Part shown: piece after piece, positions 1 to 56,092 of the stretch
Numbering within the stretch: position 1 is the first letter of the stretch
How the letters are laid out: the number at the start of each line of letters is the position of its first letter
DNA from: a virus
Lineage: Duplodnaviria; Caudoviricetes
Reading direction: 5' to 3' (one strand)
Virus record (IMG/VR): IMGVR_UViG_3300027839_000010
Coordinates: 1 to 56,092 of that record
DNA length: 56,092 nucleotides
Notes under the pieces: model-generated
What the model saw: only the letters and a program-made list of their open reading frames with translations
Databases searched by the model: none
Told to the model about the DNA's origin: nothing
Made by a program: the position numbers and the translations under genes

Positions 1-374
1 AGCCAAAAAGGATCAGTTCCAAGAATACCACCCTTCTTGTTATACTCTTTAGTAACATTTGCAACACGTCTATGACAATTAAAGCATAAACGAATGTTAA
101 TTTGTTCTAAACCAAACTTGTAAGCGTTACAAAAATAACAAAGACCATAATGCTTTACTTTAACAACTGTTAGTAATGCTTCTCTACCTTTCTTGCCTGC
201 ACAGTCTCCACATATGTCTGAAACAGTTGCGTTAGATGCCTTGTTTGATAGACAGCCAAAACATAATGCCTCTTTATATTCGTTAACTCTAGTATATTCG
301 TTCTCTTGATGTTTTTCCCAAAGTTTTTTTGTGTGGTCGTTTGCGTTCTTGTTAGTATCTAGTTCGGTGGGCAA
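1..374 (-). CDS. Cys-rich (multi-CxxC) zinc-binding protein, truncated by the window edge
   Basis: Hand translation from TTG at 374 gives MPTELDTNKNANDHTKKLWEKHQENEY...LCFGC...ICGDC...LCYFC...LCFNCH..., open to position 1. Not in the ORF track. Confidence 0.7.
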   Translation of the reverse strand, partial: MPTELDTNKNANDHTKKLWEKHQENEYTRVNEYKEALCFGCLSNKASNATVSDICGDCAGKKGREALLTVVKVKHYGLCYFCNAYKFGLEQINIRLCFNCHRRVANVTKEYNKKGGILGTDPFW

Positions 375-616
375 AATCCAGTCAACCTCTTTAAGCATTG
401 ATCCAGTGCGGTAAAAGTGTAGAACTCTATTTGCTCAGTACCTTTTTCACATTTGGTTGTCATTTTAATTATATCTTGAATAACATTTTCACAACGTGTT
501 TTCTTAACTTGAATCTTTACAGTCTTCACAACTACAACTTTTTTTGTTTTTTCTCCATATACTTTCTCCACGTTCGCCTTCCTCTTTATTTTTTTTCCTA
601 CACTCTTCACAGTCAT
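359..616 (-). CDS. small basic hypothetical protein
   Basis: ATG overlaps the portal stop (ATGA coupling); Lys-rich 85 aa. Confidence 0.6.
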   Translation of the reverse strand: MTVKSVGKKIKRKANVEKVYGEKTKKVVVVKTVKIQVKKTRCENVIQDIIKMTTKCEKGTEQIEFYTFTALDQCLKRLTGFCPPN

Positions 617-2589
617 GATTCTTGTATGTCATCCTTCTCCCAACTATTTAAACCTTCGAACTCATTCTTCACAATATCTCTGGCTTGTCTAACTGTCATC
701 ATTCCAGCCTTGCGAAGTTCGTCTACTGTTTTAGTTTTATTCCATCCAAAGTCTACGGATGTTTGTAATGTTGTCTTAACTATTTCAAAGTTGGCTGGGG
801 TAATGCCGTCTGGGAAAGATTTCCTGGACATACTTGTTCCTTGTCCTGATGCAGGGTGTCCTTGTGCAACTCCGCCTGTGTCGGACGGTCTTTGCTTGCC
901 TGGTTCGCCTTGCATTCGTTGTTGCTCCTCCTTTGGGGCGGCTGTGCCGCCTCTTCCTCCTGGGTTCTTCACAGTTCCACCGTTGTTCTCTTCGGCATCT
1001 ATCTGTTCTCTTAATGTTATGACAGGATCTTTTGATACAATAAAGTCTCCAGTGTGAGTTCTTGTAACTTCGAATCCCATTGATTGGTATGCTCTCATGT
1101 TTTCTATTTCAACTCCTTCTATTTGTAAGTTTCTAAGTTTGTCGGTTTCTTCTCCAATCTTTAATTTTAATTCCCAGTCATCTACATTTAACATAAATGC
1201 AATCTTTCGTAAAAAGCCTTTGTACAAAAAGTCCTGACCCCATTTGACTGCTCTGTTTGTAATTGTAACTTGCAAACCTTCTTGAGACCAACCAGTAGGA
1301 AGTTCTCCAAAGTAAAGGGGGAGGACACCATATGTTGCTCCTATAATCATACGTAGTTCTCTTCGTATTGTAGTAAATTCTAATTCTTTAAGTGATCCAG
1401 TAAAGTCTATCCATTCTGCCATGTTACCTGCGTTACCACCTCTGTCGTTTTCAACAAGTAGGGGGTGTATTCTGTATGGATCTTCTGCGGCAGACTCTTC
1501 AAGTGCATCCCAGGACTTTCTAAAAGTCTCATAGTTTCTTGATGCAATAACTAACATACCTCGTGGAGGTCTCATCTTGTCGAAATACTTTCTAATGTAT
1601 TCGTCCATGTGGGATAGTGCCATTACTTTACTCCAGATGGAATAAATCGGGGAGAAACCATAAACCAAGTCTGGTCTATACTTGCCTGCTTTCCAAATAA
1701 CTTCGCCTTCAGCATAAACAAATCGTTTTGGGTTTGGAATACCTAGCGAATAGATGGAGTTGACTTCGCAGATGGCTTTCAGAGCCTTCAAGGGCATGGA
1801 GTGCTTTCCGTCTTGTACGATTTGACAGTAGTCATCATCCAGAATTCGGTGCTCTCTGTGCTCAGAATGGGGGCAAACACGTACTTTATGACCTTTATCA
1901 TCGTATCCTATACGTCCATCAGAGTCTGCAATCATTGCAATCTGTGCTGGATCAGCTCGTATCATTTCTTTTATTTTCGTGTTTTTGAGCATAATTTCGC
2001 CTTTATCGTTAAAAACATAGGATTTTAGAGTTAAAACGTATGCATTATCAGCAATTTCGAGGTCTCTTTCAATCATTCTCATAACATCTTCTAATGTCTG
2101 TTCGTTACCATTTACAGGGTTAATCATTAAATCTTCTAAAACCTTACGATGTTCAGGTATTGGTCTAATTAAATTGGTTCCACCACAGGTATCACACATC
2201 AATGTGTTGTTTTTAGTCTCTCTTTGTTCCATTATTGTGAGTGCTGTGTTCTCTGTTGAGTTATCTTTCTCTGCTTCAGGAGACAATGGGGGGTATTCAA
2301 ACTCTTTTGAGCAGTCTGTACATTTGTATTTGAACTTTTCAACGATTTCAAATCCATTTTTGAACATTTCTCTGTTGATTGTTTCGATAGGAATACGTAA
2401 AGCATCTATGTTATTGGCTAACTCATAGATCATTATGAGTGGGAATGGGAAAATTGGTAGTTTAGCACCTGTATCGGTACTCATGTATGGTTGTGTTATG
2501 CTTGGTCGGACTGTTTTACCTGTCTCCCCTGCTTGAGCTTTAGTGATTAACCCATTTAAAGAGGTTTTAATACTGTTAACTAAGCCCAT
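613..2589 (-). CDS. portal protein with inserted Zn-ribbon(s)
   Basis: 658 aa with portal-type motifs (ERDLEIADNAY, YGFSPI, PPRGML, ELEF...RELRMIIGATYGVLPLYFG). A CTDC...CDTC insertion lies near the N-terminus. TATA-like element at ~2611-2620. Confidence 0.85.
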   Translation of the reverse strand: MGLVNSIKTSLNGLITKAQAGETGKTVRPSITQPYMSTDTGAKLPIFPFPLIMIYELANNIDALRIPIETINREMFKNGFEIVEKFKYKCTDCSKEFEYPPLSPEAEKDNSTENTALTIMEQRETKNNTLMCDTCGGTNLIRPIPEHRKVLEDLMINPVNGNEQTLEDVMRMIERDLEIADNAYVLTLKSYVFNDKGEIMLKNTKIKEMIRADPAQIAMIADSDGRIGYDDKGHKVRVCPHSEHREHRILDDDYCQIVQDGKHSMPLKALKAICEVNSIYSLGIPNPKRFVYAEGEVIWKAGKYRPDLVYGFSPIYSIWSKVMALSHMDEYIRKYFDKMRPPRGMLVIASRNYETFRKSWDALEESAAEDPYRIHPLLVENDRGGNAGNMAEWIDFTGSLKELEFTTIRRELRMIIGATYGVLPLYFGELPTGWSQEGLQVTITNRAVKWGQDFLYKGFLRKIAFMLNVDDWELKLKIGEETDKLRNLQIEGVEIENMRAYQSMGFEVTRTHTGDFIVSKDPVITLREQIDAEENNGGTVKNPGGRGGTAAPKEEQQRMQGEPGKQRPSDTGGVAQGHPASGQGTSMSRKSFPDGITPANFEIVKTTLQTSVDFGWNKTKTVDELRKAGMMTVRQARDIVKNEFEGLNSWEKDDIQES

Positions 2590-2613
2590 AACAAATCATT
2601 AACATATGTATAT

Positions 2614-2733
2614 TTAAACTTTGTCTATTTTTGTCACGGTTTTGTTAACTTTTTGGACAGGTTTAGGATTGTCTCCATGTGTATCGCACTTTGAATCTCT
2701 ATATTCTTTATCGCATTTGCAAGCCATAGACAT
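2614..2733 (-). CDS. 39-aa Cys/His micro-protein
   Basis: Hand translation MSMACKCDKEYRDSKCDTHGDNPKP...; TATA-like element upstream. Confidence 0.45.
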   Translation of the reverse strand: MSMACKCDKEYRDSKCDTHGDNPKPVQKVNKTVTKIDKV

Positions 2734-2763
2734 AATTATATAGGTATACTATTAAAGATTATC

Positions 2764-2988
2764 ATGGAATACCCATCTATACCTGAAGACATGGATAAAG
2801 AGTCAGTTATTGATGCCTGTATTTATGTTAATGACTGTTTTCAATTAAAAGATAATTTTCGTTTAAAGAATGATTTTGGTATGACGTTAACAGGTTTGTT
2901 AAGAGGTATATCTTCAATTGTAAAAGAACATGATAATAGATTACACAGAAACATACTTGAATCACTAAGTATATTAGCAAACAAATAA
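2764..2988 (+). CDS. hypothetical protein
   Basis: 74-aa ORF divergent from the portal unit. Confidence 0.55.
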   Translation: MEYPSIPEDMDKESVIDACIYVNDCFQLKDNFRLKNDFGMTLTGLLRGISSIVKEHDNRLHRNILESLSILANK

Positions 2989-2998
2989 CTGATTTAAT

Positions 2999-3550
2999 AT
3001 GATTCATTTCTTTACAAAGAATATAAACGAGAGAGTTTACAAAGATATTATTTGTCGTACGATTATGCTTAACGGTCATGATGGTAGGAGCAAGTCTTCA
3101 TACGAAGTATGGAAAAATTTTGAAGACAATTGGGAACTTAACATTATTCCTGTTACAGATCAAGAAGATTTTAAAGTATATTATAAACATTTGAACGTAG
3201 AAACCAGCGATGGAATCGCCTGGGGCGTGACTGGAAGCAAGGTAATTTATATGTTTGTTAATGATTCGAAGAATCCATTTATACTTCGATCTAATGTGAT
3301 GCCTCTTGCTCATGAGTTGCTTCATGCTGTTTATCAGGATAGGATTGGTACTTTTCATGTTACTAGGAAATTTAACTCCCCCGAAGGTAGAGCAGGCACG
3401 AAAGGAGCAGCTGCTACGGTTATCGTACATGACAACTGGTATGGTACAAAGAAAACTATCAAGTTTTGGATAAGACATAGTTTTATGTGGCTCCCAATTA
3501 CTATACCTTTCATCCCAATTAGTCAAGCAAAGAAAGATTATCCTATTTGA
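2999..3550 (+). CDS. putative zincin-like metallopeptidase
   Basis: HELLH (HExxH) motif after a GIAWGVT...VIYMFV strand segment. Confidence 0.55.
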   Translation: MIHFFTKNINERVYKDIICRTIMLNGHDGRSKSSYEVWKNFEDNWELNIIPVTDQEDFKVYYKHLNVETSDGIAWGVTGSKVIYMFVNDSKNPFILRSNVMPLAHELLHAVYQDRIGTFHVTRKFNSPEGRAGTKGAAATVIVHDNWYGTKKTIKFWIRHSFMWLPITIPFIPISQAKKDYPI

Positions 3551-3584
3551 TAACATTTAAATCAAAGTAATTTTATATAAAACC

Positions 3585-3674
3585 ATGACTGAAGATAAGA
3601 AAAAGAAGAAACGAACCGAATGTTCTGATGGAGTATGTAGGATAGTTGACGATCTGGATGAAATGAACTCTTGA
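3585..3674 (+). CDS. 29-aa micro-protein
   Basis: MTEDKKKKKRTECSDGVCRIVDDLDEMNS; its stop overlaps the next TTG start. Confidence 0.4.
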   Translation: MTEDKKKKKRTECSDGVCRIVDDLDEMNS

Positions 3675-3874
3675 CTATATCTAATAACGATTTTAAAAAG
3701 ACTATATGTATAGTATGTTATGATAAATTTGGACAGCATAGTAAGAATGGCTGGATGAAGTGTATGTTTAGGCTTCAAGGTACTATTGCTATGAATGATA
3801 TTAATGGTACTACTGCTGAGATTGATGGTGCCCCCTCATTAAGTGGTGGAGGTAATCCTTCAAATGGCAGTTAG
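3671..3874 (+). CDS. small Cys/His hypothetical protein
   Basis: CIVC...H...C pattern; coupled to neighbouring ORFs. Confidence 0.5.
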   Translation: MTISNNDFKKTICIVCYDKFGQHSKNGWMKCMFRLQGTIAMNDINGTTAEIDGAPSLSGGGNPSNGS

Positions 3875-4052
3875 AGAATCCATTCGTAATTTCTGTAGAG
3901 GATTAAAAAAATCTTTTAGTGGAGAAGACTATCTTCGAAACATTAATCATTGCACTAAATGTGGTAAGGCTAGTTTCTTTGGTAATACTTGCCTACAGTG
4001 TGAAACAGATAATGCGTTCGGAACTTTTAACAAGAAAGAAGGATACGATTGA
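3864..4052 (+). CDS. small Zn-finger protein
   Basis: CTKC...CLQC. A GGAGGT Shine-Dalgarno at 3848 favours the ATG at 3864. Confidence 0.6.
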   Translation: MAVRESIRNFCRGLKKSFSGEDYLRNINHCTKCGKASFFGNTCLQCETDNAFGTFNKKEGYD

Positions 4053-4198
4053 ATCCGATTAGTTTTTTTTGTAGCCCCCCAGAAAGCCAAAAAACACAAT
4101 TTTTTATCTGAGTACTTAGCTGACTAATGACGGTTTCTGAACTTCGTGAAAATACTTTTGAAATAAAATAAAAATAAAAAAGAAAAAAAAGAAGATTA

Positions 4199-4426
4199 TT
4201 AATCTTCGATTTTTATATTCAAGCGTTTACAAGCTTTAGATATTTTTTCGTATAAATATCCGTTGCCTATAAATTCGCTGTCTTTGTGGGTCATGATTTC
4301 TTTAATGGCACAAGCTAAAAGATAAGCTCCTGTCATTCTGTCATCATTACCCTCGAGGCATGGTGTTGAATAGATATCATTTATAACTACTTGATATCTT
4401 TCGTCCATGCTTTGAATTTCTGACAT
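4199..4426 (-). CDS. hypothetical protein
   Basis: 75-aa ORF with an upstream TATA-like element and a long downstream oligo-T tract on the minus strand. Confidence 0.6.
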   Translation of the reverse strand: MSEIQSMDERYQVVINDIYSTPCLEGNDDRMTGAYLLACAIKEIMTHKDSEFIGNGYLYEKISKACKRLNIKIED

Positions 4427-4657
4427 AGTTTCTCTTACATGTCGTAGTATATAACTACTATGTGAGTTTATAAAGAAAGTTGTTTTTCCTAAACACTTAT
4501 AATACTAGAAAACAAGGGGTTGAAAATTAAAATAAAAATAAAACGTGTTTTTGTTAAAGTCCACATAGTAAGTAATACTATAATCAAAACGTCAAAAATA
4601 TAGTAATAGTGCTAAAAATGGTCGTTCTTTTATTAAGTAGTATATCTAATGATATCT

Positions 4658-5122
4658 ATGTGGAAAATCACTAAAGCATTAGACACATTAGAAAACAAAA
4701 TCACGACTAGAAAAGACAGAAAACTAGCCTTGAAAAATGCCAAAACTGAATATAAAAATTTAGTAAAGGCTATCAAAAAATCCCAAAATCCAGCTGATTT
4801 TTTAAATGCTGACGATATACCAGCACAAAAAGAAACCGTAACAGAAAAGGTTTCTAGAATGTCAAAAACAAAAGTTGAAGAAAAATATGGAAAAACCATA
4901 ATTTTTAAACCAACTTCAAGAAAAACAACATACTATGCAGATAAAGGAAGCATAGACGGAAAATTTACAGCATGGTCAGAATTGACAAATTGGTTAATTG
5001 TCAGTCCAAACCCAAAAAACAAAACTGAAAACAGAATCTTTTTTAATTTCTGTGATGAAAAAAACATCAAAAATTTTACAAAACAAGCACATAAAGATGG
5101 TTTTGAGGTTGAATTTCATTGA
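4658..5122 (+). CDS. Lys-rich early hypothetical protein
   Basis: TTTTATTAA at ~4628 lies about 22 nt before ATG 4658 (the track starts at 4649). Confidence 0.65.
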   Translation: MWKITKALDTLENKITTRKDRKLALKNAKTEYKNLVKAIKKSQNPADFLNADDIPAQKETVTEKVSRMSKTKVEEKYGKTIIFKPTSRKTTYYADKGSIDGKFTAWSELTNWLIVSPNPKNKTENRIFFNFCDEKNIKNFTKQAHKDGFEVEFH

Positions 5123-5343
5123 CCTTAAACCTTCTTTCTTTATTTCCTTATGTCAAGGAATTAGAAAAACAAACTAAAGATTCAAAAATCATAATTGACT
5201 TTTTGGACTTTACTATTGTAGAGATGAAAAAAGAGATGGTAGAAAGGGAAATATCACAAAAAAGATATTTAGCAAAAATTGACCAATTAGAAAAAATGGA
5301 CAAACTAGAAAAACTAAACGAGGAGATGTTTAGGAAATATTGA
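5119..5343 (+). CDS. coiled-coil hypothetical protein
   Basis: TTGA overlap with the upstream stop. Confidence 0.55.
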   Translation: MTLNLLSLFPYVKELEKQTKDSKIIIDFLDFTIVEMKKEMVEREISQKRYLAKIDQLEKMDKLEKLNEEMFRKY

Positions 5344-5443
5344 CAAATATAACAAAAGTTTCAAAAGAAAATCTAAAATCCATAGAGGCTTTAATCGAGC
5401 TTATGACATGGAATTTGGAAATTCCAAAAGAGGATAAAGAAAA

Positions 5444-5683
5444 ATGATTAAAAAATTTATTTCTAAAAAAGAAATTTCAATTATTTCCTCAATTAGAAAT
5501 AGAAATAAAACTAAGTGTTTAAGAAACCATGATTTTGATTTAATCAGAATTGTAAAAGGTAGAAAAGTGAGATATTGTTCAAAATGTATTTTGATAAGAA
5601 CAAAAAGACAAAATGATAAAGTACAAATTGAAAAATATAATTTACAAAAAAATAAATTTCAATTCTTTGGAGTTATCCAATGA
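5444..5683 (+). CDS. small Cys/His Zn-binding protein
   Basis: KTKCLRNH...YCSKC pattern. Confidence 0.5.
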   Translation: MIKKFISKKEISIISSIRNRNKTKCLRNHDFDLIRIVKGRKVRYCSKCILIRTKRQNDKVQIEKYNLQKNKFQFFGVIQ

Positions 5684-5689
5684 TTATCA

Positions 5690-5860
5690 TTAACGTTTAT
5701 CATCAACGTTTATCATTGAAATTACCTAACCATACCGTACCATATATAAGGGAGTACCGTACCAGTACCGTACAAAAAAGTACAAAAATCGTCAGAAAAA
5801 TTCAAAAAATTTCGGGAAATCTGAGAAAAATGAAAAATCTGAAATTTGAAAAAAGGATTT
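5690..5860. repeat. short direct repeats followed by roughly helically phased A-tracts
   Basis: Tandem TTATCATyAACG units, three TACCGTAC units, then A5-A7 runs spaced about 8-12 nt apart. Confidence 0.6.
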
Positions 5861-6340
5861 ATGAAAGAAATAAGTAATAAGTTTAAGTACAAGTAATAAT
5901 AATAATCAATAATATAGTAATAATAATAATAATGATATTATAAATGTAATGTTATATAATTAATGTTATATAAGTTATATAAGTATCTATTTTATTCTAA
6001 GTAATTAGTAATAAGTAGTACACGCATATGTACACGTAAGTATAAGGGTGTAGGCATACAAACAATGGGGTAAGTAGTTGGTATTTGTTTATATAATAGG
6101 TTGTCCTAATAGAAGTATCTGATGATGGTGGATAACCTGAAGATGAATAGGAATGAGAGGTAAAGAACGTAGATACGTCATACCTCTTATTTCCGTACAC
6201 TAAGTAAGTAAGTAAATAAGTAGTAAGTATTAAGTGTACACTTAGTATAGTGTATAAGTATAGTCCATACTGTGGGTATATATAGTATATATAGTATATA
6301 TAATACAGGGCGACCAACAAAAAATGGGGGGAATCGTAGG

Positions 6341-6357
6341 GAAAGTTTTATATCAAA
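6341..6357 (+). promoter_or_regulatory. archaeal BRE+TATA early promoter
   Basis: GAAAG-TTTTATATCAAA beginning 36 nt before ATG 6377. Confidence 0.65.
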
Positions 6358-6376
6358 TCGTGCCGTAACTACCACA

Positions 6377-6688
6377 ATGACCTCGAAAAGAGAACTAGAA
6401 GAACAACTTGAATTGCAAAAAGAAATTAATGCAAAACAAGAAAAACTTCTAGGTATGAAAAAAACTGTAACCGACAAAATACAAGCAGGAACAAATTTTG
6501 TTCCTATCTGTAAAGTAGCAGGTATTACAGCAAGCTTCATGCCTACCAGCGATAAATATCCAGTACCTAGTATTTGGATATCTAAAAATGGTAGACAAGG
6601 TATGGCTATACCAGCAACAAAAGCAGGAATGGATTCCCTTGTTGCAATAGTAGCAGAAGTATTAGAAAAAGCAGAATTAACAGCATAG
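6377..6688 (+). CDS. stand-alone early protein (N-terminal coiled coil; possibly nucleic-acid binding)
   Basis: Leaderless ATG after the promoter, 103 aa, followed by a T-rich terminator at ~6722-6735. Confidence 0.7.
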   Translation: MTSKRELEEQLELQKEINAKQEKLLGMKKTVTDKIQAGTNFVPICKVAGITASFMPTSDKYPVPSIWISKNGRQGMAIPATKAGMDSLVAIVAEVLEKAELTA

Positions 6689-7182
6689 AATAAACATCTA
6701 TGTGAAAAATTCTCTTTACTCTCTTTTTTTTTATTTAACTTATTTAAAAAACGCTTTCCTGTCCTGCCCGAAGGGCTTAAGTACTTACTTACTTAAGTAT
6801 AAGTTGTACACTTAGTAAGTCTTAAGTATACTTAGTAATATATATGTTTGGTCGTGACTATTAGGCGTAATTTGTATCATATTTATTTAAAATTTCGTAG
6901 ATAATGACATGATCGGCAGGTATAGGGCGTAATATACAGGCGTATAGGGTAAAACAAAACAAAAGGATATATGTCTATTAATAAGGAATATTGTATGTAT
7001 TATGGTGTATGTTATGGTGTAGGTAGTGTAAGAGTTATTATTGGTGGTTTTTCCCCCCTCATTATATTATATTAGTCATGTATTATATGTTATATCTTAT
7101 ACGCACACGCATGAGTAGTATTGTTATGTGTATTGTATATGTTATTGATATTGTATTACCCCCCCCTATATTATAAGTATTA

Positions 7183-7227
7183 TTTCCAACAAATCCCCGT
7201 TGGAAAAGGGTGGAAAGATTTAAATCA
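7183..7227 (+). promoter_or_regulatory. palindromic operator plus BRE/TATA promoter
   Basis: TTTCCAAC-N8-GTTGGAAA (7183-7206) then GAAAGATTTAAATCA (7213-7227). Confidence 0.65.
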
Positions 7228-7251
7228 GATGTTCGATTTAGTCACGACATC

Positions 7252-7779
7252 TTGAAAAATTCAAATCATGACTCAAGAAATAGATTACAATCAGGTACTA
7301 CTTTTGAATGTGCTATTGTAAAAAGAGATGTCCAAAGGCAAACATCTCAACGTAAAGTATCTAGAAATACAATACAAAAATTACAGAACGAACGTTATGT
7401 AAAGAGTGTGTTGAGAAGATACAATAAATTAAAACCATTCGTAGCCAATGGTGTTACTGATGTAGATAGAATGAACTACATGACAAGACATGGCATACCT
7501 ATTGTCAAACAAGGTCAAAGAATATACAGCAAAGAGTATATCATTAGATGTTACGACCAACTAATGAAGTTCATCAAGAATCACAAGAGTGATAATCCAA
7601 AAAGCGTTACTAGAAGTATAGCCGATAGACTATCTGCAATAGTATATAAAGAGAGCAGATATAATAACCCAACCAAAGCACAAAGATATGGGTTACACAT
7701 ACCTAGAACTATAACAGTTGAGCCTGTTATGTATAATGGAGAACGTACTAACATTCCATTGAGTGAGGTATTAAATTGA
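7252..7779 (+). CDS. basic early hypothetical protein
   Basis: The in-frame TTG at 7252 fits the promoter spacing better than the track start (7210). Confidence 0.65.
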   Translation: MKNSNHDSRNRLQSGTTFECAIVKRDVQRQTSQRKVSRNTIQKLQNERYVKSVLRRYNKLKPFVANGVTDVDRMNYMTRHGIPIVKQGQRIYSKEYIIRCYDQLMKFIKNHKSDNPKSVTRSIADRLSAIVYKESRYNNPTKAQRYGLHIPRTITVEPVMYNGERTNIPLSEVLN

Positions 7780-8015
7780 TAATACATCATCAACAAGACC
7801 TCAAAAATGAGTGGCAAGTTAGGCATAAATTCCTTGCAAGAGCTCATGAAATTAGTAATGAATGGCGTGTTATCAACGGCATGATTACTCTTGATGAGGA
7901 AACAAGTAGAATCATATACAATGATTCTATGCCTCAAGAGTTTCAACCCACTCTTAACAAGGCACACAATTTCAACAAATACATCAAGGAATTAAGAGAG
8001 AGGTATATACAATGA
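7776..8015 (+). CDS. hypothetical protein
   Basis: Coupled by a 4-nt overlap; SD-like GAGGT upstream. Confidence 0.6.
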   Translation: MIIHHQQDLKNEWQVRHKFLARAHEISNEWRVINGMITLDEETSRIIYNDSMPQEFQPTLNKAHNFNKYIKELRERYIQ

Positions 8016-8167
8016 CAGAAAAAGTGAAAGCATACTGTAATATGTGTGGGTTTGATACATATCGTGATAGAGGACAAGATTGTCCTTATCATCAAAAGGT
8101 TATGCAAAGTGAAGAAGGATCTTATCTATTATATGATGAGTTCAACCAAGATGGAGAGGAACTATAA
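8012..8167 (+). CDS. 51-aa Zn-binding micro-protein
   Basis: MTEKVKAYCNMCGFDTYRDRGQDCPYH...; overlaps both neighbours. Confidence 0.55.
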   Translation: MTEKVKAYCNMCGFDTYRDRGQDCPYHQKVMQSEEGSYLLYDEFNQDGEEL

Positions 8168-8526
8168 TGGATCTATCTAATAGTGGTGGATCATTAACCT
8201 TTGGGTATAGGGAACAAATGTATCTCATGGATTTCATGCAAAGCATTGATGACATGAAAAGGTATGTAAAATTCCTCGAAGATTATGATCGGATCAATAT
8301 TGATATGAAAGAACATGATGACGAATCATTCGAGATAGATTTAGATGACACACAATCATTTTGGCATAATAATGATGGCGACCTAATCATGTGCCTGTCA
8401 GGTATTGCATACGAAACTAGATGTTATGCCTACTTTGGTATAAAAACATTTAGCAAGAAAATAGTATTGCTTCAGGTATGTGATTCATCTACTGATCAAC
8501 CATACTATGAGAGGGCAGAAGAATGA
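8167..8526 (+). CDS. acidic hypothetical protein
   Basis: TAATG coupling; GGAGAGG SD. Confidence 0.6.
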   Translation: MDLSNSGGSLTFGYREQMYLMDFMQSIDDMKRYVKFLEDYDRINIDMKEHDDESFEIDLDDTQSFWHNNDGDLIMCLSGIAYETRCYAYFGIKTFSKKIVLLQVCDSSTDQPYYERAEE

Positions 8527-8723
8527 CTATGATATGCCAAACATGTGAAACTAATAAGACATTAGATTTTCAGATGTTAGTCAATAAATGTATAGAAGCA
8601 AAATTCAATGAGAAATACATACCAATCAGGAAATATTTTGAACAAGATATATGTTTTGAATGTTATGAATCAGAAGTTGAGGGTATATCAAGAGTATTAT
8701 ATGAGGTTGAAAATGACCTGTGA
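8523..8723 (+). CDS. small CxxC/CxxC protein
   Basis: CQTC...CFEC; ATGA coupling. Confidence 0.55.
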   Translation: MTMICQTCETNKTLDFQMLVNKCIEAKFNEKYIPIRKYFEQDICFECYESEVEGISRVLYEVENDL

Positions 8724-8810
8724 ATGTAATCATTGTAGGAGTGAGAAAACAAGGGCACATCTTATAAACATAATGTATTTTCCTGAAATTGCATTGAAGG
8801 TATTAAGACC

Positions 8811-9050
8811 ATGACCAATAAGATAACAGTAGTCGTGGACATAGATGATACAGAATCATTAACTGAGCATGGATCTCTTGATGGTGGTGTGTATGGTATG
8901 GATCGTGATGGTGTGTATCATATGTGGTATGGTAGTAGGTCTTATCTTGTTAGATTTTCCCCCCCTTGTGAATACTGTGGGGAATTGATCTGTAACTGTG
9001 AGGAAGTAATAGATAAAAACATACAGGCACAAGAGAGGACAGAACAATGA
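8811..9050 (+). CDS. hypothetical protein with a Cys cluster
   Basis: CEYCGELICNC; coupled. Confidence 0.55.
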   Translation: MTNKITVVVDIDDTESLTEHGSLDGGVYGMDRDGVYHMWYGSRSYLVRFSPPCEYCGELICNCEEVIDKNIQAQERTEQ

Positions 9051-9223
9051 AATCTGAACAAAATATTAGATTAGAATTATATCTAGAACAAGGTAACTTG
9101 GCAGTTGCAGAAGAAGATATACCAAATGATTGGTATGATGAGGGAGATGTTAGGTGTTACGTTGAAAACATTGCAAGAATAGAGGGAAAAATAGAATCTT
9201 ATGAATGGGTGTTAGAACAATGA
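9047..9223 (+). CDS. 58-aa acidic micro-protein
   Basis: Hand translation MKSEQNIRLELYLEQG...; ATGA overlaps at both ends. Confidence 0.55.
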   Translation: MKSEQNIRLELYLEQGNLAVAEEDIPNDWYDEGDVRCYVENIARIEGKIESYEWVLEQ

Positions 9224-9723
9224 AGCAATCAATAACACTATCAGAAGTATATAAATTCATCAATGAATCATACTGTAAGATTAATAAAAATGGATTGTAT
9301 ATAGATTCAATAGTTGATAGATTTAGAGGAGTTAGATATAATAATGGTGGTTTTGCTGAATACATTGAAGAAGATTATCATCATTATTGTGAAACATATT
9401 GTGAGGAATTGTCGCAAGAAAGTAAAGATTTACATGAACAGATAAATATATTAATGAAACTGTTTGAAATTGATTACAATCTAGAAAATGAGTATCAAGA
9501 TTGTATGTGGGAAGAAACAAAAATGAATTGTTCTAATCATAATAAAAATACAATAATGTTATGTCTTTCTAAACATGGAGATTGTAATGATACAAGAACT
9601 ATCTTAAATAAAGAAGCAGAAGAATTTGCACATAAAATGTATGATGAAGATTATGATGTTCAAAATTCTTTGTATCGTGAGTACAAAAAGGAAATGATAT
9701 ATTCAGGAGATTATTATGATTGA
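9220..9723 (+). CDS. acidic hypothetical protein
   Basis: ORF in the track (9205); ATG 9220 overlaps the upstream stop. Confidence 0.6.
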   Translation: MKQSITLSEVYKFINESYCKINKNGLYIDSIVDRFRGVRYNNGGFAEYIEEDYHHYCETYCEELSQESKDLHEQINILMKLFEIDYNLENEYQDCMWEETKMNCSNHNKNTIMLCLSKHGDCNDTRTILNKEAEEFAHKMYDEDYDVQNSLYREYKKEMIYSGDYYD

Positions 9724-10162
9724 TGACAAAACCCTAATGAAACATGTCAGATTATGTAAGGATAGTGTCATGCTTAGACAACAAACTCTTATTTGTAAGC
9801 AACATGATATGGTATTAGAACTACCATGATTAATATAAAATGTGCTGATTGTGATATGGATTGTGAAGTTCCATCTAAAGAACTCATATATTGTGTAAGA
9901 TGTTTCCAAAATCATAGAAATGACATACAAGATGATTACTATTGATAGTATTCGTATGTGATTTATGTAATGCTGAGTTACCTGATGAACTAACTAGATT
10001 AGAAAGACATACTGAATGGCATAGTAAGGCACACATACAACACAGGAATACTACTCAAGGTGTTCCAAACTATAAAAAGAAGGAGGTATGATATAAAATA
10101 TGGAAGAAGAATATGAAGAAAGACCTGAATGGTCATGGATAGATAGAAAGAAATAACACCCT

Positions 10163-10198
10163 TTTCCAACGGTGTTTCGTTGGGAAAGACTTAAATCA
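10163..10198 (+). promoter_or_regulatory. palindromic operator plus BRE/TATA promoter
   Basis: TTTCCAAC-N8-GTTGGGAA overlapping GAAAGACTTAAATCA; same design as 7183-7227. Confidence 0.65.
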
Positions 10199-10214
10199 AA
10201 CCCTTGATGATAGA

Positions 10215-10330
10215 GTTTGTCTTGAGAGATCAAGCAAACGTCAATCAAAGATTGATATGTTACAAGTATCTAACGCTAGTGTGACGGTATGAAGATTCAC
10301 ACAGTTATTCCATACATTGTAACCACATAT
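10215..10330 (+). ncRNA. candidate structured ncRNA or 5' leader
   Basis: Three consecutive stems: GTTTG-T-CTTGA(GAGA)TCAAG-CAAAC; TCAATC(AAA)GATTGA; and a long interrupted stem GTTACAA/TTGTAAC, GTAT/ATAC, TAAC/GTTA, GTGTGA/TCACAC. Confidence 0.45.
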
Positions 10331-10370
10331 ATATATAAAGCCAAGTGCTTTATAAAAGGAGGTAATTAAT

Positions 10371-10625
10371 ATGACATGCGACAATAGATTACTAACTACC
10401 AAAGATGTTAGTACATTGCAAAAGAAAAACCTAGTAAAACTCAGTAGTATATTGAGTGACTCTGATAAAATACAAGCAAGTAAATTTGCTGTATTATTAT
10501 TAGATGTTGATGGCGAAATGTTTAGAACAGGAAACCAACTAGGACAATTAGTTCCACAAGAATCCACTATCGTAAGAGATAGAACAGGACAGATTGTGGG
10601 TATTCCAACAGTATCTGGTGGCTAA
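10371..10625 (+). CDS. ubiquitin-like beta-grasp protein (SAMP/MoaD/ThiS/Urm1-like)
   Basis: 84 aa ending ...ESTIVRDRTGQIVGIPTVSGG-stop, resembling the SAMP/MoaD xxPPVSGG tail. An internal FAVLL-DGE strand is present. GGAGGT SD. Confidence 0.7.
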   Translation: MTCDNRLLTTKDVSTLQKKNLVKLSSILSDSDKIQASKFAVLLLDVDGEMFRTGNQLGQLVPQESTIVRDRTGQIVGIPTVSGG

Positions 10626-10642
10626 CCACCCCTTATATTTTT

Positions 10643-10840
10643 TTGAGTCCACATAGAAAATTCGTTTGCTATCTTTGTTACAAAACTTTCGGTGGAAGAA
10701 AACTAGGATCTTCAATAGGTTCTGGTAAATTTATTGAAAACATCTGTAAGAAATGTACAAAAGAAAATTACGTTTGGGATCACGATCTTAGACCTAATTA
10801 TAGAGCAATCGAAAGACAATTAAAGGAATCACAAGTATAA
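10643..10840 (+). CDS. small Zn-finger protein
   Basis: CYLC...CKKC; abuts the ATPase start. Confidence 0.55.
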   Translation: MSPHRKFVCYLCYKTFGGRKLGSSIGSGKFIENICKKCTKENYVWDHDLRPNYRAIERQLKESQV

Positions 10841-10841
10841 A

Positions 10842-13283
10842 ATGTCCAAAGAAGAATACTATAAACCAACACTAATCGAGCCAAAGGATTTAGATATTGA
10901 AGGAACGGATTATAATGCTGACCTTAATGTTATAAAAGAGGGCAACACTATCAAGGTTACTATGGATCAAGATGTAATGATACAGCGTGTATCACATGAG
11001 ATTTATAGTAATGCTGAATCAGGTATAAGAGAACTCATCAACAATGAGTATCGTGCCTGTCGTCAAGCAAGAGATAACTATAATGCCAAGCCTAGAATAG
11101 AGATAACTATTGATGCACGTACTAGAGAACTAACCATAGAGGGTATTGATTCTCTTGGTATATCAGTTCGTGTGTTTGATAAAGTTCTTAGACGTCTAGG
11201 TGTATCAGGTAATGTTGATGGTGGTAAAGAGATTGGTCAGTTTGGTATGGGATTCGCAGCTTATACTACACTTTCAGAATTGATTACTGTCGAAACATAT
11301 AGTAGAGAGGACAACCAAGAGTTTGCTTTCTTAGGAGATAGAGGTATTGATTTCAAGATACTTCCTAAACCTGAACGAGAAACATTTGGAACTAAGATAC
11401 TATTAACCTGTAAAGAGAGTGTAGATTTCAAAGACATTAGGGATAAGGTAAAAGCATGTGCCTTGTTCTCAACCATACCAACTGTTATCACAATATTAGA
11501 TGACGGTAAAACAGATGATTCTTATAGGTATGATAACGATCTTTCAATAGGAACAGAAGTTCTACCTACATATAGTTCAGGAAAAGATTGGTGTATCTCA
11601 GAATATCGAGAGAAAGTTCCACAACAATATACTCATTTAGATGAATCCACTAGAGGATTATGTGATCATGGTTTTGCAGTAGGTTTTTACAAAGAAGTTC
11701 ACATCAACAATGATGACTACGAGTTCTTTGGTATTATATCTATTAATAAGAACGGATCATTAATGAGTTTAGAGGGTGGTAATAGATATGATTCAGGGGA
11801 TAACCATGCGTTGTTAGTGAACACACCTATACAATCAAGCATAAAACCAAAAGGTAAATGGACAGTATGGTATCTTAATGTAAAGAACGAAAGAGATTAT
11901 GTTCCAACAGCAGATAGAGATAGATTAAAAGATGAATCATCTGCCAAAATTAATATGGTATTAGGTATAGAATTACAAGAAAGATTCACAGGCACAGGTC
12001 TTGCGATAAATAGTATTGCAGATTTCAATGCTTCAATCAATAAACCTGTGTTGAAAAACCTTTGGAACTTTACTGAACTTATGAATAGTAAGGAATACAT
12101 TAGCAGTAAGAGAGTAATGGATATATTAGATAAACGATACCCAACTATTAATCAAAGACGATTAGTCATGAGTGATATGATTTCCAGCAACAATACAATA
12201 GTTGTATTGAAAAGTCTTAGAGCAGATATGATGTCAAGATTAACTGGATCGTTAGGTAAGAAAAAGTCACTTACATTTATCAGGTGGCGACCAATAGATG
12301 TGTATGGAGATGATAGTCTTGAAACTGTAATAGCATTGATGAATGAATGTAATGTAGTATGGGGAGAACAATATCTGAAAGACAATAAGGTCAAGGGTAT
12401 TAAATCTACTAACCTTGCTAAATCTGTTGCAGAAGAAGCAGGTTGTGTATTATATCACAAAGGAAACAACAGATATTCTAGTGTCTTTGGAACTGAAACA
12501 AGATACTATGTAGAGAAATATTCTACTACTGTTGGAGAGGTTAATGAACAAGCAGATTTGAAAGACAATACAAACCATAGAAATAATATCATGCAGGTTA
12601 CCAAAGAAGATTGGCATGAGTTCTATGAAAAAACATTGTATAATCATAGTGGTATTGGATTCTGTATTATGAAACCTCGTAAAGGTATTAGTGATAACAT
12701 TGAATGTTACACAGATTACAAGGAAGCATACAAGACAAGAAAGTTCCTAACATTAGGAAGTGAAAGGAAAACAATAAAGGAATTGTTCCCTGAAGATAAT
12801 GGTAAAATAAACAATGGATTTGAAGATGGTGTAATACAACTTGTAGTATGTCCTAAGAAACATGCTGAAACAATATCTGAACTATTTAAACCAGAAGATA
12901 TACAATTCAAAGAAACTTATAACAACAATTCTGTGAATGTAATATTCTGTAATAGTAATAAGGAATTGATATGTCTTACAACATACATTAATCAAACATA
13001 TAAAAATTCATATACTATATGTACAAGCCATGCTAGTACATTTAAAAAGTTGTTTGATAAAGATAGTAACTGTGGAAATACCTTAATGACAAGTTCTAAA
13101 GAAACTGATTGGCAACAAGTTATAAAGATGGAAAACTTTAGAAGATCAATTCCTGACAGTATGTATCAGTTGTTTTTGAACGCTGTTAATAATGAATCAG
13201 ATAGAGGACAGGAATTTATGCAATCCATATATGATTATGGAGATGAGCAAAGATTAGCAGGAGATAAATTTGACAAGCCTTGA
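10842..13283 (+). CDS. Hsp90/MORC-type GHKL ATPase (T4 rIIA-like architecture)
   Basis: IYSNAESGIRELINN (N-box), IGQFGMGF (G2), FGTKI (G3) and YVPTADRDRL (middle-domain Arg loop), followed by a long unrecognised C-terminus. Confidence 0.8.
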   Translation: MSKEEYYKPTLIEPKDLDIEGTDYNADLNVIKEGNTIKVTMDQDVMIQRVSHEIYSNAESGIRELINNEYRACRQARDNYNAKPRIEITIDARTRELTIEGIDSLGISVRVFDKVLRRLGVSGNVDGGKEIGQFGMGFAAYTTLSELITVETYSREDNQEFAFLGDRGIDFKILPKPERETFGTKILLTCKESVDFKDIRDKVKACALFSTIPTVITILDDGKTDDSYRYDNDLSIGTEVLPTYSSGKDWCISEYREKVPQQYTHLDESTRGLCDHGFAVGFYKEVHINNDDYEFFGIISINKNGSLMSLEGGNRYDSGDNHALLVNTPIQSSIKPKGKWTVWYLNVKNERDYVPTADRDRLKDESSAKINMVLGIELQERFTGTGLAINSIADFNASINKPVLKNLWNFTELMNSKEYISSKRVMDILDKRYPTINQRRLVMSDMISSNNTIVVLKSLRADMMSRLTGSLGKKKSLTFIRWRPIDVYGDDSLETVIALMNECNVVWGEQYLKDNKVKGIKSTNLAKSVAEEAGCVLYHKGNNRYSSVFGTETRYYVEKYSTTVGEVNEQADLKDNTNHRNNIMQVTKEDWHEFYEKTLYNHSGIGFCIMKPRKGISDNIECYTDYKEAYKTRKFLTLGSERKTIKELFPEDNGKINNGFEDGVIQLVVCPKKHAETISELFKPEDIQFKETYNNNSVNVIFCNSNKELICLTTYINQTYKNSYTICTSHASTFKKLFDKDSNCGNTLMTSSKETDWQQVIKMENFRRSIPDSMYQLFLNAVNNESDRGQEFMQSIYDYGDEQRLAGDKFDKP

Positions 13284-13392
13284 GAAAACAATAACATATT
13301 ACAGATGTAACTACTGTAATAATCTAAGGATTCATTGGTCAGATGAACAAACCGATACGCATTTATGTAAGCCTTGTTATGAATCAACATGA
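13270..13392 (+). CDS. 40-aa Zn-finger micro-protein (paralogue A)
   Basis: MTSLEKTITYYRCNYCNNLRIHWSDEQTDTHLCKPCYEST. Confidence 0.6.
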   Translation: MTSLEKTITYYRCNYCNNLRIHWSDEQTDTHLCKPCYEST

Positions 13393-13541
13393 CTAGATAC
13401 GAACACACCATTGTTATGATCAGATGTAATATATGTGATAGCCCAAGAATACATTGGTCAGATAAACAAGATGATTTAGATTTGTGTAAGAAATGTTATT
13501 CAGAACGTTGGGATAAAAAAGTGCGTGGAGATGAATCATGA
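13389..13541 (+). CDS. 50-aa Zn-finger micro-protein (paralogue B)
   Basis: MTRYEHTIVMIRCNICDSPRIHWSDKQDDLDLCKKCYSERW...; ATGA coupling. Confidence 0.6.
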   Translation: MTRYEHTIVMIRCNICDSPRIHWSDKQDDLDLCKKCYSERWDKKVRGDES

Positions 13542-13705
13542 ATAGAAAAGAAATACATTATGTGCAAGAGGCATTTCGTGAATTGATTAAGAATATAGAC
13601 GAACAACTTAAGGTTAAATTTTTATGTGAAGATGAAAGTGTATATCTTACAGGTGTTCTTCAAGGTTATCAACATGGATATGAGTTAGTGAGGAAATTAA
13701 AATGA
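13538..13705 (+). CDS. 55-aa hypothetical protein
   Basis: Open frame with ATGA overlaps at both ends. Confidence 0.5.
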   Translation: MNRKEIHYVQEAFRELIKNIDEQLKVKFLCEDESVYLTGVLQGYQHGYELVRKLK

Positions 13706-14391
13706 AAGTTTCATTCTTAGATGAACGAGATGGATTGTATATTATTATGATCGAGGGTAAAGTCAAGACCATAGTAAGAGATGCCTACTCACAACTCAAG
13801 TATAAAACATATAATGGTAACAGAATTTTCTATGATTTCGGAGATGGTTTAAAGATACAGGAAACTTATGATGATAGAATCTTTAACTGTTACATAGGAG
13901 AGGCAGTAATTAATATCAGAAATGGTAAGAAGATTGCCGAGTATATCATAGATGAAAACAAATCAGGCTATGAATTATTCGTCAAAGAACATTACCTTGA
14001 ACAGCACAGAACTGAACTATTAGATAAGATCATTGATACATATAATAATAGAGTGGTCAAAGTTAAAGATGGTTATGTGGTTGATGACATATTCAAGGTA
14101 GATAACAAAGGAACAAGTTATTGTAAATCTGGTGTTGTAAAATTACCTAGTGCAAAACATGGTAATTGGAAATTCCTTTGCACAGTAGCACAAGGAAATA
14201 TAAGAAAGATGTCAATAGATAGTGAAGTTGGTTTGCTAGAATTAGATACAACATGTATGACTGTACTAGCAAAGATTGGATTCTTCTGTAATCCAAACGT
14301 TCATGATAAAGTATTCATGAATCAACTACCACAGAAAATACAAAAATTACTTGTCGAACAAGACAAGGTAAAAGGAGGTAATTTAATATGA
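13702..14391 (+). CDS. hypothetical protein with an FLCTV...VLAK...D..F..QL motif
   Basis: 229 aa. The C-terminal pattern recalls, from memory only, the domain found C-terminal to DUF4132. Confidence 0.65.
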   Translation: MKVSFLDERDGLYIIMIEGKVKTIVRDAYSQLKYKTYNGNRIFYDFGDGLKIQETYDDRIFNCYIGEAVINIRNGKKIAEYIIDENKSGYELFVKEHYLEQHRTELLDKIIDTYNNRVVKVKDGYVVDDIFKVDNKGTSYCKSGVVKLPSAKHGNWKFLCTVAQGNIRKMSIDSEVGLLELDTTCMTVLAKIGFFCNPNVHDKVFMNQLPQKIQKLLVEQDKVKGGNLI

Positions 14392-14576
14392 AATTAGAAA
14401 AACAAATAACTGAAAAGTTATTAGAAAAATTAGACCAAGCAACAGTAATAGATTACGTTGCTAACAATTACTCTTGTGAGATAATAGATATATTACAAGA
14501 TGATATATATGATATGGTTAGAGAACAATCAGATAGTTTTAATGATCCTGATTCTGCATGGAACGATAGAGATTGA
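14388..14576 (+). CDS. acidic hypothetical protein
   Basis: GGAGGT SD; ATGA overlap. Confidence 0.6.
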   Translation: MKLEKQITEKLLEKLDQATVIDYVANNYSCEIIDILQDDIYDMVREQSDSFNDPDSAWNDRD

Positions 14577-14667
14577 CTAACAAAGATTTTGAAAATGGAG
14601 ATTTTTGTTTAGAATGTGGTTGTCATTATACAGAAGGTTGTCCTTGTGATAAAGAGGAAGAAGATAA

Positions 14668-15144
14668 TTGACCGACATGAATGATACTGCTGATGTTAGA
14701 ATACATTATTGCAAATCAAAAAAGCATACAGGCAAACCAATCGTAGTTAATCCAATAGATTCAGATGAATATGATACAGATAATTTTGAGATGAATGATG
14801 TTAATGTTCGTGTCAAATTTAATAACGCTGTATCAAAAGAAAAATCTAGTGGAGCTACTAGCATACTAGAGGTAAGGAAGCCCAAACCCATTGAAGATAA
14901 TAATACTTTAATGTATAAGGCAATAAGAACAAGAGAGAACGCATATAATAGTTCATGTATATCTTGTAGTAAAGACTTTGAAATAGGTGTAAAGAGAATA
15001 CATTGGAGATTAAAATTACAGGCTTCATCATGGTTTCATAACGGATCATTTACTACAGATCAATGTCAAGAATGTGCATTAAGAACATGCGAACTTTGGA
15101 TAGATAGTATGAGACAGATGAGAGAGAACATTAGAAATGAATGA
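14668..15144 (+). CDS. hypothetical protein with a C-terminal Zn finger
   Basis: CISC...CQEC. Confidence 0.6.
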   Translation: MTDMNDTADVRIHYCKSKKHTGKPIVVNPIDSDEYDTDNFEMNDVNVRVKFNNAVSKEKSSGATSILEVRKPKPIEDNNTLMYKAIRTRENAYNSSCISCSKDFEIGVKRIHWRLKLQASSWFHNGSFTTDQCQECALRTCELWIDSMRQMRENIRNE

Positions 15145-15382
15145 TAGAGAATTATGTATTCATACTGTAACATCTTTAACAGGATTCTTTAGGAGAGATA
15201 GTAATGTTGAGCCTGATTATGAGATGTATAAATATCTGTTAGAATCAAGTAGAGTTGCATTGTTTTCTAAAATATCCTTAGAAGAAATGTATAAGATTGC
15301 AGAAGAATGTGACGAACAAGATAAAGAGGTAGTTAAACTAACTGAAAAGATGGTTAAATATCTAGAGGCTCAAAGAGAATGA
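15137..15382 (+). CDS. hypothetical protein
   Basis: Coupled ORF in the early array. Confidence 0.55.
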   Translation: MNDRELCIHTVTSLTGFFRRDSNVEPDYEMYKYLLESSRVALFSKISLEEMYKIAEECDEQDKEVVKLTEKMVKYLEAQRE

Positions 15383-15804
15383 GCCACAGTTACGCAGGAT
15401 TCTATGGTCATGGAACTATAACTAAAAGCATAAGTGATGTATGTGGTAGAGGAAATCTTGTAGATCCTACACACATAAGACTTCACTCATACATGGGTGG
15501 AGATAAGAACGACAACAGATGTACTATTATGTCATTAGGAAAAGGACACAGTTATGAAACATTTAATGAGGCAGAAGTATCTATATGTATGAACAAGAAA
15601 GATGTGGCTCTACTTATTAGAGAGATGTCAGCATGGTTGGCAGGAGATGAGGGTAGTGACGATTACGGAACTATGCCCGAGATAACCTTTAGCCATATAT
15701 CACATGAAGATAATCATTTGTCAGAAGAAGAATACGGAAAGGTATTAGATGAGAGAGCAAAAACATTTGGGTGGACAAAAAAAATGAGGGATAACCACCA
15801 ATGA
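15379..15804 (+). CDS. hypothetical protein
   Basis: 141 aa; ATGA coupling. Confidence 0.6.
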   Translation: MSHSYAGFYGHGTITKSISDVCGRGNLVDPTHIRLHSYMGGDKNDNRCTIMSLGKGHSYETFNEAEVSICMNKKDVALLIREMSAWLAGDEGSDDYGTMPEITFSHISHEDNHLSEEEYGKVLDERAKTFGWTKKMRDNHQ

Positions 15805-16091
15805 CTAAAGAAGAAATAGATTGCGAAGAATTTCCTGAGCATGAAGAATGTAAATGTTCTGATCCTAATGATGGAGATGCTTTATATGATGCATGGGCAG
15901 ATGATAGAGTGATAGCATTTTATGAGGCAATAGAATCAAGGGAAAAATTGTACAAGAAACTATTGTTGTGTGACTATAGTGGAAAGAGTGATGAACGAGA
16001 TGAACTAGAAAAGGAACTCGTTTATAATCTTACAGGTCAAAGAGGATTATGGTTGAACATGAATAATCTTCATGAGTGGGTTCAAGAATAA
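15801..16091 (+). CDS. acidic hypothetical protein
   Basis: ATGA coupling. Confidence 0.6.
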   Translation: MTKEEIDCEEFPEHEECKCSDPNDGDALYDAWADDRVIAFYEAIESREKLYKKLLLCDYSGKSDERDELEKELVYNLTGQRGLWLNMNNLHEWVQE

Positions 16092-16252
16092 TGGTCATGA
16101 ACTGTAGAAACTGTGGTATAAAATGTGGAGCAGTAGATGGATTTGATCCACCATACTGTTGTGATTCTTGTAACGAAGAATGGCACATTAAACTAGAGAA
16201 GAAACTAAGACAGTATGATGAAGATGTATTGTCAGGTAAAAGAAACAAATGA
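16091..16252 (+). CDS. 53-aa Cys-rich micro-protein
   Basis: CRNCGIKC...YCCDSC; overlaps both neighbours. Confidence 0.5.
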   Translation: MVMNCRNCGIKCGAVDGFDPPYCCDSCNEEWHIKLEKKLRQYDEDVLSGKRNK

Positions 16253-16506
16253 TCTGTAGAAAAACTACTTCAGTATGTATGGAATCCTATGCTACGAGAG
16301 GTAGATATAAAATACGATCGAGGTATGGCTCTATAGTACAGAAAAATTGTACTAGATGTAACAAAGTTTTACTTTGTAATACAAGGAAAAAATATTGTAG
16401 TAACTGTAAAGTTATAAACCATAGAGAAGAATCTAAACTCTATCAAAGAGAGTTAAGATCACATATAAAAAAATCCCAACTCGCTTGGGCAAAAGGAGGA
16501 ATATAA
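16249..16506 (+). CDS. Zn-finger protein
   Basis: CTRC...KKYCSNC. Confidence 0.5.
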   Translation: MICRKTTSVCMESYATRGRYKIRSRYGSIVQKNCTRCNKVLLCNTRKKYCSNCKVINHREESKLYQRELRSHIKKSQLAWAKGGI

Positions 16507-16507
16507 T

Positions 16508-16711
16508 ATGAATAGAGACGATATGTATAAAGATACATATGATGAATTGATTGTAGACATACTTCAAAGAGTAGAAGTATTAGAAGAAAGAGTTTCAAGA
16601 CTTCCATGTGATCATATCGAATTTCCATTAGATGAGGGATATGAATTAGATGAGGATAACAATGAGGTAAGAGTTTTGTATTGTAGAAACTGTGGAGAAG
16701 TAGTAGAATGA
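16508..16711 (+). CDS. small Zn-ribbon protein
   Basis: CDH...CRNCG; GGAGG SD. Confidence 0.6.
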   Translation: MNRDDMYKDTYDELIVDILQRVEVLEERVSRLPCDHIEFPLDEGYELDEDNNEVRVLYCRNCGEVVE

Positions 16712-17382
16712 AAACTAAAGAAGCAAAAGACATTGTAGGTGGGCTAACCTACACAAGTAAAATGCCCTGCCCTAGTTTATCTATACCATCTAGTGCCTGT
16801 ATAACAGGGGCTAAGTTAGTAAAGATTAAGGGATCTACATGTGAGGGTTGCTATACATTTAAGGGAATGTATAACTTTCCTATTGGAAAACTGGCTAGGG
16901 ATAAAAGACTAGATAGTTTATACAAACTTAGATGGGTTGAGGCTATGGTCACACTCATTAAATCTAGGAGAGATTATAAGAAAGGAGAGGATTGGTTTAG
17001 ATGGCACGATAGTGGAGACATACAAGGTATGATCCACCTGTGTAACATTATGCAGGTTGCAGAACTTACGCCTGATTGTGATCATTGGTTGCCTACTAGA
17101 GAGAATGCTTTTCTTAAGGCTTATGTAGAGAGTGGTAAGGTTGTTCCTAGTAATATGTATGTTAGAGTTTCTGCTACTATGATTGATGGTATGCCCCCCA
17201 CCGAGTTTGTTAATGAACTTAACAAGTATGATAATGTTAAGGGATTCATAGGCACAAGCACAGTACATAAGGACAAGGAAGCCATTGGTGTCAGTTGTAT
17301 TGCATATGATCAAGGTGGAGAGTGTAAGGATTGTCGTACCTGTTGGTCAACAGAGTTAAATGTATCATACCCTAAACATTAG
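16708..17382 (+). CDS. GP88-like phage protein (Cys-rich, radical-SAM-like)
   Basis: SKMPC...C...CEGCY, FRWHDSGD, HWLPTRE and CKDCRTCW motifs. Confidence 0.7.
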   Translation: MKTKEAKDIVGGLTYTSKMPCPSLSIPSSACITGAKLVKIKGSTCEGCYTFKGMYNFPIGKLARDKRLDSLYKLRWVEAMVTLIKSRRDYKKGEDWFRWHDSGDIQGMIHLCNIMQVAELTPDCDHWLPTRENAFLKAYVESGKVVPSNMYVRVSATMIDGMPPTEFVNELNKYDNVKGFIGTSTVHKDKEAIGVSCIAYDQGGECKDCRTCWSTELNVSYPKH

Positions 17383-17383
17383 T

Positions 17384-17722
17384 ATGTCACACAAGACAGA
17401 TTATAGAACACAGAAACAGAAAGCATTAGAGATACTTGAACATGAACAAATCAAAGTTGTAATGAAAGGGTTGTGGGAAATAGAATCATTAACTGAAGAT
17501 CAAAAATATGAGATTGAGTTAGTTGATACAACACAATCTATTAGTGGTTACACCTGTGGTTGTAAGGCATGGAAGTTTTCTGAAGATAAGGAATGCAAAC
17601 ACGTTGTTGCAGTAAAGATATTCGATAAAGGATATACTCCAAAGCATATTGTGTTTGATGTTGTGTCATTAAATTCTACTGATTTATCAGTAGAACAAAT
17701 CTATGAACTTATTAACAGATAA
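17384..17722 (+). CDS. SWIM zinc-finger protein
   Basis: YEIEL...TCGCKAW...ECKHVVAV (CxC-n-CxH). Confidence 0.75.
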   Translation: MSHKTDYRTQKQKALEILEHEQIKVVMKGLWEIESLTEDQKYEIELVDTTQSISGYTCGCKAWKFSEDKECKHVVAVKIFDKGYTPKHIVFDVVSLNSTDLSVEQIYELINR

Positions 17723-17768
17723 CGTATTTACGAAAAGACTTATTAAGAAGTAGTATAAATACTGTTGT

Positions 17769-17954
17769 GTGGACATAGATGATAATTTTCTCGGAGATGA
17801 CAGGGAAAAGTATATTACTATGTTAGTAGAAATAGAAAAAAAGATTTGGATTCCTATACACAGGGAAGAAAAATCACATTGGGAATCCTTAACGGATTCT
17901 GAAATCATACAGAGTTTGAAACGTCTTGAAGATGTTGAGAACAATCCTGTATAA
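17769..17954 (+). CDS. hypothetical protein
   Basis: GTG start following an AAAAG-ACTTATTAA BRE/TATA-like element. Confidence 0.5.
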   Translation: MDIDDNFLGDDREKYITMLVEIEKKIWIPIHREEKSHWESLTDSEIIQSLKRLEDVENNPV

Positions 17955-18219
17955 AATAAATAATAGCCAATAGGCTAGGAGGAATATAATATGACAGAAA
18001 AGAAAAAGAAATCGTGTGATGAATGTTGGAGCCAGAAACAATACTGTGAAGAATGTTCAATGGAGAATGCACAATGAATAAATATACTGACACCTCAAAA
18101 TCTTCTCCTCAAATTGCAAACGAATTAGCAGAAATGAACAGGCTAAAGAGATTGGAACTGAAATTAAAATATCAGATACCTGATTTTGATTTAGAAGATT
18201 GGGGAGTAGTAGATAAGGC

Positions 18220-18426
18220 ATGAGTGATTATACTGCTGAAGATATTAACAACGCCATACTCACAGGTATTGTCAAGACACTAGGGATAATGAAAGATGTC
18301 AAAGCACAAGGAGATGATCTTAATGAGGTAGACTTTGATGAGATCATTGAAATGCGAATGAGAGATATGACAGATAGACATATCTATGAAGAAACCAAAG
18401 AAGCAGATGATGAGGATAACGAATAG
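18220..18426 (+). CDS. acidic hypothetical protein
   Basis: ORF in the early array. Confidence 0.55.
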   Translation: MSDYTAEDINNAILTGIVKTLGIMKDVKAQGDDLNEVDFDEIIEMRMRDMTDRHIYEETKEADDEDNE

Positions 18427-18667
18427 GTATGAGAACAAATGTGAGAACTGTAGTAAAACTATTACAGTTGGAACAGAAGTAGAGTGGGAGAAGGGTAATG
18501 GTATCCGACATATTAAGTGTCCTAAACTCCGTAACTATTCTTATAAGAAACTACTCACTCTCAAGAAGTGTCAAGAATGCAAAAGACTTTTAAGTGGAGA
18601 CACTTTTATATCTGACATGAATAGATTATGTATTGCCTGTTGGCATAAAACATTAGGAGGTAAATGA
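18407..18667 (+). CDS. double Zn-finger protein
   Basis: CENC...HIKC and CQEC...CIAC. Confidence 0.55.
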   Translation: MMRITNRYENKCENCSKTITVGTEVEWEKGNGIRHIKCPKLRNYSYKKLLTLKKCQECKRLLSGDTFISDMNRLCIACWHKTLGGK

Positions 18668-18834
18668 ATATGAAAAAATATACAAAAAGAATAAGCAATG
18701 AATGGCTACATGATAAACACACAGAAAATAATTGTGATTGTAATGGTAGAGAAACAGCAACAATGGAATCAGATGGGGCAGGAGATATGGAAATATGTCT
18801 AAAATGCTTCGGAGCAAAAGGATGTGTTTATTAA

Positions 18835-19068
18835 ATGAAATGTAATAACTATCTATGTGAAAAAGAATCACAAGGAAAGAAAGGTTATTGTTTAAGATGT
18901 TTGCATTCAACTGCGAACGTTGTAAACATATGTGAGATGTGTAGAACTACATTTAATATTACTATAGGTATTAAGAAAAAATACTGTTCTAGTAAATGTA
19001 GAGCAAGAGCATATTACATACGAAAGAAATTAGACATGGTAAAACATAGAGGTATGTTAAATGTTTGA
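18835..19068 (+). CDS. Zn-finger protein
   Basis: CEMC...KKYCSSKCR. Confidence 0.55.
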   Translation: MKCNNYLCEKESQGKKGYCLRCLHSTANVVNICEMCRTTFNITIGIKKKYCSSKCRARAYYIRKKLDMVKHRGMLNV

Positions 19069-19203
19069 CATCTTCATTGAGATAAACAAAACTCTTATAG
19101 AGATGCGTGACCTCATGGTCAAGATGGAAAAACATTTAGATGATCTTACTGTTCCACCCAATATGAAAAATTGGGCTAGAGCATTGAAAGAGGTAGAAGA
19201 AGA

Positions 19204-19416
19204 ATGAATGTTTGTCATGATAAGTGTGATAATTATCCATCACTAATTCACTTAGCACATAAGTATGTAGATGGAGAACTTGCCTATTGTAAGACTTGTT
19301 CTAAAAGATTCTACCTAGAAGATTGTAATGGCTACAGATGTTTCTGTTGTAATCAAGTAGTTAGAACTCATGCAAGATGGCGTAGTAAATACATGGAGCA
19401 TACTACAGTTGACTGA
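19204..19416 (+). CDS. Cys-rich small protein
   Basis: YCKTC...RCFCC. Confidence 0.55.
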   Translation: MNVCHDKCDNYPSLIHLAHKYVDGELAYCKTCSKRFYLEDCNGYRCFCCNQVVRTHARWRSKYMEHTTVD

Positions 19417-19666
19417 CAAATGTAAAAGACATGCATATACAGATTGGGCATTTCCATTCTTTGATTCAGTAGAAGATTATCCTAGAGAGACTTGTTCAAG
19501 ATGTGGAAAAGTAAAAGGATTGAATCTATATTATCTTGGTAGAGATAAAGATGGTAGAAGAGAATTAGCATACGACCATAGAAAACCAATATCAAGAAAG
19601 ATAAAACCTTGGAGTTATTCTTATGGTAGTGAACTGGTTTTTGACTTGAGGGATATGAATGACTGA
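19370..19666 (+). CDS. small Zn-binding protein (start uncertain)
   Basis: CKRH...CSRCG. Confidence 0.5.
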   Translation: MQDGVVNTWSILQLTDKCKRHAYTDWAFPFFDSVEDYPRETCSRCGKVKGLNLYYLGRDKDGRRELAYDHRKPISRKIKPWSYSYGSELVFDLRDMND

Positions 19667-19777
19667 TATTGATCCCTGCACAAAGTGTAAGAAGCGTAAT
19701 GGTTGGGTATGGCATTGGGGAAAGAATGATGGTAAGAGTAGTGGTTATGCAGAATGTAAAAACTGTGGAGCAGAGTT

Positions 19778-20239
19778 TTGACTGAATGCTATGATGTAGT
19801 TTGTCATAACGAGGCAAGTGGAAGCAAAGGATTTAGAGGAAAGTTATGTAGACAATGTAAGCTTAGTGGAGAGCCGTTTACATTACCATGTATAAATTGT
19901 AAGAAACCATTTACAAAGTCAACATTACATAGTACGATGCCATTGTATTGTTCTCACTACTGTAAAGACAGAGCAAATTATTTAAAGGCTAGAAATAAAA
20001 GATATGATAAAGGTTTAGTAAGACCTAACACATCTTTTAATAGTGTACTTAGTGTACTGTTAGTAAGACGTTGTAATGCTAAGATGTTATGTGAACATAC
20101 AGGATATACAAGGAAAGCGTTACCTGCTATAATAACTAGGCTAAGAATTAAAGATGGTTGGAACATTAAAATGTATCATGGCTACTATGAATTAGAAGAC
20201 GGATTATATAAGAAGTATAGATTTAAAAAAGTAGTCTAG
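19778..20239 (+). CDS. Zn-finger plus winged-HTH protein
   Basis: CINC...YCSHYC followed by LCEHTGYTRKALPAIITRLR...GYYEL. Confidence 0.6.
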   Translation: MTECYDVVCHNEASGSKGFRGKLCRQCKLSGEPFTLPCINCKKPFTKSTLHSTMPLYCSHYCKDRANYLKARNKRYDKGLVRPNTSFNSVLSVLLVRRCNAKMLCEHTGYTRKALPAIITRLRIKDGWNIKMYHGYYELEDGLYKKYRFKKVV

Positions 20240-20441
20240 GTATTATAAAGTGGTCTTGCTTCTCTTTAGTTACCTCTCCTGTTTCTTCTATACATCTGTG
20301 TAATTCTTCATGGAGTATAGTAGATATCAGTTCATAGGGGGAGTCTATTAATGCTAGGTTTATTATAACCGTACCATCATGTGACCAATACTCTCCAAAA
20401 TTACATTCAGTTTCTTGGTCAGGCTCTATTATGAAGTGCAT
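20223..20441 (-). CDS. minimal zincin-like (HExxH) protein
   Basis: GEY...GTVIINL...STILHEELH. Confidence 0.55.
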   Translation of the reverse strand: MHFIIEPDQETECNFGEYWSHDGTVIINLALIDSPYELISTILHEELHRCIEETGEVTKEKQDHFIIPRLLF

Positions 20442-20516
20442 ATATTGCTCTAGGTTATAGTATTATTAATGTTTTTGATATGTAATTGCCACCCATTACG
20501 CACGAATATAGTGTTT

Positions 20517-20906
20517 CTAAACTGAAATTCCATTGTCTTTATATACTTCCTTAAGTTCACTTATACTTAAATCGTTGTATTTATCTGCGAATAATTTTGG
20601 GCAGTCTCCATACCATATGTCTATTACCTTACAGTCATAGAACTCTAGGGTTTTCTTTTGGACAGCATCAACTCTCTGCATACCTAATCCATCATGGTGT
20701 GGATCTTGCACTCTAACAACATAGGTTTTACCTTTTAGTATATATACTATGTCAAGAGTTTCTTTCTCTTGCCTTTCAGATAATCCCCATTCCTTATCTA
20801 CCAACTTACTTAGTAGGCATTGGGTTATAAACTCTGCTTCAGGGTATAAGGACTTAAGTATACTTAGACATGTGCGTTCGCCTCTGCCTATGATCTCAGT
20901 CATCAC
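20517..20906 (-). CDS. Vsr/DUF559-like restriction-endonuclease-fold protein
   Basis: GE...L, TLDIV...VVRVQDPHH, D..QKK.LE...KVIDIW. Confidence 0.6.
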   Translation of the reverse strand: MMTEIIGRGERTCLSILKSLYPEAEFITQCLLSKLVDKEWGLSERQEKETLDIVYILKGKTYVVRVQDPHHDGLGMQRVDAVQKKTLEFYDCKVIDIWYGDCPKLFADKYNDLSISELKEVYKDNGISV

Positions 20907-21264
20907 TTACCTCTAAATCTGTACACTTATACTCCCTAAGTAAAACTTCATGAGTTCGCTCCTTGTATTTAACATTTATAACTAAGACTTTTACGCCTCT
21001 TACTTTCTTTAACCATTTAAGTATAGGTTCTTTTGATGCCCATGCGTTTGTTTTTATTTGTAAGAATGTTATTATTCCCCCCTCGTCAATGCAGATTCCA
21101 TCAAAGATATTCCACAAGTCTAAGGCTCTGTACCATGCTCCTTGACAGTAAGTTAAGTCTTGTCTACGACCATGTGCCTTTAACCAAATCTCATCATAGC
21201 CATGTTCAAGGAGATAATTTACTGCTTTCCTGTTACTCCACCTCATTCTTTGTCTTGGATTCAT
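20896..21264 (-). CDS. Holliday-junction-resolvase-like PD-(D/E)xK nuclease
   Basis: YLLEHGY...DLWNIFDGICI...FLQIKTN; ATG 21264 overlaps the upstream stop. Confidence 0.65.
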   Translation of the reverse strand: MNPRQRMRWSNRKAVNYLLEHGYDEIWLKAHGRRQDLTYCQGAWYRALDLWNIFDGICIDEGGIITFLQIKTNAWASKEPILKWLKKVRGVKVLVINVKYKERTHEVLLREYKCTDLEVSDD

Positions 21265-21362
21265 TATTGAACATACCCACATATCTCACAGATTAGTATC
21301 CTACTTGATGATTCTGTCTCTACGACATTTGCTCCACACTTCATACAGTCTTTAGTATCCAT
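21264..21362 (-). CDS. 32-aa Zn-ribbon micro-protein
   Basis: MDTKDCMKCGANVVETESSSRILICEICGYVQ; TAATG coupling. Confidence 0.55.
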   Translation of the reverse strand: MDTKDCMKCGANVVETESSSRILICEICGYVQ

Positions 21363-21377
21363 AGTTAATCATAATAA

Positions 21378-21451
21378 GTGATGGCATCAATGAAGGAAAA
21401 ATTCAAGAAACCTTTGCCCAGCTTTTCAAATGACTGAGTTCTAGCCACCAC
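21378..21451 (-). ncRNA. candidate three-way-junction RNA or structured leader
   Basis: An 8-bp closing stem GTGGTGGC/GCCATCAC encloses CTCAG/CTGGG and AAGG/CCTT hairpins. A TATA element (CTCTTAAAT) lies about 25 nt upstream. Confidence 0.35.
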
Positions 21452-21488
21452 ATATTTATACTAAGTATATTAAGTATTTAAGAGTTAT

Positions 21489-22109
21489 TCATGAACGTCT
21501 AAATCCTATATGTCCGTTTATGGTTTTTCTTTCGCCTTTAGTGACAGGTTTAACCCTGTGCCACATATTAGATGGTATTATAACTAGAGTATTTTTTTTG
21601 GGAATTATTACCAAGTCAGCTAATGGTTCAGATACATGTGTAATATCCCCATAATCTATATCATTTATAAATGATAGTTCTAATTCTCCACCTTCAAAAT
21701 CATCATTTAGATAATAAATATAATTAGCTATCCTATGTGAAGTTAGAGTTGAACCTGAATCAATATGCCATTTAAATCCTGCACCTTTTTTATATACTGT
21801 ATATTGACAGTCTGAATAAGTCGATGATGGTATAAGTTTTAATAATAATTCTATGACTGGAATTTTATTATATACCGACTCTACAAACATATTAGAATCT
21901 ATTATTCTTAATATATCAGAATTAATTAATGTTCTATCATAAAATTCATTAATATATACTCTAGAAAAAGATGCCATTGGTGTTCCGTTATTATATTCAA
22001 TACCCTCATCTTTTAAAAATGGATTTAATCTTAACAACTCTTTATCGATAAGAGATATTTTATCATTAGTTAAAAAATTATCTATTTTTATTATATCTCT
22101 TTTAATCAT
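21489..22109 (-). CDS. 2OG-Fe(II) oxygenase (prolyl-4-hydroxylase-like)
   Basis: WHID (HxD), YLNDDFEGGEL and WHRVKPVTKGERKT. Confidence 0.9.
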   Translation of the reverse strand: MIKRDIIKIDNFLTNDKISLIDKELLRLNPFLKDEGIEYNNGTPMASFSRVYINEFYDRTLINSDILRIIDSNMFVESVYNKIPVIELLLKLIPSSTYSDCQYTVYKKGAGFKWHIDSGSTLTSHRIANYIYYLNDDFEGGELELSFINDIDYGDITHVSEPLADLVIIPKKNTLVIIPSNMWHRVKPVTKGERKTINGHIGFRRS

Positions 22110-23140
22110 TCAGGAACGTCTATTCCTTTAGCGTTTAAGGAAAATTGTATGTCTTGAGTAGGATCTTCAGGACTATCAACCATTCTAGCAATTCTTTTCT
22201 TGCCTGATTTCTTAAAGTAGATTCTGTAAGTAGAAGCATGTCCTACAACATTTCCACCAATCGGCTTGATAGGATCTCCAAACATTATACTTGGATCAGT
22301 CTGCACTTGATTGGTAAACAATATCACGCATGAGAAATAGAATGTTATATTTTTTAAGTGTGTCATAAGTCTAGCAATTTGATTCTGTCTAGCGGCTAGT
22401 GTTCCTCTGCCTAGATACTCTTCACGGAACTGTCCTATCGCTCCATCAAGAACTATAAGTTTAGGTCTATCATCTAGCATTAACTTTGTCAAATTGTTGA
22501 CAGTTCCCATCAAGTTCTCAGTGTTGGGTGTGTATAAGTAAGTAATATTATCAAGTAAGTCTATTGCTGTCTCTTCATCTGGAACAAGTTCTCTTGCCAA
22601 GAGAATTTCAACAAGTCGTTTTGGTTTGAATGTATCTTCACAGTCAATCCAAATTACCTTGTCATTCTTTGCTATAGTCTCTGCTGTTAGACTGTAACAA
22701 AACTGTGTCTTACCTGATCCAAATTCTCCATAAATTTCATAGAGTGATTCAGGCTTAAGTCCACCACCAAACATTGCATCAATGTCTGGAACGTTGATCT
22801 TGAGCATTTCATAATTCTGTTGATATCTCATAAGTTCTGATACTTTCATATTTGTTTTTCTAATGTAACCTTTACTCTCTAACATTGTCTTTGCTTTGTA
22901 AACCCATTCATCTGCTTTCTCTTTAGTTGCTCCTGTTAATTGTTGAATCTCATAAGATCCTCTTACACATAAATCATAAAGTGTTGATACTCCAAATGCC
23001 ATAAGTTTCTTTTCTGTCACAGCACCAAGTCCATCTAATTGTTTTACAGAATAATCTAAAGTCTCTTCGATAGCACTTCCAACTCCTGACTGTATTGATT
23101 CTTCAACCTCTTTAAATACAGCATCAATTTCTTCAGTCAT
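22106..23140 (-). CDS. radA: DNA repair/recombination protein RadA
   Basis: N-terminal HhH domain, Walker A GEFGSGKTQ, IDCEDTFKPKRL, GRGTLAARQ, PIGGNVVGHASTYRI and RMVDSP. Confidence 0.95.
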   Translation of the reverse strand: MTEEIDAVFKEVEESIQSGVGSAIEETLDYSVKQLDGLGAVTEKKLMAFGVSTLYDLCVRGSYEIQQLTGATKEKADEWVYKAKTMLESKGYIRKTNMKVSELMRYQQNYEMLKINVPDIDAMFGGGLKPESLYEIYGEFGSGKTQFCYSLTAETIAKNDKVIWIDCEDTFKPKRLVEILLARELVPDEETAIDLLDNITYLYTPNTENLMGTVNNLTKLMLDDRPKLIVLDGAIGQFREEYLGRGTLAARQNQIARLMTHLKNITFYFSCVILFTNQVQTDPSIMFGDPIKPIGGNVVGHASTYRIYFKKSGKKRIARMVDSPEDPTQDIQFSLNAKGIDVPE

Positions 23141-23181
23141 ATATAAATAAAGAATGGGTAGAATAAAAACCTATGTGTTAA

Positions 23182-25146
23182 TCACACAGTCTTTTCCCAA
23201 CTACCATCTTTGTTCTGTTTGATCTGACATTCCTTTACCATGTTGTTCCACATCTTCTCTGCTGAACTTGCATCAAACTTTGCGTGTTCTGACAATGCGT
23301 TAATATAATCTCTATACATTAACTTCTTTTCTATCCCTGCTACATTATCCCATGTCTGTTTTGCTACATAGTCTTTTGAAGAGTTCTCTGTTATCATGTG
23401 TTGTGATGTTCCTTCCCCTTTGTCTAAGTCTATTCTAAGTGAACGATAACTTGACTTTAACAACTCGGTTACTGCCAACACATCATCTTCATCAACTTCG
23501 GACTTTAACAAAAGTTTGGCTCTTGCCATTGAAAACCTGACCAATGCTTCAAGTTGTCTCACTCCCACTGTGATTGATTCTGATGTTGATTTACTTCTCA
23601 TGTTGTTGTAGACAGAGATCAGTTTCAAATGTGTGGACTTTGACAAAGTCGGCTTCAACTGTCTTGCATAGTTCAAGTAAGCCATAAGTTTCTCTTCTGA
23701 CATACCTGTGTTTTCATATACAGTATTGTATGATGAAAGTATATGTTGTGCCTTGTTAGTATCATCTTTTGAATTAACCACATCTACCAACAACCAAATG
23801 AAATCAAACCTTGTCAAGAGTGGAGGTGGAAGATTCAAATTTTCTGCCAAGTTTCTCTCCAAGTCGTATTTTCCATAGATTGGATTGGCAGCTGCCATGA
23901 CTGAGGTCTGAGCAGGTAGTGTTAAGTTGATACCTGCCTTTGCAATAGATACTGTTTGCTGTTCCATTGCTTCATGCATTGCACTTCTATCAGATGGATT
24001 CATCTTATCAAACTCGTCTATCATTGCATGACCACCTGAACATAATGCCATTACCCCTGCCTGTGCAACCTTGCGACCGTTAGGTAATTCTACTATGCCT
24101 ATTGTTAATCCTGCGGCTGATGCTCCTCTACCTGATGTGAATATTGATTTTTGTGTAAGTCGTCTTGAGGCTTTGAGTAGTTCTGACTTTGCCATGCTTG
24201 GATCTCCTACTAGTAGTTGGTTTATGTCTCCTCTTTTTCTTGTTTTTACCCCCCCTACCAACTGCAATAGTATACTAAGTTTGATGTCTTTGTACAAATC
24301 GTCAGCGTAAATCTCTGGAGCAAATGAATCAACTAACTTGTTGATGAACTTACCGCCATCTGATGTGAGTTGTTTTTTGTAATCCTGTATCTCAGTATCA
24401 TTTGGTAGAAGTGTATCACACAAGTCCAAGTCTTCCATTGATATCAACTGTATCACAATATCATTCTCCTCATCTTTAGTCACTATTGATTTGAATATAC
24501 CTGTGACTCTTTTCTTCTGACCAACAAACACTCTTCCTATATGACTACCATATATCTTTGCTGTGAATATAACAGGGGAATTGTTTAATGCCTGTTCTAG
24601 TGGTTCCTGAATTAAAACGGTTTGAATATACTCTGTTTTAGTTCTATTCATATCAGATTCCATTAATTGTTTTTTACAAGTTGGATTAGAACAATATCCT
24701 TTTTGTATTTTTTTGTAAAAGTCTGCAACTAACTTCACTTCATTGTAGCATTTTGGACATACTACAAAAGTCTCTATTATATGAGATTTTCTTTCATCCA
24801 TGCCTATAACTTCACAAACAAATTGTATTGGACTGTTCTCATGTTTTGGAGATAGGTCATGTAACAACACACTTTCATCAACTGTAAGTTCTACAGTTAG
24901 TTTTTGAAACTCGAATGCAATATCAATTCCTGGGAATGCCTGTTGCTTTATTTTTATAATGGCATTCTTTAGTTCCTGTGCAAATATCTCACTGTTGTTA
25001 ATGAACAAGTCAACAACTCCTGACTCAGAGGCATTGAATCTGAATACACTTGTAGGTGTTAGATTGTCTATTATATCCAAATATCTTGGAGTGAATAGAT
25101 AATCTTTCAATGCATCATGTAATGCAGAATTTGTGTGAGTTACCAT
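23182..25146 (-). CDS. mcm: MCM replicative helicase
   Basis: Zn finger CPKC...CSNPTC, RGDINQLLVGDPSMAKS, IDEFDKM, HEAMEQQTVSIAKAG and LLTRFD. Confidence 0.95.
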   Translation of the reverse strand: MVTHTNSALHDALKDYLFTPRYLDIIDNLTPTSVFRFNASESGVVDLFINNSEIFAQELKNAIIKIKQQAFPGIDIAFEFQKLTVELTVDESVLLHDLSPKHENSPIQFVCEVIGMDERKSHIIETFVVCPKCYNEVKLVADFYKKIQKGYCSNPTCKKQLMESDMNRTKTEYIQTVLIQEPLEQALNNSPVIFTAKIYGSHIGRVFVGQKKRVTGIFKSIVTKDEENDIVIQLISMEDLDLCDTLLPNDTEIQDYKKQLTSDGGKFINKLVDSFAPEIYADDLYKDIKLSILLQLVGGVKTRKRGDINQLLVGDPSMAKSELLKASRRLTQKSIFTSGRGASAAGLTIGIVELPNGRKVAQAGVMALCSGGHAMIDEFDKMNPSDRSAMHEAMEQQTVSIAKAGINLTLPAQTSVMAAANPIYGKYDLERNLAENLNLPPPLLTRFDFIWLLVDVVNSKDDTNKAQHILSSYNTVYENTGMSEEKLMAYLNYARQLKPTLSKSTHLKLISVYNNMRSKSTSESITVGVRQLEALVRFSMARAKLLLKSEVDEDDVLAVTELLKSSYRSLRIDLDKGEGTSQHMITENSSKDYVAKQTWDNVAGIEKKLMYRDYINALSEHAKFDASSAEKMWNNMVKECQIKQNKDGSWEKTV

Positions 25147-25481
25147 TGTAAGTAAGTCTCCACTTTCTTACTAATCATGTTTGCAATCTGTGCATTTCTA
25201 CTTTGAAGTTTTTTAAGTTCTTCAGGATTCAAAGATTCTATGTATTTTATCCACACGTTAATCTCTGAATAGAACTGTGGCATTAATACCATATTCTCGT
25301 TAGTGAACTCATCTATCTTCATTGCCCCTTCTGCATGGTTACTAACGTATTCGTTTGCGGCTTGACCTAACATACCACTAAAAGAAACGTGGTTAGGTCT
25401 TAATTTATCAAGTTTCTGAAAATACTCTCTTGTACTTTTTGAGACTGATACTGATATTATTGTTCTGTCAAATTTACTCAT
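25140..25481 (-). CDS. ribbon-helix-helix-like DNA-binding protein
   Basis: N-terminal strand TIISVSVS followed by helices (SFSGMLGQAANEY); coupled to mcm. Confidence 0.55.
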   Translation of the reverse strand: MSKFDRTIISVSVSKSTREYFQKLDKLRPNHVSFSGMLGQAANEYVSNHAEGAMKIDEFTNENMVLMPQFYSEINVWIKYIESLNPEELKKLQSRNAQIANMISKKVETYLQW

Positions 25482-25604
25482 GATGTTTTATTTCAAACCA
25501 TGTACTTAAAGCTTATTGAAACTTGTATAGCTTATATAACATTACTTGTATAAGTTTAGTTTAATGGAAACACTTTGCGGACTTTGATAAAAAATGAAAA
25601 AAAA

Positions 25605-25826
25605 TTATCCTTTGTCTGGATAAGTTCTCTTTGGTTTTGCATCACTTGGTAAAACATGACTTTGTTGATAAACACCTAAAATTCTTTTGAATAATGCTGA
25701 ATCACTTTCATTCATTACTCCATTCTTTGTGTCTTTGATTGCTTGTGCATATTTTCTGAATAATTCTTTATCTTCCCATCGTATGCTTATTGTTGTATGT
25801 GTGTTTGATTGCTTTCTCCCCACCAT
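25605..25826 (-). CDS. ribbon-helix-helix-like DNA-binding protein
   Basis: HTTISIRWEDKELF...ESDSALFKRIL. Confidence 0.55.
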   Translation of the reverse strand: MVGRKQSNTHTTISIRWEDKELFRKYAQAIKDTKNGVMNESDSALFKRILGVYQQSHVLPSDAKPKRTYPDKG

Positions 25827-25912
25827 GAAGATAGGTATATATGGTAGAATATAAAAGTTGTTGTAATATGTTTTTGGATCATGTTTATATATTTGTAATA
25901 TGATTTAATGTC

Positions 25913-26290
25913 ATGACAATCAAAGCAAAATTTGCAGGAACATGTAAGTTGTGTGGAGAGGAATGGTCGAAAGACTTTGACATCCACTACAGCAGAGAGC
26001 CAAGAGCAATCTGTATCAACGAAAAATGTTTCAACACACAAAAAGGAAATGCACCACAATCAAGCAGTGGGTATCAACGAAACCAAAGTATAGTAACTAT
26101 CAAACCTGAAGTTAAAGTATCAACTGCTGTCAAACATTGTGAACCATTACTTAAAATGTCTATAGCAAAAGCACATGATATGACCGTAGAGTTGTACCCA
26201 GAGCTTGACGTTAACAGTCACACCTTTGGACAAATCAGAAGTAAGTTTACAGACCAAGTATTATCTATATACTTTTTCGAAAACTCTTAA
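25913..26290 (+). CDS. hypothetical protein with an N-terminal Zn domain
   Basis: AKFAGTCKLCG...C...C; TTTATATA upstream. Confidence 0.65.
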   Translation: MTIKAKFAGTCKLCGEEWSKDFDIHYSREPRAICINEKCFNTQKGNAPQSSSGYQRNQSIVTIKPEVKVSTAVKHCEPLLKMSIAKAHDMTVELYPELDVNSHTFGQIRSKFTDQVLSIYFFENS

Positions 26291-26317
26291 GTATATCATT
26301 ACTTTTATTTTTTTATT

Positions 26318-26674
26318 ATGAAAACTTGTAACAGATGTGGAACACAAAATCTTGAATGGGATATGCATTATCATGAAGTAACTGGTAAGTGGAAATTACT
26401 AGAACATAAATCATCTAAAGGAAAAGTATGTGGAAGGGTAAAACAAGAAGTGTTTTCAAAGACTTCTAAAAAAGATATTATTAAATGTCCTCTTTGTATA
26501 GATAGTTCTTTTGGATGGTGTAATAATACAGAGATGTTTGAAATACATCTGGATCAATTTCATCCTAAAGGAGAAATGTTAACAGATTTAGATTATGTAG
26601 TTGAACATCAATCAGAGTATACAACCAAAAAATTCTGGAAACATGATAAAAATTATAGTCGGTATGTCGATTAG
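26318..26674 (+). CDS. Zn-finger protein (CxxC plus C2H2-like)
   Basis: CNRCG...H...C and CPLC...HLDQFH. Confidence 0.6.
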   Translation: MKTCNRCGTQNLEWDMHYHEVTGKWKLLEHKSSKGKVCGRVKQEVFSKTSKKDIIKCPLCIDSSFGWCNNTEMFEIHLDQFHPKGEMLTDLDYVVEHQSEYTTKKFWKHDKNYSRYVD

Positions 26675-26711
26675 TATACAGGTTTATATGCTAGTATAGT
26701 GTGATTATTCC

Positions 26712-27512
26712 ATGTTCAGCAAAAAAGTAACTATTCAGTTACAAAAACAAGATGACATAATTCATCTTGAGCCGTTAAGCGATATTCATGTAGGTCATGC
26801 AGGTTTTGATGAAGCACTCTACAAGAGTAGAATTAAAGCTATAACGAGAGATAATAATAGATACACCTTATTTATGGGAGACCAGTTAGATGCAATATCA
26901 GTATATGATAAAAGATTCAATCCTGATATGTCAATAGAACATGATATTGATAACCAAAGAAAGACTTGGCAAACACTAACACAGCCTTTAATAAACAAAC
27001 ATAAAGATACAGATAATGAAAAAGTTTGGGGGTTGCTACATGGGAACCACGAATACAAAATTCCTGCAATTACTAGAGCCTATATAGAGAATCATTTTTG
27101 TGAACCAAACGACTTTACATTTTTAGGAAGTCGTGCAATGATAGGATTAGAGATAAAATATAAGAAACAAATTTTACAGCAGTTAACCATACTAGCAATA
27201 CACGGTAGTGGTGGTGGCAAACCTGAAAGAATGTTTGATCAAATGAAGAAGAACAACTATGCAGATATTTTCATCTGTGGTCACTTGCATCAAAAAAGAT
27301 ACCAACCTGAAGTAGCAAACGACTTTGATTTTGAAACAGGTCTAAGATGGGAGAGAGATATTCATCTTATCAATGGTGGTACATTCTGTCATACAGTAGT
27401 AGAGAACACTGATGGATACATGGATAGAAAGAATGAGATAGTATATTCACATCCTGGAACAGCAACATTAAGCATAAACGCTTATCAGGGGAAAATAGTT
27501 GGTCATATCTAA
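26712..27512 (+). CDS. calcineurin-like metallophosphoesterase
   Basis: SDIHVG, GDQLD, GNHE, IHG and GHLH motifs. Confidence 0.9.
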   Translation: MFSKKVTIQLQKQDDIIHLEPLSDIHVGHAGFDEALYKSRIKAITRDNNRYTLFMGDQLDAISVYDKRFNPDMSIEHDIDNQRKTWQTLTQPLINKHKDTDNEKVWGLLHGNHEYKIPAITRAYIENHFCEPNDFTFLGSRAMIGLEIKYKKQILQQLTILAIHGSGGGKPERMFDQMKKNNYADIFICGHLHQKRYQPEVANDFDFETGLRWERDIHLINGGTFCHTVVENTDGYMDRKNEIVYSHPGTATLSINAYQGKIVGHI

Positions 27513-27774
27513 ACCGATTAGGGTGGGTAAAACACTTGTATCTTACAAGGAACCTGATCCAATACCAAAGAGATTGAACATAAAGGATAAGATTATGATA
27601 TTTATAAATAAAGAAAAGAAACCTATTTTACTCAATGATTTCATACCATCAAAATTAAATCACTGTACTTCAAGACGACCTGTTGAAAGAGCATTTGAAG
27701 AATTAAGCGAACAAGGATTATTGAAAAGAGAGAAATGTATATGTAACTGTTCTTATATATACCGTCTAGTTTGA
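27499..27774 (+). CDS. winged-helix DNA-binding protein
   Basis: SRRPVERAFEELSEQGLLKRE...YIYRL. Confidence 0.6.
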   Translation: MVISKPIRVGKTLVSYKEPDPIPKRLNIKDKIMIFINKEKKPILLNDFIPSKLNHCTSRRPVERAFEELSEQGLLKREKCICNCSYIYRLV

Positions 27775-27849
27775 TATTTAACTATTAGCTTTATATGAAT
27801 CATATATTCAATTAACTTTATATTTACTAATTACATAGAAGTTGTTACT

Positions 27850-27978
27850 TTGTTTATAGAATTATACATAGAAGGACTGGAGAAACCTCATTTAGTTGAG
27901 ATTTCAAAAGCAGGTAGATTTAGTCAAGAATTAGAAAAGGCAGGAAAGAAATTTAGACTCGGAAAAACTATTAATTAA
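27850..27978 (+). CDS. 42-aa hypothetical micro-protein
   Basis: TTG-started open frame after a CTTTATAT element. Confidence 0.35.
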   Translation: MFIELYIEGLEKPHLVEISKAGRFSQELEKAGKKFRLGKTIN

Positions 27979-28027
27979 TATCCCATTTTTCATAAAGCTT
28001 TATTATATACATCTACAAACACCATAT

Positions 28028-28774
28028 ATGCTAAAAGAGATATTTGTATTATCTTTAATGTTAGTTATACCATTAAGTGCTAATGCTCAAATAGTAGGCG
28101 ATGGTACAGACAATGTAATTATACATGATTATCCTTTTGATATAACAATATTAGAGGGTGGAAGTTTCACACTTTACAATTATAATGGAACAGGTAGTAT
28201 TAACATAGTCAGTTATGGATGGTTTGAGGAACACGAAGCATTGGAGAACAACATAGTAACAGTTAGACTATTACCTGAAACGATTCCTGGTACGTACATT
28301 GTTAATGATGTTTACAATAACAGCACTATCAGCACTGTTACAGTTGTTGCACCATATGTTCCTGTATCAAGTATTGATGAAATGTTTGTGTCAAATGATG
28401 TAGGTAACTCATATGTAAGAATGATTGGAACTACTTCATATCAAAGCGAAGAAATAACTTTTGTATTCTATGATTTAAATAACAATGTGATTGATCAATA
28501 TACACATATAACAAATTATGATGGAAGTTATGAAGCCATTTGGAGAATATTGGATTATTTACCAGATGGAGTTTACTATGTTGAATTGGATAACCAAGTC
28601 AGACAGTTTGAGTGGAAATCAATTGAACAGTTCAGTCCAAGTATTCCTATAGAAAGTACGATTGTAGATGAACCTATAGAGTCTGTTACAGAATCATCTG
28701 ATATAGAAGTATTAGACTTGAGACTTAGAATACTTCAAGTTCTTGAAAGTATATTCAAGATAATATTAGGTTAA
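28028..28774 (+). CDS. secreted/surface beta-rich acidic protein
   Basis: Signal peptide MLKEIFVLSLMLVIPLSANA, Ig-like beta-rich body, amphipathic C-terminal helix, own TATA. Confidence 0.65.
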   Translation: MLKEIFVLSLMLVIPLSANAQIVGDGTDNVIIHDYPFDITILEGGSFTLYNYNGTGSINIVSYGWFEEHEALENNIVTVRLLPETIPGTYIVNDVYNNSTISTVTVVAPYVPVSSIDEMFVSNDVGNSYVRMIGTTSYQSEEITFVFYDLNNNVIDQYTHITNYDGSYEAIWRILDYLPDGVYYVELDNQVRQFEWKSIEQFSPSIPIESTIVDEPIESVTESSDIEVLDLRLRILQVLESIFKIILG

Positions 28775-28817
28775 TTTTTGATAAGCTTTATATCAAAGTT
28801 CTTTCCTTACTAAACTA

Positions 28818-29156
28818 ATGAACGTAACCGAAGTTCTTGATATAGAAACAACTGAAGGTAACTCTAATTCCATTGCTTTAAAAGCAGGGGATAAAATTAC
28901 CGTACAAGGCTTTAGCACTAAATATGTTGAAGGCGTTGGTTCTGATATCGCAGAAATAGAGACTACAGAAGGTCTAAGACATTCTTTTGGTAAGACTGTA
29001 ATTGGTCAAGCTAAGAGTGAGTACTGGAATGATGTAGTTTCAAAATGTTTGGAAAAAGATTCAGACGATGGACTTGACATTTGGGTTGTTGAAAAAACAG
29101 CAGAAGGCACAGGACGTGCAATGTTAGCTCTATCTATGTTTGCTCCCAAACAATAA
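28818..29156 (+). CDS. hypothetical protein, possible OB-fold ssDNA-binding protein
   Basis: Beta-strand pattern (GDKITVQGF...IAEIETTEG...DIWVVEK); promoter TTTATATCAAA; T-tract terminator. Confidence 0.5.
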   Translation: MNVTEVLDIETTEGNSNSIALKAGDKITVQGFSTKYVEGVGSDIAEIETTEGLRHSFGKTVIGQAKSEYWNDVVSKCLEKDSDDGLDIWVVEKTAEGTGRAMLALSMFAPKQ

Positions 29157-29168
29157 CTTTTTTTTATT

Positions 29169-29591
29169 ATGGATACTTTCAAACGTGATTTAGCAGGAGG
29201 AAAATTGATAGAGGAAAAACACCTATCAATCATACAAGAGAAATATCCTGATGCACATATTATTGACGGGTATTGCAAGGAATGGGATATTTTTATTCCA
29301 AGTAAAAATATGGGTGTAGAAATTAAAAGTGATAAAATGTCACAGTCAACTGGAAATATAGTTGTTGAAATTAATTTTAATAACAAACCTAGTGCATTAA
29401 GCACAACAAAATCAAAATATTGGATATTTGATACAGGATTAAAAAGTATAACAGTTGAAGTAAACGATTTAAAAAACCTTGTAAAACAGTTTAAAACAAG
29501 ACATTTTACGGCAAGAGGAGATACAAAACAAAAAGAAGCCTACTTGATTAAACAAAAATTTATAGAAGATATAAGTACTAATATTGTTTAG
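29169..29591 (+). CDS. PD-(D/E)xK nuclease-family protein
   Basis: G...E, WDIFI...VEIKSD, TGNIVVE. Confidence 0.65.
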   Translation: MDTFKRDLAGGKLIEEKHLSIIQEKYPDAHIIDGYCKEWDIFIPSKNMGVEIKSDKMSQSTGNIVVEINFNNKPSALSTTKSKYWIFDTGLKSITVEVNDLKNLVKQFKTRHFTARGDTKQKEAYLIKQKFIEDISTNIV

Positions 29592-29681
29592 TTATGCCCT
29601 TTCTTTTTTGTTTTAAATGTTTCAAGTTCTACAATGTTAGAACTGGTAGGCATATACACAATAATTCTAACGACTGTAACG

Positions 29682-30047
29682 CTACTTCAGAGAATGTTTA
29701 ATCTTTTCAAGGTGTCTACCTGCTTTATTCTTATCTCGTCTAATCCAGCGTATTTGTACACCACAACATCTTAGCATTTTTTGGATAGTTTTTCTATGTA
29801 AAGCCTTCAGATTATCTGTAGTAACACGATATGTACCGTTAACTTGTCTTACTATGAGTCTAGAGTCGCTGTATATCTTGATGTTCTTTAGGTTATTAGT
29901 GTCTATGTATTCTAGTGTGTATATAAGGGCGAGGTATTCGAGTTCGTTATTGGTAAGTTCTCCCCCCCTTGTTTTGACTATAATCTTATCATCATGAACT
30001 AAACAGATAGCGTTACCTCTTGTACCGCCATCACAATATATGATCAT
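29682..30047 (-). CDS. rnhA: ribonuclease HI
   Basis: IYCDGG, TNNELEYLAL, YSDSRLIVRQVNG and WIRRDKNKAG. Confidence 0.9.
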   Translation of the reverse strand: MIIYCDGGTRGNAICLVHDDKIIVKTRGGELTNNELEYLALIYTLEYIDTNNLKNIKIYSDSRLIVRQVNGTYRVTTDNLKALHRKTIQKMLRCCGVQIRWIRRDKNKAGRHLEKIKHSLK

Positions 30048-30268
30048 TTATATTCACTTTTAATTTCTTCAGAAAATTCATTAGGTTTAAATTCCTTTTC
30101 CTTAACTTGCTTTTCTTCTTCTACTTCTTCAACATCCCCATTAAGCATAAAGAATATCTCTCGTAGTATAACAATACCTAATAATAGTATGCCTATTGGC
30201 ATGAACATAACTAACATTACAGCAGTAATAATCCACCATAATCCTCTACTCATATTATCTACAAACAA
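30044..30268 (-). CDS. small membrane protein
   Basis: Hydrophobic hairpin followed by an acidic tail. Confidence 0.55.
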   Translation of the reverse strand: MFVDNMSRGLWWIITAVMLVMFMPIGILLLGIVILREIFFMLNGDVEEVEEEKQVKEKEFKPNEFSEEIKSEYK

Positions 30269-30287
30269 TTGATAGTTATATACTTTT

Positions 30288-30673
30288 TTAAGAAATCTTG
30301 AATGTATTTAGTAGGTTATCACATGATTTAACACGTCTTTCATACCATGATTTTTCATCATCTGAAATGTCAGATTCTAATAAATCAGTGTAATATGATT
30401 TAGTTTTCAACCACATTTTCTCATGTGCTTTATCCATTAGTATGTTCCTTTTCATGATCAATTATTCTTTTAAAATCATATGTTGTAACATAATCCGTAT
30501 CAATTGTAAATCCACAATCTTTACATTTATAATTCATTATTTTTTACCTTTGGATGTTTTGTTGTATATGCTTTTCTACAAAGATTACCACAATAGATTC
30601 TTTGTCTTCCTTTATATCTAGACGGTAATTCTGATTTACATTCGATACAGTAAAATACCTTGTTGTTTTTCAA
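30288..30673 (-). other. three coupled micro-ORFs (30527-30673 CxxC/YCxxxC; 30430-30537 C2H2-like; 30288-30437)
   Basis: Hand translations, e.g. MNYKCKDCGF...DHEKEH. Confidence 0.5.
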
Positions 30674-30698
30674 CTATTTACTATAAAAAGGGTACTAT

Positions 30699-31772
30699 TT
30701 AAGACTTTGTGTACCGTGTCCAATAATCATTATGAGATGATTCTGGAACACCTACTTTTTTCTCAGTTGGTTTTATGAAATCTTTCATATTTTGCTCTTC
30801 ACAAGCATCTTTCTCAACTGGTTTCTTTTCTGGTTTCTTTTCATTATGAACTTCATTGAATCCACCTTGAGTTGCAGTTGTCATTGATTCTTTCTCAGTG
30901 TTATCGTTCATATCTTCTATACCTTTTTTCTCGTCTGAAATCATTGCATTATATTCTGCTTCTACATCTTCTTTAGTTTTATCAGATACTCCACCCACCA
31001 TTGATCTTGAGTGATCTAATTTATATTTTGGTTCTTCTTTATGATCTTCTTCATAATCATCATCAGCATCGAATGAAGTGTCAGTTGAAACGTTTCCATA
31101 GACACCATGTTCTACATCAGATTTTACAAAATTAACTTTAGATATGTATACTCTTGCTTCTTCAGGAATTTCTAACCAATTTCTTGTAATATATGATAAA
31201 GGGCATCTTGCTTTAGTCAATGCTTCTGCTCTATCTTCAGAAGATAATTTGTTCCAAGGCTTTCCTTTTACAATTTCAGACACATGGAACGTATCATTTA
31301 TATGTATTTCTTGAAAATATCCACTTGATTTTAGTAATGTAATATATGAACCTGACATTTTAACAACAGTTCCATCTCCTTCAATACCATTATCAAAATA
31401 TTTTATCTTATCTCCTAACTTGGTATCTGCAAGCTTATCCATATCTGTTTTACCTTGTGTTCCTATATAAGTTTCACTCTCTACAGCATCTCCTCTTGTT
31501 CCTCTATATGTTTCATCTGGTCTAGGATCAGAACCATCATTTGGTCTACCATATCCATATGTATTCTTATCTTTTTCTTCAGTTTCATCGTCTTTAAATG
31601 AAGGTGCAGGATGTTCCCATCTTTCCAATTCTTTATCTCCTATTTCACTAGGTTCTTGTTCTCCTGAAGGCTCAAAAACATGTCTACCTTGAACTCTACG
31701 AAATTTTCCTGATTCTCCAGTCTCAGGATTGACTATAGCAGGTCGTTTTCTAGGCTTTGATACTTCTACCAT
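30699..31772 (-). CDS. acidic, largely disordered late protein (possible internal virion protein)
   Basis: 357 aa with its own late promoter, a central SH3-like segment and several xKS motifs. Confidence 0.65.
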   Translation of the reverse strand: MVEVSKPRKRPAIVNPETGESGKFRRVQGRHVFEPSGEQEPSEIGDKELERWEHPAPSFKDDETEEKDKNTYGYGRPNDGSDPRPDETYRGTRGDAVESETYIGTQGKTDMDKLADTKLGDKIKYFDNGIEGDGTVVKMSGSYITLLKSSGYFQEIHINDTFHVSEIVKGKPWNKLSSEDRAEALTKARCPLSYITRNWLEIPEEARVYISKVNFVKSDVEHGVYGNVSTDTSFDADDDYEEDHKEEPKYKLDHSRSMVGGVSDKTKEDVEAEYNAMISDEKKGIEDMNDNTEKESMTTATQGGFNEVHNEKKPEKKPVEKDACEEQNMKDFIKPTEKKVGVPESSHNDYWTRYTKS

Positions 31773-31794
31773 GTATATATTTGGTACTTTAATA

Positions 31795-31806
31795 CTTATA
31801 AAGATT
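31795..31806 (-). promoter_or_regulatory. late TATA promoter (AATCTTTATAAG)
   Basis: The identical 12-mer also occurs at 37113-37124 and 43750-43761, each 22-23 nt before an ATG. Confidence 0.7.
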
Positions 31807-33202
31807 AACCAAATAAGGTTTCTTGTAGTTTTTTAGACATTGTGATAACGTGCCATTGATCTCCAGATGCTATTGCTTGACAGGCTATGGCTAATGAATC
31901 AGCATGGTCGTCTTTATAATCTGATTTGATTTTCATCAGTTTTGTCTCTGTATATTCTCTTGTTAACATTCCTAATTGTTTTGCTAATTCTTGTCTTCCC
32001 CCGATTTTTATACGTTTTTGTTCAAATAATATTCTCAAGTTCTTGTATATAAGTTCTTTTTCTTTTAATGAAAATACGATACCTCTTACGATTAATGACC
32101 TTTCTTGTAACAGATCAAACAATCCAGCACCTAATCCAGTCTCATCAACATAGATCATCTCTGCATTAAATTTTTCTGCTAATTCCTGCGTTCTACCTGC
32201 AACATCAACTATATTTGATTGACCTTCTTTTTCTTGAAATACTACAAAAATTATATCATTCTCATCTTTAGATATAACAGTGAATACGGTTTCATCCATA
32301 CCACTTCTTGCAACGTCTACTCCAATATAATATTTTACATTACCATATGGCTTACCATCTATCATTGCATCCTGTAAAAGATTCTGTGGGAAAAGTGCAT
32401 TACCTATTTCTAAGAACTCTCCTAATACTTCCAATGCATAACTTTCTCTAGTTTGATTTTCTAAGAATTTAATATAATCTGGATCTTTTGCAATCATTGG
32501 GTTTTCAGTAGATTTTACATGGAACTGTGTCCATTGACCATCTGATGAAACAGGTTTTCCGTTAAGTGTCTTTGAATTTTGACAAGCACTGTAAAAATAT
32601 CCCATCATGGAAAACGGTGTAGATGTTAACCATACCTTTGCTCTTGTTGCGGCTCCTGCTGGAAACAATGCGGTAAGAATATCTTCTTTGATAAATGAAC
32701 ATTCGTCCACTATGATTACATGTGGGGAATAACCTCTTAATCCAGTACCTGTCTCTCCAGTTGCTCTTGTTACAATCTTTGTAGTTCCTTTGTCATCAAG
32801 CCATCTTAACCACATTTCTGTTTGTGTATTTCTTACTATGTAATCTCCAAGAATATCACTTCCTATTACTAATTCTCTTATTCTATCATACATGATGCTA
32901 GCCTGGTTTTGTGTAGGGGCGACAATCAAAATAGTACATTCTCTATTAACAGTCTCAGATAACATAGGTGCAAAGAAAGCAAAATGTATAGCTTTGACGG
33001 CAGTTGACATGGTTTTACCCACCTGTCTACCGCTTCTATATACTATGAATCTATCAAGACAGTCAACATATTTCTTATTATATGGAAATAGTTTATGATT
33101 TAAAAATACGTCAGAAAATACTGAAGGTTTTTGAGCACACTCTACAAACGTTTTGACAAAATCTTCACGTTTACCAATGTCTTCCTCACTTATTCGAGCC
33201 AT
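31805..33202 (-). CDS. terL: terminase large subunit
   Basis: Walker A SGRQVGKT, APTQNQA, Walker B VIIVDE, LTSTP; nuclease motifs IGVDVARSGMD, VDETGLG and DDHADSLA. Confidence 0.95.
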   Translation of the reverse strand: MARISEEDIGKREDFVKTFVECAQKPSVFSDVFLNHKLFPYNKKYVDCLDRFIVYRSGRQVGKTMSTAVKAIHFAFFAPMLSETVNRECTILIVAPTQNQASIMYDRIRELVIGSDILGDYIVRNTQTEMWLRWLDDKGTTKIVTRATGETGTGLRGYSPHVIIVDECSFIKEDILTALFPAGAATRAKVWLTSTPFSMMGYFYSACQNSKTLNGKPVSSDGQWTQFHVKSTENPMIAKDPDYIKFLENQTRESYALEVLGEFLEIGNALFPQNLLQDAMIDGKPYGNVKYYIGVDVARSGMDETVFTVISKDENDIIFVVFQEKEGQSNIVDVAGRTQELAEKFNAEMIYVDETGLGAGLFDLLQERSLIVRGIVFSLKEKELIYKNLRILFEQKRIKIGGRQELAKQLGMLTREYTETKLMKIKSDYKDDHADSLAIACQAIASGDQWHVITMSKKLQETLFG

Positions 33203-33716
33203 CTTCCATCATAGATTTCTTTGCTGTCATTTCTTTAAATATACTTTTCATAATATTCTTCTCATCAAACACCTGAGTTTCTTTAATTTCTACTTTACCT
33301 GATAATTCAACCATGGTATTAATAATTTTTAGTAATGAGTTTAACTGGGCATTAGTATTTCTATCTGGTATATTACCATCCATCTTTGATTCTCCTAATG
33401 CTACAAATATCTGTTCTGTGTATAGTTTAACTAGATAGTCTAATATTCCTTTTAGTTGTTCTGGATCTCTTGTATCCATGTCTCCTATTACTTTTTGTAT
33501 ATCTTCTCTTATTGCACATGATGCATCTAATTCGTATTTTGGACATTTTCCATTGCCCCCACTATCAACTGATCTATATATACAGTCATTACATAAAGCT
33601 GGTAGTTCAGCAGAACGTAAATGTTTAGCGGCATTAAATGCACTGACAGATTTTCTCTTATCTATATTGCCTATCATTTTACCTTTATCTGATTTAATTA
33701 TAATTCCATCTGCCAT
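33186..33716 (-). CDS. putative terminase small subunit (Cys-containing)
   Basis: Directly upstream of and overlapping terL; helical C-terminus. Assignment is positional. Confidence 0.5.
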   Translation of the reverse strand: MADGIIIKSDKGKMIGNIDKRKSVSAFNAAKHLRSAELPALCNDCIYRSVDSGGNGKCPKYELDASCAIREDIQKVIGDMDTRDPEQLKGILDYLVKLYTEQIFVALGESKMDGNIPDRNTNAQLNSLLKIINTMVELSGKVEIKETQVFDEKNIMKSIFKEMTAKKSMMEDGSNK

Positions 33717-33796
33717 ATAAACAAATTAATAGAACGAGTATTTAAAGTTACATTTACAAATGAATAATATAAATAGTATTACATTACTATTTAAAC

Positions 33797-34582
33797 ATGA
33801 AGTATATTGCCATAATAGTTATATTTATGGTTTTATTTATGAACATACCTATACATGCTGAAATTGAGTCAAATAGTAGATATGATACATTAAAATTAAA
33901 ACATGTTACTAATCCTAATGTTTGTTTATTTGAAGTAAATCCTGAGTTGTATGATGATTGGGAGGGGTTGAGAAATATAACAATATCTGCAATAGAAGAA
34001 TGGATAATAAAATTAGAATATGCTTATCCTAATGGAGATTGGAGTGTTCCTATAGAAACAATATCTTGGGAAGATCATAAAACTGCAAGTGCATTAGATT
34101 ATCCTCAATGTAATATTATGATAAATTATGACAAGTCTTCAAATAGTAAAACATTAGGAAACACAGGTTTAAATTTTAATCAGTCTTGGCATAAATTTAT
34201 GTTCATTAATATATTTTTAGAAAGTCAAAAGAATATAACTAAAATTGTTATAGGTAGTAATATGTCTAATTCTACAATTAACATGATACAACAAAGTTAT
34301 CCTTTATCAGAAAATACAATAAAAAATATCATATTACATGAATTTGGGCATGGTTTAGGTTTAGCACATTTTAATACAAATAGGTCAATGATAGATTATA
34401 CACAATCTGTAATGACACCAACAATAAAACCATTTGATGAAAATCAGTTTTTATCTGTCACATATATAGATTTAGTCATGATTGGTAAAATATATGGAGA
34501 AAATGGATGGAATAAACCATCACCAGTATTTCATATTAAGGGATGTCATATATCAGATAGTTATATTTTTAGATGTTTTTAA
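33797..34582 (+). CDS. secreted matrixin-like (M10) metalloprotease
   Basis: Signal peptide; HEFGHGLGLAH (HExxHxxGxxH); Met-turn SVM. Confidence 0.85.
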   Translation: MKYIAIIVIFMVLFMNIPIHAEIESNSRYDTLKLKHVTNPNVCLFEVNPELYDDWEGLRNITISAIEEWIIKLEYAYPNGDWSVPIETISWEDHKTASALDYPQCNIMINYDKSSNSKTLGNTGLNFNQSWHKFMFINIFLESQKNITKIVIGSNMSNSTINMIQQSYPLSENTIKNIILHEFGHGLGLAHFNTNRSMIDYTQSVMTPTIKPFDENQFLSVTYIDLVMIGKIYGENGWNKPSPVFHIKGCHISDSYIFRCF

Positions 34583-34680
34583 TTCCCAAAGGGAAGGAAT
34601 AAGTCTTACGTGCTTATTCACTATCGACCTGATAGAACGGGTTTAAGAGGGCTACCGTTTAAGGGTAATCCCTGACAACC
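34583..34680 (-). ncRNA. candidate small structured RNA
   Basis: GC-enriched island beginning 22 nt after CTTTATATA. Stems: AGGG-A-TTACC/GGTAG-CCCT, CTATC/GATAG, GAATAAG/CTTATTC and TTCCC/GGGAA. Confidence 0.55.
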
Positions 34681-34710
34681 TATATTTATTTAGTATAGTT
34701 GTATATAAAG

Positions 34711-35475
34711 TTATTTGAAATTCGCATCATAAATGTTGAAAGATTTACACATAGGCATGAATAATACTGCAAAAGGTAGTTTTAAAAGAGCATTATACTC
34801 ATTATCTAACACCTGTTGTTTTGTAATTCCTATGATTTCTAAATTCTCTTTATATTTTTCTAAATAATATTGAAGTTGTGAAACCATTCCCTTACCTTTG
34901 TTTCCAAAATACATTGATATAGTACTGTTATTCATCCATATTTCTGTCTTCTTAGATACTGCGGCTGATATCCATGCTGATGTGTCTATTGATTCAAACA
35001 TTTTATTTCTTTTGATAAAGTTTCCTTTTGCTAGACCGTGGTATTTTAGTGGTGGTAGTTTCTTTATTTGATCTTCCATTTCTATTCTTCCTTTTATCTC
35101 CCCCAAACAAACATAGTCATCTCTTTTTGGTTTCAATCTAGAAATATGTTGTAGGTAGTTTTGTTGTAAAACTGGTATAGTCCAATCTATTCCCATATCT
35201 CTTTCTTCTTTTAGGCATTTTATAGTGCCTTCCATATCATAATATATATCAAACTGTGTAGCATAGTCATATTTTAACTTGTTTTTTATCAGCCATTCAC
35301 GATATTTTTCTTTATTTCCCTTCACACCTGCTACTACAAACAAAGATTCAAAATTGTCACGATATGAATCAATACTAGCATATGCATATTTATGAGCAAC
35401 CATTACATTTTTTACTCCACAGTCTATCAACGCCTGCCTGGTTGCTTTATTATTAGCATTGAAATATACTTTCAT
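34711..35475 (-). CDS. TGT-fold DpdA-like transglycosylase (divergent)
   Basis: Ordered motifs YATQFDI, IPVLQ, YVCLGE, KYHGLA and FESIDTSAW match phage DpdA/TGT-like proteins. Confidence 0.6.
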   Translation of the reverse strand: MKVYFNANNKATRQALIDCGVKNVMVAHKYAYASIDSYRDNFESLFVVAGVKGNKEKYREWLIKNKLKYDYATQFDIYYDMEGTIKCLKEERDMGIDWTIPVLQQNYLQHISRLKPKRDDYVCLGEIKGRIEMEDQIKKLPPLKYHGLAKGNFIKRNKMFESIDTSAWISAAVSKKTEIWMNNSTISMYFGNKGKGMVSQLQYYLEKYKENLEIIGITKQQVLDNEYNALLKLPFAVLFMPMCKSFNIYDANFK

Positions 35476-35548
35476 AAGTCTTCAACAAATAACTTTAATA
35501 ATTCAGCTTTACGTTTACATCTTCTACAGTCTTCACTTATTGGTATTT

Positions 35549-35755
35549 TCAATTCCAAACTCCTGTAGAGGTTGGATTTTTTTCAACAGTTATTTGAGAA
35601 TTTGTAAACTCCCATATATGACCATCATCTAATATACAAGTAAATAATTTTGAAGTCTCCATACCATATTCAGTTACTAACCAAATTCTTGCTTTACCTT
35701 TTGGCGTATTAACTCTTATACTGTTTACTGGCTCAAAAATCTTTATGACATTCAC
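35549..35755 (-). CDS. small beta-rich hypothetical protein
   Basis: VNTPKGKARIWLVTEYG...GHIWEF. Confidence 0.55.
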   Translation of the reverse strand: MNVIKIFEPVNSIRVNTPKGKARIWLVTEYGMETSKLFTCILDDGHIWEFTNSQITVEKNPTSTGVWN

Positions 35756-35939
35756 ACCTACAAGGTTCTAATCCAGCATACTGTTTTGGGCAAGTTTTAT
35801 GTTTACTGTCTTTACAAGCAGGATATATCATATTATTCTCCTGATATCTTATGACATAAACATTCGCATTTTATATCAATTCTTATTATAGGACAGTCAA
35901 AGTGTCTATGAGTATGGCATTCAGGAGATATTATTTTCA

Positions 35940-36701
35940 CTAGTCTTCTCCAAACGTAGAAAAGCACTTACTTGCATACTCACACATTCCATCACATAAG
36001 TAATTTCTTTGTCGGTCAGGTAAGTCTCCAGATGTTAAGGAGTCTTTTATTACATTTGAATTGATTATCATTGCTTTTAATGTCTCTTCAGGTTTCTTTA
36101 ATACGAATGATATTGGTGTAGGTTTATCTCTTTTCTCTTTTGATACAGAATTAGATACATAAATAACACATCCTTTCTTTGCATCCATATCATAGCATTT
36201 ATTTAGTAAAACTCTGTAACAATTAATCTGTGCCATATGTGAATCAGAAGCGTTTGAATTATGTTTCTGAAAATATTCTATTGAACCAGTAGTTTTTTTA
36301 TCACAGATGATATATTCTCCATCAACTTCTATTAAATCATCTATACTTCCATAAATTATATCCAATTGTCTAGCATCGTCTTGTGGAATCTTTTTTGCTT
36401 CTTCGTATGTCAATGCTACATCTTTAACATAATCATATGCAAGGAACATTTCATGTTTATCTTCTTCTGCAACATCACTTGCAGAATGTAATATCTGACC
36501 AAAATAAAGTGATTTCATGTTTTCTGTATCCATAGTTTTGTATTCATCAGGGGTGTTTTTACTATACATGACATTTCTCATACAAGGTTTAATTAAATCT
36601 GAAACGTGTATTACACCTAATCTTTCTGTATGCATTGCTTTCATTTGTGATTTTCTAAAAGCAAAATATGCATTATCTTCAACTGTTTTATTTAATACCA
36701 T
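35940..36701 (-). CDS. Cas4-like Fe-S exonuclease (solo)
   Basis: HVSDLIKPC, GSIDD...ICDKKT, QINCY and C-terminal CDGMCEYASKC. Confidence 0.85.
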   Translation of the reverse strand: MVLNKTVEDNAYFAFRKSQMKAMHTERLGVIHVSDLIKPCMRNVMYSKNTPDEYKTMDTENMKSLYFGQILHSASDVAEEDKHEMFLAYDYVKDVALTYEEAKKIPQDDARQLDIIYGSIDDLIEVDGEYIICDKKTTGSIEYFQKHNSNASDSHMAQINCYRVLLNKCYDMDAKKGCVIYVSNSVSKEKRDKPTPISFVLKKPEETLKAMIINSNVIKDSLTSGDLPDRQRNYLCDGMCEYASKCFSTFGED

Positions 36702-36737
36702 GTGATATAAATACAGGTATTGTTAATAAATGTTAGC

Positions 36738-37091
36738 CTAATATGACTCTAATAATGTAAAAGTGAATGTAGTTGACTGTATTGTCATAACTGAAGAATC
36801 ATCTAATATCTCAACTTCTCCTTCCCAGACACCTGCATTTGCTATGACTGTATTGGCGGCAGTTAAAGTATAAGAAACAAGACCAGCAGACCTAGTAACA
36901 AATGTAAGAGTACCATCTATTAAGAGTGTACCATCTGGCTTCCATACCTTCCATTTACCTGAATTATATGATGTAGTTGATGACATATCTACTACTGTTC
37001 CTGTGTCATCTGTTAGTGTTAGTGTTAATGTTCTTCTACTCCCCACTTTTTCAACAAATTCTATGTCTCTTTTACGCATAAACATACTCAT
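36738..37091 (-). CDS. BppU-N-like baseplate/tail Ig-fold protein
   Basis: LTLTDDTGTVVDM...WKPDG...GLVSYTLTAANT..AGVWEGEVEI. Confidence 0.65.
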   Translation of the reverse strand: MSMFMRKRDIEFVEKVGSRRTLTLTLTDDTGTVVDMSSTTSYNSGKWKVWKPDGTLLIDGTLTFVTRSAGLVSYTLTAANTVIANAGVWEGEVEILDDSSVMTIQSTTFTFTLLESY

Positions 37092-37113
37092 AATATTACA
37101 ACTATGTTGTATC

Positions 37114-38598
37114 TTATAAAGATTTTACATTCTTTGAGGAGCGAGTAGTGCGAACTCTTCTTGATGATGAAGACATAGTTCTAACTATTCGTGTATTACT
37201 TAACAAGAATTTTATATGGAATATGGCTGTTAATGTATTTGAAGCAGTTAAAACCATTTGGAATCTACCTATTGATATATCAGTAACTGCATGTCTAAGA
37301 TCAAATCTACCTGTTAAAATATCAGATATTAGGTGTCTTATTATAAACTGGTTTGTAAGAGTATTAGATAATTTTTCTCTTAGATCAAATCTGTTAGTAT
37401 CAGTTTTTGTTATTGCCTGTCTAAGATTAAATATATTTGTAAGAGTTTTAGATAACTGTGTTGCAAGACCTATTCTAATACTTAAAACATCAGTTATTGC
37501 CTGTCTTAAATCAAATCTGTTAGTTACTGTATCAGATACTGATTGTCTAATATGGAATCTAAATGTATTTGTTTTTCTTGCAAGAACTGCTACAACATCA
37601 AATAAAGATGTTAATTGAGGTATAGTTCCATTTGTTAACGTAAAGGATGTAGTTGAAAATCCAGTTGAAACGAAAGAAGGTAATCCTATAATAATTTGTC
37701 TTATATCAAACCTGGTAGTAAGAAGTCTTGTAACTATTTCTTTAAGACCTACTAATACAGTTAATGTGTCAGATACAGTTTGTCTTAATATGAATCGGTT
37801 TGTTAATGTTTTTACTGGTACTATAGTTGTTATACGGAATCTGTTAGTTAATGTTGATGTTGCTTGACCAATTAAATCAAATCTGTTTCTAAGAATGTTT
37901 GATACTGTTTGTAAAATACCTACTCTAACAGTTAATGTATCTATTATTGCACTTCTTATATCAAATAGACCACTTAATGATTCTGAAATCTGTGAAATTA
38001 AATTAAATCTACTTGTAGACGTTTCTGTAACTTTCTCTCTTATAACAAAATTAAATCTTTTAGATAAATCTGATATATTATATGAATTTGTAGTAAATGA
38101 CGTATTAATATAACTTCCTAATTTTCCAACTATAGTTCTTATATCAAATCTGTTAGTACCAGTTTTTGTTATTGCCTGTCTAAGATTAAATAAGTTTGTA
38201 ATGGTATTTGATATGGTAGTTGCAATACCTACTCTTACTGTTAATGATTTTAATATCTCTCCTACTATGGAAATATTACTTGTTAATGTACGAATAACTC
38301 CTCCTTTTAAATCAAAGCGTGAAGTAAAATGTGCATTAATATTACCAGCTCTGATAGAGAATCTGAAAGTTTTATCCGCAGTTGTTATATCAGTATTTAA
38401 GAATGTATCTGTATCAAATGAAGTAGAAGTAAATGATGTATTCTCGTGTGCTATTTGTCTAATAGAAAATCTTAATGTACCTAATCTTTCTGCAATATGT
38501 GCTCTTACATCAAATCTTTCAGTACTGGTATTTGTGACTAGTGCTCTTGTGTTAAAACTCGTGGTTGTAAATGATGTTGGTCTATATGTTCCTACCAT
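37114..38598 (-). CDS. 14-aa-repeat fibre-like structural protein
   Basis: Many LTNRFDLRQAITDT-type repeats punctuated by SFTTTSF-type motifs. Confidence 0.7.
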   Translation of the reverse strand: MVGTYRPTSFTTTSFNTRALVTNTSTERFDVRAHIAERLGTLRFSIRQIAHENTSFTSTSFDTDTFLNTDITTADKTFRFSIRAGNINAHFTSRFDLKGGVIRTLTSNISIVGEILKSLTVRVGIATTISNTITNLFNLRQAITKTGTNRFDIRTIVGKLGSYINTSFTTNSYNISDLSKRFNFVIREKVTETSTSRFNLISQISESLSGLFDIRSAIIDTLTVRVGILQTVSNILRNRFDLIGQATSTLTNRFRITTIVPVKTLTNRFILRQTVSDTLTVLVGLKEIVTRLLTTRFDIRQIIIGLPSFVSTGFSTTSFTLTNGTIPQLTSLFDVVAVLARKTNTFRFHIRQSVSDTVTNRFDLRQAITDVLSIRIGLATQLSKTLTNIFNLRQAITKTDTNRFDLREKLSNTLTNQFIIRHLISDILTGRFDLRHAVTDISIGRFQMVLTASNTLTAIFHIKFLLSNTRIVRTMSSSSRRVRTTRSSKNVKSL

Positions 38599-38654
38599 GT
38601 ATTGTGTATAAAAGTATATTATTTAAAGTAACTATTCAAATATGTGAGTTATTC

Positions 38655-39941
38655 TTATCTGACCACATCTAATCCCCTAAACAACGCCCACCATCCATCT
38701 ATCCCGTAAGGATTCTCCTCTACATATACATGGTTAAGAAATTTTAAATGGGTGTGGTTTTGTTTATAATATTCTAATAAATCTGCACCTATACCATTTT
38801 GTAATAATCCTGATTTACTTCTATATTCTTTCCAATACTCTGTATCAAGTTTCTTATTGAAAGCAAAATGTATGAATATAAAATCTCTTATTGTATCAAG
38901 ATAATTATTCACAAATATATTATATTTTTTTATTAGATTATATTGATTTTTACCATAAGTAATAATATCTATAATATCTTTAGATAATTTCAAAATTACC
39001 ATAATAGATGATGCTTCTAAAGGTTCTACAAATCCATCTGAGTTACCCAATGTTATTACGTTACCTATCCAATGTTCTTTTAACCTGCCTGATTTAAATT
39101 TAATAATTCTAGAGTTATCTATTGTGATGTCAAGTTTTGATTCTGCTTCTAACTTTGCTTCTTCATCAGTTATATGGTTTGATGAATATACATATCCACA
39201 AGCTGTTTTATCATTATGATCAATCTCCCATAACCACCCATTATTCATTGTGGTTCCTTTTGTATAAGGTCTTATAGAATTACCTAAACGTTTTTGAAAA
39301 AACAAAGCCCTGTCATTTATTAACATATTATTATATGAATACCACTCTGAATTACTGAGGATTGATTTAAACCCTGAACAATCTATGAAGTAATCTGCTT
39401 CATATTTATTATTGAGTAATTGTATTATATTGCCATCTTTTTTAATATCTGTTATTTCTTCTGAAATTATTTTAACACCTCTAATCAATAATACTTTTTC
39501 CAAGTAATCTAAGAATAAAGAATTTTCTATATGATATGCAGTTGACTCTGGATTAGGGTGTGCATTTATTTTCTCAATCATATATTTAGATAACTTACTG
39601 TTTCCATAATTACCACCCTTGAAATTAAATCCATTTGGTAGGTTACTTTTATAATCTATCACATCAAATGCATAGTCGAATGTGTAATGAAATGGTGTAT
39701 AACCAAAGTCAAGTTCTATACCATATTTTGTTATAGGTCTAACATAAAAATTAAATTCATCCATATTAATTCCACAGTGATCTCTTAATGTTTCAATAAA
39801 ACTACCTACTGTACTTTCTCCTACACCTATTGTTGATATATTAGGACTCTTAATTATTGTGATATTATAATCAGTTTTATTGCTTAACATTAATGCAGAT
39901 AAATAACCTGCTGTTCCTCCACCGACTATTATTATATTCAT
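38655..39941 (-). CDS. flavin-dependent tryptophan-halogenase-family protein
   Basis: IIIVGGGTAG, IGVGEST, TKYGI, FIDCSGF, GWLWEI and GFVEPLEAS. ATG 39941 overlaps the upstream stop. Confidence 0.9.
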   Translation of the reverse strand: MNIIIVGGGTAGYLSALMLSNKTDYNITIIKSPNISTIGVGESTVGSFIETLRDHCGINMDEFNFYVRPITKYGIELDFGYTPFHYTFDYAFDVIDYKSNLPNGFNFKGGNYGNSKLSKYMIEKINAHPNPESTAYHIENSLFLDYLEKVLLIRGVKIISEEITDIKKDGNIIQLLNNKYEADYFIDCSGFKSILSNSEWYSYNNMLINDRALFFQKRLGNSIRPYTKGTTMNNGWLWEIDHNDKTACGYVYSSNHITDEEAKLEAESKLDITIDNSRIIKFKSGRLKEHWIGNVITLGNSDGFVEPLEASSIMVILKLSKDIIDIITYGKNQYNLIKKYNIFVNNYLDTIRDFIFIHFAFNKKLDTEYWKEYRSKSGLLQNGIGADLLEYYKQNHTHLKFLNHVYVEENPYGIDGWWALFRGLDVVR

Positions 39942-40321
39942 ACATACTCTAAAATATCCCACTTTAATAAATCTTCGTTCCATAAATAATTTACATCAGT
40001 TCTAGGATAGTCTACTGGTGCTTCCCAATTACAAGTAGTTTCATTTAATATCCATGAATCATAAGGTTTAGGAGCAATAAAAGCATCTAATACTGAATCA
40101 TAACTGAAACCTATACCAGCAAAGTTTTTTCTTAAAGCCTTTGTTTGATCTTCACTAGGGGTATGTGTATTAGGAATATGATGAATACCTAAATGTGTAT
40201 TATATGATGTTTGTATCCAATTTTCAAGGTTTCCCCAATTACCATTATCTAATACTTCTTGATCAATAACTAAAACTCTAATCACTATATTGTTTTCATC
40301 AATTTCTGCAAAATGACTCAT
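39938..40321 (-). CDS. tail-fibre-associated protein of the type common in aquatic phages
   Basis: MSHFAEID, WIQTSYNT, LRKNFAGIG, DAFIAPKPYDSW and WEAP. Confidence 0.7.
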   Translation of the reverse strand: MSHFAEIDENNIVIRVLVIDQEVLDNGNWGNLENWIQTSYNTHLGIHHIPNTHTPSEDQTKALRKNFAGIGFSYDSVLDAFIAPKPYDSWILNETTCNWEAPVDYPRTDVNYLWNEDLLKWDILEYV

Positions 40322-41271
40322 TGGAATTTATACCTCAATATAACGATACCAGACCCACCTGCACCTGGGGGTGTTAAGGTTGAATTACCTACCTGTGTAG
40401 TTCCTCCAGTTCCACTTCCTGTGTTTGCATCTCCTGCACCTGAAGCACTACCACGATGACCAGCAGATCCTCCTCCATTTCCACCAGCACTAGCAGTTCC
40501 ATTCCAATGGCTTCCTCCACCTCCACCTCCACGCTGAAGAGAAGTACCATCGATTGAGGAAGTCATACCATGTCCACCCCTTCCAGATATTCCATTTCCA
40601 CCAATACCACCACTTACACCATGTTCTCCTGTTCCACCACCTCCACCACAACCAGTTGCACCACCATATACATGGCTTCCTCCACCATTATAACCTCCAT
40701 CATTAGATAAACCTCCAACTGAAGCAGATGAACCACCATATCCACCATTTCCTCCACCACTTCCTCCTGTTCTACCTTCATTCGTACCAGTTCCACCCAT
40801 TCCACCACCACCACCACCTTTGCATCTAATTACATCAGTAGTTGAAGCATCTTTAATATGTGAATCATTTCCATCAGTTCCCATAGTTCCATTTGTATTA
40901 TTTTGTGCAGCTCCAGCACCAATCGTTACAACGTAAGTTTGAGCTGTTAAATCAATAGCTGTTCCTTCATAATTTGTTTTGGCTCTTCCTGCTCCACCTC
41001 CACCCCCAACAGAATGTGCTCCACCTGCACCTCCAGATATAATAAGATATTCGGCTTCTCCTCCTTGTGAAACAACAAAATTACCTGTTGAATTAAAAGT
41101 ATGATATTTGTAATCTGTAGAACCAATTTGTGTTCCTGCATTTACAGCTCCTCCTGTTGCTATTAGGTATGAAGCTCCTGCACCAGAACTACTAACTACA
41201 CCAAAACCAATACCTGTATGAGGTTCTTTTAATTCTTTATATTTATTTATATGACTATCTAATTTTTCCAT
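40318..41271 (-). CDS. glycine-rich tail-fibre/receptor-binding domain protein
   Basis: YKYHTFNSTGNF, GGGGGAG runs, terminal GGSGIVILRY. ATG 41271 overlaps the upstream TAA. Confidence 0.75.
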   Translation of the reverse strand: MEKLDSHINKYKELKEPHTGIGFGVVSSSGAGASYLIATGGAVNAGTQIGSTDYKYHTFNSTGNFVVSQGGEAEYLIISGGAGGAHSVGGGGGAGRAKTNYEGTAIDLTAQTYVVTIGAGAAQNNTNGTMGTDGNDSHIKDASTTDVIRCKGGGGGGMGGTGTNEGRTGGSGGGNGGYGGSSASVGGLSNDGGYNGGGSHVYGGATGCGGGGGTGEHGVSGGIGGNGISGRGGHGMTSSIDGTSLQRGGGGGGSHWNGTASAGGNGGGSAGHRGSASGAGDANTGSGTGGTTQVGNSTLTPPGAGGSGIVILRYKFQ

Positions 41272-43196
41272 TATGTTAAAGCACCAATCACTTGCCATGT
41301 ATTTGTTGCAATTTTAATAGCTGTTGCAGAGTTATGTTGGGCTGTGATGATTGGAGCTGTTGCTGTTCCACCTGCACTAGCTATTGTAACACCTGATCCT
41401 TGAGCAAATGTAGTTAATCCTGCACCTATTGATATGAATGTGAGGCTACTGCCTGTTGGATATGCAACTGATGAATTTGGTGGAATTGTTAATGTTATTG
41501 CAGATCCGTTATTTAATGTTACAATTTTACCTGCATCTGCTAATACTGGAGTATAAGTTGTTCCAGTTTGTGCATTTATTGAAAATGTTAAAGTTGGATC
41601 TGGTATAGTATGACCAGAAGCCATTGTTCCTGCTGTTACCTGAGCAGCTGGTAATGCTGTACAACTACTTAATACTCCACTTGCAGGTGTTCCTAAAGCA
41701 GGTGCTACTAAAATCATTCCAGAAGCCATTGTTCCCTGAGACACCTGAGCAGCTGGTAATGCTGTACAGTTTGTTAATGCTCCTGATGCTGGTGTTCCTA
41801 AAGCAGGTGCTACTAAAATCATACCTGAAGCCATTGTTCCTTGTGCTACTTGAGCTGCTGGTAATGCAGTACAATTTGTCAATACTCCTGATGCTGGTGT
41901 TCCTAATACTGGAGCTACCATAACCATACCTGAAGCCATTGTTCCTTGTGCTACCTGAGCTGCTGGTAATGCAGTACAGTTGGTTAATGCTCCTGATGCT
42001 GGTGTTCCTAATACTGGAGTTACTAAAGTTGGACTTGATGATAATACAACATTTCCTGTTCCAGTTTTTGCTGTTACACCTGTACCACCACTTGCTACTG
42101 CTAATGTTGCAGATAGACCTGATGCATTACCTGTTAATGCTCCTGTTACATCTCCTTCTATATCTGCTACTATTACTGCTTTTGCATAACCTGTTGCAGT
42201 TTTATCTACAGTAGTTGTTGGCTCTGTTTGAAGATCTTTAAATGCTATAAATTTACCACTGTCACTTGCATCTCTGACTATTCCTGCATATTTGTCTGTA
42301 CCACCTACGTCATACAAACCATAAAATCCAACATCCACAGAATCTGCGGCATTATTTCCACTGGCTAATTTAATCAATGGATCTTCAACTGTTAATGTGG
42401 CAGTATCTACAGTTGTAGATGTTCCGTTTACTGTAAGATTTCCTGACATTGTAAGGTTTACTGCTGTTGCAGTACCTGTTAATGCAGGATCAGCTGATAA
42501 AACTGTACTTCCTGTACCTGTGCTTGATGTTACACCTGTACCTCCTTGATTAACTGCTACTGTTGTGCCTTGCCATGTACCTGATGTGATTGTACCTACA
42601 GTTGTTGCAGCTGCGGCATTAACATTTGTTGTGTCTGTTACATCTGCACTTGCTTCGATAGCGTTTAATTTAGTATGATCAGCATCTGTAAATGTGTTTG
42701 AGTCACTACCTGCTTCTACGGCAGCTACAATTTCTGCATTTGATTGGTCAGCAGTTGCACTTGCTTCTATTGCGTTTAATTTAGTATGATCTGCATCAGT
42801 GAATGTGTTTGAATCAGTACCTGCTTCCACGGCAGCTACAATCTGTGCATTAGTTTGATCTGCGGTTGCACTTGCTTCTATTGCATCTAGTTTAGTTTTG
42901 TCTGCGGCTGACATAAGTCCTGCTACAGATGAACTTGCGGCTGTTGTGCTTGCTAGTGTTATGTTTGCATCTGGTATTGTTATTACTCTTGTATTTGATG
43001 ATGTTATCCCCACCGCATCGAATCTAACTTTTTTAGAAGTATCTGCTGGGTCTACGATTAAAAGATTTTCATCTTTGATATTAATTGGATCAGTTTGTGT
43101 TTCTGCGTTAAATGTTAAAGAAATTTTATCTACGTCGTCTCCACCAAAGTGAGTGGAATCTCCTGCATCTGAATTAGTTACTTTCTTCCATACCAT
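41271..43196 (-). CDS. tail fibre protein with internal repeats
   Basis: GLMSAADKTKLD, GNLTVNGT...VEDPLIKL, 37-aa and 35-aa tandem repeats, and a C-terminal INAQTGTTYT...WQVIGAL domain. Confidence 0.85.
   Translation of the reverse strand: MVWKKVTNSDAGDSTHFGGDDVDKISLTFNAETQTDPINIKDENLLIVDPADTSKKVRFDAVGITSSNTRVITIPDANITLASTTAASSSVAGLMSAADKTKLDAIEASATADQTNAQIVAAVEAGTDSNTFTDADHTKLNAIEASATADQSNAEIVAAVEAGSDSNTFTDADHTKLNAIEASADVTDTTNVNAAAATTVGTITSGTWQGTTVAVNQGGTGVTSSTGTGSTVLSADPALTGTATAVNLTMSGNLTVNGTSTTVDTATLTVEDPLIKLASGNNAADSVDVGFYGLYDVGGTDKYAGIVRDASDSGKFIAFKDLQTEPTTTVDKTATGYAKAVIVADIEGDVTGALTGNASGLSATLAVASGGTGVTAKTGTGNVVLSSSPTLVTPVLGTPASGALTNCTALPAAQVAQGTMASGMVMVAPVLGTPASGVLTNCTALPAAQVAQGTMASGMILVAPALGTPASGALTNCTALPAAQVSQGTMASGMILVAPALGTPASGVLSSCTALPAAQVTAGTMASGHTIPDPTLTFSINAQTGTTYTPVLADAGKIVTLNNGSAITLTIPPNSSVAYPTGSSLTFISIGAGLTTFAQGSGVTIASAGGTATAPIITAQHNSATAIKIATNTWQVIGALT
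41620..42018. repeat. 105-bp coding tandem repeat, about 4 copies
   Basis: PVLGTPASGALTNCTALPAAQVAQGTMASGMVMVA units. Confidence 0.85.
42644..42896. repeat. 111-bp coding tandem repeat, about 2.3 copies
   Basis: TKLNAIEASATADQSNAEIVAAVEAGSDSNTFTDADH units. Confidence 0.85.
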
Positions 43197-43205
43197 TTAA
43201 AACAC

Positions 43206-43727
43206 CTAAGCTGCGGTGTCTCCTTGGACGGATAGTACAAATGTTACGTTGTCTACAGCAGTTGCACCTGCGGCAATAGTTCTTCTAATCCATATTGGAT
43301 AAGATACACCATAACCTAATCCAGTACCTCCACCATCAAGTGAAAGACCACTTGAATATGCTGATGGGTTTGAGAATGTTTCTCCAGTTGGTGCAGTACC
43401 TTCATCTGTTTCTGTTTCTGCTGTTCCACCTTTACCTGCACCGTCTAATGCTATTGCAATGACGTTTGCTGGGGATGAAGTATTAGTTGAAATCCAAATC
43501 TTTGCTAATTCTAATTCTAATGAAGCGTGAGTATTTTTGACGTATATACATCTGTATTCTATGTCTCCTGCTGTTGATTCTGTACCTAATGTTTTATCGA
43601 ATAAGTTGTGTAAAGAGTTATCTGTTACTTCTGTTGTTGATATTGCTCCCCCTAATGAAGCGTTTACGTTAGAATTTGAAGTTCCACCACTTAGATAGAA
43701 CTTGATGTTTGACGATGTTATAGCCAT
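43206..43727 (-). CDS. virion structural protein (tail/baseplate)
   Basis: SLGGAIS...NLFD...GDIEYRCIYVKN...PIWIRRTI; located in the tail module. Confidence 0.7.
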   Translation of the reverse strand: MAITSSNIKFYLSGGTSNSNVNASLGGAISTTEVTDNSLHNLFDKTLGTESTAGDIEYRCIYVKNTHASLELELAKIWISTNTSSPANVIAIALDGAGKGGTAETETDEGTAPTGETFSNPSAYSSGLSLDGGGTGLGYGVSYPIWIRRTIAAGATAVDNVTFVLSVQGDTAA

Positions 43728-43763
43728 ACTACAATATCTGATATTCTTACTTATAAAGATTTT

Positions 43764-45785
43764 CTACAATGTTTTACTGACATTACCGTCTTCTGTTACC
43801 TGCCTAACCTGAGCGGCAGTAAATTTATCTATATCAAATGAGTCAAATTTATGCTCTCCTGCATTAATTATAGTCCTACCTTCTGGATAAAACCATTCTA
43901 TAGACTTAATTTGTATGCTAGGATTTGATTGACCTGTAGTTATATTAATCCCTATTATATCATTCTTTACTTGTATTTCATGATTTATTCTTATAGAATT
44001 TAGTAATAATGGAGCACGTATTGAAATTCTTTCATTTGCTTCTTTATTATCATCTTTAAAATTAGTAACTATTAATGATAAATTACTAGTTCCATGAAGA
44101 CCCATAGGAGATATCTGTTTTGATTTTCTACCATATTTTGCTATACTAGATGCATCTGTGCTTGGAGCAAGATATAATGAACTGTCTGAATAAGTATATT
44201 CTATACTTACGGTACCTGATGCGGCAGAATTCAAATTTACAGTTTTAGTAAAATGATCATATGTATATGAAGGACTTCCTGAACCACTAGCTACATAATT
44301 TAAAACCGTTGTTCCATCTAAAACTCTTGTTATTACAGCTGGTTCTTTTGTTAAAACATAATCATTTGTTCCTGTTGCAGTTGGAGATTCAGTACGTGTC
44401 CTAAAAGAATCTGTTGTTTTTAAAGTTATATCATTAAGAACAGTTGAATCATCTGTTCCTGATGATGATATTTCATAACCTTTTCCATGAACAAATATGT
44501 AGTTTGTAGTAGTGTTTACTGGATCAATCATTATTACTTTTCTTGGAAGAGTGTAGAATTGATTATTATCACGAAGTAACATTACTTGTAAGTTTGCCAA
44601 AAGATTTCCATATGCTATAAAATTACCCATTGTGTTAGGAGCAGAATCCTTATCAGTTACTAAATACCCTGGATCTATAATATCTAATATCTGCTGTAAT
44701 ATTTCAGACAAACCTAAACCCATAAAAATATTATCTGATCCATTTGAAGTTGAAGATTCATCTCTTGATTCAAGAACTTGTTTACTTATAATTGTTTCAG
44801 TTAATATTTTATTTACTCCTTTACAGTGTATTCTTTTATTTTTAATTTTATTTTCTATCTTCCAAACTGTTCCTTCAAATTTCATAGTAAATGCGTGTCT
44901 AAAATGATTTAATAATATGTCAGCATCAGAATCAGATAAATTATCTTTATATATTCTTAACATTGCAAGATGTAGTTCGTCTCCAACACCGTTTCCCTGA
45001 TAATCTGCTCCAAAAAATCCGTTACTTGTAACTGTAAGATCTGTTGTATTTGTTATTGCAGTACCTTCTTCTACTCCATTTACAAATAATTGTACAAGTC
45101 CTGCGGCATTACGTCTGATTCTAACCAAAGGCATTGTTCCTTCAGTGTCAGTTGTTCCTGTAATTGTAGAGGTTGATGAAGAAGAAGTTATATGTACAAG
45201 AATATGATGACTTGCATCATATGCTATCTCTATTCCTGTTGTTGCACTTCTTTTACTAAAAATAAATTCAATATTATCTGGAACACCTGAATTTTCAAAT
45301 CTTAAAAAAATATCAAACATTCCTGAAAAATTTAATACATTAGGATTTCCAGTTACTAAATGTGTTTTGTTCGGTATTGTTACAAACTCACTATTACCAT
45401 TTATTATTAACACAACTTTATTATCTCTTGTATATTCGTTATACAATGCTCCTGAAGAAGCCGCATCATTATTATATGTATTTGTTTCATTTAATGTAGC
45501 AGTATGAGTTCCATCATTACCATCATTGTCATAACCTGACTCGTCTCTTGTACTGCCGTTAAAATTCCACAGACCTATTAACGATGTTGTATCAACATCA
45601 TCCTGAATATATTTTATAACATCTCCTTCATTGACTTCAGATGAAATAGGAATTAAAAATTCAGCAGAATCTACTGCTCTGTCTCCGTCATTCTTTACAT
45701 GAGCAGTTATAATCTTAGCAGGAAATCTTTCTGTTACCCCTCCAGAAGAATTTTTTTTTTCAACTAATAACTTTGCTTTGCTCAT
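43764..45785 (-). CDS. tail hub/baseplate protein with an inserted LamG/concanavalin-like domain
   Basis: LIGLWNFNG..RDESGYDNDG, LFVNGVEEG, MLRIY and SIAKYGRK. Confidence 0.7.
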   Translation of the reverse strand: MSKAKLLVEKKNSSGGVTERFPAKIITAHVKNDGDRAVDSAEFLIPISSEVNEGDVIKYIQDDVDTTSLIGLWNFNGSTRDESGYDNDGNDGTHTATLNETNTYNNDAASSGALYNEYTRDNKVVLIINGNSEFVTIPNKTHLVTGNPNVLNFSGMFDIFLRFENSGVPDNIEFIFSKRSATTGIEIAYDASHHILVHITSSSSTSTITGTTDTEGTMPLVRIRRNAAGLVQLFVNGVEEGTAITNTTDLTVTSNGFFGADYQGNGVGDELHLAMLRIYKDNLSDSDADILLNHFRHAFTMKFEGTVWKIENKIKNKRIHCKGVNKILTETIISKQVLESRDESSTSNGSDNIFMGLGLSEILQQILDIIDPGYLVTDKDSAPNTMGNFIAYGNLLANLQVMLLRDNNQFYTLPRKVIMIDPVNTTTNYIFVHGKGYEISSSGTDDSTVLNDITLKTTDSFRTRTESPTATGTNDYVLTKEPAVITRVLDGTTVLNYVASGSGSPSYTYDHFTKTVNLNSAASGTVSIEYTYSDSSLYLAPSTDASSIAKYGRKSKQISPMGLHGTSNLSLIVTNFKDDNKEANERISIRAPLLLNSIRINHEIQVKNDIIGINITTGQSNPSIQIKSIEWFYPEGRTIINAGEHKFDSFDIDKFTAAQVRQVTEDGNVSKTL

Positions 45786-46606
45786 GTTGCCTGACCTGTT
45801 ACAGTATTTGATACTCCTCCTACATGTGTAGTTCTACTTGCAACTTTTACAGAATAATATTTTTGGTATTCTAAATTAGTTAATATGTATTCTGTACCAG
45901 TGTTAGGATCAGTTGGTGTAACACCTAAGTTAGTCCATATAGCACTACCTTCTTTTTGATATGAAACTACAGATCCGCTTAATGTTCCATTTGAAATTGT
46001 TGCAGGATCCCATATAACTTTTATACTTGCTGTATTAACATCTGAACCGTTGTATGTTGCTCCAGATGTAACACCAACACCTGTTGGTGGTTCTGGTATT
46101 TTTGCTTCATAAGAAGTAATTACATTTCCAACAATAAATGATGCTTGAGCACTCCATGTTACAGGGGCACTACCTTGCATACTTAATGTAAATTTTGTAA
46201 AGAATCCTAACTTTTCCCATAAAACAGTAGATCCATTTTTTAATTGTATTCTATAATTATCTGCTACACTGTGTGGCTGGAAAGAACCTTCTCCTGGCTC
46301 GTTTGTAAAGTATCCTACCTGTTGTAATGCTGTTAATATATCTGAAGCTCCACCACTTTCCGTTACTGTTACTGGTGTTGATGTTTCATCTTTTATTATC
46401 CAGTTTAATGACATTGTTGCAGAGTTTCCTTCTATTTTTACTAATATGTTACTATCTGCCCCCTCTTCAGGTAGGGGCATTGGGGATACAGGAGCGTTTA
46501 AATCAATACTAAAACTGTTAACATTTTGTAATTTATATTCTTTTTTAACTGTAAATCCTGTGTCAGTTGAATTTGGAACTACTTTTTGTATGTAAATATC
46601 GGTCAT
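45782..46606 (-). CDS. distal-tail-like protein with a C-terminal FN3 domain
   Basis: PEPPTGV...SIKVIWDP...YILTNLEYQKYYSVKVAS; follows the tape measure gene. Confidence 0.7.
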   Translation of the reverse strand: MTDIYIQKVVPNSTDTGFTVKKEYKLQNVNSFSIDLNAPVSPMPLPEEGADSNILVKIEGNSATMSLNWIIKDETSTPVTVTESGGASDILTALQQVGYFTNEPGEGSFQPHSVADNYRIQLKNGSTVLWEKLGFFTKFTLSMQGSAPVTWSAQASFIVGNVITSYEAKIPEPPTGVGVTSGATYNGSDVNTASIKVIWDPATISNGTLSGSVVSYQKEGSAIWTNLGVTPTDPNTGTEYILTNLEYQKYYSVKVASRTTHVGGVSNTVTGQAT

Positions 46607-47805
46607 AGTCTACCTCTCCTACTGTTTGCATTTTCTAATATATCCATTACTCTTGTTTCAAAGTTTCTCATATCTCCCTCACTTGATATGTTACCAACAC
46701 TTATGTTTAAAGTTACTCCGCTACCAGCACTCTCTCCGTTTGGTATTACTGTTTCTGATCCTTTTTCTCCAAATGAATACATTTGACCTGATCTACCAAT
46801 ACCCATTATAGGTTCATTTATTTGACCACCATTAGCAAATCCAAATGTACTTCCTATTGCACCAGCGGCAGCTTGTAATCCATTCCATATCCAATCTTTA
46901 ATCCATTGCCAAAGATCACTCCATGAAGTTGTTATACTATTTAGTCCGTTCCAGAACCAGTCTCCAACCCATGTAAATAACTGTAACCAAGATGCAGTAA
47001 TACCATTTATTCCGTTCCAGAACCAGTCTCCAACCCATGTAAAGAATTTATAAAATTGATCTTGTATACCATTCAATCCATTATTAAACCATGTACCTAT
47101 TGCGGCTCGAATATTTTTTCCTACTTGATCCCATGAAGCATTTATAGAACTCCAATCCATTAACTTAAATGCATCTCTAAACATAACTCCAATATGATAA
47201 CCTGGATTCCAGTCTGTAAATATTAAAATTATTCCAGCAATAAGATCCTTTCCTAGTTGAGCCCAATCCATTTTTTCTGAAAGTAAAAAGTTTATTCCAT
47301 CTGAAGCCCACTTACCTAAACTATTTAATCCATCTGCTATTGCTTGTGATGGGTTTGCAATAAATGATTCTAAATCAGCTGCAATTCTACCTCCAAAGAA
47401 AGCTCCTACACTTTGCATTATTGGCATTGCATATGTGTACCAAGGGATAATAAAGTTACGTAAAAGTAATACTATTATAGGTCTTAACATAAATCCAATG
47501 AAATCTCCTATAGGTCTAAATATCATCATTATACCGAAATTCATTAACTTAAACATTTGTTTTAACATTGGAGATGAACCTGCTATTGCTTTAATTGATC
47601 CCATTATTGCAGTTATTGCTAATCCTATTAGACTTAATTTTAACATTCCCTTCAATCCTATTTTTTTTAAATCTCCTAATCCTGCTAATGAACCTCCTCC
47701 TCCACCTTTTCCACCTTTATTTCCACCCATAGCTTTTGCTAATGCGGCTATAGATCCACTACTTAATTTTACCTCAATAATATCATCATCCATTACAGAA
47801 GACAT
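46603..47805 (-). CDS. tape measure protein (short)
   Basis: Trp-periodic 22-aa repeats (a 66-bp-spaced DNA repeat), hydrophobic segments and a C-terminal FANGG...GEKGSETVIP; follows the chaperone. Confidence 0.85.
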   Translation of the reverse strand: MSSVMDDDIIEVKLSSGSIAALAKAMGGNKGGKGGGGGSLAGLGDLKKIGLKGMLKLSLIGLAITAIMGSIKAIAGSSPMLKQMFKLMNFGIMMIFRPIGDFIGFMLRPIIVLLLRNFIIPWYTYAMPIMQSVGAFFGGRIAADLESFIANPSQAIADGLNSLGKWASDGINFLLSEKMDWAQLGKDLIAGIILIFTDWNPGYHIGVMFRDAFKLMDWSSINASWDQVGKNIRAAIGTWFNNGLNGIQDQFYKFFTWVGDWFWNGINGITASWLQLFTWVGDWFWNGLNSITTSWSDLWQWIKDWIWNGLQAAAGAIGSTFGFANGGQINEPIMGIGRSGQMYSFGEKGSETVIPNGESAGSGVTLNISVGNISSEGDMRNFETRVMDILENANSRRGRL

Positions 47806-48017
47806 TATTTACCTCCAAATATGTTCTTTAATGACTCTTCGATCATATCTTTTGATATATGTATTGTGTCTTTTAAATATTGCGTAGGCTGTCTATCTGT
47901 TTGTGCTTTATCCCAACCAAATACTAAGGCACAATACGCGTAGATGGATCCAGAGACTCTATCGTACTCTGACCTGTTGCCGCTATTATCATCGGTGCTA
48001 CTAATCTCTCTAAAGGG
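47805..48017 (-). CDS. -1 frameshift extension of the tail assembly chaperone (gpT-like segment)
   Basis: The -1 frame is open for 70 codons from CCCTTTA to a TAA that overlaps the tape measure ATG. It encodes YCALVFGWDKAQTDRQP. Confidence 0.75.
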   Translation of the reverse strand, partial: PFREISSTDDNSGNRSEYDRVSGSIYAYCALVFGWDKAQTDRQPTQYLKDTIHISKDMIEESLKNIFGGK

Positions 48018-48289
48018 AGTGCTTGCATTAATCTATTTAAGATCCCTAATGCACTATTTGTTGGTAATTTGGCAAACTCTGTAGCGTTCTTATGATTGAA
48101 TGGTGCTTTTGTAATTACTGTTTGCAAAATCATTTGTTGATATAATTGTAAGTTTATTTTAGGACTTTGAATATCAGATAAATCAATACAACTTTTTAAT
48201 ATTTGTTGCATTTCTCCAAATGGAGGATCATCATCAAATTCTATAGTTTCATCCTTGTCATTTATTTTAACAGTAAATGATTGAATCAT
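47924..48289 (-). CDS. tail assembly chaperone (gpG-like)
   Basis: Lies between the tail tube and tape measure genes and carries a slippery heptamer. Confidence 0.8.
   Translation of the reverse strand: MIQSFTVKINDKDETIEFDDDPPFGEMQQILKSCIDLSDIQSPKINLQLYQQMILQTVITKAPFNHKNATEFAKLPTNSALGILNRLMQALPLERLVAPMIIAATGQSTIESLDPSTRIVP
48011..48017 (-). promoter_or_regulatory. programmed -1 frameshift slippery site C CCT TTA
   Basis: X XXY YYZ heptamer in the correct phase. Confidence 0.75.
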
Positions 48290-48325
48290 ATGTGATTTAT
48301 GAAATAGATATATTTAAACCTATGT

Positions 48326-49318
48326 TTAAGGTACTGTTGCAACACTATTGCTTGCTGTAACCTTAACATTTCTCATTTGGAATGTCAAATCTTCAAATAC
48401 TGGTTCATTTGGAACTATTGATAAACTATGTTCTGATAGACCAACACCTGCAAATTCCACTAATATTGTTTTTTCACTTGTTCCTGTAAGACCATTAGTA
48501 AATACAATAGTTAATGTTGCTAACTCAGTTCTATCAAATACTCTTTGTAATTGTGTTTTATCAATAAATGATGCATTAAATTTACCAGTCATTTCAAATA
48601 ATTTTCTGAATCCACCTACTGCATTTGCACTTCCTTGTTCATACAATAATTCAGTATTAGATGTAAATGAAATGTCAAAGTCTTGAACTTCTGCAATTAG
48701 ATTTGCGGATCTATTTGGATGATTGGTTGTACTGTTTGGAATCTGCAATAATGCATGAGAGAATGTATATGGGAAATCAACACCGTCTGCTATTGGAGAT
48801 CCTATACTGGTTGTAATAGTGTCAGTTATTCCATAAATGAAATCTAATGCACCAGTAACTGTTTCTCCTATTGATGATTTAATGTTTAATGAAGAGAATA
48901 AAGTTCCTTTCAAATGTCTAACAACATCAGTAGATGTTTTTGTATCAAATCCTACTTCTATATCAAAAGATTTTGGGGATGCTATTCCTGTATTGTCTGC
49001 TGTTAAGTTTCCGCTACCAGAATCCCATATATGATTAAAATCACTACTTGATCCAGATGTATCAACTCCACCTAGAATTGCATCAAATACCCAGGGGGAT
49101 GATAAAACAAAGTCTACTGATCCGCTTCCTTCATTCTTTCCATATGCATATGATGCTACTTCTATGTTATTTAGTTGTGTTAATGCTATTTGATTGTTCT
49201 TAAATGATAATGAGTTTATTGCTTGTTGTAATCCAAATGGTCTTGTTGCTGTAGCTCCCCCACCAAAAGATGACTCTTCGCCATATTTTAAAGTACCATG
49301 AGCACCTGTTCGAACCAT
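48326..49318 (-). CDS. major tail tube protein
   Basis: LKYGEESSFG, SFDIEVG, GTLFSSLNI and FEMTGKF; position in the module. Confidence 0.8.
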   Translation of the reverse strand: MVRTGAHGTLKYGEESSFGGGATATRPFGLQQAINSLSFKNNQIALTQLNNIEVASYAYGKNEGSGSVDFVLSSPWVFDAILGGVDTSGSSSDFNHIWDSGSGNLTADNTGIASPKSFDIEVGFDTKTSTDVVRHLKGTLFSSLNIKSSIGETVTGALDFIYGITDTITTSIGSPIADGVDFPYTFSHALLQIPNSTTNHPNRSANLIAEVQDFDISFTSNTELLYEQGSANAVGGFRKLFEMTGKFNASFIDKTQLQRVFDRTELATLTIVFTNGLTGTSEKTILVEFAGVGLSEHSLSIVPNEPVFEDLTFQMRNVKVTASNSVATVP

Positions 49319-49349
49319 ACTAAACTACCATGTTATTCGCTTATAAATA

Positions 49350-49772
49350 TTATGGGTCTAATTTTCTATAGGTAACTTCGAATATATGCCTAAACATGTT
49401 ACGATAATCCTGAGAAAGTGACTTTGATTGGGTCAGTCTTAAATCTATGAAATTTTCTCTTCTAATTTGATTCTTGATAATCTTGTCTGCTTGGTCTACT
49501 ATTGATCTAAATCTATCCTCATTATATGATCTTATATCTATTATAACTACTGTAGTATGAAGGTGGTTTTCTCCATAAAGATTGAAATAATCTACCTTTT
49601 CTGAGCCAGGAGTTATAACTACAGTGTCTTCCAAGTCATCTATTATACCTACTGCTTTCTCTTCCCATACTTTTGTGAATCTTGGTTTGGGAATATCATC
49701 ATTATCATAATTCCATTGAGTATTAAACATAGATATTACGTCATCTATAGAGTCATAAATTGCTACTCCCAT
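49350..49772 (-). CDS. putative tail terminator
   Basis: Size, beta pattern (VIIDIRS) and position before the tail tube. Confidence 0.6.
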   Translation of the reverse strand: MGVAIYDSIDDVISMFNTQWNYDNDDIPKPRFTKVWEEKAVGIIDDLEDTVVITPGSEKVDYFNLYGENHLHTTVVIIDIRSYNEDRFRSIVDQADKIIKNQIRRENFIDLRLTQSKSLSQDYRNMFRHIFEVTYRKLDP

Positions 49773-50356
49773 TATCTCTTATTTCTCCAAGTTTTACCTG
49801 ATTTTTTATAGTGTATCTCTTCAGTATTATCGTCTTCATCAAATGTTGCAGTTGCATTAGGTTTTAAACCATATTCTGCAATGTTCATTCTTACACCATA
49901 TGATATAGTTCTCATCATATATTTTTTTCTTGTTCCAGAAACACCATCTATCTTAGCTTTCAATTTTTTTCGTTTAGGATGTTCCAAAAATACATTCTCT
50001 AACCACAATCTGAATTTAGTTTTACCAGCCAAACCCCTATCTCCTCCTATTGCTCCTGAATCATAAGTAATTTTTTTTGCTGATCTAGGTTCTTTAACTT
50101 CTTCATCTTCTTCATATCCTTCTTCCTTATCTACTACTTCTGCTCCTGCTGGTATTCCATATTTTTCTATATCTGATTTAGATTTTAGTTTTTTTATCCA
50201 CTTTTCATATGCAGGTTGCTCTTGTATTACTCTTTCTTCTATTCTTCTTATTCTTTGCCCCCTTTCTCCTGCCGTTCTTGCTTCTTCAGGATACATTTTA
50301 TCATACGTACTTGTTACTATATCAGTAACTGTTTGATATATTTTAGCAAGGGTCAT
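49772..50356 (-). CDS. neck/tail-completion-region protein
   Basis: Positional; coupled to both neighbours. Confidence 0.5.
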   Translation of the reverse strand: MTLAKIYQTVTDIVTSTYDKMYPEEARTAGERGQRIRRIEERVIQEQPAYEKWIKKLKSKSDIEKYGIPAGAEVVDKEEGYEEDEEVKEPRSAKKITYDSGAIGGDRGLAGKTKFRLWLENVFLEHPKRKKLKAKIDGVSGTRKKYMMRTISYGVRMNIAEYGLKPNATATFDEDDNTEEIHYKKSGKTWRNKR

Positions 50357-50973
50357 CGGCAGACAAATACTTCCATCCTATCGGAAATAGTTCTATCAAT
50401 GTCTTCTTGCCATTTTGCTGTAGAAGTTTGCATACTGATTCCGCTTCCACCCATTGGCAATTTATCCATTCTAAAACTGGTATTGATAATTTCAATAGCA
50501 ACCATTTTTATAACAGCATCTGTAATATCCCCTGGAACTACAGTGTCTCCATATCGATAAGTAACTCTGACTCTGTGTTTTCTAAGAATTGAAAATATGA
50601 AACCTCTTAAGAATAATTTACCATAAACACCTTCAATATTATGCCAACTAGTATTTGCTAAAATATCAGTAAAATTATCCTGTGAACCTTCCCAAATTTC
50701 TATCTTATCTCCTAATGCTCCGTTCATATCTTTTATCATTCTGTGGTGTAAAAATACTGGAGTACCCCAACCAAATGAATAAACTAATGGTAAGTCGTGA
50801 ACTTCTTCTGTAATGGTTCTTGTTGTCCAAGCATGACCTATTCTTCTTTCGATTTCTGCTTCTTTCCTATTGATAAGTTTCTCGACCTGAGCCTTGTTTG
50901 GAGTAGTAGTAGCAGTGATAGAAACACGTAGAAAATCTGATACATCTGCAACCGTACAATATGTAACTACCAT
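50353..50973 (-). CDS. head-tail adaptor protein
   Basis: YCTVADV...IERRIG...VRVTYRYG..VPGDITDAV. Confidence 0.8.
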   Translation of the reverse strand: MVVTYCTVADVSDFLRVSITATTTPNKAQVEKLINRKEAEIERRIGHAWTTRTITEEVHDLPLVYSFGWGTPVFLHHRMIKDMNGALGDKIEIWEGSQDNFTDILANTSWHNIEGVYGKLFLRGFIFSILRKHRVRVTYRYGDTVVPGDITDAVIKMVAIEIINTSFRMDKLPMGGSGISMQTSTAKWQEDIDRTISDRMEVFVCR

Positions 50974-51012
50974 GCTTAAATAGTATGTCCTTGTCTTTTA
51001 AAGTTTTGCGTT

Positions 51013-51282
51013 CTACTCATATAATACTACTATTTCGCCAGTACTACCAGAGGCAACTACTATTCTGATACCTGTCTTGAATGGAGTATTAATGATTGGT
51101 GCTGAATTACCTGCATTTGCAGTAAATGAGAATTTTGCTGTTGTTCCTGTAGTATTGTCTATTATTGAGAATACTCTATCCCCCGATGTTGTAGTATATA
51201 TTGACTTTACTAATCCGTGACCTGTCTTGGCTTGAACTGTTGCAGAGTTAATAACTGCTAGTTGACTAGTTTGTCCTACCAT
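51013..51282 (-). CDS. small virion protein
   Basis: Beta-rich 89 aa; own late promoter at 51304-51315. Confidence 0.65.
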   Translation of the reverse strand: MVGQTSQLAVINSATVQAKTGHGLVKSIYTTTSGDRVFSIIDNTTGTTAKFSFTANAGNSAPIINTPFKTGIRIVVASGSTGEIVVLYE

Positions 51283-51334
51283 GAAATGTATAATATATCT
51301 ACACTTATAAAGTTTTGTGAATAAAAAAAAAGGG

Positions 51335-51727
51335 TTAGAAACCTGTTATACGAACGCGAATAGTCATACTATTCACTGCTGTATCAGCGTTATCTAGTTC
51401 TTCAAATGCAACTACTGTACTTGTAGAACTTGTTGGGGTATGACCATAAGCTTTAAATTTTCCTGTGGCAGATGCACCAGCTGCGGCTGGTACATATTGT
51501 AAAAGTAGTCCTGCACTGGTATGGATTACTTCTGCTCCAATAACAGTACTGATTCTACCGCCCATAGAAAGGTCGACTGTATTACCGTTAGTTGCGTAAT
51601 TATCTGAGCCACCGTAAGTGACGTCTACAATTGCTGTTCTTAACCTTGAGGTTAATTGTGACTGAACGGTTAAAGTTTTTCCTGTTAGACTCTTATGGTC
51701 TGAATTCTGTGCGACTGTGATAGCCAT
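51335..51727 (-). CDS. putative capsid decoration/minor capsid protein
   Basis: A/T/G-rich beta protein just after the MCP, with its own promoter and T-tract terminator. Confidence 0.6.
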   Translation of the reverse strand: MAITVAQNSDHKSLTGKTLTVQSQLTSRLRTAIVDVTYGGSDNYATNGNTVDLSMGGRISTVIGAEVIHTSAGLLLQYVPAAAGASATGKFKAYGHTPTSSTSTVVAFEELDNADTAVNSMTIRVRITGF

Positions 51728-51762
51728 AATACTATCTGAATATACTTATATATAAAGATAAG

Positions 51763-51873
51763 TTACCAGAAACTTCCTTTATCTGAACAATCTAAATGAG
51801 CCCCACAATTTGGGCATATTAAATGACATGCTGTCATTTTTTTCATTTCTGCGTAGCAACGTGGACATTCCAT
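51763..51873 (-). CDS. 36-aa CPxCG-type zinc-finger micro-protein
   Basis: MECPRCYAEMKKMTACHLICPNCGAHLDCSDKGSFW. Confidence 0.6.
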   Translation of the reverse strand: MECPRCYAEMKKMTACHLICPNCGAHLDCSDKGSFW

Positions 51874-51877
51874 AATC

Positions 51878-51893
51878 AAAAAAAATAAAAAAA
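51878..51893 (-). terminator. oligo-T archaeal terminator after the MCP
   Basis: T-rich tract 13 nt downstream of the MCP stop on the minus strand. Confidence 0.55.
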
Positions 51894-51905
51894 GGGTCGG
51901 TTAAT

Positions 51906-53129
51906 CTAGAGTTTAATATCTCTGATTTTACCTTGGGATTTAAAGTGACGACAAACGGTTTCTCCCATTGTTCTGAATAGTCCTTTCTCAACAAATGCAT
52001 TGTTGATGAATGGATATCCTGGGGATCTTCGTGTTGCTTCGTAGTACTCTGTTGGAATTGCTACTTGAATTCCTAATCTTGGATAACCATATCCTTCTGA
52101 ATCAGATGTATCCAAAGCAAATAGTCTTCCGACTTCACTGGCATCGCCAGAATCACTTGGTGCATCCTTACTTGGGATGAATGGGATTCCATATAGAGAA
52201 TCTACGTGTAGACCTACTCCTGTTCCTTCAAAGGTTTTAATTCCGTTTACATCGATTTGAACTACTTGTTCGCCATATGGATTCTTTACACGCACTTGAG
52301 GTGTGTAAATACCTTGGATTTCGCTGTAAACTTCGTGGGAACCTAAAAGTACATTAGGATCTTTACCACCAGCAATTCTTATTTTACGTAAGAACGTTCT
52401 GACGGTATCGTCGGTCAAAACACCATTAGTTCCAATTGTACCGCTTGCAGATTCGACTGTTGCATCATAAGTGGTGCCACTGTCTCTGTCTACTGTTGCG
52501 TTAGCTGCCCATGGATCATAGTAACCAGTTGTTGAGGCTCCGAGTGCAGTTTCTTCAGCACCACTTGAAATGATTCTGTCGAGACTCTCAAAGTCTTTAG
52601 TACCTGTAAAGGTACCTGAACCTGTTACTGTTCCTTCGACGTCAGCCAATAGTGCTCTGTTAAGGAGCTCTTTGTGCTGAACTGCCATGTACAATCTTAG
52701 TGAACCTAGTCCGCCCCAAATATCATCTTTGGAGTGAGTTGACAACCATTCCATAACTTCAGATGCTGAGAAGACTAAAGACATTGTCTTTGGTCTTACA
52801 TCTAATTCTGCCACTGTTGGCACAATTTCGTCTGGAATTGTTCCACCTTCTGAGACTCCACCCAAAGCAGTATTGCCTTGTGTAGTATCGACAGTTGGTT
52901 TTGCTGTTATAACCCTCCAACCAGATTTATCCCATGGATATTTTGGGAGAATACCAAATGCGTTAGCCTCAAGGTTGAGTTGAGCCCAAGCATATGCTCC
53001 GAAAATAGCATTGAATACGCCTGCTGTTGATGTTGTGACGGGTGTGTCTGCTTTTCTAAGGAAGTTACGGTTATATCCGTAATACTGTGCCTCTAATTCA
53101 TCAATTGTCTTAATTGAAGGATTGGACAT
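51906..53129 (-). CDS. major capsid protein (HK97 fold)
   Basis: 407 aa following the protease and scaffold; GGVSEGGTIP, FESLDRII, LYGIPFIPSKD and terminal QGKIRDIK. Confidence 0.9.
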   Translation of the reverse strand: MSNPSIKTIDELEAQYYGYNRNFLRKADTPVTTSTAGVFNAIFGAYAWAQLNLEANAFGILPKYPWDKSGWRVITAKPTVDTTQGNTALGGVSEGGTIPDEIVPTVAELDVRPKTMSLVFSASEVMEWLSTHSKDDIWGGLGSLRLYMAVQHKELLNRALLADVEGTVTGSGTFTGTKDFESLDRIISSGAEETALGASTTGYYDPWAANATVDRDSGTTYDATVESASGTIGTNGVLTDDTVRTFLRKIRIAGGKDPNVLLGSHEVYSEIQGIYTPQVRVKNPYGEQVVQIDVNGIKTFEGTGVGLHVDSLYGIPFIPSKDAPSDSGDASEVGRLFALDTSDSEGYGYPRLGIQVAIPTEYYEATRRSPGYPFINNAFVEKGLFRTMGETVCRHFKSQGKIRDIKL

Positions 53130-53731
53130 TAGTAATTCACTCCCTCTTCAGTACCAAATTTACCAGCTAAGATTTCTCTTGCTAATACATCCATGTATTG
53201 ATTACCTCTAGATCTAGCGGCTTTCAAAACTGGGTTCAATGCTGATTCTTGACCAGACACTGATTTGGTCACATTTGCAGATGGTCTTGGTGTTTCTGTT
53301 GTAAAGCTTTGTGCTTCAGGCAAAACGGATTTCTCTTGCATAGAGAGATTTCCTTTGTCTCCTTCTGGTTTCTTTTCCCCTGTTTTATCATCGTGCAATC
53401 CAGCTTGGATTGAGTTACTTTGATATGTGTTAGGAACTTTTACCTCTGCACCTATGTCATCTTTATCAGAGACTTTTGGGGTCAAAGGAAGATCAGTTGG
53501 AGTCTCGAGTGCTTTAATTCTGCTGTCTAATGATTTTACAGTGTTAGAAACTGATGTGATAGATTCTGCTACTGATTTCATAGAGACTGCTAAAGAATCA
53601 AGAACTGCTTTGTTTTTGTCTTCTGCTTCTTCTTTATCGTCGGCTTCTGCTTTTTTCTCTTCTTGAGGTTTTTCCTCAATTAGAGATTCAGCTTTGTCAT
53701 GTTCTTTCGAACAATTACATTCTTCTGCCAT
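53129..53731 (-). CDS. scaffolding-like protein
   Basis: Acidic coiled-coil protein between protease and MCP; TAATG coupling to the MCP. Confidence 0.7.
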   Translation of the reverse strand: MAEECNCSKEHDKAESLIEEKPQEEKKAEADDKEEAEDKNKAVLDSLAVSMKSVAESITSVSNTVKSLDSRIKALETPTDLPLTPKVSDKDDIGAEVKVPNTYQSNSIQAGLHDDKTGEKKPEGDKGNLSMQEKSVLPEAQSFTTETPRPSANVTKSVSGQESALNPVLKAARSRGNQYMDVLAREILAGKFGTEEGVNY

Positions 53732-53756
53732 GTATTAAGTTTATATAACATTTAGT

Positions 53757-55085
53757 TTATATAGTTTTTGTTTTACCACATTTGGAACATTTCATTGATG
53801 ATGGTCTGTCTTGTGTTATATCTGAGTTTCCAGGCTTCTTTAATTTGTCAGGGTTTCCCAATGATTCTGCTGTTATTCCTTCATCATCTTTCTTTTCTTC
53901 TGATATTTGTGCTGAGTGTCCTGCCCCCTGTATTGATGTGGCTCCTGCCCCTAATCCTCTAATTCCTCCTCCTCTTGGAGGATTTACATCCTTGTTACAA
54001 GGACATCCTTCTTCATGTTCTTTTGCAATACTAATTTCTTTAATATCTTTATCGTCTTTTGGTTTTGTTAAACCTTCAGATTGTTGCCATTCTGTTCCTT
54101 TACTACAAGGACAATCTTTTTTATGTTCTTTTGCTTGTTTAATTTCTTTAATATCTTTATCGTCTTGAGCATTAGTTGTAGATCCTGAATCATTATGATT
54201 TTTTGCAGTAGGAATATCTTTTAAATCTTTATCCTCAATAGGATTTACTCCCAATGGTTTTTGTGAACTAAACTTATCATCCTTATGTGCATTCTCTTTT
54301 ACCTCTGCTACAATATCATCAGTTTTATTTTCTACTGTGAAATCTGCTGATCTATTTTCTGTTCTATCTTGAATTGAACCACAATATCCTTCTGGATTTC
54401 TAATATCATCATCGTTTCTTGCTCTTTCTTCACATCCTTCAAATTCCAATCCACCCCATTTGGTAGGTAATGGTTTAGTTACATTTGATTTTGAAATGAA
54501 ACAACCTTTCTCTTCACATTTAATTATAACATCATTGTCTTCTTCCTTTACCACATAGTCATCTCCTGTCTCGGTTGATTTTGCTATATCGTTAGTTGCT
54601 GTAATTAATGCAAATGGAACTGCTGGATCTTCACATACTGCAATTTCATACATTTCTATGTCTTTTAAATGGAAAGCGATGCTTCCGTCTGATTGTTGTA
54701 CTGGTGTCGCATCCGACGTTGTTGCTCCACCAAATGAAAGTCCTCTGTATTCTCTCGATTTTATCTTCTCCCATATCTCATTATCTAGTTGTGTATGGTT
54801 AAATATTTTACCAATAATTTTTAATGCAGGTAATTCACTTCCATCCTCTGTAGTTAGTGTTGTTTTAGCATAATTGATTCCTTTTCCTACTATTCTGTTT
54901 GAATGTGTGTCTGATATTGCTCCTCCCCTATCCATCCATATTGGAAGGCATTTGTATAATGAATCTACAACTGTAACCTCGCCTTGTTTATCAACCATCT
55001 CTACTGTCAATAATCCTTCGAAAAATCGTTCTCCAGATTCTTCTTTGAAAACTAGACTTTTAGTTACAAAATTATTCGAAATCAT
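53757..55085 (-). CDS. prohead protease with a long charged C-terminal extension
   Basis: FEGLLTVEMVDKQGE, THS...VGK, YRGLSFGG and EIAVCEDPAVP. Confidence 0.85.
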   Translation of the reverse strand: MISNNFVTKSLVFKEESGERFFEGLLTVEMVDKQGEVTVVDSLYKCLPIWMDRGGAISDTHSNRIVGKGINYAKTTLTTEDGSELPALKIIGKIFNHTQLDNEIWEKIKSREYRGLSFGGATTSDATPVQQSDGSIAFHLKDIEMYEIAVCEDPAVPFALITATNDIAKSTETGDDYVVKEEDNDVIIKCEEKGCFISKSNVTKPLPTKWGGLEFEGCEERARNDDDIRNPEGYCGSIQDRTENRSADFTVENKTDDIVAEVKENAHKDDKFSSQKPLGVNPIEDKDLKDIPTAKNHNDSGSTTNAQDDKDIKEIKQAKEHKKDCPCSKGTEWQQSEGLTKPKDDKDIKEISIAKEHEEGCPCNKDVNPPRGGGIRGLGAGATSIQGAGHSAQISEEKKDDEGITAESLGNPDKLKKPGNSDITQDRPSSMKCSKCGKTKTI

Positions 55086-55153
55086 CTATATATGAAAAGG
55101 TTTTATTTGTTTATAAAGTTTTAGAAAAGAAAAAAAGGAGTTTTAGTAGTGTT

Positions 55154-55417
55154 TTATGCTACTTTCTTTGCTTTGGAAACAGCGAAATCTATTGTGAATC
55201 CTGCTGTAAGACCGATTAAAACCAGTCCTAATGTGTCAATTCCTGACAAAGATATTGTTTGTGCGATAGCGAGTCCTGCAAATCCTGATACAATAACTGC
55301 ACCTAAGCATTTCTTGATATCATATTTAGTCTCAGATGAACCAAGAAATCCTCTAATGGTATTGAGTATTGCACCTGATACGGTTGCTAGAACTACTGCA
55401 AGTAATGGATCTACCAT
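55154..55417 (-). CDS. small multi-TM membrane protein (holin-like)
   Basis: About three hydrophobic segments and a basic C-terminus. Confidence 0.6.
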   Translation of the reverse strand: MVDPLLAVVLATVSGAILNTIRGFLGSSETKYDIKKCLGAVIVSGFAGLAIAQTISLSGIDTLGLVLIGLTAGFTIDFAVSKAKKVA

Positions 55418-55453
55418 GTTAAAAATCTGATTCGCGTTCTATTTAAAGTTACT

Positions 55454-55534
55454 CTAATCTTCATCTTCTTCTGAGCACAGTGGGCATAGATGTTCACACA
55501 TTTTTTGTAAAAATGTTTTATCTTGTCTTACCAT
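55454..55534 (-). CDS. 26-aa Cys micro-protein
   Basis: MVRQDKTFLQKMCEHLCPLCSEEDED; overlaps the upstream gene end. Confidence 0.35.
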   Translation of the reverse strand: MVRQDKTFLQKMCEHLCPLCSEEDED

Positions 55535-55718
55535 ATTTCTCCAACTCTCTAGATATTGTCAATCCTGTTACAAATATTGACGAAATTAATGCAATAATTA
55601 ATGTCTGTTCAAAAGTTAAACCTATTTCAAAAACAGTTTCAGCAATGTTACCTGATACAAGTGGAGAGAAAAATGATACCCCGAAATTACCAAAGATTCG
55701 TGCGGCTATTTTTTTCAA
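55518..55718 (-). CDS. small two-TM membrane protein (holin-like)
   Basis: Two hydrophobic segments with basic ends. Confidence 0.55.
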   Translation of the reverse strand: MKKIAARIFGNFGVSFFSPLVSGNIAETVFEIGLTFEQTLIIALISSIFVTGLTISRELEKYGKTR

Positions 55719-55751
55719 TATAAGATTGTTATATAACCAACGTATATAAAT

Positions 55752-55955
55752 TTAATTTATAGGCACTAACTCTTCGTCTTTAATCATGTCTAATGCTATC
55801 ATAGGATCGTCATATATGTATTCTACTAACTCTAATTCTTCTGCACTCCCTTCGTAGTAACCACACGGTGGACACAACCAAAATATTAACTCATCATTCA
55901 TGTATCCATACATCTTTTTCTTACATACGTCACATGTAATTGTTGGTATATCCAT
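55752..55955 (-). CDS. Zn-ribbon protein
   Basis: CDVC...CPPCG. Confidence 0.65.
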   Translation of the reverse strand: MDIPTITCDVCKKKMYGYMNDELIFWLCPPCGYYEGSAEELELVEYIYDDPMIALDMIKDEELVPIN

Positions 55956-56002
55956 ATTAAAGGTTTAAAAGGGTTTATTAATAAGGTTTTGTTTACACTA
56001 TT

Positions 56003-56092
56003 ATGGCATCGTCAATCTATATATATCCTGATTTTAATCAATATTCTAGATTTTATGGTAGAGAACAAAATGACTTAACATATGAAGCAATA
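56003..56092 (+). CDS. hypothetical protein, truncated by the window edge
   Basis: MASSIYIYPDFNQYSRFYG..., open to the end; TTTATTAA upstream. Confidence 0.45.
   Translation, partial: MASSIYIYPDFNQYSRFYGREQNDLTYEAI

What the first reader, a model, noticed from the sequence alone, without database searches (positions are those of the whole stretch)
10371..10625. Virus-encoded ubiquitin-like protein with a free C-terminal Gly-Gly
Seen: an 84-aa ORF with a strong SD ending IVGIPTVSGG-stop. Known: archaeal SAMP/Urm1/MoaD proteins of this size end in PPVSGG-like tails, are activated by E1-like UbaA/MoeB, and act in protein tagging and sulfur transfer. No E1 or JAMM protease was recognised in the window. 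Inference: the virus uses host E1 to tag proteins for the proteasome, or supplies a decoy against host Ubl conjugation or Ubl-based antiviral systems.
Basis: partly seen in the sequence, partly recalled or inferred. Interest (0 to 1): 0.85.

Follow-up and report, generated by a model that had tools for sequence, protein, structure and literature searches.

The report
Viral protein copying host ubiquitin-like tail
A small protein of an archaeal virus ends in the same Gly-Gly tail as its host's ubiquitin-like sulfur-carrier protein, belongs to an undescribed family carried by viruses and conjugative elements of ammonia-oxidising archaea, and always sits beside an Hsp90-like ATPase, so it may be a new way for mobile elements to tap the host's ubiquitin-like machinery.

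Summary
The 84-aa ORF (10371..10625, +) is real, and its Gly-Gly end is conserved: 59 of 61 small homologues stop exactly at GG, and the other two are fragments. The family has no Pfam, PHROG, NCBIfam, PADLOC or PDB match. It occurs only in Nitrososphaeria and their mobile elements (tailed viruses and an integrated conjugative element).

An AlphaFold model (pLDDT 80.8) matched no beta-grasp or any other solved fold. Only the last 17-19 residues resemble ThiS/MoaD.

That tail ([IL]PAVxGG) is almost letter for letter the tail of the host's Ubl domain (YILPAVAGG), which is fused to the host ThiF/MoeB-type E1 in 10 of 10 host genomes.

In three cellular genomes the domain carries variable extensions directly after GG. 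In one of them a JAMM1-type peptidase gene lies inside the array.

The gene is the first of a conserved trio: GG protein, a ~800-aa Hsp90-like GHKL ATPase and a 229-aa protein. The trio was found in 12-13 of 13 genomes or records examined.

My reading is a Ubl-tail mimic on an unrecognised fold, cleaved and possibly E1-activated by host-type Ubl enzymes. E1 use is inferred, not shown. It is a new variant of a known kind.

The parts
10358..10363 (+). GGAGGT Shine-Dalgarno-like hexamer, 7 nt upstream of the ATG
   Evidence: Read from the sequence. A/T-rich TATA-like stretches at 10328-10341 and 10349-10357 overlap this region, so a promoter role cannot be excluded (by eye only).
10371..10625 (+). 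GG-tail protein, 84 aa, ending ...VRDRTGQIVGIPTVSGG-stop; founding member here of an undescribed Nitrososphaeria mobile-element family
   Evidence: ORF. Homologues. 59 of 61 end in GG. AF2 model pLDDT 80.8. No family or fold match. RNA-library contigs cover it.
10606..10622 (+). C-terminal tail codons (I)PTVSGG, the counterpart of the host Ubl tail LPAVAGG
   Evidence: Alignments A1/A2. Host Ubl-E1 tails. Pattern census in 5 host genomes.
10638..10644 (+). T7 run just after the stop codon (possible archaeal terminator; overlaps the TTG start of the next small ORF)
   Evidence: Read from the sequence; not tested.
10643..10840 (+). 65-aa CxxC...CxxC zinc-ribbon-like ORF between the GG gene and the ATPase gene
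   Evidence: ORF. Weak relatives in L001 and L002. Not conserved in cellular copies of the module.
10842..13283 (+). 813-aa protein with an Hsp90-like GHKL (Bergerat-fold) ATPase N-domain (about residues 40-220); the rest has no match; second gene of the module
   Evidence: PDB sequence hits to Hsp90 N-domains, E 4.9e-5 single sequence and 6e-7 profile. NCBIfam HtpG 37 bits, far below its cut-off of 371. phrog_23723 E 6.2e-7. Homologues beside GG genes in 12 of 13 genomes/records.
13702..14391 (+). 229-aa protein of unknown fold; third gene of the module
   Evidence: Homologues in 13 of 13 genomes/records holding the GG gene. No Pfam, NCBIfam, PHROG, PADLOC, PDB or Atlas match.

Best explanation
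SHOWN. The ORF encodes a conserved small protein of an undescribed family found only in Nitrososphaeria genomes and their mobile elements. It has a core of about 65 residues. Its C-terminus, VRDxxGxxVG[IL]PAVxGG, ends exactly at Gly-Gly when the protein stands alone. The last seven residues repeat the tail of the host's Ubl domain (YILPAVAGG). In these archaea that domain is translated as an N-terminal fusion to the ThiF/MoeB-type E1, so a peptidase would have to cut after GG before it could act in the usual way. In three cellular genomes the same domain is followed directly after GG by unrelated extensions of 6 to about 530 residues. Similarity between paralogues stops at the GG codon, and one such array encodes its own JAMM1-type peptidase. 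The gene is always accompanied by an Hsp90-like GHKL ATPase and a 229-aa protein, in tailed viruses and in at least one integrated conjugative element.

INFERRED. GG is a processing and recognition site read by Ubl-type enzymes. A JAMM peptidase (host-encoded, or element-encoded as in G150) cuts after GG where there is an extension. The freed or native ...PAVxGG carboxyl end then fits the host Ubl-E1. The protein would then either be adenylated and passed on (conjugation or thiocarboxylation) or occupy the enzyme as a competitor. The body of the protein is not a recognisable beta-grasp. I therefore read it as a Ubl-tail mimic on another, or extremely diverged, scaffold. It probably acts together with the neighbouring ATPase and 229-aa protein early after the element enters a cell.
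For: GG end: 59 of 61 small homologues, with invariant P62, G77, V81, G83, G84.

Tail identity: the host Ubl-E1 fusions end their Ubl part in YILPAVAGG in 10 of 10 host genomes examined. The family consensus is VG[IL]PAVxGG.

Specificity of the tail: the DNA pattern for [ILMF]PAVxGG occurs 23 times in five host genomes. Of these, 13 are in GG-family genes, 5 in the Ubl-E1 genes and 5 elsewhere. The reversed-pattern control gave 3.

Profile comparison aligns IVRDsTGxxVGLPAVvGG with lkdgdxvyilpavagg (pairwise E 6e-4; repeated on a trimmed alignment).

Processing at GG: I counted 12 distinct fused forms, with extensions of 6 to about 530 aa, in G150, G251 and G112. Mean pairwise DNA identity of the seven G150 paralogues is 0.72-0.76 in most 30-nt bins from -240 up to the GG codon (0.56 in the -90 bin) and 0.30-0.34 just after it. 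The residue after GG is Ser or Ala in 9 of these 12 fused forms and in 10 of 10 host Ubl-E1 fusions.

JAMM link: a Prok-JAB gene (68.9 bits, E 5e-19) with HSHPSGVAYPSETD lies inside the G150 array, between two GG-cargo genes, an HExxH ArdC-like gene and the 229-aa gene. It matches the PDB entries named JAMM1 at E about 2e-6.

Module: the GG gene is present in 13 of 13 genomes/records, the 229-aa protein in 13 of 13 and the GHKL protein in 12 of 13. GG and GHKL genes are duplicated in tandem pairs in G251 and G102.

Mobile-element context: viral hallmarks in the window. VirB4-like and VirD4-like ATPases, a prepilin peptidase and an integrase flank the copy in L027.

Precedent: Makarova and Koonin 2010 (PMC2948915, passages read) describe the Ubl-E1-TBP fusion of Thaumarchaeota. 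They also propose that non-beta-grasp proteins ending in GG can be Ubl analogues.
Against: No biochemical step is shown.

No E1, E2 or JAB gene is in the three viral records (0 of 3 each). The host E1 genes lie far from the modules (for example G236: 1.74 Mb against 0.81 Mb).

Only 1 of the 13 genomes/records has a JAB in the stretches fetched.

A host membrane protein carries the same domain without the GG tail, so the domain has a function of its own that needs no GG.

The always-present partners are a GHKL ATPase and an unknown protein, not Ubl enzymes. The tail could be read by a peptidase only, with no E1 step.
Confidence: 0.5

Rival explanations
1. Cleavable adaptor only. The domain is an N-terminal module that works with the Hsp90-like ATPase and the 229-aa protein, for example by docking cargo proteins of the element onto that ATPase. 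GG is merely the site where a JAMM-type peptidase releases the cargo. No E1 activation or conjugation takes place, and the free-standing viral form is the adaptor without cargo.
For: The conserved partners are the GHKL ATPase and the 229-aa protein, not E1 or E2. There are fused forms with varied cargo, and the homology boundary lies at GG. A JAB lies in the array where every copy is fused. The domain exists without GG at the cytoplasmic end of a host membrane protein (topology judged by eye from charge and hydrophobic stretches). The fold is not a beta-grasp.
Against: Most members have no cargo (59 of 61 small ones end at GG) yet keep the whole PAVxGG tail invariant. A cleavage site with nothing to cleave would not need this. 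The seven-residue identity with the E1-linked host Ubl points to more than a peptidase site, although the same peptidase might read both.
Confidence: 0.25
2. True homologue. The protein is a very diverged ThiS/MoaD-family beta-grasp Ubl, captured from the host and used: SAMP-like conjugation by the host E1, or a decoy.
For: The C-terminal 17-19 residues align with host ThiS-family Ubls. A low-confidence extended hhalign alignment is colinear (helix, then hhhVxG strand, strand, last strand and tail). The predicted order of elements, strand-helix-strand-strand-strand-strand, is compatible with a beta-grasp that lacks a clear first hairpin.
Against: No Foldseek match to any Ubl despite the many ubiquitin-fold chains in the PDB. 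No Ubl family hit among 42 members in Pfam at E <= 10. hhalign global probability 3%. The profile found nothing in PDB sequences. The homologous domain of the host membrane protein has no GG.
Confidence: 0.15
3. Activation without an E1. The module is a self-contained system in which the Hsp90-like GHKL ATPase, with the 229-aa protein, activates or ligates the C-terminal glycine. The host E1 is not involved.
For: Strict co-occurrence of the three genes. Tandem duplication of GG-GHKL pairs. No E1 in any element. GHKL enzymes include phosphotransferases (textbook knowledge, recalled).
Against: No GHKL enzyme is known to activate a carboxyl end (recalled). The identity of the tail with the host Ubl is better explained by shared host enzymes. 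The 229-aa protein has no invariant Cys-His pair or other recognisable catalytic signature (by eye).
Confidence: 0.07
4. Double-glycine leader. The domain is an export or maturation leader like those of bacteriocins or NHLP/Nif11 peptides, cut by a C39 peptidase-ABC transporter.
For: The ...VAGG end resembles such leaders (recalled). Variable sequence follows GG in the 12 fused forms.
Against: 59 of 61 small members have nothing after GG. Peptidase_C39 passes its cut-off in only 1 of 5 host genomes, and neither match lies near a module. No leader family hit in Pfam or NCBIfam. The extensions reach about 530 aa and contain zinc-ribbon and SWIM-like motifs (by eye), unlike core peptides. The predicted structure is mainly beta.
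Confidence: 0.03

Closest known systems
ThiS/MoaD-family archaeal Ubls (SAMPs), in particular the Ubl domain of the Ubl-E1-TBP fusion of Thaumarchaeota (Makarova and Koonin 2010, PMC2948915; passages read)
   Same: Small size. C-terminal ...[IL]PAVxGG tail with P at -6, V at -4 and GG at the end. The preceding (V/L)(R/K)DxxxxV strand. GG sits at a domain end that a peptidase must expose.
   Different: No detectable similarity outside the last 17-19 residues. No beta-grasp match for the model. Encoded by mobile elements next to a GHKL ATPase, not next to E1, MoaE, threonine synthase or tRNA-thiolation genes.
JAMM1-SAMP pairs and Ubl precursors with C-terminal extensions (JAMM1 named in PDB 5ld9/5lda; QbsE/QbsD, CysO/Mec and ubiquitin fusion precursors are recalled, not read here)
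   Same: Extensions directly after GG. A JAMM peptidase gene of the JAMM1 type sits beside fused copies in G150.
   Different: The extensions are long, varied and multi-copy (7 paralogues within 40 kb in G150). The JAMM gene is seen in only 1 of 13 genomes/records. Cleavage was not tested.
Non-beta-grasp proteins ending in GG proposed as Ubl analogues (arCOG06308, TBP-like fold, Halobacteria; PMC2948915, passages read)
   Same: A small archaeal protein with a conserved GG end on a fold other than beta-grasp, inferred to act like a Ubl.
   Different: That family is haloarchaeal, is said to be often fused or linked to E1 or MoaD genes, and has a TBP-like fold. Here there is no E1 linkage, no TBP-like match was found, and the carriers are viruses and conjugative elements.
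Bacterial and phage Ubl systems (Bil/Bub defence operons; lambda tail assembly proteins I and K with a Ubl and a JAB domain) - recalled, not read here
   Same: Ubl-type proteins and JAB peptidases used in virus-host conflict or virion assembly in prokaryotes.
   Different: Those encode their own E1/E2, or are tail-assembly genes. The present gene lies in the early/accessory block, not the tail block, and its partners are a GHKL ATPase and an unknown protein.
Hsp90/HtpG, and GHL ATPases of the Tiamat/sacsin group (for the neighbouring gene; bioRxiv 10.64898/2026.09.30.754977, abstract read)
   Same: The N-terminal Bergerat-fold ATPase domain has ELxNN...GQFGMGF motifs most like Hsp90. There is a weak NCBIfam hit to the sacsin ATP-binding domain, E 0.016.
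   Different: 37 bits against a cut-off of 371 for HtpG. No PADLOC hit, Tiamat models included if that release holds them. No Pfam family in 14 members. The C-terminal ~600 residues match nothing. The haloviral 'HSP90 chaperone' of HGTV-1 shares only the N-domain, and its neighbours are unrelated.

Membership tests
Beta-grasp Ubl (ThiS/MoaD/SAMP/Urm1) | Small free-standing protein whose mature C-terminus is Gly-Gly, conserved across homologues | tested here: met
   84 aa. 59 of 61 small homologues end in GG and the other two are fragments.
Beta-grasp Ubl (ThiS/MoaD/SAMP/Urm1) | Sequence membership in a Ubl family profile | tested here: not met
   Pfam: no family for the ORF at E <= 1, and no Ubl family for any of 42 members at E <= 10. 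NCBIfam: none. hhalign against host Ubls: only the last 17-19 columns, probability 22-28%, against 94% for the control pair.
Beta-grasp Ubl (ThiS/MoaD/SAMP/Urm1) | Beta-grasp fold | tested here: inconclusive
Beta-grasp Ubl (ThiS/MoaD/SAMP/Urm1) | Adenylation of the C-terminal Gly by an E1 (ThiF/MoeB/UbaA) | not testable with these tools
   Host E1 genes exist in 5 of 5 host genomes searched, but none lies in or next to the elements. I did not co-fold the protein with an E1: the single complex job went to the ATPase neighbour.
Beta-grasp Ubl (ThiS/MoaD/SAMP/Urm1) | Genomic linkage to E1, E2 or JAB genes | tested here: inconclusive
   E1: 0 of 3 viral records and none near cellular copies. JAB: 0 of 3 viral records, but one JAMM1-type gene lies inside the G150 array.
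Double-glycine leader peptides (bacteriocin/NHLP/Nif11 type) | A core peptide follows GG; a C39 peptidase-ABC exporter is encoded nearby | tested here: not met
   Nothing follows GG in 59 of 61 small members. C39 passes its cut-off in 1 of 5 host genomes and lies far from the module. No leader family hit.
Non-beta-grasp GG-ended Ubl analogues (arCOG06308, TBP-like) | TBP-like fold; fusion or linkage to E1 or MoaD genes; Halobacteria | tested here: not met
   No TBP-like match. No E1 linkage. The family is confined to Nitrososphaeria and their elements. Only the concept is shared.
Hsp90/HtpG chaperones (neighbouring 813-aa protein) | Full-length match to the family model (N-domain, middle and C-terminal dimerisation domains) | tested here: not met
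   Only about residues 40-220 match. NCBIfam HtpG 37 bits against a cut-off of 371. Pfam: none. PDB hits are confined to N-domains. It is a GHKL-superfamily ATPase of unknown subtype.

The most novel reading that the evidence does not exclude
The three genes form a self-contained, E1-independent modifier system of archaeal mobile elements. In this reading a non-beta-grasp protein with a host-copied Ubl tail is activated or ligated at its C-terminal glycine by an Hsp90-like GHKL ATPase together with the 229-aa protein. This would be a third route to Ubl-like tagging, beside E1 adenylation and the Pup ligase. Viruses and conjugative elements would use it on entering ammonia-oxidising archaea.
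Probability: 0.07. Interest if true: 0.95.

Novelty: new variant of a known kind. Interest (0 to 1): 0.72.

Why it matters
I found no paper describing a Ubl-type protein encoded by a virus or conjugative element of archaea (searches; supplements were closed, so tables there could mention it). If the tail is read by the host Ubl-E1 or by JAMM peptidases, this would be a case of a mobile element tapping the archaeal Ubl and sulfur-carrier machinery, in organisms that matter for the global nitrogen cycle.

The family also poses a clean evolutionary question. The same seven-residue tail sits on a body that is either unrelated to beta-grasp Ubls (convergent mimicry) or diverged beyond recognition.

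The conserved trio with an Hsp90-like ATPase is a sizeable piece of shared dark matter between viruses and conjugative elements, and it now has a testable handle. The database names copies from Nitrososphaera viennensis and Candidatus Nitrososphaera gargensis, so experiments in or with cultured hosts are feasible.

Tried and rejected
Single-sequence AF2 was useless (pLDDT 37.1).

The following searches with the ORF, the alignment, P0060 or the neighbours gave nothing informative: Pfam, PHROGs, NCBIfam, PADLOC, PDB sequence and the ESM Atlas.

Six long hits of the first phmmer search (P0005, P0007, P0008, P0010, P0011, P0013) were set aside. The two I read (P0008, P0010) are RCC1-type repeat proteins that match only the hairpin at residues 27-67.

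A search for longer (fused) relatives in the 5.8-billion-protein set found none. The tool itself calls this weak evidence.

Complex prediction with the GG protein and the 813-aa ATPase returned no verdict (score 0.00, mark 0.32; controls not run). I count it neither for nor against binding.

The haloviral HGTV-1 'HSP90 chaperone' locus was checked as a possible second example of the module and rejected. The upstream 97-aa protein does not end in GG, and the downstream 224-aa protein is unrelated to the 229-aa family.

The ArdC-like label for a 277-359-aa neighbour family rests on one weak Pfam hit (E 0.0052) and an HExxH motif seen by eye. PDB gave nothing.

In the four RNA runs the region 9201-10205 upstream of the ORF had almost no cover, and the contigs begin at 10229-10246. 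Because these are contigs, I draw no conclusion about a transcript start.

Supplementary files of papers were closed, so Supplementary Tables S1-S3 of PMC2948915 and the gene tables of PMC6563490 could not be checked for this family.

Genomes G328 and G366 are unpublished.
Full report
OBSERVATION. The window is a virus record of 56,092 bases, estimated 88% complete. It has the hallmarks of an archaeal tailed virus: an MCM helicase (23182-25146, -), RadA/Rad51 (22106-23140, -), a large terminase (31805-33202, -), a tail tube protein (48326-49318, -) and a prohead protease (53757-55085, -). It has no tRNA genes. GGAGGT lies 7 nt before the ATG, and a T7 run follows the stop. Contigs from four metatranscriptome runs of four studies cover the whole ORF. 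That shows the sequence is present in RNA libraries, not that it is transcribed.

THE FAMILY. The protein has no match in Pfam, PHROGs, NCBIfam, PADLOC or the sequences of the PDB. An exhaustive phmmer search of 1.84 billion representatives gave 14 hits. Eight are small proteins of 57-108 aa. The other six are long; the two I read are RCC1-repeat proteins that match only a hairpin, and I set all six aside. A profile search of the 5.8-billion-protein set gave 58 proteins, among them copies that the database names as from Candidatus Nitrososphaera gargensis and Nitrososphaera viennensis. Of the 61 small members in hand, 59 end in Gly-Gly at the very C-terminus and the other two are fragments. 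The consensus of the last 17 residues is VRDxTGxxVG(I/L)PAVxGG. In a sample of 401 genomes of the class that holds these hosts, 51 had a match. By my count about a dozen of these carry the GG-ended type. About three dozen carry a related domain, without GG, at the C-terminal end of a ~250-aa multi-pass membrane protein (ending GIPKVSDGFNIW or similar). I confirmed this membrane type in ten loci. Judged by eye, that C-terminal end is cytoplasmic.

As a sequence test I took the hosts' own ThiS-family Ubl domains from five genomes. Against these, hhalign aligns only the last 17 columns of the family (probability 28.5%, pairwise E 6e-4), whereas the two host Ubl groups align with each other at 94% over 35 columns. 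On a trimmed alignment the result is the same: 21.8% over 19 columns, and 3% in global mode. The low-confidence extended alignment is colinear, in the order helix, hhhVxG strand, strand, last strand, tail. A reduced and very diverged beta-grasp is not excluded.

THE TAIL IS THE HOST'S TAIL. In these archaea one ThiS-family Ubl is translated in one frame with the ThiF/MoeB-type E1. The ORFs of 443 and 445 aa read ...DGDxVYILPAVAGG(A/S)xxLSxxEL... and continue into the E1. This is the Ubl-E1-TBP architecture that Makarova and Koonin noted for Thaumarchaeota (PMC2948915). It lies beside a threonine-synthase-like gene. The Ubl part ends in YILPAVAGG in 10 of 10 host genomes that also carry the GG family. 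The mobile-element family ends in (I/L)PAVxGG. A census of the DNA pattern for [ILMF]PAVxGG in five host genomes found 23 sites: 13 in GG-family genes, 5 in the Ubl-E1 genes and 5 elsewhere. The reversed-pattern control found 3. In these genomes the heptapeptide is therefore nearly private to two protein families that are otherwise not detectably related, and in both it marks the end of a domain.

GG IS A BOUNDARY. In three cellular genomes (G150, G251, G112) the domain does not stop at GG. I counted twelve distinct forms that continue with unrelated sequence of 6 to about 530 residues. Some contain zinc-ribbon or SWIM-like motifs, judged by eye. G150 has seven paralogues within 40 kb. Their mean pairwise DNA identity is 0.72-0.76 in most 30-nt bins from 240 nt upstream to the GG codon (one bin is 0.56), and it falls to 0.30-0.34 immediately after. 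The residue after GG is Ser or Ala in 9 of the 12 forms, as in 10 of 10 host Ubl-E1 fusions. Inside the G150 array lies a Prok-JAB gene (E 5e-19) with the motif HSHPSGVAYPSETD. It sits between two GG-cargo genes and next to an HExxH protein and the 229-aa gene. Its best named PDB relatives are the entries called JAMM1. It is the only JAB in the stretches fetched from the 13 genomes and records. The hosts have two or three JAB genes each elsewhere.

THE MODULE AND ITS CARRIERS. Directly downstream of the ORF lie a small zinc-ribbon ORF, an 813-aa protein (10842-13283) and, after two more small ORFs, a 229-aa protein (13702-14391). The 813-aa protein has an Hsp90-like GHKL ATPase N-domain (PDB Hsp90 N-domains at E 4.9e-5, and 6e-7 with a profile). 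It scores far below the HtpG family cut-off (37 against 371 bits), and its remaining ~600 residues match nothing. The 229-aa protein matches nothing at all. Both have clear homologues next to the GG gene in two other viral contigs (45% and 36% identity for the ATPase, 59% for the 229-aa protein in L001) and in the cellular loci. Clustering the neighbourhoods gave the GG family in 13 of 13 genomes or records, the 229-aa family in 13 of 13 and the ATPase in 12 of 13. GG and ATPase genes are duplicated as tandem pairs in G251 and G102.

One cellular copy (L027) lies between VirB4/TraC-like and VirD4/TrwB-like ATPases, a prepilin peptidase and a tyrosine integrase. This is the gene set of the thaumarchaeal integrative-conjugative elements described by Krupovic et al. 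2019 (PMC6563490; one passage read). The main text of that paper does not contain the words ubiquitin, GHKL or chaperone. The trio is therefore cargo shared by tailed viruses and conjugative elements of Nitrososphaeria.

HOW IT MOST LIKELY WORKS. Four things are shown: a conserved free Gly-Gly end; a tail copied from, or converged on, the E1-linked host Ubl; a modular boundary at GG with one associated JAMM peptidase; and constant company of a GHKL ATPase and an unknown protein. From these I infer that Ubl-type enzymes read the tail. A JAMM peptidase would cut after GG where something follows, as it presumably must for the host's own Ubl-E1 fusion. The exposed ...PAVxGG end would then fit the host E1, leading to adenylation and transfer, or to competition with the host Ubl. 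I give this 0.5.

The main rival (0.25) keeps the peptidase step and drops the E1. In it the domain is a cleavable adaptor working with the ATPase. An E1-independent system in which the GHKL ATPase activates the glycine gets 0.07. A double-glycine export leader gets 0.03: C39 peptidases are rare in these hosts and lie far from the module, and most members have nothing after GG.

Three points weigh against my reading. No element encodes an E1. The JAB link is a single case. The domain also functions without GG in a host membrane protein.

NOVELTY. The idea of Ubl-type proteins in prokaryotic mobile elements is known, and non-beta-grasp GG-ended Ubl analogues have been proposed for Halobacteria (PMC2948915). 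This family, its tail identity with the host Ubl-E1, its cargo-fused forms and its trio with an Hsp90-like ATPase appear in none of the five literature searches. Supplements were closed. I rate it a new variant of a known kind, interest 0.72.

LIMITS. The counts are for a sample of the class, include incomplete genomes, and include two unpublished genomes (G328, G366) on which nothing here depends.

Noticed in passing
window 38655-39983 (-): A 442-aa flavin-dependent tryptophan-halogenase-family protein (Pfam Trp_halogenase, E 2.5e-80) is encoded among the tail and fibre genes of this archaeal virus. This is an unusual auxiliary gene for such a virus.
   Followed up: no
L016-L025 (cellular loci); e.g. 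L025 955-1713 (+), L020 1480-2247 (-): A ~250-aa membrane protein with four hydrophobic stretches carries the same ~65-aa domain at its C-terminal end (probably cytoplasmic). It keeps VRDxxSGSxxGIP but lacks the AVxGG tail. It occurs as a single copy in about three dozen of 401 Nitrososphaeria genomes sampled, and has no Pfam or NCBIfam family. In L020 and L025 a Cas4-like PD-(D/E)XK gene lies next to it.
   Followed up: partly
L030-L032 (G150:C1 122-170 kb); L028-L029 (G251:C2 76-112 kb): These are arrays of 7 and 5 GG-domain genes. The N-terminal parts are near-identical and the C-terminal extensions unrelated. The arrays also hold 2-3 GHKL ATPase genes and one 229-aa gene, and in G150 a JAMM1-type peptidase and an HExxH ArdC-like gene.
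   Followed up: partly
L048 1177-2508 (-) and 2519-3640 (-); L052 1174-2511 (-): The host Ubl-E1 fusion (443-445 aa) lies directly downstream of a threonine-synthase-like PLP enzyme (PDB threonine synthase, E 1.8e-67). This suggests a sulfur-carrier pathway whose Ubl must be cut from its E1.
   Followed up: partly
window 8012-8167, 8523-8723, 10643-10840, 13270-13392, 13389-13541 (+): There are many small ORFs with paired CxxC motifs (zinc-ribbon-like) in the + strand block around the module. Their function is unknown.
   Followed up: no
window 10229-10246: Contigs from four RNA libraries of four studies all begin within 18 nt of each other, about 125-140 nt upstream of the ATG. Because these are contigs, no transcript start can be claimed.
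   Followed up: no
window 33797-34582 (+) and 26712-27512 (+): A matrixin-like zinc metallopeptidase domain (E 3.6e-6) and a calcineurin-like phosphoesterase (E 1.5e-4) are encoded outside the structural block.
   Followed up: no
window residues 27-67 of the ORF (about 10449-10571): The central hairpin (FAVLLLDVDGEMFRTGNQLGQL) resembles a blade of RCC1-type repeats closely enough to pull in long repeat proteins at E down to 9e-8. I judged this convergent rather than homologous.
   Followed up: partly

Follow-up and report, generated by a model that had tools for sequence, protein, structure and literature searches.

The module described here occupies positions 10,371 to 14,391 of a 56,092-nt stretch of DNA (IMG/VR record IMGVR_UViG_3300027839_000010), hereafter the window, which derives from a virus of the Caudoviricetes whose genome in hand is 88% complete. 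The first gene (10371-10625) encodes an 84-aa protein with the C terminus ..IVGIPTVSGG (the GG protein), a mimic of Ubl tails and a candidate modifier or cofactor. It is followed by the gene for a 65-aa CxxC...CxxC zinc-ribbon protein (Zn65; 10643-10840), an 813-aa GHKL ATPase of a divergent Hsp90 type (10842-13283), a 40-aa zinc finger (Zn40; 13270-13392), its 50-aa paralogue (Zn50; 13389-13541), a 55-aa ORF (13538-13705), and a 229-aa protein of two halves, p229 (13702-14391), which contains NWKFLCTVAQGN. Our ORF reading of the window places all of these on the plus strand and recovers each of the ORFs and motifs named in the original prediction; past 14391, the gene array goes on with overlapping ORFs. 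The surroundings consist of early and replication-type genes, also on the plus strand, and the same genome carries MCM and RadA.

We collected 97 related loci, which form 60 clusters at 90% ATPase identity, and counted neighbors only in clusters with enough flanking DNA (54 upstream, 46 downstream). Ahead of the ATPase, 49 of the 54 encode a small protein with a Gly-Gly tail, and behind it all 46 encode a p229 relative—full length in 41 and as the N-terminal half only in 5—so the neighborhood conservation proposed as a check of the original prediction is borne out for these genes. Conversely, the nine p229 loci in viral contigs all coincide with ATPase loci. Each core protein (the GG protein, the ATPase, and p229) has 71 to 72 relatives in the databases, and this number, together with the conserved synteny, indicates that the module genes are more than a product of chance. 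Metatranscriptome contigs from four libraries span most of the module at an identity of at least 99%, with DNA carry-over being possible there. By their conservation and gene order, the GG protein, the ATPase, and p229 form a genuine conserved functional module of tailed viruses. Relatives also occur in five contigs of metagenome-assembled Nitrososphaerota/Thaumarchaeota genomes (MAGs), one of them a 2.0-Mb Nitrosopumilus chromosome, and the carriers are tailed viruses of Nitrososphaerota (Thaumarchaeota), ammonia-oxidizing archaea.

The zinc fingers, initially counted as parts of the system, fared less well in this comparison. Zn40 and Zn50 are paralogous, with the common pattern RCNxC..RIHWSD.Q.D..LCKxCY, and neither they nor the 55-aa ORF have relatives in 11 viral loci (L002 to L012), where p229 often begins at the ATPase stop codon or within a few bases of it; Pfam matches in the corresponding region (13270-13705) are weak and limited to DUF7685/ZZ. 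Zn40, Zn50, and the 55-aa ORF are thus lineage-specific inserts between the ATPase and p229, outside the conserved module. Zn65, for which no Pfam family was found, is common next to the GG gene without being universal: 22 of 45 clusters have a relative, which in most cases immediately precedes or follows that gene.

Upstream of the GG gene lies a gap of 279 nt (10092-10370, plus strand), the sole sizeable one upstream of the module, which contains a TATATATATAAA tract and, immediately 5' of the ATG, AAGGAGGT. This region is probably a promoter or leader. The idea of one promoter/leader ahead of the genes could be checked in part, as no other sizeable gap exists and RNA-library contigs from four runs start at 10229-10246, which hints only weakly at a 5' boundary. 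A σ70 scan yielded 28 sites compared to 29.1 expected and is uninformative for a virus of archaea. At the other end of the GG gene, a hairpin overlaps the stop codon as well as the two Gly codons and leads into TTTTTTT (10617-10642, plus strand), marking a terminator-like or TATA-like boundary. In 37 of 49 clusters, the stop codon of the GG gene is followed within 40 nt by a run of at least five T's; the p229 gene has such a run in 3 of 44 and the ATPase gene in none of 54. Based on these T runs, we propose that the GG gene may be regulated separately from the ATPase and p229 genes.

The Bergerat domain of the ATPase spans approximately residues 46 to 215 (nt 10977-11486). The altered motifs reported earlier, RELINNEYRAC as N-box and GIDSLGIS as G1, read as described, G2 being IGQFGMGF, and all four GHKL motifs (N-box, G1, G2, and GT) are present and align to the Hsp90 motifs. 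All 33 ATPase sequences aligned have E64, N68, G106, G132, G135, and G137; G183 of motif IV (GT) is likewise invariant in the family, and both T184 and D103, the latter in the G1 motif DSLG (that is, DxxG), are kept in at least 90% of the family alignment. A phmmer search of the PDB with the window ATPase retrieves Hsp90 N domains (E value of 4.9e-5), and the family profile reaches 1.6e-9, with the 60 best matches listed all being N domains of Hsp90, Grp94, or TRAP1; in hhalign, the family matches bacterial HtpG at a probability of 96.2%. The statistical alignment to Hsp90 is restricted to the N domain (hhalign, hmmsearch). Matched by eye, an invariant P355..R359-D360..L362 loop, NVKNERDYVPTADRDRL (..PTADRDRL, with R359 at nt 11916-11918), is as far from the N terminus as HtpG's ..DLPLNVSRELLQ (R359 versus R351). 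At E values up to 1, the 813-aa protein matched no HSP90, HATPase, or other Pfam family, HATPase_c_3 was matched in only 3 of 33 relatives, domain searches detected no Toprim, WHD, or S5 domain in the family, and the best PHROG, phrog_23723, is of unknown function. Residues 400 to 813 have no known relative, and the Atlas model covering them is poor (pLDDT of 0.42). From its N domain, we classify the 813-aa protein as a divergent Hsp90-type GHKL ATPase, one that may have chaperone-like activity.

What the viral protein shares with Hsp90/HtpG is an N-terminal Bergerat domain equipped with the catalytic Glu, an Asn for Mg binding and an Asp for adenine binding, along with the GxxGxG lid and the GT motif; by eye, its conserved Arg loop also resembles that of HtpG (..NVSRELLQ) in its distance from the N terminus. 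It differs in its G1 motif (DSLG rather than DNGIG) and its N-box (NNEARACRQAR), in lacking a sequence-detectable Hsp90 middle or C-terminal domain and any match to Pfam HSP90, and in having two dedicated partner genes, which are absent from cellular Hsp90s. A joint occurrence of a Ubl-type element and Hsp90-like ATPase domains within one system is also seen in sacsin, a single giant eukaryotic polypeptide with a Ubl domain and Hsp90-like ATPase repeats.

Of 72 relatives of the GG protein, 68 have the GG at the very C terminus or 2 to 3 residues short of it, and the tail is present in all 49 clusters with the gene, although some of these genes were found via the tail itself. The extension after the GG consists of 2 to 3 variable residues, mostly S-x, and we infer that the tail of such proteins would be processed. 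A Nitrosopumilus Ubl-E1 fusion of the host reads ..ILPAVAGG, followed by SEEL, where the viral tail pattern is ..LPAVSGG. Against 22 ThiS/MoaD sequences from the same class as the host, hhalign aligned the last 10 columns of the family (E value of 0.0047, probability of 7.5%), 10 column shuffles of the same comparison gave E values of 0.14 to 0.68, and no similarity was found outside these last 10 residues. The viral tail thus copies the ThiS/MoaD/SAMP tail of the host Nitrososphaeria. The Pfam ThiS family was matched by 0 of 44 members at E values up to 1, and the structure model of the 84-aa protein (pLDDT of 83 overall, 53 for the last four residues) has no clear beta-grasp. What holds of the initial label "Ubl" is therefore the Ubl-type diglycine tail, whereas the predicted fold does not demonstrate a beta-grasp. 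The archaeal SAMP/ThiS/MoaD proteins with their UbaA/ThiF E1 likewise have a hydrophobic-P-(P/A)-V-(S/A)-G-G tail, sometimes with a short extension, but in sequence the viral protein resembles them there only; its gene neighbors a GHKL ATPase gene, and neither E1 (ThiF) nor JAB genes were found in the window at E values up to 1. The bacterial operons for Ubl conjugation (CBASS Cap2/Cap3, Bil, and Bub), in turn, possess a recognizable E1, a JAB or other peptidase domain, and an E2 fold that can be demonstrated; for the viral module, none of the three is shown.

p229 combines an N-terminal half (residues 1 to 102), kept wherever the ATPase occurs, with a C-terminal half (residues 103 to 229) that bears Cys160 (nt 14179-14181) in a WxFLCTV motif. 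This cysteine, for which variability had been named as a sign against the original prediction, is strongly conserved: two alignments have it in every sequence (38 of 38 and 36 of 36), as do 108 of 118 representatives of the wide family. The remaining 10 lack it, and E54, K191, and Q208 are better conserved; p229 has this single conserved Cys and no conserved His. In the p229 model, the DSSP order—a four-strand meander, Cys160, and three helices—is that of UBC, and the stretch preceding Cys160 varies in length and sequence, with W156 as its only conserved residue and no HPN-type motif. The structure search against E2/UBC folds returned many UBC, UEV, and RWD matches to the Cys-bearing half, all of them weak, so that an E2 fold is not demonstrated, and the E2, UEV, and RWD Pfam families were matched by 0 of 36 members at E values up to 1. 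The single complex prediction, itself weakly supported, placed the small protein on the ATPase and not on p229. In three p229 relatives, an N6-adenine methyltransferase domain is fused to the C terminus, a finding that speaks against a chaperone.

The C-terminal half of p229 varies with the GG protein. A GG gene accompanies full-length p229 in 37 clusters, neither the GG gene nor the C-terminal half is present in 4, and no cluster has full-length p229 without the GG gene; the one cluster with a GG gene and the N-terminal half only (L048) has a p229 ORF cut near the contig end. The four clusters lacking both represent at most two independent events: in L026, L030, and L109, one common replacement domain is found, and L028 is degenerate. 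In the haloarchaeal virus HGTV-1, gp172 (annotated as HSP90 chaperone) is an ATPase homologue (hhalign, 98.5%) with the GHKL domain and the ..PT(A/S)DRDRL loop, but only 529 aa, that is, ∼300 C-terminal residues fewer. Gene 167, 1.5 kb downstream of gp172, is a p229 homologue (Foldseek E value of 8.7e-8; hhalign, 90.1%) but has Val at the Cys160 position, and no GG-tailed small protein is adjacent. PMC8651126 refers to an Hsp90 gene in both HGTV-1 and HSTV-2.

Our best explanation of the whole, to which we give about an even chance, is an Hsp90-type GHKL ATPase acting with a two-domain partner, p229, and the GG protein. True Ubl-type conjugation, or a thioester relay, by the module is possible but rather unlikely: the GG protein would be trimmed to ..GG, activated at its terminal glycine by a host ThiF/UbaA-type E1, whose own Ubl tail it copies, or, unconventionally, by the GHKL ATPase, passed to Cys160 in the E2-like half of p229, and finally joined to clients that the ATPase holds. 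The GG, terminal or followed by mostly S-x, is arranged as in Ubl precursors, the tail pattern is identical to that of host ThiS/MoaD, and in a genome of the host lineage a Ubl of this kind is fused to a ThiF E1 (245 bits); the conserved Cys160 sits in UBC order, the GG protein covaries with the half that bears it, and the T tract behind the GG gene is in keeping with excess production of the protein. On the other hand, the 88% complete virus matches neither ThiF nor Prok-JAB at E values up to 1, the likeness to ThiS/MoaD ends with the last 10 residues, and p229 members without the Cys exist while other residues are better conserved. The same tail pattern, that of the ThiS/MoaD sulfur carriers, would also suit a GG protein thiocarboxylated like ThiS, MoaD, TtuB, or Urm1, with Cys160 as a persulfide relay, thiolating a nucleic acid or cofactor during infection. 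Some sulfur carriers are known to have two residues behind the GG, and a single conserved Cys without a conserved His would fit. We nevertheless consider this very improbable, since in the module we recognized neither an E1 gene nor one for a rhodanese or thiolase, the GG protein lacks a clear beta-grasp and a Pfam ThiS match, with only 10 C-terminal columns aligning, and no known sulfur-carrier pathway employs a GHKL ATPase. A point in its favor is that, according to PMC9574740, Urm1 joins conjugation to Cys persulfidation.

Two further readings start from the ATPase. Many GHKL ATPases, such as MutL, MORC, and topoisomerases, work on DNA, and a DNA-directed machine resembling MORC, paraMORC, or topoisomerase B, in which p229 would be a DNA- or modification-related partner and the GG protein a regulator, would suit both the early and replication-type surroundings, with MCM and RadA in the genome, and the methyltransferase fusions of p229. 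This seems improbable to us, given that, for the N domain, Hsp90 fills the 60 best PDB matches listed, to the exclusion of MutL, MORC, and Topo VI-B, that the Arg loop resembles the Hsp90 type, and that Toprim, WHD, and S5 domains were not detected. The rIIA/rIIB kinship originally suggested would make the module a membrane-associated protector against abortive infection. In T4, as here, an Hsp90-like GHKL ATPase gene is paired with a second, smaller gene, and the rIIA N domain aligns with the family (RELITN/RELxNN and GGFGLG/GQFGMG; E value of 0.0025). However, rIIA reaches only 11.9% in hhalign, compared to 96% for HtpG, over the GHKL domain alone (columns 41 to 229), and the ATPase is not specifically rIIA-like; p229 against T4 rIIB gives a probability of 0.1% over 11 columns, the two being unrelated. 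Of the proposed role of p229 as Cys acceptor or rIIB-like partner, the conserved Cys is what stands. As the best PHROG is not an rIIA family and the hosts are archaea, this protector role seems very improbable, the least likely of these readings.

In the preferred reading, of an Hsp90-type ATPase with its two partners, the ATPase would bind and hydrolyze ATP via its Hsp90-like residues (E64, N68, D103, the GQFGMG lid, and the R359 loop) and would probably form a dimeric clamp that remodels proteins. We infer docking roles for the other two components: the N-terminal half of p229 would be the constant docking partner of the ATPase, and the GG protein would probably be seated on the N/middle part of the ATPase. 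Most lineages would have added this third component, a small, separately regulated protein with an exposed ..LPAVSGG tail, whose function would be linked to that of the C-terminal half of p229 with its Cys. The gene trio is probably a protein-remodelling machine made by these viruses and may be a protein-tagging machine too.

Comparison of 97 loci (11 viral, 6 genomic and 80 metagenomic, falling into 60 clusters at 90% ATPase identity) shows that three genes of the region at 10371-14391 (+) keep company: those for an 84-aa protein with a Gly-Gly tail (the GG protein; 10371-10625), an 813-aa GHKL ATPase (10842-13283) and a 229-aa partner protein (p229; 13702-14391). Of the clusters whose DNA extends at least 1.2 kb past the ATPase gene, all 46 have a p229 relative just downstream, at full length in 41 and as the N-terminal half only in 5; where at least 1.5 kb precedes the ATPase gene, a small GG-ending protein is encoded upstream in 49 of 54 clusters. 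All nine loci returned by a p229 search of viral contigs are ATPase loci, and in many other viral loci p229 starts at the ATPase stop codon or within a few bases of it. The original prediction combined a ubiquitin-like protein (Ubl), the ATPase, Zn fingers and a Cys protein into one conjugation or anti-defence system. Its seven ORFs are all present where it had placed them on the + strand, tightly packed behind a 279-nt gap, its motifs NNEYRA, DSLG and FLCTV read as claimed, and the neighbourhood conservation that it called for is found for the ATPase, p229 and the GG protein. The Zn fingers do not hold up as parts of the system: the other viral loci lack counterparts of both paralogous Zn fingers and of the 55-aa ORF, and the 65-aa zinc ribbon often accompanies the GG gene without always doing so, a relative occurring in 22 of 45 clusters.

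The module is widespread in tailed viruses and proviruses of ammonia-oxidising archaea. The protein collection searched contains 71-72 relatives for each of the ATPase, the GG protein and p229; a single metagenome scan yielded 178 relatives, and the p229 family comprises 162 clusters at 50% identity. Five of the genomic ATPase relatives lie on Nitrososphaerota/Thaumarchaeota MAG contigs, one of them a 2.0-Mb Nitrosopumilus chromosome, which therefore places the host range in ammonia-oxidising archaea; the sixth is from a MAG labelled Gammaproteobacteria. The window is a 56,092-bp IMG/VR virus record with an estimated completeness of 88%, and among its genes are those of a tailed virus (large terminase, prohead protease) and replication genes of archaeal type (MCM, RadA/Rad51). 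Contigs of four metatranscriptome libraries, in which DNA is possible, cover most of the module at an identity of at least 99%; they give no ranking of expression, and the parts they leave uncovered, such as 9251-10003 (in most runs) and 14020-14521, are uninformative. Rfam returned no RNA family within 9500-15000, and a sigma-70 promoter scan was uninformative. Farther along the module's gene array are a GP88-family protein (16708-17382, +; E 6.3e-22), with GP88-like genes downstream of the module also in the viral loci L002-L004 and L010, and a weak SWIM zinc-finger protein (17360-17722, +). A 158-aa protein (14668-15144, +), relatives of which recur close to the module in several loci, appears to be fused from two parts, each with its own gene in L003 and L004. 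The window also encodes a 442-aa tryptophan halogenase homologue (38655-39983, -; Pfam Trp_halogenase, E 2.5e-80), an unusual auxiliary gene for an archaeal virus.

The ATPase matches no Pfam family, and its best PHROG is an unnamed family. Among PDB chains, phmmer picks out the N-terminal domains of Hsp90 (best E 4.9e-5), and the match improves to E 1.6e-9 with a 33-sequence profile. In hhalign comparisons, all of which align the GHKL domain alone, the family reaches 96.2% with bacterial HtpG and 98.5% with gp172 ("HSP90 chaperone") of the haloarchaeal virus HGTV-1, but only 11.9% with T4 rIIA; p229 and rIIB gave a probability of 0.1%, and we rejected, as a claim of membership, the rIIA/rIIB kinship put forward in the original prediction. 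Little or no variation is seen across the family in the catalytic Glu, the Mg-binding Asn, the adenine-binding Asp, the GQFGMG lid or the GT motif. The altered N-box and G1 box, to which the same prediction had drawn attention, are indeed there and, judged by sequence, are traits common to the family rather than marks of decay. An invariant arginine, R359, sits within the loop NVKNERDYVPTADRDRL, the counterparts of which are ..DLPLNVSRELLQ in HtpG (Arg at residue 351) and ..PEPTSDRDRLQ in HGTV-1 gp172; we read this loop, matched by eye only, as the putative Hsp90 middle-domain catalytic loop. Residues 400-813 have no recognisable relative by the 33-sequence profile against PDB or in the ESM Atlas, which gave nothing usable for residues 230-813 of the ATPase or for p229. 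Three ATPase relatives of about 1,180-1,210 aa (P0070-P0072), one with Pfam LAGLIDADG_3, suggest an intein or homing-endonuclease insertion in the gene. A provirus-like copy of the module on a Nitrosopumilus sp. MAG chromosome (L027, 2161-10865) has a duplicated GG gene (2161-2523 and 4543-4905), a 46-aa copy of the ATPase N-terminus (2607-2747) and two tandem ATPase paralogues, of 739 and 881 aa, before p229; locus L105 has two ATPase genes as well, which suggests heterodimeric ATPases in some lineages.

The structure model of p229 (pLDDT 88) has two predicted halves. Foldseek gave no match for it in PDB and, in a viral structure library, three proteins at E ≤1.3e-5, two of them from HGTV-1. 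The uncharacterised 260-aa product of HGTV-1 gene 167 (L013, 8011-8793) is a p229 homologue (Foldseek E 8.7e-8; hhalign 90.1% over 186 columns) encoded 1.5 kb downstream of the Hsp90-like gene, and the pairing of ATPase and p229 fold therefore spans haloarchaeal and thaumarchaeal viruses. Profile and model comparisons thus point to a viral Hsp90-like ATPase and a p229-fold protein as the ancestral core. The BFVD proteins R4TLF9 (229 aa) and R4T709 (338 aa) have the p229 fold too, and with gene 167 they place the family in haloarchaeal viruses, where it is probably paralogous. Two other HGTV-1 candidates were dismissed as p229 relatives: gp171, with a probability of 0.06%, and gene 180, with no relationship.

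As to p229 as a possible E2-like Cys protein, its predicted secondary-structure order (helix, four-strand meander, loop, Cys160, three helices) is that of UBC domains, and Cys160 is strongly conserved, being invariant in two p229 alignments and present in 108 of the 118 wider-family representatives having a residue there; E54, K191 and Q208 are more conserved than Cys160 in this wider family. Against the proposal, besides the empty PDB search, p229 has no HPN motif and no family member matches any E2 family in Pfam. The C-terminal GG of p229, seen in the window and in some relatives, is not conserved. Three relatives of 411-422 aa without Cys160 (P0258, P0315, P0334) carry a C-terminal N6-adenine methyltransferase domain (N6_Mtase/MTS), the only Pfam result among the variant and long relatives. 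An apparent reach of the methyltransferase match into p229 sequence, given by tblastn against Vibrio phage giant methylases, was not confirmed by hhalign, and a search of viral contigs gave no relatives of the Cys-less representatives.

Ubiquitin-like precursors and ThiS/MoaD-type carriers are recognised by a diglycine that is conserved and may be followed by a few variable residues. Among 72 relatives of the GG protein, GG is terminal in 34 and is followed by SL, SS, SI, SY, NL or SGI in another 34, with AG in two and truncation in the last two. The tail pattern, (L/I/F)-P-(A/T)-(V/I)-(S/A)-G-G, is that of ThiS/MoaD in the host's class: 22 Nitrososphaeria ThiS/MoaD end in ..PP(V/I)(S/A/G)GG, some with short extensions, and a 445-aa fusion of a ThiS/MoaD-like Ubl domain with a ThiF E1 in a Nitrosopumilus genome (L111, 439-1776, -) reads ..ILPAVAGG and then SEEL at its junction. 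A threonine-synthase-like gene adjoins this fusion gene, and a similar fusion occurs in L128. When the GG family is compared with the 22 ThiS/MoaD by profiles, the last 10 columns alone align (E 0.0047, against 0.14-0.68 in ten column shuffles), and removal of the tails leaves no signal. A single-sequence hhalign match to the host Ubl domain had reached 72%; the profile signal is limited to the last 10 columns, so we claim no homology of fold, and the predicted fold has no demonstrable beta-grasp. A near full-length match to T4 gp33 (E 0.36-0.47) was taken as chance. A run of at least five T within 40 nt of the stop codon follows the GG gene in 37 of 49 clusters, the ATPase gene in 0 of 54 and the p229 gene in 3 of 44; in the window the T-rich tract comes behind a hairpin overlapping the GG codons. 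The tract is a likely regulatory boundary, an oligo-T terminator or else a TATA-like element, by which expression of the small protein would be set apart.

The GG protein varies together with the C half of p229. In clusters judgeable on both sides, GG and full p229 occur together in 37 and neither GG nor the Cys-bearing half in 4; one combines GG with an N-half-only p229, its ORF cut near the contig end, and none has full p229 without GG. Three of the four clusters with neither share one replacement C-terminal domain, their ATPases being nearest GG-bearing lineages, and the fourth is a degenerate locus, so that these represent one or two events, not four. HGTV-1, as outgroup, has Val in place of Cys160 and no GG-tailed neighbour. 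From this pattern, the two halves of p229 would have different partners, the N half serving the ATPase and the C half the GG protein. The variant partners in L026 (7189-7815), L030 (7197-7880) and L109 (801-1487) keep the N half, but their C-terminal domain is another one, marked by the conserved motif GRDE..Q.W.H..PPEY..R....CE.WL; they match no Pfam family, and none has a GG gene close by.

Complex prediction, run with ATPase residues 1-400 and p229 and scoring the GG protein as partner, gave 0.37 (runs 0.50, 0.35 and 0.37; best of three controls 0.02), a verdict of "weak support", with at least 71% contact agreement between runs and a partner pLDDT of at least 78; in calibration the mark was attained by 58 of 80 solved complexes and 2 of 110 mismatches, with only 7 of the 80 and both mismatches at ≤0.60. 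Replacing the ATPase fragment brought the score down to 0.02; the predicted contacts of the GG protein are therefore with the ATPase rather than with p229, and we use this placement as a lead only. The reading we favour, with confidence and doubt in about equal measure, is that the ATPase and p229 would form an ATP-driven protein-remodelling machine of Hsp90 type made by the virus, to which thaumarchaeal viruses may have added the GG protein, mimicking the tail of a host Ubl and working with the Cys-bearing domain of p229. Its main rival, a true Ubl-type thioester relay, we hold to be rather unlikely: in contrast to ubiquitin-like conjugation systems, the virus has no ThiF-type E1 or JAB peptidase at E up to 1, and neither beta-grasp nor E2 fold is demonstrable, although the host has a ThiF E1, so that its hijacking is conceivable.

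It is doubtful, and still worth stating, that these viruses of ammonia-oxidising archaea have a novel ubiquitin-like system in which tagging is coupled to a chaperone, the Hsp90-type GHKL ATPase standing in place of E1/E3. The GG protein would imitate the host SAMP/ThiS tail, and its activation would come from a host E1 that the virus hijacks or else from the GHKL ATPase itself, by way of an acyl-phosphate or adenylate. Cys160, in a strongly diverged E2-like domain, would then carry the protein until its attachment to clients bound by the viral Hsp90. That the GHKL ATPase instead belongs to a DNA-directed machine, the next rival, seems very improbable to us.

We found the module described in no paper by literature search, supplementary tables, which may list the genes, lying outside that search; the Hsp90 genes of HGTV-1 and HSTV-2 are mentioned in a passage of PMC8651126 and in a figure legend of 10.1101/2025.02.15.638363. 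The ATPase, the GG protein and p229 are all without family annotation. Little is known of how viruses take over ammonia-oxidising archaea, which are among the most abundant microbes of ocean and soil. Most archaea are not known to have Hsp90, and the import of chaperone capacity through a virus-borne engine of Hsp90 type, with partners of its own, would be new. Should conjugation of the GG protein prove real, the module would be the first system of Ubl type with a GHKL ATPase at its centre and the first in an archaeal virus with a tail copying host SAMP/ThiS, with implications for how ubiquitin-like signalling arose and how plastic it is.
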